A DNA stretch of 64,000 nt from Octopus vulgaris (lineage: Eukaryota). Both the position numbers and the translations under genes were made by a program. The stretch is taken from positions 23,808,001 through 23,872,000 of the forward strand of contig OX597832.1 in the NCBI GenBank assembly GCA_951406725.2, given 5' to 3'. Position 1 is the first letter of the stretch. Every line of letters starts with the position of its first letter. Positions 1 through 64,000 of this stretch are shown piece after piece. Below the pieces are notes generated by a model. That model saw nothing but the letters and a program-made list of their open reading frames with translations. It made no database searches and was not told the origin of the DNA.

Positions 1-974
1 TCACGGTGCCAAAACGTTCTGGGGACAAAATGCCTGATGTCAAATAAGTCAGCATTGAATCAGCGGCGCTAAATAGAAAGGATCAAAACGGCCATAGCAA
101 AGCATCTCATAACCTCTTCTAGCTTTTGTTCTTTTCTAATGAAAGCATTATTTTTTAAATCGAAAATAAGGCTTTTTTCTTCTGACATGTGTAACTTCAA
201 TGTCATCGTCATCTACAGAGTTACGTCTCTTCTAGAGCACTGATGGATAGCGATGTCAAGATGAGGCGATAAAATTTTGACGATATTGAAGTCACTTAAT
301 GTTCACTCGCTTTTATTATCAATGTTTTAAACAAGCAAATGACTGTTTGGGTGTTGCTCCATCGGCAATGATTTGTTGCTTCTCAAATGCAACCCATTAA
401 TGTTATTTAATATTTCTTTTACAGAAGCGCCCGATCTCATTTTAGCAGAGTTAATTAAACTGCAATTTAACTAGAGGCAAAACGAAATTCTCCGCGTGTG
501 ATATAAGATTTGCGGCTTCCCCCTTAGAATCAGACACATATTCATCCATTACGTAAAATGCTCTATCTATCACCCCTTAGCAAAATTAATATTTCTATCG
601 GCTACTAATACACGTGCTACCCTAAATGAGATAATTCATCTAAAGCCAGTTGCTAGCAAGAAGTTACACCACTGTGTTATTATCCTTTCCTTATGCATGG
701 ACACTAATAACACAATTAATCAGGTAAGTCTCCCTCAGAGAAAGTACAGCTGATTCTTATGGCTTAAAACAATCTGAGGAAAGCTTACAGTAGGAAACTT
801 CAAGTTATGCGCGTTTACACTGTCCGACGCTAACTAGATCTAATAAATATTTCACTGCTAGATATTCGTATATATACATTGAAAGCTTTTGTTTTGTTCG
901 TGAGGAAACCCTCTCTCTCTCCCTCTCTCTCTCTCTCTCTTTGTCTCTCTCACTCTCCCGCTCTCTATATCTCT

Positions 975-1160
975 TTATATACTGAAATTCACAGAAAAAC
1001 AAGACGGAGATACGTGTATGAACCACAAGCAGTTGTATTAGTTTGCCGCTCGGGAAAATGAGACAGCCTTATGTTTCGAGCCTACGCTCTTCAACAGAAA
1101 AGAATAAGAGAAAATAAACAGAGAGAATAAAAAGACGTGTTGATTTAGCGGTCAAATATA
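975..1160 (-). mobile_element. Diverged copy of the 59373-59572 hammerhead-bearing element
   Basis: Shares tttcgagcctacgctcttc and colinear flanks. Its minus-strand motif is TTT-CTGTTGA-A-GAGC(GTAG)GCTC-GAAA-CA-TA-AGG. Confidence 0.65.
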
Positions 1161-1631
1161 TATTTCTTTACTGCCCACAAGGGGCTAAACATAGAGGGGA
1201 CAAACAAGGATAGACAAAGGGATTAAGTTGATTACATCAACCCCAGTGCGTAACTGGTACTTAATTTATCGACCCCGAAAGGTTGAAAGGCAAAGTCAAC
1301 CTCGGCGGAATTTGAACTCAGAACGTAACGACAGACGAAATACCGCTAAGCATTTCGCCCAGCGCGCTAACGCTTCTGCCAGCTCACCGCCTAAATATCG
1401 CGGTCAAATATATGCATATGTATGTGTGACCGTGTTTGTCCCCCAACCATTGCTTGATAACCGATATTGGTGTGTTTATGTCCTCGTAACTTAGCGGTTC
1501 GACAAAAGATAGACCGATAGAATAAGCACTAGGCTTACAAAGAATAAGTCTTGGGGTCCATTCGGGCGACTAAAAGCAGTGCTCCAGCATGGCCGTAGTC
1601 AAATAACTGAAACCAGTAACAGAATAAAAGA

Positions 1632-1680
<49 letters not shown>

Positions 1681-1681
1681 C

Positions 1682-1737
<56 letters not shown>

Positions 1738-2053
1738 GTGAAGGTGCACGGCTCAGTGGTTATGGTGTTGCACTCACGATTGTGAGATCGTGGGTTCGAT
1801 TCCCAGGCCGGGCGTTGCGTTGTGTTCTTGAGCAAAACACTTCATTTCACGTTGCTCTGCGATCATTTCCACATCTGACGTGTGGCACCCGTTTACACCT
1901 GTACAGGTAATGTCGATCTGATGGAGGGAGTGAGCTTATGTCTACAGAAACATTTGATCACTATAAGCAAATCCTCTGTGTGGTTGTTCGGTAAGAAATT
2001 GTCGAACCCTCATAGTCACCTAACGACAGGTGAGTCCATCATATATATGTATA

Positions 2054-2125
<72 letters not shown>

Positions 2126-2932
2126 TATATATACATACAGGATGTGATAGGTAAATTGTCGCCATTTTATATTTTTAATTTCGCGCATGCACATTGTTCG
2201 TTTTTAATTTTGTCGACTACAAAGTATAGTAGGGTCAGACGGGCACTGTCTGTGAAAAAACCAGCACCATAACGCAATGCATATATAATCTAAACACACA
2301 CATGCACATATGTTTATTGGCTAAACTGGCAAAATGACCATTCCTAAATACAACAATATATTTCAGTTTCCGTCTACCAAATCCACTCACAAGTTCCTGG
2401 TCGGCCCGAGGCTATAGTAGGGGACACTTGCCCAAGGTACAACGCGGTGGGACTGAACCCGGAACCATGTAGTTGGGAAGCAATTTTCTTAGCACACAGC
2501 CACACCTGTGCCTGAAATAAGACAATTAACCCCTTCCCAGCCCCTTTTTTTAACACTGAGCCCTTCCAAAGAAATATCTATTTGAGGTAAATCCTTTCTT
2601 TGAGCCTTATTATAAATTGTCTTTTACATTCGTATTTAATTCCTGGAATAGAAAGACGTCCGAAACAAAAGTTCTTCGAAAAGAAAACGAAACCATTTAG
2701 ATACGACCAATATTTTTTTTTGAAATTTATTCATGTTGTTATATTTTTATTTTTATTTCTATAAATGGATGTGAATGTGTGTCTGTGTGTCGGAAGTGGG
2801 GACGGTGCCTGTGTTTGTGTGTCATTGTGTGTGTATGTGAATGTGTATGTGTGTGCACGTGTGTGTTTCTTAATTCTTAGCAATTAAGATATAACTGAAA
2901 ATACAAGAAGCGAATGAAAATAAAAATATTAA

Positions 2933-3114
2933 CATCATCATCATCATTATTATCATCATCATTATTATCATCGTCATTATGATTATAATTATTATTGGTG
3001 TCGTTGTTGTTGTTGTTATTATTATTACTATTATTACTACGATTATTATTATCATTATTATTATTATTATTATTAATATTATTATTATTATTATCATAGT
3101 CATTATTATTATTA

Positions 3115-3161
<47 letters not shown>

Positions 3162-3177
3162 GTCATTATTATTATTA

Positions 3178-3233
<56 letters not shown>
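2933..3233 (+). repeat. (ATT/ATC)n trinucleotide microsatellite
   Basis: Direct inspection. Confidence 0.95.
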
Positions 3234-3454
3234 GATACAAAAGAATAGATTCAGATAAGATAGAAGCAAAATGGCCGTATAATTATGTGATATATTAGTT
3301 AAATGGTCGTTGACAACCCCTTTTCTCCTCTTCCACCTCTCTTTCTGTCTGTCTCTCTCTCTCTGTCTCTCTCTCTCTCTTACACACATACATGCACGCA
3401 CGCACGCACACACGCGCGCGCGTACATACATACATACATACATACATACATACA

Positions 3455-3486
<32 letters not shown>

Positions 3487-3591
3487 CACGCATTTACACA
3501 AATTGAACAGAAACGGCTGAGAGTAACGAACAATAGATAAATGGGGGTTAAAAAAAAGAGCAAGGGAGATAATGAGTTTAGAATAATATGC

Positions 3592-3873
3592 AGAGAGAGA
3601 TAGGGGAGAGAGGGAGAGAGAGTGGGGGAGAGTGAGAGAACTTGGAAGGGAGAGAGATAGAAAGATAGGGAAAAGGAAAGCGAAACAGAAAGAACAAGAA
3701 AGAGAAAGAAAGGAGAGAGGGAGGGAAGAAAGTAAGAAAGAAACAAACAAAGGAAGAAATGAAGAAAGAAGACGAGGAAGAAAGAAAATGAGAAAGAAGG
3801 AAGGAAGAGAGAGGGAGAGAGGGAGAGAAAAGAAAGAAAGAAATGGAGAAAGGACGGAAAGAAGGAAGGAAAT

Positions 3874-3933
<60 letters not shown>

Positions 3934-3986
3934 AGAAAGAAAGAAGACGGAAAGAAAGAAAGAATGGAAGGAAGGAAGGAAGACAG

Positions 3987-4017
<31 letters not shown>

Positions 4018-4172
4018 AATAGAAGAAGGAAGGAAGGAAAAAGAAAGAAAGAAAAAAGAAAGAAAAAAGAGAGAAAGAAAGAAAAAAAGAAAAGAAACAA
4101 AGAAAAAAGGGAGAAAGAAAAAGAGAGAAAGAAAGAAGGAAAGAAAAGAAAGAAACAAAAAAGAAAGAAACA

Positions 4173-4228
<56 letters not shown>

Positions 4229-4310
4229 AATGGAGGAGAAAGAAAGAATGAAAGGATGAAAACGAGAAAAAAGGAGGGAAGACGAGGGAGAAAGAAATGA
4301 AAGAAAAAGC
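3592..4310 (+). repeat. Polypurine (AAAG/AG)n tract
   Basis: About 700 bp, almost entirely A/G. Confidence 0.95.
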
Positions 4311-5355
4311 ACGTGAAAATTTATAATCTTTATACTTTTTCGTTTTCTTTTTTAAAGATATTTTTTTCCGCTGTCATTTTGAAAGAAAGCATCAATTTCT
4401 ATAAAAATTAATGTTTATCCTCTTTAAAGGGGAAGGAAGCAAAAATTAATATCCCCCCCACACACACACACACATACACATACGCCCGCTGAAAAAAAAA
4501 AAGGGATTTTATAAAACGCTGTAGAAACAGAGACAATTGAAAAAGCAATTTTTCTTCCTTAAATAATAAATAATAAAAGGCAAAGATTTGAAATGTTAAA
4601 TCGTTCTTCCCATAACGTGTGTCTTCATTCTTCTTTTTTTTTCTTCCAATTACAATTAATAATATATTCTCTGCTATTCTATTTTCTTATTCTAATTTTT
4701 TCTTCTTCTTTCTCTCTATTTTCGTTAAACCTCAACAATTGCTATTCAAAAAATTTATATCTCTTTTTATTCTTATTTAAATCTACGAAAATATCTTATA
4801 ATACAACGTTATTCTTCTTTTTGCATCATTTATTAACTTAATTTCTGATACAGTATCAAAATCTTTCGCTAATTCTTAATTTTTGTACGGCATTTTTTGT
4901 CGATGTCTTCATTTTCTTTTCTTAATCATTTTCTTTTTGTACTTTTTTTTTTTAGGGAGTGTTTGGCGGCTGAAAGAAGTTTGGGGCGAAATTGACAAAG
5001 ATTCCAACCATTGTATTGTGAATAATCTTCCATATTAAATGATCGCATACTGTTAAAAATCTTTTTCATTCAAATCATAAGCTAAAAAAATATCCGGTCA
5101 GGGAAAATTTCTCATTTTCCCTTTGTCAGCCTCAAATTTTTTTCTTCAGTTTTCATATTTCCAGCATTCATTCATAAACGAATAATATTTTGTCTCATAG
5201 AGTTACTTGAAATGGGCTCTTTTCAAATTCCTTATTTTATCAGATTGAAAAATGAATTCTTGCAGAGACCTTAATTAAGTATTTCTCCTTAGTTTGTAAG
5301 GGCTTTCCTGTAAGGAAGAGCGGCGGGGGAAGATATTTTTTTCCATTTTCCATTT

Positions 5356-5416
<61 letters not shown>

Positions 5417-5914
5417 ACACGCTATAATTACATCTTTCAGTAGCAGTTATCTTATTAGATCTTACTGAATAATTTTTCGCTTTTTACTCGTTCAAAATGT
5501 GTTTATGTACATGCCTGCATGCATAACACATATATAACATACATACACACATAATATATATATATATATCCCCATACATACATGTATATATAAATATATA
5601 TATATCCATACATACATGTATATATAAATATATACACATGTATATATATATATATATATTTATATATACACATGTATATATATATATATATTTATATATA
5701 CACATGTATATATATGTATATATTTATATATATCCAAACATACATGATAATATAAATATATACACATGTAGTGGTGGTGATGATGATGATGATGATGATG
5801 ATGATGACGACGACGACGACGACGCTAATGACAACGAGGATGGTGATGATGACGTCGTAGTACCACCAGCTGTTTCTAACATCCGGTTTCTATTACGATA
5901 CCCTAGATACACTA

Positions 5915-6134
5915 CGAGAGGGTTGTGAAAAGTTCCTAGCTTTAAGGGTATCACGATAGGCCTCGTTGGAGGTCCAACCTTCCGAGTTCTTTTACAGGGC
6001 TTAGAAAAACTGAAGGACCATTTGCAATAAGTGTGTAGATCAGAGAAGGGAACAGGTTGAATAAAATCATAATTTACTGAACCCCCTGTATTTTCTTTTA
6101 CCCAAAACAAGGAACTTTTTAGCAACGCCTCTCA
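5915..6134 (+). mobile_element. Mariner-derived MITE
   Basis: TA-flanked imperfect TIRs containing AAAAGTTCCT/AGGAACTTTT. Carries a remnant of the mariner C-terminus (GLEKL...NKCVDQR.EQVE-stop). Confidence 0.7.
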
Positions 6135-6274
6135 TATCTGACTGAGGGATAAATATCAACACGCTTTATATTTTTAATTACTTTTTTTGCGACGGAATCT
6201 TTACATTAAAGAATGGAACATAAATTTTCCTTTAATTCAAACCACTTCATGGTTCCAGCAGACAAAATGGAAAA

Positions 6275-6688
6275 GTGTCGCCCGCAAGATGGCAAGAGAA
6301 ATACGCGGCGAGCTGGCAGAAACGTTAGCGCACCGGGCGAAATGCTCAGCAGTATTTCGTCTGTCGATACGTTCTGAGTTCAAATTCCGTCGAGGTCGAC
6401 TTTGCCTTTCATCCTTTCGGGGTCGATTAAATAAGTACCAGGTACGCACTGGGATGGATATAATCGATTTAATCTGTTTGTTTGTCCTTGTTTGTCCCCT
6501 CTGTGTGTAGCCCAATGTGGGCAGTAAAGAAATAAGAAATACGCTGGAAGAGCAACTCTGGCCCACGGGGGCTAGCACTTGCGGAAAGCCATCTCCGCCC
6601 TGATATCGGAGGGTCGAGAACGCCGGAGGTCCCAACTGCCACAGGCTCGACCATAAACCTGTCAGAGAGTGACCGATACTTTGACATA
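6275..6688 (-). mobile_element. CRE-like (restriction-like endonuclease) non-LTR retrotransposon C-terminal fragment, split by a SINE
   Basis: Reads KYRSLSDRFMVEPVAVGTSGVL...ELLFQRIS, and continues LAILR once the SINE at 6307-6534 (TSD AGAAATACGC) is removed. Resembles the KY...P.AVET.G..G...QRISIA..RGN motif. Confidence 0.6.
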
Positions 6689-6689
6689 A

Positions 6690-6914
6690 GGCGGCGAGCT
6701 GGCAGAAACGTTACCACGCCGGACGAAATGCGTAGCCGTATTTCGTCCGCCGTTACATTCTGAGTTCAAATTCCGCCGAGGTCGACTTTGCCTTTTATCC
6801 TTTCGGGGTCGAAAAATTAAGTACCAGTTAAGCACTGGGGTTGATGTAATCGACTTAATCCCTTTGTGTCTTTGTCCCCTCTATGTTTAGCCCCTTGTGG
6901 GCAATAAAGAAATA
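6690..6914 (+). mobile_element. tRNA-derived SINE family A (GGCGGCGAGCTGGCAG head, Nin/Deu-like GCCTTTCATCCTTTCGGGGTCGA core), representative copy
   Basis: A/B-box-like head (TGGCAGAA..GTTAG; GAGTTCAAATTCC) and TSD GATACTTTGACA. Other copies at about 1163-1392(-), 6307-6534, 15932-16166(-), 20180-20358(-), 22470-22804, 25567-26135, 26149-26365, 33290-33885, 43800-44960(-) and 53223-53432(-). Confidence 0.88.
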
Positions 6915-7295
6915 GATACTTTGACAAAAGATGATGATGAAGATGATGAAACTTGACTTCGACCAGGTTTGAACTCAGAACCTAAGGAACATGAACAAAA
7001 TCCGTAAAACCTTTTATCCGGCGCTCAAGCGATTCTACCGATTCACTGTTCTTATCCAAGGTCAAGTAATTATATATCGCAATAAATTTATGTCGCCGAA
7101 ATTTTGATTAATTAGAAAACACCAAAGTACATCAATTAAGAAATCAAACTTGTTTTCTTTCTTTTCTTTTTTTTTCCTGCCGTTATCAATTTAGAAATAT
7201 TCGCAGACATTATAATTAATTTAAATAAAGAGAATTTTAACGGGGAAGCTTTCACACCAAATCACTTTCAAAATATAGCAGAATAAGACGGTAAG

Positions 7296-7311
7296 TACAT
7301 ACATACATACA

Positions 7312-7345
<34 letters not shown>

Positions 7346-7507
7346 CATGCATACATATATGCATGCATACATACATACATACATATATACATACATACAT
7401 ACATACATACATACATACATACATACATACATACATACGTACATACATACATACATACATATATACATACATACATATATACATACATACATACATATAT
7501 ACATACA

Positions 7508-7541
<34 letters not shown>

Positions 7542-7601
7542 CATACATACATACATACATACATGCATGCATATATACATACATATATATACATACATAC
7601 A

Positions 7602-7635
<34 letters not shown>

Positions 7636-7681
7636 CATACGTACGTACGTTCATACGTTCATACATACATACATACATACA

Positions 7682-7712
<31 letters not shown>

Positions 7713-7916
7713 TTACATACATACATACATACATACACACACACATACATACATACATACATACATACATACATACATACATACATACATACATACATAC
7801 ATACATACACACATAATACATATACACACACATACATACATACATACATACATACGTACGTACGTACGTACGTACGTTCATACATACATACATACATACA
7901 TACATACATACATACA

Positions 7917-7950
<34 letters not shown>

Positions 7951-8005
7951 CATACATACATATATACGTACATACATACATACATGCATACATACATACA
8001 TACAT
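7296..8005 (+). repeat. (CATA)n microsatellite
   Basis: Direct inspection. Confidence 0.95.
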
Positions 8006-8199
8006 ATGTGTTTGTGAATGTGTGTGCATATAAGTATGTTTCTGTGAATTTGTGCGTATGTATGAATATACATATGTAAACATGTATGTATGTACGTCAT
8101 TATTCAGTTTTATTTAAAGATTTCTTGCCAATAGAGAAAGAGCTGGTTTCTAACCTAGATCCAAGGCCTTTTCATTGGAATTTCAACATCAACAGCAGA

Positions 8200-8610
8200 G
8201 TATGTATGTATGTATGTATGTATGTATGTATGTATGCATGTATGTATGTATGTATGTATGTATGTATGTATGTATGTATGCATGTATGTATGTATGTATG
8301 TATGTGTGTATGTATGTGTGTATGTATGTATGTATGTATGTATGTATGCATGTATGTATGTATGTATGTGTGTATGTATGTATGTATGTGTGTATGTATG
8401 TATGTATGTATGTATGTATGTATGTATGTATGTATGTATGTATGTGTGTATGTATGTATGTATGTGTGTGTGTATGTATGTATGTATGTATGTGTGTATG
8501 TATGTATGTATGTATGTATGTATGTATGCATGTATGTATGTATGTATGTATGCATGTATGTATGCATGTATGTATGTATGTGTGTATGTATGTATGTATG
8601 TATGTATGTA

Positions 8611-8652
<42 letters not shown>

Positions 8653-9123
8653 CAAATTTGTATATAGTTGCACATCCAGACATGCTCATATATATTTAAA
8701 TGATAAACTTCTGAAAAGTTTTACAGATTTTTAGTTCCAGTGATGTATGTACGTATGTATGTATGTTTTATGTATGTATATATGTATGTACATACGTATG
8801 TATGTATGTATGAATGTATGTATATATATATGTACATACGTATGTATGTATGCATATATGTATGTATGTATGTATGCATGTATGTATGTATGTATGTACG
8901 TACTATGTATGTATGTAAGTATGTATGCATATATGTATGTATGTATGCATGCATGTATGTATGTATGTATGTATGTATGTATGTATGTACGTACTATGTA
9001 TGTATGTATGTATGTATGCATGTATTATTTATGTATATATGTATGTACATACGTATGTATGTATGTATGTATGCATGTATGTATGTACGTACTATGTATG
9101 TATGTATATGTGTATGTACGTAC

Positions 9124-9152
<29 letters not shown>
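8200..9152 (+). repeat. (TATG)n microsatellite tracts, inverted relative to 7296-8005
   Basis: Direct inspection. Two tracts separated by ~90 bp of unique sequence. Confidence 0.95.
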
Positions 9153-9154
<2 letters not shown>

Positions 9155-9373
9155 TTCAAATTACTTACTGACAGCCTTCTTGATTAACATATTGTTAGAA
9201 TAAGTCATATGACTTTTGGACAAAGAGTAAAGTAATATAATTTAACCCATGTTTTTTTTTATTTTTTGGTTCATTTTTAGGAATAATTTAGTTTAATGTA
9301 AATATAAGTATTTTCAATGTCCAACTGATTAGCTCTTAGTATGAATATATCTATTCATACATATATACATACA

Positions 9374-9445
<72 letters not shown>

Positions 9446-9447
9446 CG

Positions 9448-9504
<57 letters not shown>

Positions 9505-10837
9505 GCATACAAAATAGACAGCTTTATTTTGAGATTACTAGTGTTAACAATACTCTCAAAAAATACAGACAGGAGTTGTAGTGCTCCAAATTAGCTATAT
9601 TTCACTTCTTAATTTGAACAAAGGCAATGCCAGCGGAAACTAGAGGAAGATGATTAAGATCTGTACTCAAAGACCAAATAGATACATATGTTCGTATATT
9701 CTTCTACATTAACAAAACGGATATAAAGATATAAAATATATATATAAATAGATATAAGTCGGTGTTATACACAAAACACGGTGAATTTACATTTTAAAAG
9801 TTATAAAATATTGGTATAATTAAAAATTTGGGATGATGAAACATTAAAAGGACGTATTAAAAGCCTCCGAAAAATAATGCAAAAATGTAAAAATTTAGAG
9901 TTCCATCTACGGACCGTTTCAGAGACGGGCCAAGTAATATGATATATTTCATATTATCAAAACTGACACTCCCCTCACCAGGATGTTTTTTACACTCACT
10001 ATACAAAAACAGATACAAAAATGCTAATATACAATTACATACCAGCCATTTGTAATCTGTTACATACATACAGAAAATTTTCTGGCTATGTACATATGTA
10101 TGCAAGCACCTATACGATTATTTACATACACTCTGTAGTGTTTTTTAGTGCGTTTATTTTGCCATTACATACCAATCTCAGGTTCCATTTATATATCACA
10201 TTGACCAATACTCTGTGGCTTTTCCCTTCAAGCTTATCGTCTGCCATTCATTTCCTCTCTTCCTCTCTTCTTTCATTTTGACTTTCTCACACCCCTCTCT
10301 CCCTACCTCTCTCTCTCACACACACACAACCTCTCTCACACCACCTCCCTCGCCACTCATCTGCCATACCACCACCATTCTTTATATCCAATTACTGCAT
10401 ATCATCTCTCATTTACCGACTGCAGTCCTACTCATCTCAGGCTTCCACACTCAATTCTCCGCTGAAGAACAAAAGTCCGAAACGTTACACTTTTCATTGA
10501 TCACCCGAACCAAATTTATCTACGTTTCTACATTCAACGAATTCTTTTTACTGCAATCATTTGTCCTCTCTCTATCTCTCTATCCCTCTCTCTTTCTTTC
10601 TCATTCTCTCTTTCTCTCTTTTTCTCTCTCTTTCTCTTTCACTCTCTTTCTCTTTCTCTCTCTCTCTCTCGCTTTCTCTCTCCCTCTATCTGTCTACGTA
10701 TCTACCTATCTATCATTCTATATGTCTATCTTTATCTCTCTCTCTCTCTCTCCCTCTCTCTCTCGCTTCCTCTCTCCTTCTATCTGTCTATGTATCCATC
10801 TAGCTATCAATCTATCTATCACTCTATATGTTTATTT

Positions 10838-10918
<81 letters not shown>

Positions 10919-11159
10919 CCTATCTACCTATCTATCTATCTATCTATCTGTGGTGCATGTTTTCTTAAAAAGAGAAACTAGTAAGTTATCTCGCCACCCA
11001 ATATTTATTCACAAATAAATCCATATATCACTCAAATCATTTTCGGTTGTCAGTTCCAGTAAAGAATCGTCCTGAGCTGTCACTGCGCTGCAAAGATAGG
11101 CTTCACACATCTCAAGATTGCTTACAGCTTGTAAGCATCCTTGTGTGTACATGTATATG

Positions 11160-11273
<114 letters not shown>

Positions 11274-11445
11274 TATATATATACATACATATATACATAT
11301 ATATACATATATATATATATATACACATATATATAAATATATATATACATATTTATATACATATTTATATACATGTATATATGTATGTATATATATATAT
11401 ATATACATATATATGTATAAATATATATATATGCATATACATACG

Positions 11446-11476
<31 letters not shown>

Positions 11477-11554
11477 GCAAATATGTGTGTACTTTATATA
11501 TGTGTGTACATTATATATGTGTGTGTGTGTATATACATACATAATATTCGTATA

Positions 11555-12803
11555 CAGGGTGCGTAAGATATATATAAGAACAGATTTATGTTTATAAAAA
11601 CACAGATATATAATAACAGATAATAACTGTATTTATCAAAACATGTTATGAGGATAAAAATAAACCTTCTTTTCTATAATGTTATGCAATAAGAGCAGCC
11701 TTCAGCTTCAACAACTGCTTCTATATGAGATCTAAATCATCTACATGTTCGATTCAAGTGGTCCTGGTTCATTTTGGACATTACTCTGACTATGGCAGCT
11801 TTCAAAGAATCTTTGGTGTTATGGGCATGTTCATTGACCTCTCTCTCTCTCAACAACGCTCCGCATGTAATAGTCCAATGAATTGAGATCTTGGGAATTA
11901 AGAGGCCAATTGTTAGAGGTTATGTGATCATAAATATTTTCAACCATCCATTCCTGTGTTACTAAAGCCATGTGTGATAGTGCAGAGTCTTACTGAAACA
12001 CATACGGCCTTCCATTGCATACACTGTCTATCCAGAGCTTGACAATTATTTCCAGGACCTCTAAGGCCTTGTGGAAAGAGGTAAGGAGGCATCACATGTC
12101 CTTCATTGCTGACAAACCTTAAAACCATGACAGTTGCAGGAAATTTTGTAAGCATAACACTTGGGACTTCAGAAAGGTCTTCACATTACAATCTATCATT
12201 TCTTCTGTTAACTTCTTGATTTTGGTCGAAGTTTTTCTCATTTCAGAAAAACCAAATCAAATCTTCTTCTACTGGATTTTTCAGTTTGTTTAAGAGCCTT
12301 TCAGATCTGATGTAGTGATTTTCTTTTGTTTTTTCGGACAAACTGACCTTTCCTCGTCATATAAAACATATTTGATGTCTTCGTGGACAACATTTCTGAC
12401 TGTTCCTTCTGACACATGGAGATCTTTTTCAATTGACTTCATGGAGTTTCTAGGATTGAAATCAATGGCCTGTTGAATTTGCTGAATAAATTTAGGTGTT
12501 CTGATGATTTCAGAGCGTTTAGAATGCTTTTTATGCTTTGATACTGGTGATACGTTTCCATCTTCAGTCTCTAACTCCTTACAAATTTTGTAGACGAAAG
12601 ATCTTGCAACATTTAAAAATCCAGATATTTCTAAATCGCTATGCTCAGCCTTTATAACCACAATAAGAGCATACATTTTCACTTCCTGAGTAAGCTGAGG
12701 GTCTGCCATTATTATTTTCTGAAACAAAGATTATACAGAGTTAGCAAAAAATGCAGCTGTGACCCATTAAATTGTTACGTCCTCAAATACCATACGCACC
12801 CTG
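11555..12803 (-). mobile_element. Decayed Tc1/mariner (maT/DD37D-like) DNA transposon
   Basis: TA-flanked TIRs CAGGGTGCGTA / TACGCACCCTG. Frameshifted transposase: HTH region (ORF 12290-12727), TKFPATVMVL..VSNEGHVMPP, and a WP.NS.DLN.LDY-like motif. Confidence 0.88.
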
Positions 12804-13016
12804 TATAAGGGAGAAGACATTACTATAATGATGGAATATTTAAATGATAATATATAGGCGCAGGAGTGGCTGTGCGATAAGTAGCTTGCTTACCAACTAC
12901 ATGGTTTGGGGTTCAGTCCCGCTGTGTGGCACCTTGGGCAAGTGTCTTCGACCAAAGCCTTGTGAGTGGATTTAGTAGACGGAAACTGAAAGAAGCCCAT
13001 CGTATATGGTCTGTGT

Positions 13017-13052
<36 letters not shown>

Positions 13053-13309
13053 GTGTGTCTGTGTCTGTTCCCCAACATCGCTTGACAACCGATGCTGGTG
13101 TGTTTACGTCCCCGTAACTTAGCGGTTCGGCAAAAGAGACCAATAGAATAAGTACTAGGCTTAAAAAAGAATAAGTCCTGGGATCGATTTGTTCGACTAA
13201 AGGCGGTACTCCAGCATGGCCGCAGTCAAATGTCTGAAACAATTAAAAGAATAAAAGAATATATACCATGCATATATTTTAATGCGAATATTACGCATAA
13301 TATATTTGG

Positions 13310-13372
<63 letters not shown>

Positions 13373-13767
13373 TGTATGTATGTATGTATGTATGTGATAA
13401 AACATACAGGAAAGATCGAAATTGCTGCGACATGTGTCTTGCAGAGAAATTTTACATAATTGCATTATTCAATTTCAAATATACTTACATAATTCAATTC
13501 TCTCAGAACTTATACTGAATTATTTTAGAAAAGTAGTAGGAACGAATTTTCAATTTCTTTCGATAAATCTTTTATTTCAGAGAATTTATGACGGCCTTCC
13601 ATGTCGGTTCTTCTTCCTTTTGCGTTCAAATTTCATTTAGGTCACCCTTCGACTTTTGCCGCCACTAGAGCTTGAGATAATGATCTCTAAGCTTGAAATT
13701 TTGACATATAACTATACATACATACATAAATATATTCATATATATATAGATATGTATATATATATAC

Positions 13768-13798
<31 letters not shown>

Positions 13799-14226
13799 CA
13801 TTTATATATTTATATATATATATAAACATACACACACACACATATATATATACATTTATATATATATATATATATTATATATATATATAAAATAATTTAA
13901 AAGAGATATAGACAGTACATAACATAGGACAAAGCCATCTGAATATAGGGACAGGGCAGGGTGGTGGGGGTGTTATATTTAGCCCCAGGCGAACATCGAC
14001 GTCATAGACACCGTATATACACACATATATATATATTTATATATATATATATATATATAAACATACACACACACACACATATATTGGATATATGTATGCA
14101 TGCAGGTATATTGCAACACCGAACAATATATATTGGTGTGTTCGAGTGTCTACGTAAATAAATATAGATGTTATATGTATATATAAAGCTTTTATTTTAA
14201 TATATTCATATATATATATATATACC

Positions 14227-14257
<31 letters not shown>

Positions 14258-14307
14258 GTATATAGATATATAGATATATAGATATATATGTATATAGATA
14301 CACACAC

Positions 14308-14417
<110 letters not shown>

Positions 14418-14983
14418 TCTGATCTACAATGTAATGAAACTACGTACTATAAACACATTGATAAATATATTCACAAATAAATACAACTCTGGTGCTTCGT
14501 AGTCTCAACCTTTTCTCGCCGCGATACGAAATTTCAATATTAAAATTATAAATAAAAGAATGGAATAATGATGAATGTCTTCGAATGTAGAAGAATTAGA
14601 TTGTTGCCATTCCAATTTACATTATCACTTATGTCTAGAATATTCTAATGTTTTCTTCATATCTATTGTTCAAATATTCTCAAAGGATCTAGATTTATTT
14701 AGTATATATATATATATTTATTTATTTATACACACACACACAATATATATATATATTTATTTATTTATTTATATATATATTTTATTTATTTATTTATACA
14801 CACATATATGTATATATACATACATATACATATATATATATATATGCATATATATATGTATATATATATATAGAGAGAGAGAGGGGAGAGAGAGAGAGAG
14901 ACGTATATATTTATACACATATAAACATATACTCATATGTGTACATAGGCATGTATAGATATATACATATATATATATATGTA

Positions 14984-15052
<69 letters not shown>

Positions 15053-15121
15053 CATACATATATGCATATATAAATATGTATTTGTATACATATATTTACA
15101 CATAAGTGATGTAAATGACAG

Positions 15122-15179
<58 letters not shown>

Positions 15180-15183
15180 TATA

Positions 15184-15310
<127 letters not shown>

Positions 15311-16180
15311 AATATACACATACATACACAAATTCCATTATTATTTGGCAAAAGTATGAATATTTATAAATCAGTGTCTGAAAGTTTACACGAATCATAT
15401 AGATATGTATCTCTATTTTTTTTTTCTTCTATTTTTTTTTCTGAGTGAACTGATATGGAATTGCTTAAATATGTAAATAGTATGTCTTAGAGCGTTTGCA
15501 TTAAATCTTCGTAAATATTCTACCAAAAAAGAACAGAAAATCCATACTTAAATTCTTTCGAAACTTCAGCCAAAATTTTATTAGTAAATTAGAAAAAAGA
15601 AAATTTTAATTTTTTTCTTTTTTTTTCAATACAATAAACCTCGTTTTTCTTACACTATTCATGTCATTTCTCTATTATGGTTTCTTTATTGTCATTAATA
15701 AAGATTTTGCCAGCTTGCCGCTAGCAGAATTCTAAGCAATCGCGGCAAAATGTTTCGTGATTTTTCGTCCGTCGCTACGTTCTGTGTTCAAATTCCACAG
15801 AGGACAACTTTCCCTTTCATCATTTCGGTGCCGATGAAATAAGTACCTGTAAAACACTAGGTTCGATGTAATCGACTGATCCCCGCCCATAAAAAATGTC
15901 AGGCCTTTGCCTTTGGTAGAAATGATTATTTTCTATTTCTTTATTGCCCACAAGGGGCTAAACACAGAGGGGACAAACAAGGACAGACAAACAGATTAAG
16001 TCGATTACATCGACCCCAGTGCGTAACTGGTACTTAATTTATCGACCCCGAAAGGATGAAAGGCAAAGTTGACCTCGGCGGAATTTGAACTCAGAACGTA
16101 ACGGCAGACGAAATAAGGTTACGCATTTCACCCGGCGTGCTAACGTCTCTGCCAGCTCGCCGCCTTGATTATTATTATTA

Positions 16181-17024
16181 CTAGCAGTATAACCCGGGCG
16201 TTGAGATTCCGGTTCGAATGTAAGGCAGGTTTGAAAGTGTTCCCAACAGTTATTAGTTGTAGTGGTAGAGTGTTTATGTCGAATAAGTACGTATGCATGT
16301 ATATATATGTATGTATGCCTGTATATATGTACAAAATCCACTGAAAAGGCTTTTGTTGGTCTGAGGCTACAACAGAAGACACAAGCCAAGTCACCACACA
16401 GTGGGACTGAACCCAGGACTATGTGTTTGGAACGTAGTTTGTTACCACACAGCCACACCTGCCCCTATGTATGTGTGTGTGTGCGTATGTGTGTATGGGT
16501 AGATATATTATGCACGTATATATGTGTATATATATGTGTACATATTACATGTACATCTATATATATATATACATCTACACATAAAATACAAAATACAAAG
16601 TTATATCTTGATGTCGCTAGTGATAACAATACTCAAAATATATAACAGACTGGAATTGTAGGCCCGTCTCTTGCAATTTCGAAGGGCTGCAGCGAAATTC
16701 ATATTTGGATTTTTTTCTATCGAAGGCATTTTAACAAAAATGCTTCCGTAAAGACGGTGAAAATATTGTCAATCTCCCCAAACAGGGACACAATTCAATT
16801 TTTAAACAATAACCAAAGACCCTTCTCTGAAAGGAGGAGGGTTACGGTTTACAATTATTTAACAAATGCAACACAACAACGTTTCCATGACGAGGAACCA
16901 ACAAACGTGATTACAATAGTCAAACAGTAATAATAATAACAACAAACCTTTTTAATTTATCCCCATTTATGTGAAACCACTTATTCAAGTTCAAGTCATT
17001 GATGCAATTTTATACGAATTGATA

Positions 17025-17079
<55 letters not shown>

Positions 17080-17484
17080 ATAAGGGTGAAAAATTGAATA
17101 TTAATTTGATTAATATGAATTGAAAACCAGTGGTGTAGCATATAAGACCATAGCGGATCTTCTTCTAGCAAAATGGATGACCATTGTTAATGGTTCATCC
17201 CTGTTATATAATACTTTCACTTTAATAGTGAAAGTGTCTGCATTACAAAAGAAAGATGTTTTTGTTTCACTTTTAACACGTAATACTGAAATAGTGGAGA
17301 AGATATGATATTGCTGTGGGGTCGCCCAAGGGAAAAAGTTAAGATTTTTTGCCGATTTCACTCCCCGGACTTTAAGTAAGGCATGTGTAAAATTTGAATG
17401 AAATTGGTTGTGTAGTTCTCAAGTTTTAGGGAAACACACAGACAGACAGACAGACACACATTCTCAGTTTTATATATATAGAGA
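16181..17484 (-). mobile_element. Helitron-like termini enclosing mixed repeats
   Basis: CTAGCAGTAT..CCCGGGCGTTG end at 16181 and a (CAGA)n..TTTATATATATAGAGA|T end at 17484, both similar to 19406-19800. Whether the two ends belong to one element is uncertain. Confidence 0.5.
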
Positions 17485-17603
17485 TTATTGCCAGAGTAGG
17501 AGGTGTGTTTTTGGAGTACTGTAAGTTTATTTTTAATTCACTTTCTTTAAAAGATTCTATGCTGTATTTCATTGGTTGAAGAAGCCCGTCGTATATATGT
17601 ATG

Positions 17604-17644
<41 letters not shown>

Positions 17645-17871
17645 TTGTGTGTATGTTTGCCCCCCACCCAACATCGCTTGACAACCGATGCTGGTGTGTT
17701 TACGTCCCCGTAACTTAGCGGTTCGGCAAAAGAGACCGATAGAATAAGTACTAGGCTTACAAAGAATAAGTCCAGGGGTCGATGTGCTCGACTAAAGGCG
17801 CTGCTCCAGCACGGCCACAACCAAATGACTGAAACAAGTAAAAGAGTAAAAGAGTAATAATAATAATAATA

Positions 17872-17946
<75 letters not shown>

Positions 17947-18115
17947 CAACGGTGGACATCGTAATTTCTTATCCTACTTTGCGGCTCGATAATTGTATAG
18001 ATTGTGCCTAATTAAGAAATAATTAGCAATCAATTGGCTTCACTCTTCACATCAGTGCAAATAGTAATTGCTTTGCTATTTACTCTTGATCAAACGTATA
18101 TATGTGTACATACAT

Positions 18116-18182
<67 letters not shown>

Positions 18183-18216
18183 TATATTATATATATATAT
18201 ATATAGAAATTATAAC

Positions 18217-18327
18217 AAAAGCAGCAGAAATTTAACAAAGCGTCGGAGTTTCACGTTCCCGTTCCGGACGTCGAACGGGAACGTGAAACTCCGAGTAAGA
18301 GCTTTTGTTAGAATTTCTGCTGCTTTT
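18217..18327. repeat. ~110-bp palindrome
   Basis: AAAAGCAGCAGAAATT..TCGGAGTTTCACGTTCCCGTTC / GAACGGGAACGTGAAACTCCGA..AATTTCTGCTGCTTTT. The following AATAAA-containing tail recurs inverted at about 53170-53222. Confidence 0.88.
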
Positions 18328-18416
18328 AAATAAAGCATATTACTCTACCTCTGGTATTTGAGTACTCTTTTTTCCACCTTGTTTCACATTTATGTGTTTA
18401 CTCCGGTATATACATA

Positions 18417-18471
<55 letters not shown>

Positions 18472-18771
18472 AGGCGCAATGGCCCAGTGGTTAGGGCAGT
18501 CGTCTCGCGGTTGTAGGATCGCGGTTTCAATTCCCAGACCGGGCGTTGTGAGTGTTTATTGAGCAAAAGCACCTAAAGCTCCACGAGGCTCCGGCAGGGG
18601 GTGGGGGAGTGGCGATCCCTGCTGTACTCTTTCGCCACAACTTTCTCTCACTCTTTCTTCTCTTGTCCTGCTCGCTTAGCCACCGAGGTGGCGTCATTCG
18701 AAGGCTAAAACAATGTGGAGCGCATTGTGACAAGCGATGTGTAACAACATCTGATAGCCTGGTCGGTCACG

Positions 18772-18821
<50 letters not shown>

Positions 18822-18831
18822 CGCACGCACA

Positions 18832-18891
<60 letters not shown>

Positions 18892-19405
18892 ACGCTTCAC
18901 GAATTTGCGTATCATCCTGGCGCAGGAACGATGCTTATCCACTCCGTATATTTCCAATTTTAGTAGACATACAGTTATACGACAATGTTACTTGTTCGCA
19001 TCGGTATTAACATATTTTTAAAGAATAAGTCTCATGAATAGCCTTAAACAATCTTCTGCAATTCCGTTTGTTTTTGGGGGCTTTTTTTTTCTTTCTATTT
19101 TCCTAAAAATAAAAACACCAGATGTTCGATTCTCAAAGCTGTCACACAAATATGAATATTCTATCAAGTTCCAATCAATAATCTGAATTGTCCAAAGACT
19201 GAAATAAATTCTTCATACTTAATAACATAACAACATCATATTCAACTTATTTGAAAAATCCTGTGGTGCGTGGCCTTGTGGTTGGGGCAGTAGTTCTCAA
19301 CCATTTTGTCTTAGGATCTTTTTGATTCGTGTTTTTCTCTGCTGGATCTCCATAGCTATTCGATGTGCATAAAAATACACATCCTACTTCGATTTTATAA
19401 CTAAA

Positions 19406-19800
19406 CTAGCAGTATCGCCCGGCGTTGCTCGGGATTATTTCGATCCTTTAGAATTGGAATTTTTGAAAAGTAAAAATTTTGCATTGTGTAGCTTGTTATT
19501 CTCTTTAAGTGAACATTTTTCTGGTTGAAATACACCGAAAAATGGCGATACAGCATTTTTTAAAAATCGTTAAAAATAGGGATTTTCATAGAAAAAAAAG
19601 CACCTTTTTGATATAAATAATTTTTGGTGTTAACATGGTCCGATTTGAATTTTTTCTTCTACGGAAGGAAGAGCAAGCCTTCTTCTATCATACTCTCAAT
19701 TTTGGTCAACTTGCGCCGCAGGGTCTCGGAGGAGATAGTGTTAGTTGAAAGCTACCAAACCTGCCATACACAGACAACTTCAGCTTTATATAGAGAGAGA
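19406..19800 (-). mobile_element. Non-autonomous Helitron-like element
   Basis: Minus strand begins A|TC and ends with the hairpin CCCGAGCAACGCCGGG then CTAG|T. No TSD. Nested in a CAGT..ACTG-bounded hAT-like MITE (about 19288-19972). Confidence 0.7.
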
Positions 19801-20869
19801 TATTAGGAATTGTTTAAGAGAATTTAAATAATTTGTGTATTGTGGAAGTGTAAGTCATTTATTACTCATAAATTTTAACGACAAAATCTTATACGGACCC
19901 CCAAGGACCAAATGGACACTCAAGGACGATATGGACTCCCAAAGACCATATGGGCCCGCATGTGAGCCACTGGATAAAAGCTTCGAAATCTGCCTCACAA
20001 TATATATTCTAGTTCTATAATCTGAGTTCGAATCGTGCAGAGTCTTTTATTCTTTTGTTCTTTTACTTGTTTCAGTCATTTTACTGTGGCCATACTGGAG
20101 CACCGCCTTTAGTCGACCTACTCGACACCGGGACTTATTCTTTGTAAACCTAGCACTTATTTTATCGGTGTCTTTTGCCCAACACAGAGAGGACAAACAA
20201 GGACAGACAAACGGATTAAGTCGATTATATCGACCCCAGTGCGTAACTGGTACTTATTTAATCGACCCCGAAAGGATGAAAGGCAAAGTCGACCTCAGCG
20301 GAATTTGAACTCAAAGCATTTCGCCCGGCGTGCTAACGTTTCTGCCAACTCCCCGCCTTAAGGGACGCTCATAATTCAAGAGATCCGTGAGGGTGTTGTG
20401 AAGGCGTGTGGCCTAGCGGTTAGATTGTTGTATCCACGGTCGCAAGATCGTGGTTTCGATTCCCGTACAGGGCGGTGCGTTGTGTTCTTGGACATAACAC
20501 TTCATTTCATTTCGCTGCATTCCGCTCAGCTGTAAAATGGTGTCCCGTTCCCGTTCAGGGCTAAATATTGTGATGTCGGTCACTTATATGCCATGGAAGC
20601 TAGGAAATCGGTTCTTTGAGTCTTGGACCCGAGACAGTCCTTATTTACTGGCGCTCGCTCAACTTACAAGAAATAGCAGCCGGATCTCCTGAAATGATCA
20701 CAGACATAGTTATGTAGTCAGAAGGTTATTTCACTATCACATCATTCCGGGTTCGATCTTGTTGCGTGGAAGCTTGGAAAAGCGTCTTCCACTATAGCCA
20801 CGAACTGACCAAAGTCTTAGAAGCGAAATTTCATTGTTGCTGATATTGCTGCTGCTGCTACTGCTGCTA

Positions 20870-21250
20870 CTGATGTTGATGTTGATGTTGAGCGAAGCGG
20901 TCTTCTGTAGTGAGAGAAGTCCGCAACATGGTCCTTTTGCTATTCGTAAGACCCGCAGAAGAGAAAGCAGGTCAACCCCCCGACACCGAGAGCATCGACA
21001 GATGGATGAAAGCGCATCCAGGCTCAGCGGTTGCGTAGGAAGTCGGGGACAAGAAACAGGAAGAAAGAGTGAGAGAAAGTTGGAGCGAAAGAGTACAGCA
21101 GGGGTCGCCACCACATCCCCTGCCGGAGCCTCGTGGAGCTTTAGGGCGTTTTCGCTCAATAAACACACACAACGCCCGGTCTGGGAATCGAAACCGCGAT
21201 CCTCTGACCGCGAGTCCGCTGCCCTAACCATTGGGCCATTGCGCCTCCAC
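20870..21250 (-). mobile_element. tRNA-derived SINE family C (GGAGGCGCAATGGCCCAGTGGTTAGG head), representative copy
   Basis: Clear A box (TGGCCCA.TGG) and B box (GGTTTCGATTCC). Related heads at about 18469-18775(+), 29855-30122(-), 31530-31833(-), 36660-36905(-), 1740-2035, 20400-20640 and 26826-27045. Confidence 0.82.
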
Positions 21251-21384
21251 TGCTGTTTTTGTTGTTGTTGTTTAGTCTAACTTTAATGGAGCAGACACTT
21301 AAGTTAAGTGGAAAGCTTGCGGGCCTCGAAATCCCACTTTTTAAGCAAGCGTTTTCCTGTTTAATTCCATCTGTCTCTTTATTA

Positions 21385-21754
21385 TTTTTTTCTCTCCATC
21401 CTACTTGCTGTCTCCTTTCATCTCTCCCCATCTATCGCCATCTCTCTCTCTCTCTTTCCCGTTTTTTTTTCTTTCTATCTCTTCCCATCACCATCTCACC
21501 CTTCGGTATCTCTCTTTTCCTATTTCCCTCGCCATTTCTCTTCGTATCTCTCATCCAACCTCTCACCGTCTCTTTCTCCCCATCTCTCATAATTTCTCTC
21601 TTTCTCTCTCTCTCTCTCACCCTCTTCCCTTCTCTCTCTCTCGCACACTCTTTTCCCTTCTCTCTCTCTCACTCTCTTCCCTCCTCTCTCTCGCTCACTC
21701 TCTTTCTTTCTCTCTCTCTCTCGCTCTCTTTCTTTCTCTCTCTCGCTCTCTTTC

Positions 21755-21798
<44 letters not shown>

Positions 21799-22300
21799 TT
21801 TCGCTCCATCTGTCTCTTCATCTCTCTTTTCATCTCGCTCCCCATTTTTTCTCTTTCCCCTCATCTCTTTCCTTATCTCTCTCTCTCCACATCTCTCTTT
21901 CCACTTCTCCCTCATTCTCTCTCTCTTTCCTTCTCTCTCTCTCTCTCTGCCGTTCTTTCACTTTATTTCTATCATACTTCATATCTTTCTCCGTCTCTCT
22001 CTCCCCATCTCTTATCTCTTTGTCTCTGTCTTTCTCCCACATCTCTCCCCTTATCTCCCTCTCTGCATCTCTCTTTATATCTTTCCCCTTCTTTCTCTCC
22101 CTTTCTCTCTCTCTCATCCTTTATATCCTTCTCCACCAATTCCCACCTCCTTCTTTCTCTCCCTTTCTCTCTCTCCCTTTCTCTCCTTTATTCTCTCTCT
22201 CTCTCTCATCCTTCATATCCTTCTCCTCCAATTCCCACCCTCTTCTTTCTCACCCTTTCTCCTTCCTCCTCTTTTTTCTCCTCTTTACCATTTCCTACTT
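21385..22300 (+). repeat. Polypyrimidine (CT)n-rich tract
   Basis: About 900 bp, almost entirely C/T. Confidence 0.95.
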
Positions 22301-24115
22301 TAAATAGCACAATCAAAGAAACAATGCCAATATTTTTTCCATTTTTTTCAAATTTTATTCTTTCTTCCTTTTTTTTCTCCGAATAATTCCTAATTAAACA
22401 ATTTCCAATTCGACTTCCAACAATACAAAACTATTAAAACATTCTTTCACAAAATACGTTTTTAGTTAAGGCGGCGAGTTGGCAGAGTCGTTAGCACGCC
22501 GGGCGAAATGCGTTGCCGTATTTCGTCTGCCGCAACGTTCTGAGTTCAAATTCCGCCGAGGTCGACTTTGCCTTTCATCCTTTCGGGGTCGATTAAATAA
22601 GTACCAGTTACGAACTGGGGTCGATGTATTCAACTTAATCCGTTTGTCTGTCCTTGTTTGTCCCCTCCGTGTTTAGCCCCTTGTGGGTAATAAAGAAATA
22701 GGTATTTCGTCTGCCGCTACATTCTGAGTTCAAATTCCGCCGATGTCGACTTTGCCTTTCATCCTTTCGGGGTCGATATATTAAGTACCAGTTACGCACT
22801 GGGATCTCTTCCTCCTTCTTTCCTCCTCCTCCTCCTCTTTCTCTCCCCTCACTCCTTCTCTCCTCCTCATTCTCTCTCTGCTACTCTCTCTTCCTCCTTC
22901 TTTCCTCCTCCTCTTCTTTCTCTCCCCTCACTCATTCTCTCCTCCTCATTCTCTCTCTACTCCTCTCTCTTCCTCCTTCTTTCTTCCTCCTCCTCCTCTC
23001 CTCTCACTCCTTCTCTCCTCCTCTCTCCCCCTCACTCTTTCTCTCCTTTCCTCACCGGTAAGCGATCAGTAAAGATACTAAATTCCAACATTTAAAAAAA
23101 AAAAAAAGAAAAAGAAGACTTAACAATTATCCATTCTAACAAACACAGAATCTCTTCACATGTTTAGTTCCAAAGACCTTAAGCATCTTGAAGAAATTTC
23201 ACACTTCGTAAACTGAATAAAAGAAAGAAAAACAGGTAAAAATTCCAAAAGTCTCACTCCAAAATTCCTGCAGTAAAATTGCTTATTTTACAAACATAAA
23301 AATAATTTAAACTGTCAGACATTTTCTATTCAAAATGGTATTTTTTAACACAAAATCTGAACATAGTTATTTATAGCTGTATCCGCTTCAAGTTCAACGG
23401 TTAAAAACGAAGTGTAAAAATAGTTTGTTTTTAAAATGATTTTTTTTTTCTAGCGTGTATGGAACCGCTTAAGTTAAATAATTCAGCGTGCTTTGGGGCA
23501 ACCAATTGAAGAATTCTAAAGAAATTTGGTATAAAATTGGATGAAATTTTAGCAAAAAAACATATAATTATAGAAGGTATGAGATCAACGGAATTATAGA
23601 ATTCTCACGGGAAAGACAAAATGTTTTGAAAATTATCAGATTTAAAACAGGAACCGAAACTTTCAGACTTGTTTCTTTTCAACGAACTGAACGCTCATAA
23701 GTTGGATGAAAATGGCTAGTATGTATGTATGTAGGTAGGTAGGTAGGTAGGTAGGTAGGTATGTATGTATGTATGTATGTATGTATGTATGTAGGTAGGT
23801 AGGTAGGTAGGTAGGTAGGTAGGTAGGTAGGTAGGTAGGTAGATAGATAGATAGATAAGTTTCTTTATTGGACACACAGGGCTGCAAACAGATGGGACAA
23901 GTTACAAGGTAGAGCTTTTCTTTTGGGGGATGAAAAAAACAAAAAACAAAAGAAACAAAAAAAGGGGTGGCGTAGGTTTTCGATCAAGAGGGATCGTAAA
24001 AGGGAAGAAAAGAACAAAAAAAATAATAAATAAATAAAAGAAAAAAAGAAAAAAAAGAAAAAGAAAAAAAAAGAAGAAAAGGAAAAGGAACAAAAGAAAA
24101 GAGAAATGAAAAAAG

Positions 24116-24205
<90 letters not shown>

Positions 24206-24293
24206 TAGACAGACGGACAACTAGATAGATAGAGAGAGAGAGAGGGGTTTGTGTATGTATATATGTGTGTGTGTACATATATTTACACACATA

Positions 24294-24336
<43 letters not shown>

Positions 24337-24655
24337 ACTTATATCAACTTGATGTGATAACCGGTGCATTTCTACAGAAATATCCTGTGGTGTTCAGTTG
24401 TCTCCTCTCAGGCCAATATTCATTTTGCCTTTTGGCAATTCTTTACAGAATATCGAAATATGTAGCAGACAAATGCTGAAGTCGATATAACCGTCTTCTC
24501 AATCGCCTGAAGCCATTGAAGGTTTTGCTCCAGTATGGCCGCCAGTGAATGACTAACACCAGTAAGACAAAAATAATAGAAGAAAGAAATTGTTTTCTTT
24601 CAATCTCTTTCGCTGGAGGACAGTAATTATTCCTTGCATGCGTACTTTATTTTAA

Positions 24656-24875
24656 CCCTTTAGCATTCAAACCGGCCATATCCAGCCAAAATATTTAACC
24701 TGTTTTATATTGAGACTGACCAGATCTCGCCTCTCACCTCAGCCCTACCATGTCATTCTAAAACTAAAAAATCACATCACTGAAATCTCTAAATTACAAG
24801 ATAATGCATGATTAATTCAAACCATTTTAAATAAACAAACATCACATTTGACAGAATAATCTGAACACTAAAGGG
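24656..24875. mobile_element. piggyBac-type MITE
   Basis: TTAA|CCCTTTAG ... CTAAAGGG|TTAA. Degenerate relatives at about 41095-41295, 61620-61798 and 62190-62381. Confidence 0.7.
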
Positions 24876-25566
24876 TTAAAGACCCCGGGAAATGAAAGAC
24901 CGAATCGATCTCAGAGGAATTTGAACTCGGAACATTAAGACTTAGAGAAAGCAGTGCAACACATTTTACCCAACTTTTCTGCCATTTCGTTGCCCTTCTC
25001 TGGAAAATAACAAAAGCTGCTGATTTTCTGCAGCTTCGATGGGAGATGAATCGAGTACTTGGCCGGTACTTTATTTTATCGAACCTGAGAGCATGAAAAG
25101 TGAAGGCGCGTGAACAAGCGATTAGGGTGTTGCACTCACCATCGCAAGGTCGTGAGTTCAATTCCTGGACGAAGCGATGCGTTGTGTTCGACTCCATTAG
25201 TGAAAGAATCTTTCACTCTGTTGCTCAAAAAAGTCATCTTTAGCAAATATGACATTATCATCATTGCTTTACTGGTTCCCAGTCAAGTGTTTCGTTTTGC
25301 TTTTTTTTTATGCAGATGATAGTCAGAAAGGGGCCAATTCAGGAGAATAGGGATGCTAATCAACTAATACAAAGCCATAGTCAAGTTCAGTTTTCCTGAA
25401 CGAACAGAAACCTTCGTTATACCAAGCTCATTGTGCAGAATATTCTCAACTCTCTCAGGATATGCTAAATATCATTGGCTATTTGATTTATAGTCAATCG
25501 TCTGTCATCCATCATCATATAGTGAACACGAGCAAGATTTTCCTTGGTGGTAGTAATCACCGAAAA

Positions 25567-26135
25567 GGTGGCGAGCTGGCAGAATCGTTAGCACGATGGG
25601 CGAAATGCCGTTACGTTCTGAGTTCAAATTCCGCCGAGGTCGACTTTGCCTTTCATCCTTTCGGGGTCGATAAAATAAGTACCAGTTACGCACTGGGGTC
25701 GATGTAGTCAGCTTAATCCGTTTGTCTGTCCTTGTTTGTCCCCTCTGTGTTTAGCCCCTTGTGGGTAGTAAAGAAATAGGTATTTCGTCTGCCGCTACGT
25801 TCTGAGTTCAAATTCCGCCGAGGTCGACTTTGCTTTTCATCCTTTCGGCGTCGATTAAATAAGTACCAGTTACGCACTGGGGTCGATATAATCGACTTAA
25901 TCCTTTTGCCTGTCCCTTGTTTGTCCTCTCTGTGTTTAGCCCCTTGTGGGTAGTAAAGAAATAGGTATTTCGTCTGCCGCTACGTTCTGAGTTCAAATTC
26001 CGCCGAGGTCGACTTTGCCTTTTATCCTTTCGGGGTCGATTAAATATGTACCAGTTACGCACTGGGGTCGATGTAATCGTCTTTTCCCCTCCCCCCATAA
26101 TTTTAGGCTTTTTGCTTCCTGTAGAAAAGATTATT
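25567..26135 (+). mobile_element. Family A SINE with three tandem body units (185-bp period)
   Basis: One head followed by repeated bodies joined at AAAGAAATAG|GTATTTCGTC (junctions near 25779 and 25964). Confidence 0.85.
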
Positions 26136-27930
26136 AGCAAAAATTTTAAGGCGGCAAGCTGGCAGAATCTTTAGCACACCGGACAAAATGCTTAGCAGCA
26201 TTTCGTCCGTCTTTACATTCTGAGTTTCAATTCCACCAAGGTCGACTTTACCTTATTGGGTCGATAAAATAAGTATCAGTTGAACGCTGGCATCGATGTA
26301 ATCGACTATCGCCCTTCCCGCCAAATTTTCTGGTTTTGTGCCAAAATTTGTAACCATTATTAATAACTATTTTAGAGAAAGTTGAATACATAATAATGAC
26401 TGTGCTTGAATGGAGGAAGCACAAGATCAAGACAGCTCCGAGAAACAGAGGCCATTATAGCAACGAGGGGGGAAAGGCAGAGATAAGAAACAGCGCACCT
26501 GTACGCCAGAGATTGAAGGTTGTCTCTGAATGCTCTCCAAGATGTCTGTGTACACAACAGCAGCACCGTCCGAGATGTAAAAGCAATAATACTCCGTTGT
26601 GGACCCTATATACAGAATCAGAAATTGCTGTGGAGAAAAGGAAAAATATTTCCCAACCGTGAAGCGAAGGGCTAATACTTTTGAATGCGACCCTAGTTAT
26701 GTTAAAGATGTGCTTTTACCGAGAAAGATCTTTGGTGATAGTAAGACCTCCGAAAGAAATTTTGCAAAGAGGAACAGAACTGTTGAGGGCCTCTCGAAAT
26801 TCAAAAAGTCCTATGAGAGTGTTGTGAAGGTGCGTGGCCTAGTGGTTACGTTGTTGTGCCCACGATCTCATAATCGTAGTTTCGATTCCTGGACCGAGGG
26901 GTGCGTTGTACACTTCACTTCACCTTGCTCCACTCCAGTCACCTGTAAATGACTCACTCTGCGACAAACTGGCGGGCGTCCCATTCGGTGTGGTTATTGT
27001 TATCTCGGTCAATTATACGCCATAGAAAGCAGGAGACCGGCCATATCAATCCAATGTAGTTATCATGCAATACCTGTGCAAAAAGATTTTCTTTAAAGTG
27101 AGGAAAGGTTGTGCACTGAGTCAATCCCACTCACTTAGCAACAGCAGTCATAATCCGAAAAGAAGAACAAATCAACATCATCGGTAACCACTGAGCCGCA
27201 GGTTTTATGTCGGACTTATCCCAGTTACCTGAGTTACCTTCTCCTAGAAGGATGCCCCAACAAAGGCTAAGAGTCCTTCACTCCCAATGGTTTAACCGCG
27301 CGATCGGGTATTCAGTCCGATTATTTATATGTCTCCGCGCATGATACAGCCTTAAGCCTTAAGAAAAAAAAAAAAAAACACATTTATTGGATGGCCATTG
27401 ACTCTCAAGGGTTCCTCCGCCCTTTGACGGGTTTTGTTTTTCATCCCGCAGGGTGTCCAATAAACACCCTCCTCACCAAGCAAGCTTGGTGGGGTTACCG
27501 GTTTAGTCACCGATGACCCGACCATGCAACAGGTTGTTCTGGGTTACATGTTACCAGTAGCACTCGAAAGTGACCTGACATAATACATATATTTATACAC
27601 ATATATATATATGCATATACATATATATTTATGTGTGTGTATATATATATATATGGATATATATACACAAACACACACATATATATACATAAATGGCGGT
27701 GCCCCAGCATGGCCACAGCTCATTAGCTGAAACTAGAAAAATCAAAATCATCATATATATATATACATATACACACACATACATACATACAGACATACAC
27801 ACACACACACATCGTTCTTTAGAAATAAAGAGAAAAAGAAGCAAGACTAGAGAGTTACCTCCCTTGAAGTATATCCGTTTCTTTTTATTTACATTGTTTC
27901 CTCGAAGAAATATAACACAATAATAGAAAA

Positions 27931-28006
27931 ATGCCGATCGATTATATAGGAACCGCTTATTCAGCCACCTTGATTTTAGGGGGCATCATGGGCTATGTTA
28001 AGACCG
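27931..28006 (+). CDS. TMEM14C: TMEM14-family (TMEM14C-like) membrane protein, coding exon 1
   Basis: aaaaATG at 27931 reads MPIDYIGTAYSATLILGGIMGYVKT(G) and ends at a GTAAGT donor. This matches the TMEM14 N-terminal motif (Y..L...GG.IGYVK.G). Confidence 0.9.
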
Positions 28007-29019
28007 GTAAGTTTCTGTGGGGGCTTTATATATTACTTATTCTCCACCCATTTCCCTGCTTTTAGAAATAACACTTCAAGGGGCAAGGTGCCCCAAAACT
28101 TGACATCGAATTATAATTATGCCTTGTTTTATCTCAACCCCTTTTATCTGTTGAGATGTTTTAAGGCTGTTAAAGGAACATTTTGGTTCGTGTGTAGCCG
28201 GTACTTGTTGTATATAGATTTAATTTAACGCACGTGATGTTGTATGTGGCTTTCTTGTTTTTAATTAGGTCCTTTATCAGTGACCTAAAAATGCAATTAA
28301 AATGTTTACAATTAAGAATCAAAGCAGCAGCTTTAACGAATTTTTCCTTTATTCTACTAGAATCGCTAGAAATTAGGAAAAAAAATATATTGCTTCTTTA
28401 CAGAAACAAATATATGTTTCGTCTAGAAGAATAAATATAATTGTAAAGGCAATTATAAATATGTATTGTACAAGATTAAAAGTGTGTCACAGAACGAATA
28501 TACTGACAAGGTACCTGTTAGCGGCAAAAAATTATCGGAAATACATTTTTTCCTAATGCAACAAAATCAGTTATGTTTATAACGATTTTTCCGTATGTAG
28601 AATGAAAATAGATTTATCTCGTAATTGCAAAAGGCCAGATAGTATGTGTGACATTATGTCCTTGGTGTAAGGGGACTTTGCCTTTCTCTGGAATGCCGAT
28701 GTGGTGCTTGTTTTTTAATTTTTTCCTGTTACAAGTCATATCCATAAATTGTACTGGTCTAGAAACTACTAGTCATTCCATCGGCAAAAGCAAATGAATA
28801 TTTCTAAACCATTCTATATTATATTCCTCAACTCTCGGTCAAACTTATTACGAAAGCCGAGGAATTATAGCGAGAAAGCACATGGTTCCATTTCAAAATT
28901 TCTCTGATTCTATTATCTACGGCAATATTGCCGGCTTCCACTTCTGCCTCCACTAACGGAGTTTCAAGTGAACTGTTTCGTTTATTAGTTATGTTTTATT
29001 ACTATATACATAGTAATAA

Positions 29020-29289
29020 GGTACTACTTGAGAACAGCGGTCCCGGTGCGCGCACTCGCGTAACTAGCTAGTCCACGCTAGCTAGTCGTGACTAGTCGAT
29101 CCTACAACGACTACCTAGCAAAGTAAATAAAACACAAAATAAATAATTTTTTTGCACAAAATAAATAAAACACAAATTAAATAATTTTTTAAACAAAATA
29201 AATAACACAAAAACACAAAGTAAGGATCGACTAGTCACGACTAGCTACCGCGAGTGCGCGCACCGGGGCCAGTGTTCTCAAGTAGTACC
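29020..29289. mobile_element. Foldback/MITE with long GC-rich terminal inverted repeats
   Basis: GGTACTACTTGAGAACA..GGTGCGCGCACTCGCG..CTAGTCGTGACTAGTCGATCCT is mirrored at the other end around an A-rich, internally repeated spacer. Confidence 0.75.
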
Positions 29290-30264
29290 ACATATATATA
29301 TATATATATATATGCCTTTTTAATGGGTTGCGGTGTTGTCTTCTCTTCTAAGGCCTACTTAATACCGAGCTATCAGTAATGAAGTTTTTTAATAAATATG
29401 CCTTGATTTTTCAACTTCCTGTCTCATTTTCAGATCCCTGTGCAAGGTCAAAAGCACGCCCACATGAAAAACTTAACGATATATCATCCAGATTGTTCTA
29501 ATCTATTGTTACGTATTTTAACACGCTAGTGGTTCTGTGCTATATGTATAATTGAGGTGAAGTGGCTTAAGGGAGATAATTCATTCATTTCCTTGGTGCA
29601 ATGGATGTTAAAATACCTTGTAGATATATAAATATTATTACACCTTTCTCTCTCTCAATAGCTTCGACATCATTTGCCTCCAATAATGTAGACTAGTTCT
29701 CGTCATTATCATCGTTTAACGTCTGTTTTACACGTTGGCATTGGTTGGACGGTTTAATAGGTGCTGGCCATCCGGCAGGGTGCTGTTCAAACTCCAATTG
29801 TCTGTTGAGGCATGGTTTCTATGGCTGGATGCCCTTCCTAATTTTTATTTTATTTATGCGCCCTTTTCAAGCCTAGCCAGGCTCATGGGCCCAGTTTCCT
29901 GGTTTCTATGGCATATGTGTTCCTCCTAGCTGTACGGGTCGCCAGTCCATCGCAGCGTTACTCAAGAAACAGGAAGAAAGCGTGAGAGAAAGTTGGGGTG
30001 AAAGAGTACAACAGGGGTCGCCACCACCACCCGCCAGAGCCTCGTGGAGCTTTTAGGTGTTTTCGCTCAATAAACATACACAACGCCTGGTCTGGGAATC
30101 GAAACCGCGATCCTCCGACCGCAGTCCTACTGCGTGGCATCTTGGGCAAGTGTCTTCTACTATAGCCTCAGGCCGACAGAAACTGAAAGAAGCCCATCGT
30201 ATATGTGTGTATGTATATATGTATGTGTGTGTCTGTGTTTGTCCCCCCATCATCATCATCATCA

Positions 30265-30575
30265 TCATTGTTCGACCGTGGTTGAGACAATGGAATTTAC
30301 CATGCTACGCCAGACTTCACGGTCCATCATGGCATTACAGAGGTCCTGTTGCTGGATGCCTGTATCCCTGGAGATTACATCAGGGTAGGAGAGTGTGCAC
30401 CCTCTGGTATTGCGAGTAGATGGCTTCCAGAGGAGAAGAGTAGAAATTGCCTCGTTTTCAGCTCTACAGCAATGTCCAGCAAACTGGACTCTCCTACCTT
30501 TCACAAGAGATGACACAGGTGGTAGTTTCCCATATATTTGCATTTTGGTTGGATGGCGCTTCCACGAGATTTTGA
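30265..30575 (-). mobile_element. RTE-like LINE 3' end fragment
   Basis: Reads ISWKRHPT..IYGKLPPVS...RRVQFAGHCCR...AMMDREVWR, then a stop and a (TGA)n tail. Confidence 0.8.
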
Positions 30576-31960
30576 GCTCTCATAAGCTAAGCTTGTCCCC
30601 CCAACATCGCTTGACAACCAATGCTGGTGTGTTTGCATTCCCGTCACTTAGCAGTTCAGCAAAAGAAACCGATAGAATAAGTACTGGGCTTACAAAGAAC
30701 AAGTCCTGGGGTCGATTTGCTCGACTAAAGGCGGTGCTCCAGCATGACCACAGTCAAATGACTGAAACAAGTAAAAGAGTAAAGAGAAAGAGTACTGTTT
30801 GTGGATTTTCACCGATTGGGGGCTTTGGACCATAACACCCATGATAGTCGAGGGATTGTTGTACATCAAATAATATTACACTATGTTGCCTTACTGGCAC
30901 TTGTGCCTGTGCTAAAAGGGTGCCAAGAGCACCATCCGCGCGAGATCGTTGCCAGAGCAGCCAACTGGCTTCTGTACCCGTGGCATGTAAAAGGGCACCA
31001 TTCGAGCGTGATCATTACCAATGTCACTTCACTGGCATGTGTAAAAGGATTTGAGTGAGGTCATTGCCAATACCGCCTGACTGGGCACGTAAAAAGCACC
31101 CACTACACTCTCAGAGTGGTTGGCGCTAGGAAGGGCATCCAGCTGTAGAAACTCTGCCAGATCAAGATTGGAGCCTGGTGCAGCCATCTGGTTCACCAGT
31201 CCTCAGTCAAAATCGTTCAACCCATGCTAGCATGGAAAACGGACATTAAACGATGATGATGATGAATATTACACTATATAGTGGCTATTTAAGCAATGTG
31301 TTCATGGATAATTAAGGGGTTAAATTGGTGGTGATAAAGGGGCATTATCCATTTTCCATCTTTGATCTCATTGTTGTTTACATGTGGCGCCTCGGATATG
31401 AAATGTCAAAACAATCTCAGTGCTGGTTTTAATTTCTTTAGAAAATCTGGTGGCAGTGAAATTTCTTAGAGGTGCAAGTCTGGAGAATGGACATAGAGTA
31501 GAGATGCACAGCCAATTACTTTAGTTTGTTGTTTGTTCCTTCTCGAGCCATGCCTGGCTCATAAAGGGCCGGTTTCCCAGTTTCCTTGGCGTATAGGTTC
31601 CCCACCTGGACAGGATGCTGGTCCTTCGCAGGTGAGCTGCAAGATGCAGGAGGAAAGAGTGAGGGAAAGTTGTGGCAAAAGAGTCAGCAGAAGTTTGCAA
31701 TTACCTTCTGCCAGAGCTGCGTGGAACTTTGGTGTTTTCGCTCATAAACACACACATCGCCCGGTCTGAGATTCAAACCCGCGATCCCACAACCGCGAGT
31801 CCGCTGCTCTAACCACTAGGCCATGTGCCTCCACAATTACATTTGGATTTTTTCTTTTTGCATTTGTTTTAACTGAATCATCATTATTTTAATCCATTCT
31901 CTATGCTTGCATTGAATGATGATGATGATAATAATAATAATTTTCTGTTTGGTTTTGCAG

Positions 31961-32062
31961 GAAGCGCAATATCAATGGCTGCTGGAATTAGCACAGGTAC
32001 CCTGGCTGGAGTTGGTGCATACCAGATGTCTATGGACCATAAAAATGCTGGACTTAGCTTAT
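31961..32062 (+). CDS. TMEM14C: TMEM14C-like coding exon 2 (102 nt)
   Basis: ttttgcag acceptor. Reads (G)SAISMAAGISTGTLAGVGAYQMSMDHKNAGLSL, cf. TMEM14C [29 protein letters not shown]. Phase fits both neighbours. The donor T|gtaaac is weak. Confidence 0.88.
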
Positions 32063-32197
32063 GTAAACAGACCAAAATTTTTTTGTCTTTCTTATCACCA
32101 TTACCATCATCACCACCACCATCATCATCACCATCACCACAGTCATCTTCTAATGATTCGTTTGTTTTCTGTACTGACATAGGTTAAATGATTGTGC

Positions 32198-32459
32198 TAT
32201 TAGAAGAAATGAGGTACTCAGAAATCCTGATGGTTTTTATATTTACAGATATTTATTTGTATATCACATGTTTTTATACATCATTTTTCATATATTAGCA
32301 TTTTCGTCCATTCTAGTGGAGTTGTCAAATTGAACAGTTCAATTTAACAACTCCACTAGAATGGACGAAAATGCTAATATATGATATATGATAATATACA
32401 AATAAATATTTGTAAATATAAAACCATCAGGATTTCTGAGTACCTCATTTCTTCTAATA
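32198..32459. repeat. Near-perfect ~260-bp palindrome in TMEM14 intron 2
   Basis: TATTAGAAGAAATGAGGTACTCAGAAATCCTGATGG... is mirrored by ...CCATCAGGATTTCTGAGTACCTCATTTCTTCTAATA. Centre is TTGAACAGTTCAA. Confidence 0.92.
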
Positions 32460-32665
32460 TAAAATACCTGTACATCATCTCCAAACCTTCTAATATCATC
32501 ATCGTTTAACGTCCGTTTTCCATGCTAGCATGGGTTGGACGGTTCAACTGGGGTCTGGGAAGCCAGGAGGCTGCACCAGGCCCAGTCTGATCTGGCAGAG
32601 TTTCTACAGCTGGATGCCCTTCCTAACGCCAACCACTCCGAGAGTGTAGTGGGTGCTTTTTACGT

Positions 32666-32714
<49 letters not shown>

Positions 32715-32943
32715 CTCTAATTGTTTTGATCTTGTGTCCTTGCATAATGGTTGATTCAACATTCTTATATTATTACGATACATGAGTGATAACATATTGC
32801 TACTCACCTTCATGGGGGGGAACAGGCATGGCTGTGTAGTCAGAAGTTTGCTTCCCAACCACATGGCTCTGGGTTCAGTCCCATTGCATGGTACCTTCAG
32901 CAAGTATTTTTTCTACTATTGCTTCAGGCCAACCAATGTGGTA

Positions 32944-32974
<31 letters not shown>

Positions 32975-34062
32975 GTTTGTGTGTATGTGTGTGTATATAT
33001 ATATATATATATATGTTTGTGTGTATGTGTGTGTATATATATATATGTTTGTGTGTCTATGTTTGTCCTCCCATAATTGTTTGACAACTGATGTTGGTGT
33101 GTTTACATCCCTGTAACTTAGCAGTTTGGCAAAAGAGACTGATAGAATAAGTACTAGGCTTACAAAGGAAAACTCCTAGAGTTGATTTCTTTGACTAGAG
33201 GTGGTGCTGCAGCATGGCCGCAGTCAAATGACTGAAACAAGTAAAAGAATATATGTGTGTGTGTGTGTGTGTATTTATATATATATCAACACCAAAGTTG
33301 ATTTTGCCTTTCATCCTATTGAGGTCAAATAAGTACCAGTTATGCACTGGGGTCCATCTAATCAACTTAATCCCTTTGTCTGTTCTTGTTTGTCCCCGCT
33401 ATGTTTAGCCCCCTGTGGGCAATAAAGAAATAGAAATGTTGTAAAATTAAGGTGGCAAGCTGGCAGAATTGTTAGTACGCCAGGCAAAATGCGTAGCCAT
33501 ATTTCGTCTGCCGTTACGTTCTGAGTTCAAATTCGGCCAAGGTCGACTTTGCCTTTCATCCTTTCGTGGTCAATTAAATATGTACCAGTTTCGCACTGGG
33601 GTCGATATAATCGACTTAATCTGTTTGTCTATCCTTGTTTGTCCCCTCTGTGTGTAGCCCCTTGTGGGAAGTAAAGAAATAGGTATTTTATCTGTTGCTA
33701 CATTCTGTGTTCAAATTCCGCCGAGGTCAACTTTGCCTTTCATCCTTTCGAGGTCGATTAAATAAGTACCAGTTACGCACTGGGGTCGATATAATCGACT
33801 TAATCCGTTTGTCTATCCTTGTTTGTCCCCTCTGTGTGTAGCCCCTTGTGGGTAGTAAAGAAATAGGTATTTCATTTGTCGTTATGTTCTGGCATGGGTT
33901 GGACAGTTCACAAGGCTTTGGTCGGCCCGAGGCTATAATAGAAGACACTTGCCCAAGATGGCAAGCAGTGGGACTGAACTCGGAACCAGGTGGTTGGTAT
34001 GTAAGCTACTTACCACACAGCCACTCCTGCACCTACATTTATTTATCTTACCTTCTCTGCAG

Positions 34063-34150
34063 GTGTCAGCACTTTCATGACAGCTTTGATGGGGTACCGT
34101 TTCGCGATGACAAGGAAAATAATGCCAGCTGGTGTCATCGCAGCTGCAAG
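34063..34150 (+). CDS. TMEM14C: TMEM14C-like coding exon 3 (88 nt)
   Basis: ctctgcag acceptor and AG|gtatgt donor. Reads (C)VSTFMTALMGYRFAMTRKIMPAGVIAAA(S), containing the TMEM14 MG.RF....K.MPAG motif. Confidence 0.92.
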
Positions 34151-37100
34151 GTATGTCATCTGGATTTTATTTCTCTTTTTTTTTTTTTGTCACGTATTTA
34201 CTTGTATCAGTCATTGGAATGTGGCCATGCTGGAGCACTACCTCAAAGGATTTAATCTAACAAATTTTTTTATCTTTTACCCTTAACTTGCTTCAGTCAT
34301 TGGACTGCGGCCATGCTGGGGTACCGCCTTGAAGCGTTTTCAGTCAAAACAAACTGACCCCAGTACTTGTGTTTATTTAAGTCTGGTTCTATCGGTGGAA
34401 CCACTAAGTTACAAGGATGTAAACACACCAACACCGGTTGTCAAGTGGGGTAGGATAAACAGATGCAAAGACACATACACACACGACAGGCTTTTTTCAG
34501 TTTCTGTCCACCAAATCTTTGGTCCACCAAGGCTTTGGTCAGTTCAAGCTATAGTAAAAGATGCTTGCCCAAGGTACCATATCAGTGGGATTGAACCCAG
34601 AACGATGTGGTTGGGAAGCTTTCTTCTTACCACACAGCCACACCTCAATACTTTTTTTTTATTTTTTAATGGCTGTTATTCTATCAATCTTTATTTCCCA
34701 AACTTCTAAATTATGGGGATGTAAATAAACCAGTACTGGTTGTCAAACACAAAGATTTGCACACACACACACACACAGCAAGCTTCCATATAGTTTCCGT
34801 CTACCATATTCACTCGCCAGACATTGGTGAACTTAGAGATACAAGTAGAAGACACTTGTCCCAAATTCTGCTTGGTTGTGAAGCAAAGTTCCTCACCACA
34901 CAGCCATGCTTGCATCTTTACCCATGTGTCGTAAAGTACAAAGTACACATCCAGGAAACCAGACTTAGTTATTTGTGGTTATGTCTACAAGCTAAGCTTA
35001 CAATTCAACTTGCATTCTTGGAACCAGCAGTTTAGACTCACAGACTCTGCCAAGAATTTTGAGATTCTTTGTGTCTCTAAAAAACATTCTATTAACCGTT
35101 TAGCATTCAGATTACTCTGTCAAATCATCATCATTTAACGTCCACTTTCCATGCTAGCATGGGTTGGACGGTTCGACCAGGATCTGGGAAGCCAGAAGGC
35201 TGCACCTGGCCCAGTCTGATCTAGCAGTGTTTCTACAGCTGGATGCCCTTCCTAATGTCAACCACTCCGTGAGAGTAGTGGGTGCTTTTTACGTGGCATC
35301 GGCACGGTGCCAGGCGAGGCTGGCATAGGCCACAATCGATTGGTGCTTTTTATGTGCCACCGACACAGGTGCCAGGGGAGACTGGCATCGGCCACAATCG
35401 GTTGGTGCTTTTTACGTGCCACTGGCACGGATGTAATGTTTATTTATCTTCACATCATTTTTAATTAATCAAGCATCATCTTGTAGCTTCAAGATTCTGC
35501 AGTATGGATGGTGCTAGGAAGGGCATCCAGCTGTAAAAACCATGCCAAAGCAGACACACCCAAGTCTGGTGCAGGTTCTGTCAACTATTGGCCAGTTATT
35601 GTCAAACCATCCAACCCATGCCAGCATGGAAAGCAGACAATCAACGATGATGATTGTAGGGTAGGTGTGAGAGGCCTGATCTGGTTGAAGTAGACTATTT
35701 TGGCCAGATATAACTGGTTTCAGTTCTATAATTGGCAATGTTTCTTGCTATTTGTCCATTTTGCGAAGGGAAATAACTCTGATATTAGATTTATCTCCCT
35801 TGATTACTATATCCTACTTCGAGCAGTGGTTCTCCACCAAGATCCAGATGAGATTTTGTTACTAAAATTTATTTTCAATAAAATGGTTATACTTCTACAA
35901 TACACAAAATATATATTTTTTATATATATATATATAAATATATAAAGCACGACCTTCGAACGTTGGATCTCACAGAGGCAATGACGGAAGACCGAGACCT
36001 CTGGAGACATGCTGTGACTGCAAAGACCTGACAAATGATGTGAGTTCATGGCTGTCTCCTGCACCAGCTTCACATTGTAGCCCCAGCCCATCCAAAGTGC
36101 CTTGGATCGCAGGACGGCCTGCTGTACTTACCTTGGATCGTAGGGCGACCTGCTGTGCTTGAGGAGACCTGTTGAGTCAAGTACATCAACATCAAAAGAT
36201 CAAATGGAAATTGTAGTTGTGATACCTATGCTGGTGGCATGTAAAATGCACCATCCGTACATGGCCAATGCCAGCGCCGCCTTGACTGGCTTCCATGCCG
36301 GTGACACGTAAAAAGCACCTACCGACCGTGACTGTTGCCAGCCTACCCTGGCACGTAAAAAGCACTGTCCGTACGCAGCCAATGCCAGCGCCACCTTGAC
36401 TGGCTTCCGTGCCGGTGGCATGTAAAAAGCACCAACCAATTGTGGCTGTTGCCAGCCTCCCCTGGCACATAAAAAGCACCCACTACACCCATGGAGTGGT
36501 TGGCATTAGGAAGGACATCCAGCTGTAGAAACACTGCCAGATCAGACTGGAGCTTGGTGTGGCCTCTTGGCTTCCCAGACCCCGGTCGAACCTTCCAACC
36601 CATGCTAGCATAGAAAACGGACGTTAAACGATGATGATGATATATAAAATATAATAAATGCGCCCTTTTAAAGCCTAGCCAGGCTCATGGGCCCGGTTTC
36701 CCGGTTTCAATGGCGCATGTGTTCCCCAGCTGGATGGGACGCCAGTCCATCGCAGCATTACTCATTTTTGCCAGCTGAGTGAACTGGAGCAACGTGAAAT
36801 GAAGTGTTTTGCTCAAGAATACAACGCGTCGCCTGGTCCAGGAATCGAAACCACAATCTTACGATCATGGTGCTGACAACCTAACCACTAAGCCACATGC
36901 CTCCACATATATATATATACAATTCCTAAATATTTAATTATAAAAATACAACAGGATTTTTTTTTAAACCCTGGGATGGCTCTGAGGGGCCATCTGAGTA
37001 AAATGCAATCAAAGGGATCCATAAGTGGCGGGGGGACCTGGTTGAGAAACACTGACCGAGAGCATTACTTGTCAAAAGTTATCAGAACACAGAGACCAGG

Positions 37101-37209
37101 TCCAGATATCTCAAAGCATCTGCCAACTCACTGGCCATCTATTGGTTTCTGATTTAGGCACAAGGCCAGCAATGTATCAGAAGGTGGGGAGTTGGTTGAA
37201 ATTAGTAGA

Positions 37210-37548
37210 GTGCCAAGAGCACCATCCGAGCGTGATCGTTGCCAGAGCAGCCAACTGGCTTCCATGCCAGTGGCACCATTCGAGCGTGATCTTTACCAAC
37301 GTTGCCTTACTGGCACCTGTGCTGGTGGCATGTGTAAAAGGATTCGAGTGAGGTCGTTGCCAGTACCGCCTGACTGGCACGTAAAAAGCGCCCACTACAC
37401 TCTTGGAGTGGTTGGCGTTAGGAAGGGCATCCAGCTGTGAAAACTCTGCCAGATCATGACTGGAGCCTGGTGCAGCCATCTGGTTCGCCAGCCCTCAGTC
37501 AAAATCGTCCAACCCATGCTAGCATGGAAAGCGGACGTTAAACGATGA
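37210..37548 (+). mobile_element. SINE family D (Meta-like TGGCGTTAGGAAGGGCATCCAGC domain; GGACGTTAAACGATGATG tail), representative copy
   Basis: Other copies at about 30885-31265, 32495-32670(-), 35125-35430(-), 35955-36640, 39110-39440, 46010-46282(-) and 49330-49535(-). Several have internal ~60-bp tandem subunits (GGCACGTAAAAAGCACC). Confidence 0.8.
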
Positions 37549-37759
37549 CTTCATTACTGGTACTTTATTTTATCAAGCCCCAAAGGGACGAAAAGTAAAG
37601 TTTGATCTCAGCCAGCTTTCAATAAGGGGCTAAGGGCCATAAGAAATCTGTCAAATACTTCACCAATCTATTTACCTTCTGTTCGTTTGTTTTTCTAATA
37701 ATAATTAAACAAATAAAGCTCAAAAGCCATACATTTGTTTTTTCTATTTTTATTTCCAG

Positions 37760-37808
37760 CACACTTGTTTCACTTCGGAATGGTATGAACCTTTATATGA
37801 AGACTTGA
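37760..37808 (+). CDS. TMEM14C: TMEM14C-like last coding exon
   Basis: tttccag acceptor. Reads (S)TLVSLRNGMNLYMKT-TGA. The four exons total 315 nt = 104 aa plus stop. Confidence 0.8.
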
Positions 37809-37954
37809 AGAATTTGGTGCAAGAGAGGGGAACAATATCAATCATCATTAGTGAGGAACTCAATGTCCTGAAAGAGTAGGGGTGGGGAGAAAGAATTATA
37901 ATTAAAAAAGAAATCATTCGTTAATAGAACTTAATTGCTTCTCTGCTTTTTGAC

Positions 37955-37960
37955 AATAAA
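37955..37960 (+). promoter_or_regulatory. Candidate polyadenylation signal of the TMEM14C-like gene
   Basis: AATAAA about 150 nt after the stop codon, followed by T-rich sequence. Confidence 0.4.
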
Positions 37961-38270
37961 TTTTCTTTTTTTTAATCCAATGTATTTTTGAGTGGTTTGT
38001 CCTGTTTACCTTTTCAGAACTTATTGACATTGTCCAGGTATAAAGGATTTAATGAATATTGCTGTAGATTTAGAGAAAAGAAAAAAAAAAACATTTCTTT
38101 TAAGTACCATCAGACCAGTAGCATTTACAATCACCTATGACAATTCTGTAATATTTATAACACAATGTTGAATATCTCAAAACTTAAAATTTTGAGAGCT
38201 AGATACAGGCGGCAGTTTAAGAGGTATTTGGTGGTATTGGAAAATTTAATACTCAGTAGATTTTGTTTCC

Positions 38271-38587
38271 CTAATTTACAGCCGTTTCTCTAAGTAGCAG
38301 TGCACTCCGACATAAGTGCACTTGCAACATCTGATAGCTTCTTCAGAGCCATAGATAGTGTAGTATAGGAGGCAAAAATTGATAATGCTCAGAACTAAGT
38401 GCTTCTGCAGCATCTGATAGCTTCTTCAGAGCCATAGATATTGTAGTATAGGAGGCAAAAATTGATTAATGCTTATCAATTTTTGCCTTCTATACTACAA
38501 TATCTATGGCTCTGAAGAAGCTATCAGATGTTGCAGAAGCACTTAGCTCTGAGTGCACCGCTACTTAGAGAAACGGCTGTAAATTAG
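38271..38587. repeat. Palindrome with ~83-bp duplication in the left arm
   Basis: CTAATTTACAGCCGTTTCTCTAAGTAGC / GCTACTTAGAGAAACGGCTGTAAATTAG termini. CATCTGATAGCTTCTTCAGAGCCATAGATA..AAAAATTGAT occurs twice direct and once inverted. Confidence 0.9.
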
Positions 38588-40494
38588 TGAGGCTGATTAC
38601 ATAGCTCCTGTTCTTTTGTCATTCATTAATTATAATATGCTCTGTACTCACTTAAGGCTTTATTCTATACACCGATGCCTAAGCAAAATCATAAAATCTA
38701 TTATTTCTATGTATACATATTTGCATGTGTGTGGAGCATGCATTTAACCCTTCAAACATGGAAAGCAGAAATAACTGCTCGAAATTTAATTACTGTTAAC
38801 TGTGGGGAAATGGTTTTACCATATTGTTCAACTAAAGTTCTCTTTATGCAGGTGAGAAGTAGGGACACACCTCCAGTGGCACTTTACAAAAAGACAAGTT
38901 TTCAGATTTTTTTTTTTTTTCTTTTTGTAGATAATTAACATCGAAATAATCATGAAATTTAATCACACAGTCAAGAATTAATGCATTTCGTTTTCCAAAT
39001 ACTTAATCATTTAATATCCTTTCCACTATTGTCACAAGGCCTGAAATTTGGGGGAGGCGGGTAAGTTGATTACATCAACCCCAGTACTCAACTGGTACTT
39101 TAATTTATCAATCAACATCAATGGGAATTGTAGCTGTGATACCAGTGCCGATGGCACATAAGAGAACCATCTAAACATGGCCATTGCCAGCACCGCCCCG
39201 ACTGGCCTCCGTGCTGGTGGCATGTAAAATGCACCATCCGATTGTGGCCGTTGCCAGCCTCGCCTGGCACGTAAAAGGCACCCACTACACTCATGGAGTG
39301 GTTGGCGTTAGGAAGGGCATCCAGCTGTAGAAACACTGCCAGATTAGACTGGAGCCTGGTGCAGTCTTCTGGCTTCCCAGACCCCAGTTGAACCGTCCAA
39401 CTCATGCTAGCATGGAAAACGGACGTTAAACGATGATGAACCCCCGAAAGGATGAAAGGCAAAGTCAACCTTGGAACATAAAGATGGGTGAAATACTGGT
39501 AAGTATTTTGCCTGGCATACTTTTGGTTCTGCCACGCTCGCTGCCTTAATTATTCAATGCCACCAAATATTTCCAAAACAGGCCATTCTTTAAGCAATGC
39601 TCTGTGCACCTTTGTATTGACTGCAGAACAATATTAAGAATATATTGTTCTGTACAGAAATTCTTTCCTGAATAGCAAAGTATTTCCAAGCCGTTACACA
39701 AGTGTGTGTATGTGTGCACACGTGTGTTTGGTAACTAAGGAACTTCACAACCAAAAATTTCAAACATTCTCGTTAACTAATGAATATTCACAGATTTTAG
39801 CTAAAAGACAAACAAGTGTGTTTTAACACTAAGAATACAAGCTGTATAGTTTAGTTAAATTAATTCTATAATTAGTGATCTAACTAACTATCAAACTAAT
39901 TTACCATTTCACATATACCACACTTAATTAGTTCATTAAATCTACTGTCCTAAAAATGAATTTTTTTTTTTTTTTAAAAATGTATATCTGAATATTAACC
40001 AGTAAAGCACAAAAAGGATTTTTTTTTTAAAAAATGGCAATGTGTAACATTTACTTGCTAGAAAAGAACTTTTTTTTTTTAATACAACAATTAACACCAA
40101 AATACCAAAATACACTGGCAAAAGCTATTACAAATGAATTTCATTTAATTTGACAAAATCTAAACAATAAAACCAATTTTAAGTTCAACATAGTTTTGTT
40201 TTGCAGAGGTTTCTTTTTTTAGTTTTTTTTTAAATTTGTGCTTCTAATTACACCTTTCAGAAAATTTCTGATGCAATACATCACCTAGGTTTTAATTAAA
40301 ATTATCAACAATTAAGACAGTAAAATAACCTATTTGTTTACGTATATCAAACTGTTATTGAATTTTTTTTTTTTTTATGCAAAATTATAAATGATCTTAT
40401 TTTAAATATGAACACTAACCATTTTGGCACCAACCCATCCGAGACCTTCTCTGGCTATGATACAAACATCAGGCTTCAAAGTTTTCTAAATTAA

Positions 40495-40661
40495 CCCATA
40501 TATACCCCCTGGCTGCATTTTCCTACTTGTTTGGACCTGAACTTGCTAGGAAACATCTGATTTCCAGATTATGAAAGCTTACCATAACATTTGATCTAAA
40601 TACAGCGAAATCTTAAGACTTCATTGTTTTTTTTTTGTTTTTTTTAATGGGCATATATGGG
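40495..40661. mobile_element. piggyBac-type MITE (second family)
   Basis: TTAA|CCCATATATACCC ... GGGCATATATGGG|TTAA. Confidence 0.7.
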
Positions 40662-41602
40662 TTAAAAACTTCCTTCAAAATTTCAATTTATGTTCCAGAC
40701 TCCAGCTTAATAATGACAAAGTTAGTTCACTCAATTCATTATTTTCAAAATTAATAGAAACGAAAGTAGAATATTTCAACAGAAATACGGTAAGGAAACG
40801 GTTAAAACTTTTTTTTTTTTCGCAGTGTTAGACCAAAGGCAGTCTCAAGGATGATGATGATGATGATGATGGGGAGGTTAACAAGCAGACAGAGAAAAAG
40901 ATTGTTAACTCTGTTTTGCCAAATTTTAACTTCTGCTGTTTGATAAAAATAAAATCTGATAAAAAGATTTGATTTTTATCAAAGTTACCTAAATCATTAC
41001 TATTCTATATTTATTAGTTTTAGTAAGGAGCAGGCAGCAACTGGGAAAGGCTTAATTTTACACTAATTAACAATTATAATGTTAATCGTTAGTCCTTCAG
41101 CATTTAAGCCGATCATATTTGGCCTGTATATTCTGCCTGTTTTACATTCGAACTGGCCAGATCAGGTCTCTTGCACCTACCCTACAATGCCATCGAAATC
41201 TTGATGCTATGAAATAATGCCTGATGAATCCAAGACAATGTGAATAAATATGCATTACACTTGACAGAATAATCTGAACATGGTTAAAAGGATTAAAGAA
41301 CTTAAAAAACATGGTTAACAGAAGAATTTAGAAAAAAAAAAAAAAAATACTAATAATAATAATAATGAAGTAATGAGGACTAAAGAAATGAAGCAAAAAA
41401 CAAAAATCTACAACTAAGGCTTCACCGGAAATTTCTCAGCAAAACTAAACAACGCAATGATATGAAAACTCAAATCTATCAAAAATTTTTTCTTCGGTTT
41501 CTAAGTTTAAATTGATTGATACCATGTTTAGTAAATAGCTCCCTACAATAAACACACTATATATATTGTATATATATAAACACACTACATACATATACGC
41601 AT

Positions 41603-41634
<32 letters not shown>

Positions 41635-41706
41635 GTATATATTGGTAAAAACGGTAAGATAACAAAAGAAAGAAAGAGACCTCAATATTATGTAAATAGA
41701 GGAATT

Positions 41707-41882
41707 TATCTGTAAATGTCATATGTGACAATTATTCGGTAGCCAAGATAAAACTCTGAGTTTCGGATGCCGAAGTGGAAATCCATGCCACCATCTCTTC
41801 AGATGGTGGCGTGAATTTCCACTTCGGCATCCGAAACTCAGTTTTATCTTGGCTACCCAATAATTGTCACATATTACAGATA
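41707..41882. repeat. ~175-bp palindrome
   Basis: ATATGTGACAATTATT..GAGTTTCGGATGCCGAAGTGGAAAT..GCCACCATCT is mirrored around CTTC. Confidence 0.9.
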
Positions 41883-42303
41883 TGTATATATATATATATA
41901 TATACACACACATACATACATACATGTGTTTGTGCACACACAATACTGATGATTTTTGTAGAAAAAAAACTTTTGAAAGATTGTGCTCTCTTCATTTGGT
42001 AATCTTAAATCTGATAAAATATAAATCATAAAATAATGTTACCGTATGCTAATGTATAAAAGATCGAAGTTACTGTGTATGCATGTGCGCACATTAGCCT
42101 TTTAGCGTCCAATGTTTTCATGCTTGTATGGAACAGATGCAATTTGTTGAGACAGATTTTCACTCTAGTCGGATGCCTTACCTGTTGCCAACCCTCCTCT
42201 GTTCCCTAGCAAGATGAATTTTCCCAGCAATGGCTGGACACGTTCCCAAGGAAGATAGCAAACGATGTCACTGGTTTTAAAAGTATCACTCATTTACAAG
42301 TAG

Positions 42304-42651
42304 TGCACCACACTGAGACAAGTGGACACACAGACACACGTATATGCAGGTTATTCATTTCCAATATTCCACAAAAACATTTTCGGCCATGGGGGAGCAT
42401 TCACTTGCTTGGAAGCAGGTGAGGGTCGGTGACAGCATGGGCACCCAACCCATCGAAAAGTGGCTCAAATGAATTACTGCACCACATTGAGACAAGTGGA
42501 CACACAGACACATGTACATGCAGGTTATTCATTTCCAATATTCCATGAAAGCGTTTTCGGCCATGAGGAAACATTCACTTGCTTGGAAGCAGGTGAAGGT
42601 CGGTGACAGCATGGGCACCCAACCCATCGAAAAGTGGCCCAAATGAATTGC
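42304..42651 (+). repeat. 174-bp tandem duplication
   Basis: GAGACAAGTGGACACACAGACAC starts at 42315 and again at 42489. The two units are nearly identical. Confidence 0.9.
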
Positions 42652-44026
42652 TTCCATGTAAGCACGGAAAAATGAATGTTAAAATTTATACGCGTCTGTG
42701 TGTATACATATATACGCAAACATGTTTATATACAGACAGAAACACAGCTATATTATTGCACTTAAATCTATCAAATAATGTCTATCCTCTACCTTTATAA
42801 GGCCACATTTTGTATCCTTAGAAATGAAAATAGAAAGAATAATGCAATAAAATTCAACGTCTCCTTTCAGACAAAAATTTAAATTTATAACAAAAACAGA
42901 AATGGGTTGTTCTGGTACCTGAAGATGACTGAAGGAGAAATTGCTTTGTGGAAAAATGGAAGATACACAAGGAAGATAATGGTTTAAAGAAATCAGTGGT
43001 TAATCGAATATATGTTAGCACTGTGTGTGTGTGTGTGTGTGTGTGCGTGCGCATACATGCATGCGTGTCTGCATGCAAATATGTGCGTATTTGCATGCAT
43101 GTGAGAATGTGTGTGCATAAATGAATACCTGAGTATATGTCTGTACATGCGTGTATAGCCATGTGTGTGTACGTTTGTAGGTGTGCATGTGTATGTAAGC
43201 TTGTAGGCGTGCGTGTGTATGTTTGTGCGTGTTTGTAGGAGTGTGTGTGTACGTTTGTAGGCATGCATGTGTACGTCTGTAGGCATGTGTGTGTGTGTGT
43301 GCATTTGTAGGCGTGTGTGTGTGCTAGCGCAATCATAAAACCATTGTATGAGACTAAGGCATCATCGCAGAATTGAACCTACGCAAACTAACGAACTATT
43401 GAGATGTCACAAAAACAAAGAACATCACCTAAAAACAACTTGTATCAAGTAAAACAAAAATTATTTTTTTTTTAATTTCAAAAACAGCCACCATAAATAA
43501 AACAAACAAAATTGGCCTGACTCAAGAAACACACACACACCATTTAAATTTGATATTTGTACATATTCCATTGTGTTTTCTAGTTCAAACCTAAACATTT
43601 TAGCACAAATTTTATTTTCTTTGAAAAAAAAAAAAAAAAACCAGCAAAACAAAACAAACAAAAAAAATCAAGAAATTCTCTCTTGGAAGGAAACTAATGT
43701 TGAAAAACAAAAAAAAAAAAATAATAATAAAAAGATTGTTCTAGAGAACCGTCTTTCAATAATAACGTTTTACAATAAAATCAGAACTTTTTTTTTTAAG
43801 GGTTAATTCTGAAACAAGAATAGTAGTCCTTCTTCTATAGACACAAAGCCTGAAATTCTGTGGGAGCTGGACCCCAGTGCTTAGCTGGTACTTTATTTTA
43901 TCAACCCTGGAAGGACAAAGGGCAAAGTTGGACCTCAAAGAAATTTGAGCTCAAAGCCAAGTCAGAAGAAATACCAGCAAAGCATAGAGTCCAGTGTGCA
44001 ATCATTTCTGTCAACCTACCGTCACT

Positions 44027-44062
<36 letters not shown>

Positions 44063-45697
44063 GTTTCAAATTTTGGCACAAGGCCAGCAATTTCAAGGGA
44101 GAAGGTAATTCGATTATATCGACCCCAGTATTCAACTGGTACTTATTTTATCGAGCCTGAATAGACAAAAGGCAAAGTCGACCTCAGCAGGGTTTGAACT
44201 CAGAATGTAGCAACAAGCAAAATACCGTTAAGTATTTTGTCCAACTCCTTCATGATTCTGCCAGCTTGCTACCTTAAAAATAATAATAATAAATCCTTTC
44301 TATTGGAGGCGCAGTGCCTCAAATTTGTGGGGATGGGGGACTAGTCGATTATACTGACCCCAGCGTTTCACTGGTACTTAATTTAATCGACCCCCCCCCC
44401 CCCCGAAAGGATGAAAGGCAAAGTCGACCTCGGTGGAATTTGAACTCAGAATCTAGCAACTAGCGAAATACCGTTAAGCATTTCGTCAAACAATTCTGCC
44501 ACCTCGCCGCCTTCTTAATAAGAATTGTAGTTTCAAATTTTAGCACAAGGCCAGCAATTTCAGGTAGGAGATGAGTCAATAAGTGTTGAGCTGGTACTTT
44601 ATTTTATCAACCTCAAAAAAAAAAAAAAAAAAAAAAAAAAACAAAGGCAAAAGTGACTTCTGCAAAACTTGAGCTCAAAGAGTAAAAAACCAGAAGAGGT
44701 GGCACTTAGCATTTTGTACGACATGCTAATGATTCTCCCTTGACAATAAGGACTTAAAATTTTGGCAAAAAGGCCAGCAATTTTAAGGGAGTAGGTTGAG
44801 ACAATTACATTGACCCCAGTGTCCAACAGGTGCTTATTTTATCGACCCTGAAAGGATGAAAGGCAAAAGTCACCCCTCCGTGGCATTTGAGCTCAAATCA
44901 TTAAAAAACTGGAAGAAACACCTTTAAGCATTTTATCCGGTACACTAAAGATTCTGCCACCTGGCCAACCATAATAATAATAATAAATAACAATATTTTC
45001 ATAGAAGCCTTTACATTAATTAAATACTAATTATTTCGGTTGTAGTTTTTGGAGAAGATTGATAAAACTTGACACTTGGTGAATTGAAGAGACCAATTTA
45101 ATAAATTGTGCTAAATAAAATATTTTAGTTTTGTTGTTGTTGTTGTTGTTTGAAGTTTATTTTGTTTTCACTTTTTTTTTTTTTTCGGAAATTTTTTTTT
45201 TTTTTTTATTAAGTAATTTCAAGTATGAAGGTATTTTAGCTTAATTTTAATTATCATACATGCTAAGTGTGAATAAATATGGAAAAAAAAAAAAAAATAA
45301 TTGCTTTTGTTTAACAAAGCAAAAAAAAAAAAAAAAAAACTTAGAAACTAAAATTTTTTTTGTTTTTTTTTTTTCAACTGTATAAATGAGCCAAAATACA
45401 AAACAAAAAAGTGAAAGTGGGTGTTGAGAGGGGGAGAGAGGGGTTTGAAGAGAAAGATAAAATGATGCACTCTAGGGGTTTTATAGTTCTGCAATTGTGG
45501 TTGTTAGTTAACCAGATTTTTTTTTTTTTTTAATCATTTTATTCATTTTTTTTTTTAATATTATTTTTCTTCTTTTTCTGTGAATCTTCAATAGTAATAA
45601 TATTCAGTGTCTGGAACATAACCAGATTATTACTTTGATCAAACATTGTCTGCCAATTTAGGGTGTTTGCTTTTAGAATAATAACGGTAATCCACTT

Positions 45698-45711
45698 TCA
45701 TACTGTATCAT
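45698..45711 (-). CDS. UBE2W: UBE2W terminal coding exon
   Basis: tttcag acceptor then ATGATACAGTATGA, completing ...WWYH-D-D-T-V-stop. Followed by long A/T-rich UTR-like sequence. Confidence 0.88.
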
Positions 45712-46689
45712 CTGAAATTAATTGAAAAAAAAAAAATTAATTTTTTTTTTAAGTTAAAACAATTAAAAATCTGTTACTGATGTTAAAGTACAAGAGAGTA
45801 CATCGTTTTAAAGCCCTTACAAACACAGAATTATGTAAAAGACAGAGAGAGAGAGAAAGAGGAAATAAATAAATATATTCTTCATTTAAGAAGGGCATCC
45901 AGCTGTAGAAACCATGCCAAATCAGACTGGAACCTGTTCAGCCCCTCAGATTACCAGCCCTGGTCAAACCATCCAACACATGCCAGCATGGACAACAGAC
46001 ATTAAAAGATCATCATCATCATCATCGTTTAACGTCCGTTTTCCATGCTAGCATGGGTTGGACGGTTCAACTGAGGTCTGGGAAGCCAGAAGGCTGCGCC
46101 AGGCCCAGTCTGATCTGGCAGTGTTTCTACAGCTGGATGCCCTTCCTAATGCCAACAACTCCGAGAGTGTAGTGGGTGCTTTTTACGTGCCACCTGCACA
46201 GGTGCCAGACGAGGCTGGCAACAGCCACAATCGGATGGTGCTTTTTACGTGCCACCGGCACGGAGGCCAGTCGGGGCGGCGCTTAAAAATTCACAACATA
46301 GTGAATGTCTCATTGCCAATCTCTTAGAAATATCCTGAAGATCACCAGGTGTGGCTACATCACAATGAAATGGTGAGAAGAGCTGGCCTAAGTAAATTGC
46401 ACGGTTCCATCAAAGCCAGATGAAGGAACCTACTTGGCCGTACATTGCACTCAATACTGGAGATATTGGTAAGGACAACCAATGAGTGAACAATTAAAGG
46501 TGGAAAGAGAAAGAGAGGAAGGCTGGTAAAGATGTGGCAAAAACATTTAAGAAAATGCTTTTAAGTCCATTGCCATTTTAGCATTATTATTAACACTGTT
46601 AACGTGGCGAGCTGGCAGAATCGTTAGCACGCTGGATGAAATGCTTAGTGGTGTTTCACCTACATTCTAAGTTCAAATCAGAAGCAACA

Positions 46690-47290
46690 ATCGTTCCACT
46701 TTGCTGATGGATTCCCAAGCATGATCAGCTCAGATTATGGATATTATCCAACCATCTCATTTTTTGGTCTACCCCTAGGTCCCCTATTAGTTGGTTTAGC
46801 AGCATAAAGAATTTGCCTCTTAATCCATTCCTAATGACATATCTGTAGCACCAGAGCTGTGACCTCTCAATGTGGAGAAGAATTGGCTTAACCTAGAGAG
46901 ACTCCCTGATCTCTCAGCTATGAACCCTGTTGAGTAACATTACTCCACAGATCCCCTCAGATCAACTTCATTTCAGACATTTATTTGTGATCCTATTTTT
47001 TTGGTCATTACTCAACATTCACAATCAGAAATGATCAGCACAAAAAAATTTTTTTTTTAAGCAACTTTTCTGAGAATCAAATGCTGAATAGCTAACACTT
47101 TACTGTACCAGCAATTCTCCTGAATTCCAGCATCCAAATCAGCCTCCTGATTCCCATCACTTTTAAATACAGCCCCAAGATGCTTAAACTTCTCCACTTG
47201 CTTCAGTGCCATCCCACTAACATGCAGAGTGCAGTGGGAAGACTGTCTTGAGAGGACCAAACCAATATGTGAGGTGCTATCTAAATTCAA
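46690..47290 (-). mobile_element. Degenerate RTE-like LINE fragment
   Basis: LKQVEKFKHLGAVFKSDG resembles the post-RT V..FKYLG motif. Confidence 0.6.
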
Positions 47291-47408
47291 CTCTGATTTA
47301 CATCAGTGATGACATTGCTAATAAACTGTTTGTTCATAGAAAGCAAAGATAACACTTATGAAATACAAATATAATTTTAAATATTATTAAAGGAATTTAG
47401 TAACATAC

Positions 47409-47484
47409 CATGATACCACCATTTGGTCTTTTTGGGATTTTTGTGTGCTGTTTTTACATAAAAACCATTGTCTGGGGGGCGTTT
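47409..47484 (-). CDS. UBE2W: UBE2W exon (76 nt)
   Basis: attcag acceptor, KRPPDNGFYVKTAHKNPKKTKWWYH(D), gtatgt donor. This is the conserved UBE2W C-terminus. Confidence 0.95.
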
Positions 47485-47845
47485 CTGAATAAATACAAAA
47501 AAGAAATTTATATTGAAAAATGTTTGGTTTCATAAAAATAATTTTATGAATTATAAATCCAAGATGCGTGATCTTTGGGAAGAGATGTGAGTGATGGTTA
47601 TGAGTTTTGATCAAAGTTTAATGAATCAGAGTGATCTCAAGTTGATCAACAACATTACCAAAGATTCTGAAATTCAAGAACAAAATTGGTAAATTTGAAC
47701 AAGGGTGTGTGGTCAAAGAAGAGACAAGAAGCACGAGGTTTCATACAAGACCTTCAAAGAATTTCTGTGTTGTTATTGCGAGATTGCGAAAATAAGAGTT
47801 GTTTGTTCTGGAAGAGATATTTGCGAAATTCCGGTGAGTTCTTAC

Positions 47846-48001
47846 CTTTTCTCGGCAGCTGGAGAGCATACTGATGATACTAAGGCAGATGGACTGTACA
47901 GACAGGGCTGGAGACCAGTCATCAGATAATATTGAAAGACAAATGTGACCGTTGCTGTAAACGTGTGGGTGAACAGGTATGTTGTTACCTATAAAGGTCA
48001 C
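47846..48001 (-). CDS. UBE2W: UBE2W catalytic exon (156 nt)
   Basis: Reads VTFIGNNIPVHPHVYSNGHICLSILSDDWSPALSVQSICLSIISMLSSCREK. HPH in place of HPN before the catalytic Cys is diagnostic of UBE2W. AG/GT boundaries present. Confidence 0.97.
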
Positions 48002-48191
48002 CTGCAAGGGAAAGAACATTGGCACCAATTAGCAATTTAGATGAGTTTTAGAAGTTTGTGTGCATGTATATATATGGATAAGATCGTTAATTTAAAAATA
48101 AAATAACGATTTTATCAAGTGGTCAACATGGAAAGAATAACCTTCAAAGGTAATAATTATTAAAATAGATACCCTAATTTATAATTATAAT

Positions 48192-48230
<39 letters not shown>

Positions 48231-49327
48231 AAATTAACCCTCTTGATACTAAATGGTAGTAAAATAGTAGTTAAAATTTGTGCAATACAGTAATCTCTTA
48301 TCATATTGCGGTTCACCTATCATGGTTTATTATTTAAGCTTACATCAATTCAAGGTGGTGTTTTGCATTTATAATGAAATATATACAAATTATAAAAACA
48401 AGAAAAAAATATACAGATACAGGCACAGGAGTGGCTGTGTGGTAAGTACCTTGCTTACCAACCACATGGTTCCGGGTTCATTCCCACTGCGTGGCACCTT
48501 GGGCAAGTGTCTTCTACTATAGCCTCAGGCCGACCAAAGCCTTGTGAGTGGATTTGGTAGACGGAAACTGAAAGAAGCCTGTCATATATATGTATGTATG
48601 TGTGTATATATATATGTGTGTGTGTGTCTCAACATCGCTTGACAAACGATGGTGGTGTGTTTACGTCCCCATAACTTAGCAGTTCGGCAAAAGAGACCGA
48701 TAGAATCAGTACTAGGCTTGCAAAGAATAAGTCCTGGGGTCGATTTGCTCAACTAAAGGCGGTGCTCCAGCATGGCCGCGGCCAAATGACTGAAACAAGT
48801 AAAAGGGATGATTGTGAGTATCCTGATTTTTAGAATAGACACACCATAGCTTAGAATCAGAAAGGCACATCATAATCCAACCTGTTGTAAGTGGCAACTA
48901 AAAATGGGTCAATGTCAAGAGGGGGATGTTGTCCTGTCGCTGTAAAACCCTTCCTCAGAAAATCCAGTCTAGTCCAGCCCATGCCAGCATGACAAAGCAG
49001 GTATGAAAAGGATTTACACTACAGTTTCTCACTACTATGTTACATGTGCATGTGTGCACCAAAGCAAATAGGTGCATCAAGTAAAATTTTGTGACATTTA
49101 GGTATTCGCTTTCACCCTTTACATCTCACGCTTTACAGTGTTCGTATTTCAGTTAATACCAAACCATCCATAAATTTATCCAAGAGTCTCTTTTGTTAGG
49201 ATACAAACAACCAGCTTAAACATACAAAATGGTCATTATTTTATTATACTCTTCTAAATTCCTGATTGTTTTCAAAATTAATTAAAATCCAAAACAGGGC
49301 GTTTTCATCTTTCATTAGAAAGATGGC

Positions 49328-49358
<31 letters not shown>

Positions 49359-49557
49359 GTTTAACGTCCGCTTTCCATGCTAGCATGGGTTGGACGATTT
49401 TGACTGAGGGCTGGCAAACCAGACGGCCGCACCAGGCTCCAATCTTGATCTGGCAGAGTTTCTACAGCTGGATGCCCTTCCTAACGCCAACCACTCCGAG
49501 AGTGTAGTGGGTGCTTTTTACGTGCCATCGGCATGGGAAAAGTTAAATGAAACCTAC

Positions 49558-49660
49558 CTGAGGAGACTCGAATGGATAACGAGGACCAAACTTAAAACAG
49601 AGTTTGAAGCTCTCACCACCGTACAAAGTGCCAGATGCACCATCCAAATCGACAATCCAT
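49558..49660 (-). CDS. UBE2W: UBE2W exon (103 nt)
   Basis: tttccag acceptor, WIVDLDGASGTLYGGESFKLCFKFGPRYPFESPQ, gtagg donor. Confidence 0.95.
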
Positions 49661-51294
49661 CTGGAAAGGAAAGCAAATTTCTTTCAGACAAGGGAATTAG
49701 AAAGTAAAGGACAAGGTCATGCAAAACCCCAGTTTACCTATATACAACAATAAAATGGGCAATTAACAGTATATATGGAACCTGTATAGGTTTATAAACA
49801 GGCCTAATTAAACTATTTCTCTAAAGACTTTAAAATAAAAACCTTAATTGATTTTTTAAATCTTGCTGGATTCTCATCAGAAGTGTCTACAACAATATGA
49901 CTAATTCCAGAGAAACCAGCTGAGTGCACACTCGACACACAGAGTGCACGCTCAGCACACAGGGTGCACGCTCAGCACACAGTGCACACTCAACACATTG
50001 GGTGCACACTCGACACATTGGGTGCATACTCACTTTGTTTATATATTGTATATACTCAACATATGATATGCAAATTAGTAGCTCCAGTTTCTTGTAGCTA
50101 CTGAAATTGTTAACATTTTAATATCAGGGGCCTGTCAACAGGGATCTCAACCCACAGAATGATCACTGTATGATATCCTATATGTAACCTATATACTAGA
50201 GATATAAACAGGGCTGGCTGATATATAAACAGGGTTGCTTTGGAAACCACGTGGTTTCAGTCTCATTGTGCAGCAGTATCTTCTATAACCCCGGGCCAAC
50301 CAATACCGTGCGAGTGAATTAGGAGATGGAAACTGAATGATTAACTCTGTTCAAGAAAGTCAAGGGTAGACAACTCTCGGAAAGTGAACTGATTTAAAAA
50401 AATAGACTTCAGCAGGGAGTGACCTCGAGAAGTATAGCAATAAATGGAAATATTTGGGGATTATAAGATCATCCCAGTATAGTGAACTCTTGTGTAGTTT
50501 CAAAGAGGATCATCATAATCCCCATTTCATGTCCATTTTCCATGCTGGCATGGATGGATTGGATGGTTTGCTAGCCGGCCAGAGAGCTTCACCAAGCTCC
50601 AATTGTCTGTTTTAGTATGGTTTCTACAGCTGGATGCCCTTCCTAACACGACCCACTTTACAGAATGGACTGGGTGCTCCATGCATGGGACCAGCACGGG
50701 GATTCCATGCATGGGACCAGCATGTGATCAGGCTACTATTTCTAGCCAACTGACCAATCACAGGTGCTATCATTAGTCTTGCCTAATGACACATGATATG
50801 ACAAAATTGGGGGCGGGGCATAGTTGATTAAACTGACCCCAGTAGGTCACTATTGCTTATTTTAATGAAGCTGGAACATTGTAGAGGAGATTCAAGTACA
50901 GAATGTGTAAAAGGGACAAACTAAATACCACAAGGTATTTTTTTGTGTCTGCTCCTCAGGCATGGCTAGTCACAGATGAGGCTGTGTGGTAAGATGGTAA
51001 GAAGTTTGCTTCCCAATCACATGGTCCCTGGTTCTGTTCCACTGTGTGGAATCCAAGACAAGTGCCCAAGATGCCACACAGGAATCCTAGGAACCTTATG
51101 AGTGGATATGAAGGAAGGAAACTGAAGGAAGCCTGATGTGCGTGTTACTCTCTCCTTGCTTTGACAAGGCATGATAGTCGTAAACGAGAGCCACCATCAT
51201 GCAAGCAGTGTCTATTTTTAATCTTTCTTGAAAACATGTCTGGCCAGGAAGAAATGTTTTCTTACTTACCAACAAAGCACACGGAGTTCTGTTT

Positions 51295-51885
51295 TTGATT
51301 CGACGGTCATTCAGAATGCTCACAGCAGCCATATTCCTACTGCTATATGTCACGCTGGTGAGACCCATATTGGAGTACGGGATTCAAGCCTCTTCTCCTT
51401 ATCTCCTCAAAGACATACATCATCTCAAAAGAGTCAAGAAGCTGGCTACCCGCATGGTTCTTGGTCTCAAGCATTTGTCTTATGAAGAAAGGCTAAAGAC
51501 GCTCGACCTTTATTTTCTAGAAAAACGACAACGCCGTGGTGATCTCATTCTTGCTCACAACATAAGTGGAAAGTGTAACCTCTCGAAAGAGCTGTTCTTC
51601 ACTCCTGCTCCAGAGCGTCGGCTGCGGGGTCACTCCGAAAGGCTCTATCTGCGACAATTTCATCTCAATTGAAGGAGAGGGGCTTTTTCCGTCCGGGTTG
51701 TGGATCTGTGGAATAAGCTGCCGGACGAGATAGTGAAGATGCTGACGACCGCTCGGTTCAAAGTCTCTCTTGACCAGAAATGGCCTGAACTCTTTGCATG
51801 AACACCCTCACTGTACATAACTCCATGTCCCCCTACATGGCCTTGCTTTTTGCTTTTTGAGCCAAAAAATTAACTTAACTAACTT
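51295..51885 (+). mobile_element. CR1-clade LINE 3' fragment
   Basis: Reads LYVTLVRPILEYG...LSYEERLKTLDL..LEKR.RRGDLI, the typical CR1 ORF2 C-terminus. Short 3' UTR and (TAAC)n-like tail. Confidence 0.85.
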
Positions 51886-52088
51886 GGAAACAGGGGAGGA
51901 TCGGTGACAGGAAGGGCATCCAAGCTATAAAGAATCCACCACAACAAATCCTGTCCAACCCACACAAGCATGGAAAAGTGGATGTTAAAGATGACAACAG
52001 TTCCCTACCTAATCTGTTTGCCAGTTCAGTTTCCTTACTAAAAAAAGAAAAAAAATTAAAAGAACATTTAAAAAAGAGACAAACATCT

Positions 52089-52260
52089 GGCGCAGGAGTG
52101 ACTGTGTGGTAAGTAGCTTGCTAACCAACCACATGGTTCCGGGTTCAGTCCCACTGCGTGGCATCTTGGGCAAGTGTCTTCTGCTATGGCCCCGGGCCGA
52201 CCAATGCCTTGTGAGTGGATTTGGTAGACGGAAACTGAAAGAAGCCTGTCGTGTATGTAT

Positions 52261-52298
<38 letters not shown>

Positions 52299-52508
52299 TT
52301 GTGTGTCTGTGTTTGTCCCCCTAGCATTGCTTGACAAACGATGCTGGTGTGTTTACGTCCCCGTCACTTAGCGGTTCAGCAAAAGAGACCGATAGAATAA
52401 GTACTGGGCTTACAAAGAATAAGTCCCAGGGTCGATTTGCTCGACTAAAGGTGGTGCTCCAGCATGGCCGCAGTCAAATGACTGAAACAAGAAAAAAGAG
52501 TAAAAGAG
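52089..52508 (+). mobile_element. tRNA-derived SINE family B (GGCGCAGGAGTGGCTGTGTGG head, CORE-like CTTGGGCAAGT, internal microsatellite), representative copy
   Basis: Other copies at about 2365-2512(-), 12857-13260, 17580-17855, 32824-33250, 34275-34645(-), 48421-48805, 54830-55445(-) and 57465-57625(-). Confidence 0.88.
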
Positions 52509-52528
52509 ACAAAACATCAGATACTTAC

Positions 52529-52620
52529 TCGGACATGCTTTTAGCAATGCTCTTGATATCTACACACAATCCCGGAGGAGGGTCTTTTGTTAGTGATTGA
52601 AGTTCTTTCTGCAACCGTTT
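52529..52620 (-). CDS. UBE2W: Ubiquitin-conjugating enzyme E2 W, internal exon (92 nt)
   Basis: Minus strand: ttttctag acceptor, KRLQKELQSLTKDPPPGLCVDIKSIAKSMS(E), gtaagt donor. This is the typical E2 N-terminal helix. Confidence 0.93.
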
Positions 52621-54149
52621 CTAGAAAAGAAAGGAAAAGCAGTTACAGCGGAACACAGAACCAAGAAACATAAGACATGACATGCTTCAGTAAACACTGA
52701 AAACTGGGCCAATTATGAGCCAATCCTTCCAACAAAGTATCTCTCTCAGCATAACTTCTCAACTAGTTCGTTGCAACTTAAGGGAGCCTCACTAAGCTGC
52801 TGGAAATAGCAGTCAAATCTATCTTCAAATTACATCATGCCATCCCAAAAGGATACAGTAGACACATCAGACAGTGGTGTTTCTAATACACAAAAAGCCA
52901 TGATGGTCATGGCTAGAATGCCTTTGATCATAGGGCCCTTTCATCAGGGCTGACTTGGTCTAAACACTGTTTTTTTTTTTATTGGGAACCGTATTTTTTA
53001 AACCTCAGTAATATATTCATCTGATTTATGTAAGATTGGAAAAAAATAGATGCAAAAATGAACGAACGTGTTTGTGTGTGTCAATACATATAAACAAATT
53101 AAATAGGGAGATACAAATGACAATTCACCCCTTTGAAGGAATTTTTTTCCTTTGTTACCTTATATAATACACGAGAGTAAGCACAAATGTGAAACAAGGT
53201 GGGAAAATGGTACTCGAATACCTATTTCTTTTCTACCCACAAGGGGCTAAACACAGAGAGGACAAACAAGGACAGAGAAACGGATTAAGTCGATTTCATC
53301 GACCCCAGTGCGAAACTGGTACTTTATTTATTGACCCCAAAAGGATGAAAGGCAAAGTTGACCTTGGCGGAATTTGAACTCAGAACGTGACGGCAGACGA
53401 AATACGGCTACGCATTTTGCCAGACGTACTAACACACACACACACATGAGCACACACCCACACATGCAGACAGACATATACATGCATGTGTGTGAAGTGT
53501 GAATAAAGCTATAAAGTAGAGAATATTGACAGGTTAGAGCAAAGAAAAATCTATAATTTGAAATTATTCCTGCTATCAGGCAATTAAAAAGCAAATATCT
53601 TTACATCCACTTTTCCCATACCAGTATGAGTTAGATGCAATTTTGTTGAGTATTCTAAAAATCAGATAAGCTTCCTATTACCAATTCTACTCATTTCCAG
53701 AATACTTATTCCCTTTGCCACTTGCATGACAGAACTATTGAACAGCCAGAAATGATTTTACGATACACTACTGCAAACAGTGATACTATTATGTAAGCAG
53801 TGACATTGTTTCATGCTATGTATGTGAACAAGGCTTCCATGATCACAATCATTTAATGCCCGTTGTCTATGCTGGCATGGGTCGGATGGTTTGACCAGAG
53901 CTGGGAACCTGCATCACACTCCAATCTGATTAGGCATGGTTTTCATGGCTGGATGCCCTTCCTAATGCCAACCACTTTACAAAGTGTGTTGAGCGCTCTC
54001 ATGTGGCGTCACATGGGAGCTTTCACATAGCTTGCCACGAGTGCTTTACACAAACCAGAAGGATCGGTCTTAACACTCTTGTACAGTTTCTATCAACCAA
54101 TTTTAGTCACAAACCAATGACCAGCCCATAGAAGCGCGCACGCGCATGC

Positions 54150-54510
54150 GTATGTGTGTGTGTGTGTACGTGTATATGTGTATGTACGTGTGTGTGTATG
54201 TATGTACGTGTGTGTGTGTATGTACGTGTGTGTGTGTATGTACGTGTGTGTGTGTATGTACGTGTGTGTGTGTATGTACGTGTGTGTGTGTATGTACGTG
54301 TGTGTGTGTATGTACGTGTGTGTGTATGTACGTGTGTGTGTGTATGTACGTGTGTGTGTGTATGTACGTGTGTGTGTGTATGTACGTGTGTGTGTGTATG
54401 TACGTGTGTGTGTGTATGTACGTGTGTGTGTATGTACGTGTGTGTGTATGTACGTGTGTGTGTATGTACGTGTGTGTGTGTATGTATGTATGTATGTGTG
54501 TGTGTATGCA
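54150..54510 (+). repeat. 14-16-bp compound minisatellite (TGTGTGTGTATGTACG)n
   Basis: Direct inspection. Confidence 0.92.
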
Positions 54511-55031
54511 TAGGTGTGCGCATGTGTGCACTACATGCAAATGTGTGTGCGTGTGCGTGTGCAAATACTGTGACAAAAAAGGTTTCGTTGACTAAACGTG
54601 TTTGTAAACGACAAGTGTTTGAGGAGGGAAAGCAAACGAAAATGCAACACCTGCTGTATTGATTCCACCTTAGGAAACAATACAATTGCTCTTATTGCAT
54701 ATTCCTGTTAACATAAAAAAGGAAAACAAACCCTCTAAGTGGTTGCTCAGCCTGCTAGCTAGAAATAGCAGTCAAATAATGTTCAAAATCATACTCCACT
54801 ATCTTAAAGACGTAACACATTGGATAATACTCTTTTACTTGTTTCAGCCATTTGACTGTGGCCATGCTGGAGCACCGCCTTTAATCGAGCAACTCGACCC
54901 CGGGACTTATTCTTTTGTAAGCCCAGTACTTATTCTATCGGTCTCCTTTGCCGAACCACTAAGTAACAGAGACATAAACACACCAGCATCGGTTGTCAAG
55001 CAATGCTAGGTGGACAAATACAGACACACAA

Positions 55032-55092
<61 letters not shown>

Positions 55093-56135
55093 CATACATA
55101 TATACGACGGGCTTCTTTCAGTTTCCGTCTACCAAATCCACTCACAAGGCTTTGGTGGGCCCGAGGCTATAGTAGAAGACACTTGCCCAAGGTGCCACGC
55201 AGTAGGACTGAACCCGGAACCATGTGGTTGGTAAACAAGCTACTTACCAGACAGCCACTCCTGCGCCTATATATATATATACATATATACGACAGGCTTC
55301 TTTCAGTTTCCGTCTACCAAATCCACTCACAAGGCATTGGTCGGCCCGAGGCTATAGCAGAAGACACTTGCCCAAGGTACCACGCAGTGGGACTGAACCC
55401 GGAACCATGTGGTTGGTAAGCAAGCTACTTAGCACACAGCCACTTCTGTAGTCCTAGATATATTATGTCTGGATCGAAAACAGGTTGGTGATGGATTGAG
55501 TAACTGAACAAAAGTTTCCTCAGTCAGGTTTGACGAGGTAGGGTAAACATTACTAATAAAAGGAATTAGAGTAAGAAAAAGCTAATAAAGGTCTGAATTA
55601 GTAATCAGCTAGTATAAATAAATAAAAACTGGATCGAGCAGTGTGTGGTGTGTTCTGGAGCAAAACGCTTCATTCTATGTTGTTCCAACCAGAAACTTTC
55701 TACTTCATAAAACAGTTTTGCTGTACATATTGAATCAAGCAAAGCTGTGACTTAGATGAAGTCAAAGTATTTTATTTTAACATCCACGTTTCCATGCCGG
55801 CATGGGTCGGATGGAATTTGCCAAGGCAAATTTTTCAATGGCTTGATGCCTTTCCTGTTGCCAACCCTCACCTGCTTCCATGTAAGATTTATATTCCCCC
55901 ATGGCTAGACCAAATGTATTTTCACAGAAGATTACTTCTTGTCTGATGGTGACTCATTCACAACTATCAGGTTATGTCAACGCAAGGAAACGGAAACACA
56001 CACACACACACACGACAGGCCTCTTTCAGTTTTTGTCTACTAAATTCACTCGTATTTAAACACACACACACCTACATATTTAAACACACACACACATTAA
56101 AATGCATGCACACATACATACATACACATAAAGAA

Positions 56136-56167
<32 letters not shown>

Positions 56168-57034
56168 CTACATGTTTAAACATTCACACAGACACACACT
56201 TAAACACAAAGTATGAATAATCTTCGAAAAGCACCTGTTACATAATAGAAAGTATCTCAACAGATGGCATATTTCTCTCTGTGCAGGTATAAACTAATTT
56301 ACTGAAAAGCACTCTTACACATCATTTATACCTTTTATTATTTTTTATTTTCATTCCTTATACACTCACACATTCTCTAACCCTTCTGGCCAGGTTTCTT
56401 TGGTTCAAAAGTAAGAAATCTGGCTTAAAACACAATTAGAACTTTGCAGGGAATTCCCAACAATGTTATCATAAAATCAATTATAAACTACAGATTACAA
56501 AACTGTCTAGAAGTAGACAGGTGTTTCACCATGCTGTCTTCTATATCATATAAAAGATCATTCACAAAGACATTTCTCACAAACTAGCATTATTGAAGTT
56601 GTTGATTCTTTTCAAAAAGTGTCCAACACAAAATAGACTCCAAAGAGGAAAAGCAGGAGACAGGATTAAATAGTAGCCAAACAATCCCTCCGTCCGATGA
56701 GGGGGATTTCTATCAGATAAAATATCTGTACAGAGGATCTTGTTGGCTCAAGTTTGCATCTGTTGGCAGCAGATTATAAAATGTATGTAATTAGTAGAAT
56801 TATCTAGTAATTTTTTACTAGTTTCATCTTGTCTCCTTGTTTTCTCTCTGTGTTGATATATGGACCATTAAAGTGGTTTCAGAGTCAGATCATGGCTGCT
56901 ATTTTCAGCATGGTGGTATCTCATAGATACCCTAATTTATGATTTTAATAATCATTACTTTTGAAGGTTTTTTTTTTCCATGCTGACCACTTGATAAAAT
57001 CATTATTTTATTTAAAATTAACGATCTTATCCTT

Positions 57035-57380
57035 TACGGAGATGTACTTGCATAGCAAGTGATCTGATCTGAGATCGTGTGCTGGAACGAAAACAATTGC
57101 AGCATGGAAGGTGTCTGTAAGCCATTTAAGAAACACACAAAAGCCGTTCGATTCACTTCAACATTTAAGTTTAATTTGTCAAAATATTTTCGTCGCTTTA
57201 AGACCGCGACCTGTTCACTGACAAAAATCCGTGCTGCATCTGAGAGAGTAACAGTTAGTTTGTTATATATATGTACGTGTGTATGTATGTATACACGCAT
57301 GCATGTACGTACGTCTGTGTGTATGCATGCATGTATGTATGTATGTACGCATGTGTATATGTATGTATGTATGTATGTGT
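57035..57380 (-). mobile_element. Second short hammerhead-bearing retroelement with terminal microsatellite
   Basis: Flanked by a 12-bp direct repeat GATCTTATCCTT (57023-57034, 57381-57392). It sits in the end of another repeat whose uninterrupted inverted copy is at about 48076-48190. Confidence 0.65.
57175..57225 (-). ncRNA. Minimal type I hammerhead ribozyme-like motif (G3-C8 swapped core)
   Basis: Minus strand TTTGTCA-GTGAACA-G-GTCGC(GGTCTTAAA)GCGAC-GAAA-ATAT-TT-TGACAAA: 7-bp stem I, 5-bp stem II, palindromic stem III. Confidence 0.65.
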
Positions 57381-57397
57381 GATCTTATCCTTATTTA

Positions 57398-57466
<69 letters not shown>

Positions 57467-58066
57467 CAGACTTCTTTCAGTTTCCATCTACCAAATCCAC
57501 TCACAAGACTTTGGTCAGCCCGAGGATATAGTAGAAAGACACTTGCCGAAAGTGGCAAGCAATGAGATTGAACCTGGAACCATGTGGTTGGGAAGTAAGC
57601 TTCTTACCACACAGCCACACATGCACCTGTATATGTATTTTCAGCATGATTTTGGAAAATAGTTTCTAATCTTTCTGCTAACCAAACAAGTTTTTAATAT
57701 TACTATTCCCTACTGAGAGTGAATGGCCAAAGGACCTAGGAATTATGGTAGGGGTCAGAATGTTTGTGAACTAGGTCAAGAAAGGGCACTGCTGGGTATC
57801 TTTTATCTTTTAATCTTCTCAGTCATTGAACTGCAATCAAATAGATCCACCCACCCAGTACTTATTTATTAAGCCTGGCACCCATTCAAGTGGTCTCTTA
57901 CACCACCAAACTGACAAGTTATGAGAAGGTAAAGAAATCAACAAAGTCGTCGGGGCAGAGGTGGGGAACAGACACCCACACAGACACACCCACAAAAACA
58001 CACAGAAAGACACACACACACACAGAAACACACACACACACACACAGAAAGACACACACACACAAA

Positions 58067-58116
<50 letters not shown>

Positions 58117-58908
58117 ATGCAGTGAAACTGAACCCAGAATGCTATTTTATTGAAGCTGGAAACAAACCTCGCAAACCGTTACTCAGAGTTCCACACAAGA
58201 CAGTGACGAGTACTCAGAGAGCAACACAACAGCTTACAAATATTTTACAAATACACATACGCATACACACACACACACATATATAAATATATATACACAC
58301 ACACACACATGCACACACACACACACACACAGCACAAATATGCACAACCACACACGAAGGACGACCAAGGCTGGAAAGCCTTCGCTCACACATCGACTTT
58401 ATCACCCCGACTGACCTGGAGCTAAACAGCAACAGATATGGCATGACTCAAGAGGAAATCAATCAATAAATAAAAACTGCTCAGATTAGAAACGTTAAAC
58501 CACTCACTGCCTAACTGCTTTGTTTCACTTTTGGGTGACCAATAAATGTTTTATCAGCCTCTCTTTTGCACACTCTCTCTTTCTCTCTCTCTCTCTATTG
58601 CAGTTCACAAGAAGCAAATATGTTTGAGGCCTTTCAACAACACGTGGTTTTTTTCTTTATCTTGTTGTTTTTACATATATACATAATCATTTGGCTAAGT
58701 CATTGTACTGGGGCATTACTAATTCATGAAGCTATTAACTTTATCTTGTGTGTTGGTATCTCCATTTACTGCTGTAGATCAATATAACTCTTAATAATAC
58801 TCGCCACGAGTAAAATGATTTCACACACACACACACACTCGTGTGGATATACATGCATATATATATACAGGGTGGGTAGAAAGTAACTAGGTATTAGATT
58901 GCTTATAG

Positions 58909-59127
58909 CAGTGCTTTTCAACCTTTTTGCTGGAGCGGAACCCCAAGGAAACATTCCACTGGCTCGAGGAACCCCTGTGCAATAATTTAATTGTCTTATG
59001 CACGTGTATCTGCACAGGAGAATTAAAAATTACTGTCGATTTTAGCATTTTTGTAACTTCTTGCGGAACCCCTGGACTGTACTGGCGGAACCCTAATGTT
59101 CCGCGGAACCCTGGTTGAAAACCACTG
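58909..59127. mobile_element. hAT-type MITE, copy 1
   Basis: CAGTG..TTTCAACC / GGTTGAAAACCACTG TIRs. 8-bp TSD GCTTATAG/GCTTATAA. Closely similar to 61152-61370. Confidence 0.85.
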
Positions 59128-59372
59128 GCTTATAAAATTTTTAGTATCAGTGAAGTTATGACGAAAAACGTTTTTTTAAAACAGGCAACACTAATGGGGA
59201 TTTTTTTTTATTTTTCTATTGTCATATTTCTTATTTCCTGTTTCCCAGATGCCTGGTCACTCAACTGTTCTGGACCAAGCTAAGATAGTAGCACGCTATG
59301 AAGTGTGGAATTCCATTGTTTTGGTTCAGAGATGGTCGCATGAATGGAAAAATAAGCATGCAATATTATGTC

Positions 59373-59572
59373 GGGAGAGTTTACGAAAAAAACAAAAGAC
59401 GAAGACAGGTGGTGTACAAAACAAACAGATGTATTAGTATAACGCTCAGGAATAGAAAAAGTCTTTTACGTTTCGAGCCTACGCTCTTCTACAGAAAGGG
59501 ACACAGAATAAACAAGGAGAGAAAAAGATGCGTGTAGTGGCTAATGATCTATCATGGTGACTGATAGAGCGA
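59373..59572 (-). mobile_element. 200-bp non-coding retroelement with minimal hammerhead-like motif (Penelope-like/retrozyme-like)
   Basis: Flanked by a 12-bp direct repeat CAATATTATGTC (59361-59372, 59573-59584). Removing it rejoins the interrupted transposase frame (..KHAILC|PETIK..). A related copy lies at about 975-1160. Confidence 0.75.
59463..59498 (-). ncRNA. Minimal type I hammerhead ribozyme-like motif (A6U core variant)
   Basis: Minus strand CTTT-CTGTAGA-A-GAGC(GTAG)GCTC-GAAA-CG-TA-AAAG: stem I, core, stem II, GAAA, palindromic stem III, GUA site. Confidence 0.6.
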
Positions 59573-61151
59573 CAATATTATGTCCAGAGACAATAAAAAG
59601 TAGTTATGCAAAGCTGAAGACCACGGGCTCTGTGAATGATGCAAGAGGTGGCCGTCCAACCACATCCCGACCTGTGGAGAAAGTGACAACAGTGCAGGAA
59701 ATGTCTAATCACAGCCCGCAAAAGATCAACACGTGAAGCAGCTCATGGAAACCCCATTACATGCAGGAGCTAAAACCTGAAGATTGTGACCACAGAAGTC
59801 TAGATCTCACTCCATGTGATTTTTACCTGTGGGGTTACACAAAAGAACAGGTGACCCAAGACAAAACCTTGCACACTGGAGGACTTGGAGACATGGATCG
59901 AGGAGGTTCTCAATGAAATCTCAGATGATGTCCTTCAGAAGGTTGTTCATTCCACCCCTGGTCGTTTGAGGAAACTTGCTGATGCCACCGGTGCTTGCAT
60001 TGAAATATGAAGATTTACTTTCATTTTCCCCATGTAATAAAGAACATGTATCATTTGTTTCAATAAATTTCTAAAAGGAATATGGATTTTATTAAGTTTT
60101 AATGCCTACTTACTTTCACCCACCCTGTGTGTGTGTGTATTATATATACACACATACACATCGAGAGAGCCAGAGTGTGACCGAGAGAGAGAGAGAGAGA
60201 GCCAGAGTGTGATCGAGTGAGAGAGAAAGCCAGAGTGTGACCGAGAGAGAGAGAGAGCCAGAGTGTAAGCAAGTGAAAGCCTCAGAGAGAATGCCTCTGA
60301 CTGTAAACCAGCCAAGATAAGCCAAGGGTTAAACAGCAATAGAAACAAAGTCGCCTGGATGCCACAATATGTGATATTTCCAATATTAACATCCAAACTT
60401 GAAGAAAACAAACAAACCAACATCTCTCCACCCACTCTTGTTTTGTTTTGTTTATTTTCGGTCAAGCTGAAAGTTTCTAATTTGAAATCAAATTTCAATA
60501 TGACTAAATCTGCTTCCAATTTACTGCAGTTGCTAATATTCATCAATAGCCAAGAGCAAGGAGCAGGGGTGGGTAGGGAGAGGAAGGGGCTGTGAATTAA
60601 GCCAAAAAAAAAAAAAAAAAAAAAAAAAGCATGGAGATTAAAATCTGCAGTATTGATTAGGATTACTAATATTTCTTGATGTTTTTATTGGCTGGCGGCC
60701 CGAAACACCTAAGTACGGAACTGTGAATGATCAAGAAGCCAAAAATGGTAAATAATCTGCAAATTTATTTGTCGGCAGTGGTGGGGAGGGCGAGGTGGGA
60801 GAAGGAGAAGGAGAATGAGTTTGAGAATGGATAATAATGATAGTTATAACTCTAAATTCTAATTTTAAATCTTGTATGCATGATCAACCGTAAATTTTTG
60901 TAGCATAGGAAAAAATACTTCGGATACTTTTAAAAGCAACAATGGTTTGGCGCCGATATATTTATTGAAAGCAACAGTTTTGTCACACTGCCAACAAGAT
61001 GGTCAACAGCTCATAGTTAATCCTATCATAGGCATCCTACTGTATGCACTATATCCATCCATGGCCAGCTAATGTAATTCTCAAATGGCTCAGTTCATTT
61101 AGCCAGAAATAAATATCAAAGGAAAATACAGCTCACCGCGAATATCTACAG

Positions 61152-61370
61152 CAGTGCTTTTCAAACTTTTTGCTGGAGCAGAACCCCAAGGAAACATTCC
61201 ACTGGCTCGGGGAACCCCTGTGCAATGATTTAATAGTCTTATGCACACATATCTGCACAGGAAAATTTAAAATTACTGCCGATTTTAGCAGTTTTGTAAC
61301 TTCTTGCGGAACACCTGGACTGTACTGGCGGAACCCTAAGGTTCCGCGGAACCCTGGTTGAAAACCACTG
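61152..61370. mobile_element. hAT-type MITE, copy 2
   Basis: Same 219-bp element with a perfect 8-bp TSD ATCTACAG. Confidence 0.88.
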
Positions 61371-62482
61371 ATCTACAGTAATGCCTCACCTATCACAGGT
61401 GTTACATTCCAAAACCCTGCCACAATAGGTGAAAATCCGCAAAGTAGAATGAACTGTATGCTTTTATTTTTATAATTTGTATGTATTTACTCTGTGTCAT
61501 ATGCCCACGAGCGTATGGCATAGTGGGTCTATCAGCCGAAACATTGTGTTAACAACATACAAGACGAGAACAAATATCCGCCAATTGTAAATAGTATAAA
61601 TAATGTACATAATTTATTCTGTTTCATGTTCAGACTGGCCAGATCTGGCCTCTTGCACCTCCCCTGCAATGTCATTCTGAAATTTAAGTTACCTCATGTA
61701 AAATCTCAAAGCTACAAAATAACGCATTATTAATTCAAAATGATTTGAATAAATAAAAATTACATTCGATAGAATAATTGGACGGCCTAAAGGATTAAAT
61801 TCAGCTTATTCGGTCAAGTTTTCAAAGATGTATTTTCCCAACACACAGCAAGTGAGATTACCTGATAGAGGAGGGGGCGTGGGAGTGCGGACGTAACCCT
61901 GGGTCAATGAAAGCATGTAGGCAACAGAATGTCTATTCACATGTTGACTTAGGCCAGCTTGCAAAACATGTGTGTTGTGTCTTGAGGGCACACAAAATCA
62001 TAACCATTTTATTTCTGGTCACGTACACATTCTCTCATGAACTTGGACTCATTCCAACATGAAAAAAATATTCCAACAATAATAAATATGTTGTTTACAA
62101 TGGTTGTAACAGTTTAACGAATAAAAACAACCAGAAGACGGTGTGTCTGTATGCATGTGTAACTAATTAGGTGGCTGGCTTCATTAAGTCTTTAACATTC
62201 AGACTACTTTGCCAAATGTAATGGCTGTTTAGTCACATTTTTTGTAGCTATGAGATTTTGAGGATATGATTATTTTTAGATTAACATTGTAAGGTAAGTG
62301 TGAATGGCTAGAACTGGTCAGCTTCCATAAAAGAGAGGGAGAATATTTGAGTTGGACATGGCTGGATTCAACGGTAAAGGGTGAAGGTTTAACTGAAAAG
62401 TTAGGAAGTCATTCTTTCATATAAACAGGCCTATATTATAAGCATGTAGGAGAGAGGCAGTCAGGCAGAGAAAGGAAAGAGT

Positions 62483-63590
62483 GGGCAGGCAGAGACGGAG
62501 ACGGAGACGGGCGGGCAGGCAGGCAGAGACGGAGACAGTGAAGGGCGGGCAGGCAGACAGAGACAGTGAAGGGCAGGCAGGCAGACAGAGACGGAGAAGG
62601 GCGGGCAGGCAGGCAGAGACGGAAAAGGGCAGGTGGGCAGACAGAGACGGAGAAGGGCAGGCGGGCAGGCAGAGACGGAGAGGGGCGGGCAGGCAGGCAG
62701 AGACGGAGAGGGGCGGGCAGGCAGGCAGAGACGGAGAGGGGCGGGCAGGCAGGCAGAGACGGAGAAGGGCGGGCAGGCAGGCAGAGACGGAGAGGGGCGG
62801 GCAGGCAGGCAGAGACGGAGAGGGGCGGGCAGGCAGGCAGAGACGGAGAGGGGCGGGCAGGCAGGCAGAGACGGAGAAGGGCGGGCAGGCAGGCAGAGAC
62901 GGAGAGGGGCGGGCAGGCAGGCAGAGACGGAGAGGGGCGGGCAGGCAGGCAGAAACGGAGAGGGGCGGGCAGGCAGGCAGAGACGGAGAGGGGCGGGCAG
63001 GCAGGCAGAGACGGAGAGAGGCGGGCAGGCAGGCAGAGACGGAGAGGGGCGGGCAGACAGGCAGAGACGGAGAGGGGCGGGCAGGCAGGCAGAGACGGAG
63101 AGGGGCGGGCAGGCAGGCAGAGACGGAGAGGGGCGGGCAGGCAGGCAGAGACGGAGAGGGGCGGGCAGGCAGGCAGAGACGGAGAGAGGCGGGCAGGCAG
63201 GCAGAGACAGAGAGAGGCAGGCAGGCAGGCAGAGACAGAGAGAGGCAGGCAGGCAGGCAGAGACAGAGAGAGGCAGGCAGGCAGGCAGAGACGGAGAGGG
63301 GCGGGCAGGCAGGCAGAGACGGAGAGGGGCGGGCAGGCAGGCAGAGACGGAGAGGGGCGGGCAGGCAGGCAGAGACGGAGAGGGGCGGGCAGGCAGGCAG
63401 AGACGGAGAGGGGCAGGCAGGCAGGCAGAGACGGAGAGAGGCGGGCAGGCAGGCAGAGACAGAGAGAGGCAGGCAGGCAGGCAGAGACAGAGAGAGGCGG
63501 GCAGGCAGAGAGAATGAGAGGCGGGCAGGCAGTGAGAGAAGCGGAAAGGCAGGCAGAGAGAGAGAGAGAGAGGCGGGCAGACAGAGATGG
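62483..63590 (+). repeat. GC-rich 28-bp minisatellite (AGACGGAGAGGGGCGGGCAGGCAGGCAG)n
   Basis: About 1.1 kb of tandem 28-mers. The 28-aa periodicity of the overlapping ORFs reflects three units. Confidence 0.95.
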
Positions 63591-64000
63591 ACGAGGAGAG
63601 TGAGGGCAGAGGGAAAACAGAGAAGTTGGTGGTAGCCTGATGGTGTAGGAAAGAAAGTGATGAGAGTGGCATGTTTGGGGCATTAAACAACCTTCACTCT
63701 CCGCATGGATTAACTAACAAAAGACAAAAAAAAATGTTACATGACCTTTTAATTTTTTTTTTTGTTTTTCATGGCGTTGCTTGTTTATAAAATCCTGGGT
63801 CATTAACATAAGTGATTTATTACAAGTCACATAATACATTTCAGACAATTAAGTAATTCTAGGAAAGGCCTCGTCAACAAACAGAAGCAGCAGCAGCAGC
63901 AGCCAGTCACAGAATCAATAACAATGTCACAAAGAGAGAGGAGGAGGAGGAGAGAGAGCAGATGGGGAGAGAGTGTGAGGGAGAGTATGAGAGAGAGCAA

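Follow-up and report, generated by a model that had tools for sequence, protein, structure and literature searches.

A natural G3-C8 swap in the hammerhead core of an octopus Penelope-like element

A short repeat in the 64-kb window, the whole stretch of octopus DNA analysed here, carries a minimal type I hammerhead in which both partners of the core 3-8 pair are exchanged (G3-C8), and the unit around it derives from a coding Penelope-like element (PLE), of which it is a copy truncated at the 5' end. The preliminary description had proposed that the exchange is compensatory; cross-family covariation and a derived state in the reverse transcriptase (RT) tree bear this out, and we regard a compensatory origin as very probable. 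Penelope hammerheads may or may not have to be catalytic, given their low activity in vitro and insertion in vitro that proceeds without catalysis. The double transversion seen here is derived and preserves the active-fold pair; with a canonical sister in the same genome, it argues for selection on the fold, and the two sister families, A and B, amount to a natural A/B swap experiment on the 3-8 pair.

Sequence and fold of the window motif

Direct reading of the minus strand from 57225 to 57175 confirmed the motif as first described, with its stems, core and extra G, and with both exchanged bases in place. Its features, each read from the sequence, are listed below; the fold as a whole is further supported by RNAfold, a descriptor search and covariation.

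57175..57225, minus strand: hammerhead fold, minimal type I
57225-57219 / 57181-57175, minus strand: stem I
57210-57206 / 57196-57192, minus strand: stem II
57218, 57213, 57212 and 57191, minus strand: core bases G3, C8, A9 and G12
57211, minus strand: extra G after A9
57188-57183, minus strand: stem III palindrome AAUAUU
57182, minus strand: U17, in the triplet UUU; predicted cut between 57182 and 57181
57175-57170, minus strand: ATTAAA

The core box is GUGAACA rather than a literal CUGANGA. The motif has a Watson-Crick 3-8 pair, U4, G5, A6 and A9, G12, A13 and A14, a 15.1-16.1 pair and an NUH triplet, together with stems I and II, the extra base after position 9 and the palindromic stem III. 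Stems I and II form its minimum-energy fold (RNAfold; z -1.9), and 10 of 200 shuffles were as stable, so that fold energy alone is weak evidence. A relaxed hammerhead descriptor matched the 64-kb window at this motif only, while 100 block-wise dinucleotide shuffles gave 13 loose matches, two of them with a Watson-Crick 3-8 pair and none as strong. Rfam at E<=10 over positions 54000-60000 returned no hammerhead family and only microsatellite noise, as anticipated by the earlier remark that a canonical-motif search would miss the motif; thousands of motifs like it escape descriptor and Rfam searches.

The stem III duplex of family A is weak (-0.2 kcal/mol), and this, with the UUU triplet, predicts low cleavage activity. 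Cofolding of two monomers gave swapped stems I/II, a double hammerhead not being representable in that program. The ATTAAA noted earlier at the 3' edge of the motif is present; its reading as a poly(A) signal was rejected, as copies run 80-140 nt beyond it without poly(A) tails.

Borders and identity of the window unit

The unit and its landmarks are the following:

57023..57034, plus strand: target-site duplication, copy at the element's 3' end (12-bp direct repeat)
57381..57392, plus strand: target-site duplication, copy at the truncated 5' end (12-bp direct repeat)
57035..57380, minus strand: 5'-truncated copy of Penelope-like family A, 346 bp (colinearity with long copies)
57035..57125, minus strand: first 30 codons of the RT/GIY-YIG ORF, ATG at 57125-57123 (translation of 57125-57036)
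57035, minus strand: distal family end at ORF +91, putative reverse-transcription start site
57090..57097, minus strand: second recurrent family end (in other copies) at ORF +30 to +35, putative second reverse-transcription start
57239..57241, minus strand: recurrent 5' end of short copies elsewhere, putative capped transcription start
57242..57380, minus strand: microsatellite-rich 3'UTR of the element, common to long copies, in which the truncation lies

The 12-bp flanking repeat is a real target-site duplication, being exact and adjoining the family's fixed 3' end exactly. Between its two copies lies the end of the 3'UTR/pLTR plus a long tail, the PLE "tail" being the ~60 nt between the two 3' ends of family A. 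The last 91 bases of the unit are the start of the family A ORF. Two parts of the preliminary description therefore need correction: the unit is not wholly non-coding, as the ORF of the element begins in it, with its first 30 residues encoded by 57125-57036, and it is not a non-autonomous family of its own, because that ORF start is encoded there and the unit is colinear with the UTR and ORF start of the coding element. The end of family A is also found downstream of long open RT/GIY-YIG frames of up to 1025 aa, so that there is a coding PLE sharing this end, of the kind suggested as something to look for. Short family A copies look like by-products of the element's insertion mechanism. A direct second copy nearby was seen at 0 of 70 sampled loci and at 1 of 30 top-match loci (L025).

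Directly beyond the duplication and a (TA)n tract, positions 57466-57620 hold a common repeat, which we take to resemble an octopus SINE. Elsewhere in the window, 51232-51672 (plus strand), 12290-12730 (minus strand) and 62417-63713 contain fragments that, by eye, look like a CR1/L2-type LINE C-terminus and a Tc1/mariner transposase, as well as a long GC-rich tandem repeat.

Coding partners: families A and B

A protein search of the source genome, in which the best 150 of 3,326 candidates were scored, gave two families, A and B. Family A carries the window-type hammerhead, and its longer copies continue past a microsatellite-rich UTR of ~1.0-1.9 kb and reach RT and GIY-YIG domains. The 1025-aa frame at locus L064, which is without its true N-terminus, has the RT motifs DKSG, YGLRKDHK and RYVDD, a CX3CxxC linker at residue 896, a CCHH motif (two Cys at VYQIKC, HAVDCH at 965) and, at the C-terminus, a GIY-YIG domain (Pfam, 25.4 bits against a cut-off of 22.6). 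No RT profile in Pfam or NCBIfam matched this frame, and a PDB search gave only a weak RT match (E 0.004). Partial tandems and inverted partners are present in family A (L064, L066, L068), and the tandems at L066 and L068 have a hammerhead on each side of the ORF. Family A thus shows the traits of an endonuclease-bearing PLE: a pseudo-LTR from partial tandems, inverted 5'-truncated partners and an optional tail. With this coding partner and the features of the motif, the earlier reading as a Penelope-type minimal type I hammerhead stands, and the window unit is almost certainly a Penelope element. By its CX3CxxC linker and CCHH motif, family A would fit Neptune or Nematis, its relatives in the tree being unnamed; placement in the Hydra clade, whose members lack CCHH and have a CxCX5C linker and DKT, was rejected, as CCHH, CX3CxxC and DKSG are present. 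Source-genome searches with the distant relatives P0050 and P0089 found only families A and B among the scored matches, a floor set by a stricter first pass, and viral contigs gave no relative.

Family B is 52-57% identical to family A. It is a young family that has 3,577 matches and open frames of up to 1312 aa, many of them reaching that length. The host gene model P0088, "dynein regulatory complex subunit 6-like", begins with ~150 residues of family B RT, either by exonisation or through an annotation error. In the family B motif at L067:6892 and the motif at L084:2497, position 9 is C instead of A and a G comes after it, and a further canonical-core minimal hammerhead lies in another repeat family (L081:7273, minus strand).

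Covariation of the 3-8 pair across families

Seven families were aligned: the two octopus families and five distinct motifs from 19 metagenome loci, which lie downstream of related RTs (three found by descriptor, two by eye). Several metagenome loci were excluded as too short, L089, L090 and L092 as duplicates of L088, and no hammerhead motif was found downstream at L086. Across the seven families the 3-8 pair is always Watson-Crick (C-G in five, G-C in one, U-A in one), and none of them shows a single unpaired change at position 3 or 8. Pairing holds in 97.4% of the cells of the alignment, both sides vary in 9 of the 11 pairs, and 0 of 500 shuffles reached the observed covariation; slid controls paired at 22-49%, the structure having been chosen from the same sequences, which favours it over these controls. 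The covariation suggested as a check at stems I/II and at 3/8 is thus present, and all stems covary across the seven families, stems I-III also between families A and B. U4, G5, A6, A13 and A14 are invariant in 7/7 families and G12 in 6/7 (L088 is without it). Stem III is palindromic in 6/7, that of family B not being a perfect palindrome, and U17 is common to 5/7. In the related Penelope hammerhead at L085:4973, U15.1-A16.1 replaces A-U inside a perfect palindrome.

In the RT tree (quick search), family A is sister to family B (SH-aLRT 98), with C3-G8 outside, and family B has C3-G8 in 98 of the first 100 of its 3,577 matches. Because the sister family and the outer families have C3-G8, the G3-C8 of family A reads in this tree as the derived state; U3-A8 in L084 is a separate event. 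By analogy with a report ("data not shown") that G3-C8 works less well with C17 (PMC3884650), U17 may have been the state that permitted the swap.

Copies across the genome and their ends

A 228-nt query from the window was searched against the source genome and the best 40 of 1,585 candidates were scored; apart from the window's own copy, these family A copies are 95-97% identical to the query. Exact patterns counted genome-wide gave 6,845 copies with G3 and 209 with another base, and an 18-mer downstream of the motif has 11,175 exact matches. The motif is accordingly conserved across genomic copies, as had been proposed for checking, with G3 in 38/38 and C8 in 36/38 aligned arms (30 loci from the window query). 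A non-microsatellite duplication of 8-14 bp was seen at 12/30 loci, many others lying within (TA)n. Assembled contigs from four sequencing runs, listed under four organism codes, showed no variant at >=5% at G3 or C8.

Ends were mapped at 70 position-ordered loci (30 non-G3, 40 G3), a few of which are likely segmental duplicates. Relative to G3, the 3' ends fall into two groups, +119 to +128 and +175 to +186, and the 5' ends into one, -19 to -25. Head-to-head doublets make up 43 of the 70 family A loci; 40 of the 43 pair a long-tail arm with a short-tail arm, and 12 have a 10-14 bp duplication. Family B has the same doublets and two ends, at +160 and +216. Doublets of one long and one short arm are the mark that two-ended insertion with two reverse-transcription starts leaves in a genome, and the copy population of family A lends independent support to the insertion model with two start sites and two ends that was shown in vitro with one lizard element.

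An extra G often precedes the 57239..57241-type 5' end (18/27 short copies), long copies having C or T there, and loose ends in the contigs lie at 57241. We infer that this G is a copied cap, although in some cases it may come from the target or the other arm. The recurrent 5' end is crossed by 946 matching copies, against 6,845 core matches, and the window copy is of the longer kind. Of 30 downstream-selected copies, 29 continue across the predicted cut and none begins there, which counts against a role of the hammerhead in making the insertion template.

On the minus strand, 57262-57240 holds a branch-point-like CTAAC, a pyrimidine tract and an AG directly before the recurrent 5' end. It resembles the intron end beside helix I of Drosophila Penelope, but no spliced family A copy was seen. 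A spliced-leader reading of the sequence before 57239 was rejected, as the bases upstream of short copies vary and share no common first exon. In family B, a motif that lies ~60-75 nt upstream of C3 and is presumably YY1-like gathers the 5' ends (L203-L227) and is a possible internal promoter.

Variation within family A

The core of family A is barely more conserved than its flanks (3/418 against 134/6,965 letters), and neutral decay after insertion would also give such weak conservation. Young and old subfamilies alike keep the remaining core bases. At position 8, 231 copies carry G and 163 carry T or A, and 94 of the first 100 G8 copies have a G3·G8 mismatch. C-to-G at a control C amounts to ~17 copies (13 of the first 100 of 134), a G8 excess of roughly 13x. 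No C3-G8 copy was found among the first 100 of the 209 non-G3 matches. The G8 copies are not one distinct subfamily, since 30 of them share no diagnostic column, and they lean mildly to the older type (18/26 vs 18/43, p 0.046). They may record a G3·G8 intermediate or mark a mutation hotspot. Because two doublets carry G8 in both arms (two others do so in one arm), an unpaired 3-8 core may transpose, and the data suggest that the pair is not strictly needed for it.

Proposed mechanism and alternatives

We lean towards a mechanism in which the pseudo-LTR hammerhead with its swapped G3-C8 pair would be a conditional self-cleaver that governs transcript fate, rather than making the insertion template. 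Conditional self-cleavage in family A is in itself probable, and the hammerhead shape is likely still under selection, both judged from sequence comparison. Self-cleavage would be slow and would require either a dimer or the protein of the element. Transcripts would start ~22 nt upstream of G3 and be capped, the endonuclease would cut AT-rich DNA, and reverse transcription would start at ORF +30 or +91, usually from one site per DNA end. Copying of the 5' pseudo-LTR would yield ~200-nt units, and copying of the 3' pseudo-LTR longer truncated units such as the window copy. A cut after U17 would sever the capped leader from the ORF, because it lies between cap and AUG; alternatively, it would split tandem read-through RNA into unit lengths. 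A fuller picture, with a natural active G3-C8 hammerhead fixed in ~7,000 copies, a genome that keeps the G3·G8 intermediate, stem III pairing two transcripts in one particle and dimerisation explaining the one-long-one-short insertions, is distinctly doubtful.

The fold could instead be maintained for a purpose other than catalysis, for instance as a site that binds protein or as an RNA dimerisation signal bringing two templates into one particle, and cut rarely or never. Such a role agrees with the origin of inserted copies from uncut RNA (0/30 start at the cut), the G3·G8 excess, the doublets with one arm per start site (40/43 loci) and the palindromic stem III of 6/7 families, as well as with the normal insertion in vitro of catalytic mutants of the Anolis element (PMC11167929). 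It leaves the invariant U4, G5, A6, A13 and A14 (7/7) and G12 (6/7) unaccounted for, the 3-8 pair matters in the active conformation, and family B forms the same doublets though its stem III is an imperfect palindrome; we consider this reading unlikely. That the ribozyme is dead in family A, its G3 and C8 having drifted or been fixed otherwise and pairing by coincidence, is very improbable. A double change restores a pair about once in three by chance, and G3·G8 copies exist, but the other independent double change, U3-A8 in L084, pairs as well, none of the seven families shows a change at just one of the two positions, stems I-III covary between A and B, and the rest of the core is retained in both young and old subfamilies. 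Core promoter elements lie at +24 to +35 of the transcription start, and the motif falls within +24 to +35 of the putative start, so that fixation for another reason, such as an internal promoter lying past that start, would suit this position.

Tandem precursors cut to unit-length RNA and religated to circles might also be the main templates for long insertions (the Cervera and de la Pena model). The partial tandems at L066 and L068, in which hammerheads lie on both sides of the ORF, would fit, and with a circular template the cut site would come through copying unbroken, as it does. Most copies, however, stop ~22 nt upstream of G3, with the extra G in 18/27 short copies, which points to linear capped templates, and only 946 copies match across the 5' end against the 6,845 core matches; circular templates are accordingly quite improbable. 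Conditional cleavage of a linear capped transcript is the reading that we prefer.

Comparison with known systems

Among PLEs, the Poseidon_Ac element of Anolis carolinensis is close in behaviour. Its hammerhead depends on the element's protein for cutting, insertion in vitro can do without the ribozyme, and RNA-seq showed no ends at the cut site (PMC11167929). Like family A, it has two internal reverse-transcription starts in the 5' end of the ORF that define a tail, with both strands extended and AT-rich targets. The tail is 30-40 nt in Poseidon_Ac and ~60 nt in family A, and the AUG overlaps stem II in the former, whereas it lies ~57 nt downstream of the predicted cut in the latter. Poseidon_Ac belongs to the Penelope/Poseidon clade and its swap was engineered, C3G/G8C partly restoring cleavage; family A has a CX3CxxC linker and its swap is natural.

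Neptune and Nematis PLEs share with family A the C-terminal GIY-YIG domain, a CX2-5CxxC linker, CCHH, inverted 5'-truncated partners and a (TA)n target bias (PMC8557442). Unlike them, as that paper describes them, family A has a long (~1.0-1.9 kb), microsatellite-rich 3'UTR. Non-LTR retrozymes (bioRxiv 10.64898/2026.07.22.740005) also carry a type I hammerhead related to those of PLE pseudo-LTRs; they are direct tandem arrays of non-coding units, whereas family A copies stand alone or head-to-head and are continuous with the sequence of a coding element.

In the active fold, positions 3 and 8 form a tertiary contact, and cleavage is restored in part by engineered C3G/G8C (PMC11167929, PMC8495972). 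Covariation at 3-8 is accepted as natural and compensatory (PMC3088659), the text of that paper naming U3-A8 only, whereas family A has G3-C8. We found no natural G3-C8 hammerhead in the literature, only the engineered rescue, though figures, supplements and reviews may differ, and a listing of publications returned none on the octopus Penelope hammerhead of family A.

Minimal type I hammerheads in the pseudo-LTRs of metazoan PLEs were described in PMC4209133. Like that of family A, they combine the pseudo-LTR position with an extra base between 9 and 10.1, G10.1-C11.1, a palindromic stem III, an AU-rich 3' flank and a common U17, and truncated elements account for thousands of solo copies. 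Their core has the consensus CUGANGAH, whereas family A has G3-C8 and G as the extra base; a natural U3-A8 variant in Schistosoma Cercyon is the only core covariation in the text. As far as that text goes, it describes every other feature of the window motif, and the natural G3-C8 pair appears new beside it.

What the first reader, a model, noticed from the sequence alone, without database searches (positions are those of the whole stretch)
59361..59584. Second, unrelated 200-bp mobile unit with a minimal hammerhead (A6U variant), caught inserted in a transposase
Seen: a 200-bp insert (59373-59572) with a perfect 12-bp TSD CAATATTATGTC splits a mariner transposase frame, so its boundaries are well defined. 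It has no TIRs, no Pol III boxes that I can see and no poly(A) tail. It contains CTTT-CTGTAGA-A-GAGC(GTAG)GCTC-GAAA-CG-TA-AAAG. A diverged copy at about 975-1160 keeps stem II, GAAA and the same U at core position 6. Inference: this is a PLE-mobilised, retrozyme-like element. Its shared architecture with the 57 kb element (1-nt insertion before stem II, palindromic stem III, 12-bp TSD) despite unrelated sequence points to a class of such elements.
Basis: partly seen in the sequence, partly recalled or inferred. Interest (0 to 1): 0.8.

Follow-up and report, generated by a model that had tools for sequence, protein, structure and literature searches.

The report
Penelope-type retrotransposon end, variant hammerhead
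A 200-base insertion with a clean 12-base target duplication is one copy of a very abundant repeat that is likely the shortened tail end of a Penelope-type retrotransposon, and its hammerhead-ribozyme-like motif carries a core change predicted to weaken or abolish self-cutting.

Summary
The insert (59373-59572), its 12-bp duplication, the minus-strand hammerhead-like motif with U at core position 6 and the second copy are real. Public runs show a huge family: contig depth 127-650 times the mariner flank in 3 DNA runs. Copies share one sharp end (59373, abutting (TA)n); the other end is not shared, the last ~10 nt are nearly private and form a hairpin, and no abundant head-to-tail joint was listed. 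So 200 bp is not the unit and it is not a retrozyme monomer. It fits a 5'-truncated 3' end (solo pLTR-like) of a Penelope-type family: predicted cut 94 nt from the fixed end, (TA)n targets, short TSD. The 'shared architecture' with the 57-kb element is the published consensus of animal Penelope hammerheads, so it defines no new class. What is unusual: U6 appears to be the family's majority state while N7 varies; published mutagenesis predicts low activity, and a strict CUGANGA search would miss it. No autonomous partner could be found (no genome held); cleavage untested.

The parts
59361..59372 (.). left copy of 12-bp target site duplication
59373..59572 (-). 200-bp insertion, one copy of a very abundant repeat family, antisense to the mariner frame
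59373..59373 (-). fixed family end (3' end in hammerhead sense); (TA)n lies beyond it in other copies, none here
   Evidence: table 7: loose ends before 59373 in 222, 168, 235 and 44 contigs of X1, X2, X4, X9
59463..59498 (-). minimal type I hammerhead-like motif: stem I 4 bp, core with U6 (59491) and N7 (59490), extra base 59487, stem II 4 bp with GUAG loop, GAAA, palindromic ACGU stem III, predicted cut after 59467
   Evidence: comparison with PMC4209133 consensus
59548..59568 (-). 5'-terminal hairpin (7-bp arms 59548-59554 and 59562-59568); the outer arm region is nearly private to this copy
59573..59584 (.). right copy of 12-bp target site duplication
58868..60127 (+). host: decayed, internally deleted Tc1/mariner-like element with terminal inverted repeats
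976..1150 (-). second, diverged copy (73%), U6 and U7, abutting a TA/CT microsatellite at the family's fixed end

Best explanation
The 200-bp insert is one copy of a very abundant repeat family and is likely the 5'-truncated 3' end (solo pseudo-LTR) of a Penelope-type retroelement, which a Penelope reverse transcriptase/GIY-YIG endonuclease would have copied into an A+T-rich site of a dead mariner, leaving the 12-bp duplication. Shown: insert, TSD, one shared end with (TA)n beyond it, an unshared other end, hammerhead-like motif 94 nt inside the shared end. Inferred mechanism: the protein binds an RNA carrying the hammerhead-like fold, nicks A+T-rich DNA (usually (TA)n), starts reverse transcription at a fixed site about 94 nt downstream of the predicted cut (making end 59373), stops early, and joins the 5' side through a short fold-back (hairpin at 59548-59568). 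Whether the master copy is an autonomous PLE or a non-coding derivative is undecided. The motif is predicted to be a weak or dead ribozyme because of U6 (my odds: about 0.55 dead and kept as a fold or by descent, 0.3 cuts only with protein or as assisted dimer, 0.15 cuts as naked RNA dimer).
For: Fixed end plus (TA)n loose ends in 4 of 4 runs; X1 depth falls 1.6M, 0.62M, 0.13M, 872 over the last four bins, with zero cover at 59571 in X1 and X9. Motif matches every element of the published animal PLE minimal-hammerhead consensus except position 6. Cut-to-end distance 94 nt versus 85-92 nt in the anole PLE (RT starts at ORF +111-118, cut at +26; PMC11167929) and 30-153 nt in 22 of 26 Hydra-clade rows. 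(TA)n preference is listed for most Hydra-clade PLEs and for octopus PLEs. Rotifer pLTRs are about 190-220 bp, have 8-10 bp TSDs and 5' palindromes (PMC3846280). PLEs are 5'-truncated on insertion (PMC8969392). Core 25 of 28 identical between the two window copies versus 95 of 137 elsewhere, p=0.02. The motif bins are the depth peak in 4 of 4 runs. Among the 40 variant rows shown, N7 varies (13-34%) and position 6 is not listed.
Against: No RT or GIY-YIG frame is linked to either copy; no genome was held, so no partner was found. The core fails the CUGANGA rule, and the descriptor was relaxed after seeing it. The conservation test rests on two copies. The second copy has lost stem III and most of stem I. 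64 variant rows, 50 joints and 1131 loose-end rows were not shown, so 'U6 is the majority' relies on the shown rows being the highest-share ones (lowest shown maximum 24%). Part of the depth fall toward 59572 is subfamily divergence (loose ends at 59499 and 59508), not truncation. (TA)n could be a tail rather than a target. The whole insert folds no better than shuffles (z 0.47). No Rfam hammerhead hit.
Confidence: 0.72

Rival explanations
1. It is the 3' end of an ordinary LINE or LINE-dependent SINE with a (TA)n tail, and the hammerhead likeness is a chance reading of the stem-loop that the LINE protein recognises.
For: Fixed 3' end, variable 5' end, microsatellite beyond the end and a 12-bp TSD all fit target-primed LINE/SINE insertion too. 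The core fails at position 6. SINEs and LINEs are the largest repeat classes in octopus (PMC13282606), if the host is an octopus (recalled, not tested).
Against: 0 of 40 shuffles gave a motif with the palindromic stem III; every other consensus feature matches, with the free N7 position being the variable one. This copy has no (TA)n at all between end and TSD, as expected for a target rather than a tail. The stem-loop lies about 100 nt from the end.
Confidence: 0.15
2. One reading: a self-contained 200-bp retrozyme-like monomer that spreads through a circular RNA made by hammerhead cleavage of tandem transcripts.
For: Size, 39.5% G+C (counted), a type I motif and a TSD longer than 4 bp fit the animal non-LTR retrozymes (PMC7229834); solo monomers are common in such families (bioRxiv 10.64898/2026.07.22.740005). 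One back-joint 59496 to 59375 exists at single-locus depth in X1, and the family is well represented in a run guessed to be RNA.
Against: The 59572 end is not shared; the shared end abuts (TA)n, not another head; all 15 joints shown have depth at most 166 against millions inside the element, and none shows in X9. No tandem array at the locus. Retrozymes are described with canonical motifs; minimal ones belong to PLEs.
Confidence: 0.08
3. A MITE or other DNA-transposon piece.
For: It sits inside a mariner next to a MITE.
Against: No terminal inverted repeats; only one end is shared; 12-bp TSD.
Confidence: 0.02

Closest known systems
Minimal type I hammerheads of animal Penelope-like elements (Cervera and De la Pena 2014, PMC4209133)
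   Same: U-rich 5' flank, 4-bp stem I, extra base between 9 and 10.1, G10.1-C11.1, GAAA, palindromic C-G stem III, UH cut site, AU-rich 3' flank; mostly found as single motifs of truncated PLEs.
   Different: U instead of A at core position 6; the consensus and the rows I saw have A6 (the variants in the main text are U3-A8 and stem changes).
Poseidon PLE of the green anole, PAc (Frangieh 2024, PMC11167929)
   Same: Fixed reverse-transcription start 85-92 nt past the hammerhead cut (94 nt here); A+T-rich targets; cleavage not needed for insertion in vitro.
   Different: PAc has a linked ORF and shown protein-assisted cleavage; no ORF is shown here.
Hydra-clade and Neptune PLEs with (TA)n preference, incl. 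Hydra-1_Obim (Craig 2021, PMC8557442)
   Same: Hammerhead near the 3' end, (TA)n targets; octopus members exist.
   Different: Listed motifs have A6 and a 3-4 bp stem III; no motif of this family was found in the supplement's Naiad, Chlamys and Hydra consensus files.
Animal non-LTR retrozymes (Cervera 2020, PMC7229834; Li 2026 preprint)
   Same: Non-coding, few hundred bp, type I motif, PLE-related, TSD over 4 bp.
   Different: No defined monomer, no tandem arrays seen, minimal and non-canonical core, circles not shown.
Natural A6C hammerhead of phage Bcep176 (PMC3088659, PMC7151607)
   Same: Natural change at core position 6.
   Different: C rather than U, single phage example, active but slow in Mg2+ and better in Mn2+; here U6 in a repeat of thousands of copies or more.

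Membership tests
Hammerhead ribozyme (canonical core) | C3 U4 G5 A6 N7 G8 A9 core | tested here: not met
   U at position 6 in both window copies
Hammerhead ribozyme (canonical core) | G12 A13 A14, A15-U16 pair, H17 | tested here: met
Hammerhead ribozyme (canonical core) | Self-cleavage | not testable with these tools
   only contigs were available; they cannot show RNA ends
Animal PLE minimal hammerhead | Extra base between 9 and 10.1; G10.1-C11.1; short stems I and II | tested here: met
   versus PMC4209133
Animal PLE minimal hammerhead | Palindromic 15.2-16.2 for dimer stem III | tested here: met
   met at 59468-59471; lost in the copy at 976-1150; the 4-bp duplex is weak, -1.7 kcal/mol
Penelope-like element | Single ORF with telomerase-like RT and GIY-YIG endonuclease | not testable with these tools
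   none in the window; no genome held; no copies in the public collections
Penelope-like element | Fixed 3' end with 5' truncation | tested here: met
   tables 2, 3, 7; truncation versus subfamily divergence not fully separable
Penelope-like element | Hammerhead near the 3' end of the pLTR | tested here: met
   94 nt; range 30-153 nt in 22 of 26 published rows
Penelope-like element | Partial tandems or inverted pLTR / 5' palindrome | tested here: inconclusive
   7-bp terminal hairpin, 0.2% of shuffles and 65 of 6604 window samples; one back-joint at single-locus depth
Non-LTR retrozyme | Head-to-tail tandem repeats with a motif in each unit | tested here: not met
   50 lesser joints were not shown
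Non-LTR retrozyme | Defined monomer with both ends shared | tested here: not met
   59572 end unshared
Non-LTR retrozyme | Abundant circular RNA | not testable with these tools
   contigs only
tRNA-derived SINE | Pol III A and B boxes in the head | tested here: not met
   no A box, no tRNA call; a head could lie upstream of what this copy keeps
MITE / TIR transposon | Terminal inverted repeats | tested here: not met

The most novel reading that the evidence does not exclude
One of the most abundant repeats of this genome is a non-coding, SINE-like parasite of Penelope elements that amplified to tens of thousands of copies with a hammerhead fixed for U6, invisible to CUGANGA searches: either a new protein-assisted catalytic core or a dead ribozyme kept as the fold that the Penelope protein recognises, giving a natural test of why Penelope elements carry hammerheads at all.
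Probability: 0.25. Interest if true: 0.6.

Novelty: new variant of a known kind. Interest (0 to 1): 0.33.

Why it matters
Why Penelope elements carry hammerheads is open: cleavage was dispensable for insertion in vitro (PMC11167929) and Naiads thrive without canonical motifs (PMC8557442). A very high-copy family that keeps the hammerhead scaffold but fixes a core change predicted to cripple it would be a ready natural experiment, and would show that descriptor searches miss whole families. It would also reclassify part of a repeat fraction probably filed as unclassified SINE. The insertion itself, in a dead mariner, has no evident consequence.

Tried and rejected
No own genome was held, so no genome-wide copy collection. 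Rfam: no hammerhead match among the 150 of 273 rows shown for the window nor at the locus at E up to 10. Pattern scans for other copies: viral contigs 0 and 0, prokaryote genomes 4 and 0, metagenomes 0 and 6; all 10 loci are short chance matches (at most 31 bp). The pattern had an A-run two bases shorter than the window copy and would not match it, so that negative is weak. Family motifs were absent from the full text library and from the Craig 2021 supplement. 'hammerhead' plus 'A6U' gave no relevant paper by title and abstract start; hammerhead plus octopus or cephalopod gave only Craig 2021 and unrelated papers. Lunse 2017 (the largest list of PLE hammerhead variants) and Albertin 2015 are not held; one supplement file of PMC4209133, the preprint's supplements and the Zenodo/Repbase/Dfam libraries could not be seen, so U6 or this family may be recorded there. 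Pfam gave no hit on two mariner pieces and one other frame; mariner identity rests on TIRs, Atlas look-alikes (HTH_48, DUF4817, DDE_3; leads only) and recalled motifs. An alternative core register was considered by eye and rejected because it destroys stem II. The X4 contig that appears to span the right junction looks like a mariner paralogue force-aligned to the insert end, and the X2 contig covers only 23 insert bases, so neither is counted as proof that the insertion is shared. The higher insert-to-mariner depth ratio in X9 (8,000-24,000 versus 127-650) is not counted as expression: RNA is a guess and low-copy words are filtered. Free cofolding of two motifs did not give the dimeric hammerhead, which energy models are not expected to find. 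A covariance model was not built from only two sequences.

Full report
Observation. The 12-mer at 59361-59372 recurs at 59573-59584 and nowhere else in the window; the insert is exactly 200 bp. Chance of such a repeat within 300 bp is about 4e-5. The empty site reads in one frame across the junction, and contigs skipping exactly 212 bases occur in X1 (1 contig), X2 (2) and X4 (2), not in X9; only 6 letters fit both sides, so these are probably other mariner copies rather than an empty allele (inference). The host spans 58868-60127 between inverted repeats, has a stop at 59734-59736 and frameshifts, and its pieces resemble HTH_48/DUF4817 and DDE_3 clusters in the Atlas (leads); Pfam itself gave no hit. 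Both TSD copies have T where most covering contigs have C (row 59576), so the mariner had likely decayed before the insertion.

Motif. On the minus strand, 59463-59498 reads stem I (4 bp), core with U6, one extra base, stem II (4 bp, tetraloop), GAAA, palindromic ACGU, cut after 59467. A descriptor relaxed post hoc at position 6 found 2 hits in the window; 40 block shuffles gave 0.125 hits each and none with a palindromic stem III. Rfam has no hit here. The second copy (995-1140, 73%, E 8e-20) keeps U6, stem II and GAAA, has U7 instead of A7, and has lost the palindrome and most of stem I. Core identity between the copies is 25 of 28 against 95 of 137 elsewhere (p=0.02; two copies, post hoc); the best 28-nt window is in the motif (27), the best outside 23. 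The whole insert folds no better than shuffles (z 0.47).

Family. 24 runs from 12 studies and 5 organism labels hold parts of the stretch; I laid 4 of them, all contigs. 29,530, 17,379, 26,296 and 5,211 records were laid over the 521-bp stretch. Peak depth in the insert is 127-650 times that of the mariner flank in the three DNA runs; depth is not copy number, but two copies in 64 kb give about 31,000 per Gb (95% interval 3,800-113,000; biased upward by selection). The left end is sharp and shared: loose ends before 59373 are (TA)n in 222, 168, 235 and 44 contigs. The right end is not: X1 depth runs 3.1M, 1.6M, 0.62M, 0.13M, 872 over 59492-59581, with no cover at 59571 in X1 and X9. Part of this fall is a second subfamily that diverges at 59499-59508 and resembles the window's second copy. 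The last ~10 nt form the outer arm of a 7-bp hairpin (59548-59554/59562-59568), found in 0.2% of shuffles and 65 of 6604 window samples. The 15 joints shown (50 hidden) have depth at most 166; one back-joint (59496 to 59375, with a short TA-rich linker) is at single-locus depth. The motif bins are the depth peak in all 4 runs. Of 104 variant rows 40 are shown; N7 (59490) varies at 13-34%, position 6 (59491) is not listed, and the lowest maximum share among shown rows is 24%, so A6 is likely below about a quarter of depth, if rows are kept by share (inference).

Mechanism. Shown: insertion with TSD, one fixed end, one unshared end, motif 94 nt inside the fixed end. Inferred: target-primed reverse transcription by a Penelope protein from a fixed internal start, usual target (TA)n, early stop, 5' fold-back join. 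That this copy has no (TA)n between end and TSD suggests target rather than tail. In the anole PLE reverse transcription starts 85-92 nt past the hammerhead cut, targets are A+T-rich, the ribozyme cuts only with protein, and cutting is not needed for insertion (PMC11167929; parts 1-2 of 4 read). In Hydra-clade PLEs the cut lies 30-153 nt from the end in 22 of 26 rows (dropped: one antisense duplicate, one 5'-placed motif, one gapped stem, and Penelope-2_NV, about 355 nt by the same arithmetic). Rotifer pLTRs are about 190-220 bp with 8-10 bp TSDs and 5' palindromes (PMC3846280, passages). PLEs are 5'-truncated on insertion (PMC8969392, passages). Activity: all single changes in the CUGA turn gave low activity except the C3-G8 swap (PMC9901934, passages); natural A6C is slow in Mg2+ and better in Mn2+ (PMC3088659, PMC7151607, passages); minimal PLE motifs are weak even with A6 (PMC4209133, parts 1-2 of 4). 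So U6 predicts little or no cutting by naked RNA.

Comparison. Retrozymes are tandem repeats with canonical motifs (PMC7229834, passages) and are already proposed as non-autonomous PLE derivatives (bioRxiv 10.64898/2026.07.22.740005, parts 1-3 of 5); this family fails the tandem and defined-monomer tests. The host is not given; the repeat landscape looks octopus-like (recalled, untested). PLEs make up 6.83% of the O. vulgaris assembly in 190 families and most recently active SINE families there are unclassified (PMC13282606, parts 1-2 of 3 and supplement search), so the family may already sit in a library I could not see. Octopus Naiad and Hydra consensuses (PMC8557442; passages and supplement parts 1-2 of 59 plus term searches) hold none of its motifs. 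I found no report of U6 or of this family in searches, but Lunse 2017 is not held. PMC6765202, PMC7943196 and PMC8967140 were seen as passages only.

Verdict. Real insertion, real motif, known kind of element end, with one unusual and apparently family-wide core change. Not filed as an active hammerhead (core test failed) nor as a retrozyme; likely a Penelope-type terminus, partner unproven. Interest 0.33.

Noticed in passing
window 57035-57380: Unrelated repeat with 12-bp TSD (57023, 57381) and a minus-strand hammerhead-like motif (57175-57225) whose C3-G8 pair is swapped to G3-C8, the one core change reported as tolerated; its microsatellite lies 5' of the motif, unlike the 59-kb family; single copy in the window; only a 22-nt A-rich likeness to the 59-kb insert.
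   Followed up: partly
window 58909-59127: hAT-like MITE (15-bp inverted repeats, 8-bp TSD with 7 of 8 matches) nested in the same mariner.
   Followed up: partly
window 1162-1399: Another repeat with a 14-bp TSD (1148, 1400) inserted right at the variable end of the second copy.
   Followed up: no
window 18881-18980 (-): Decayed U6 snRNA copy, 58.6 bits, above the Rfam gathering score.
   Followed up: no
window 51232-51672 (+): 146-aa open stretch resembling the C-terminal end of a LINE reverse transcriptase (recalled); no Pfam hit.
   Followed up: partly
window 59373-59572, run X9: Insert-to-mariner depth ratio is far higher in the run guessed to be RNA (8,000-24,000) than in DNA runs (127-650); may reflect transcription or a filter effect.
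   Followed up: no
window 62417-63713: Long GC-rich tandem repeat open in several frames.
   Followed up: no
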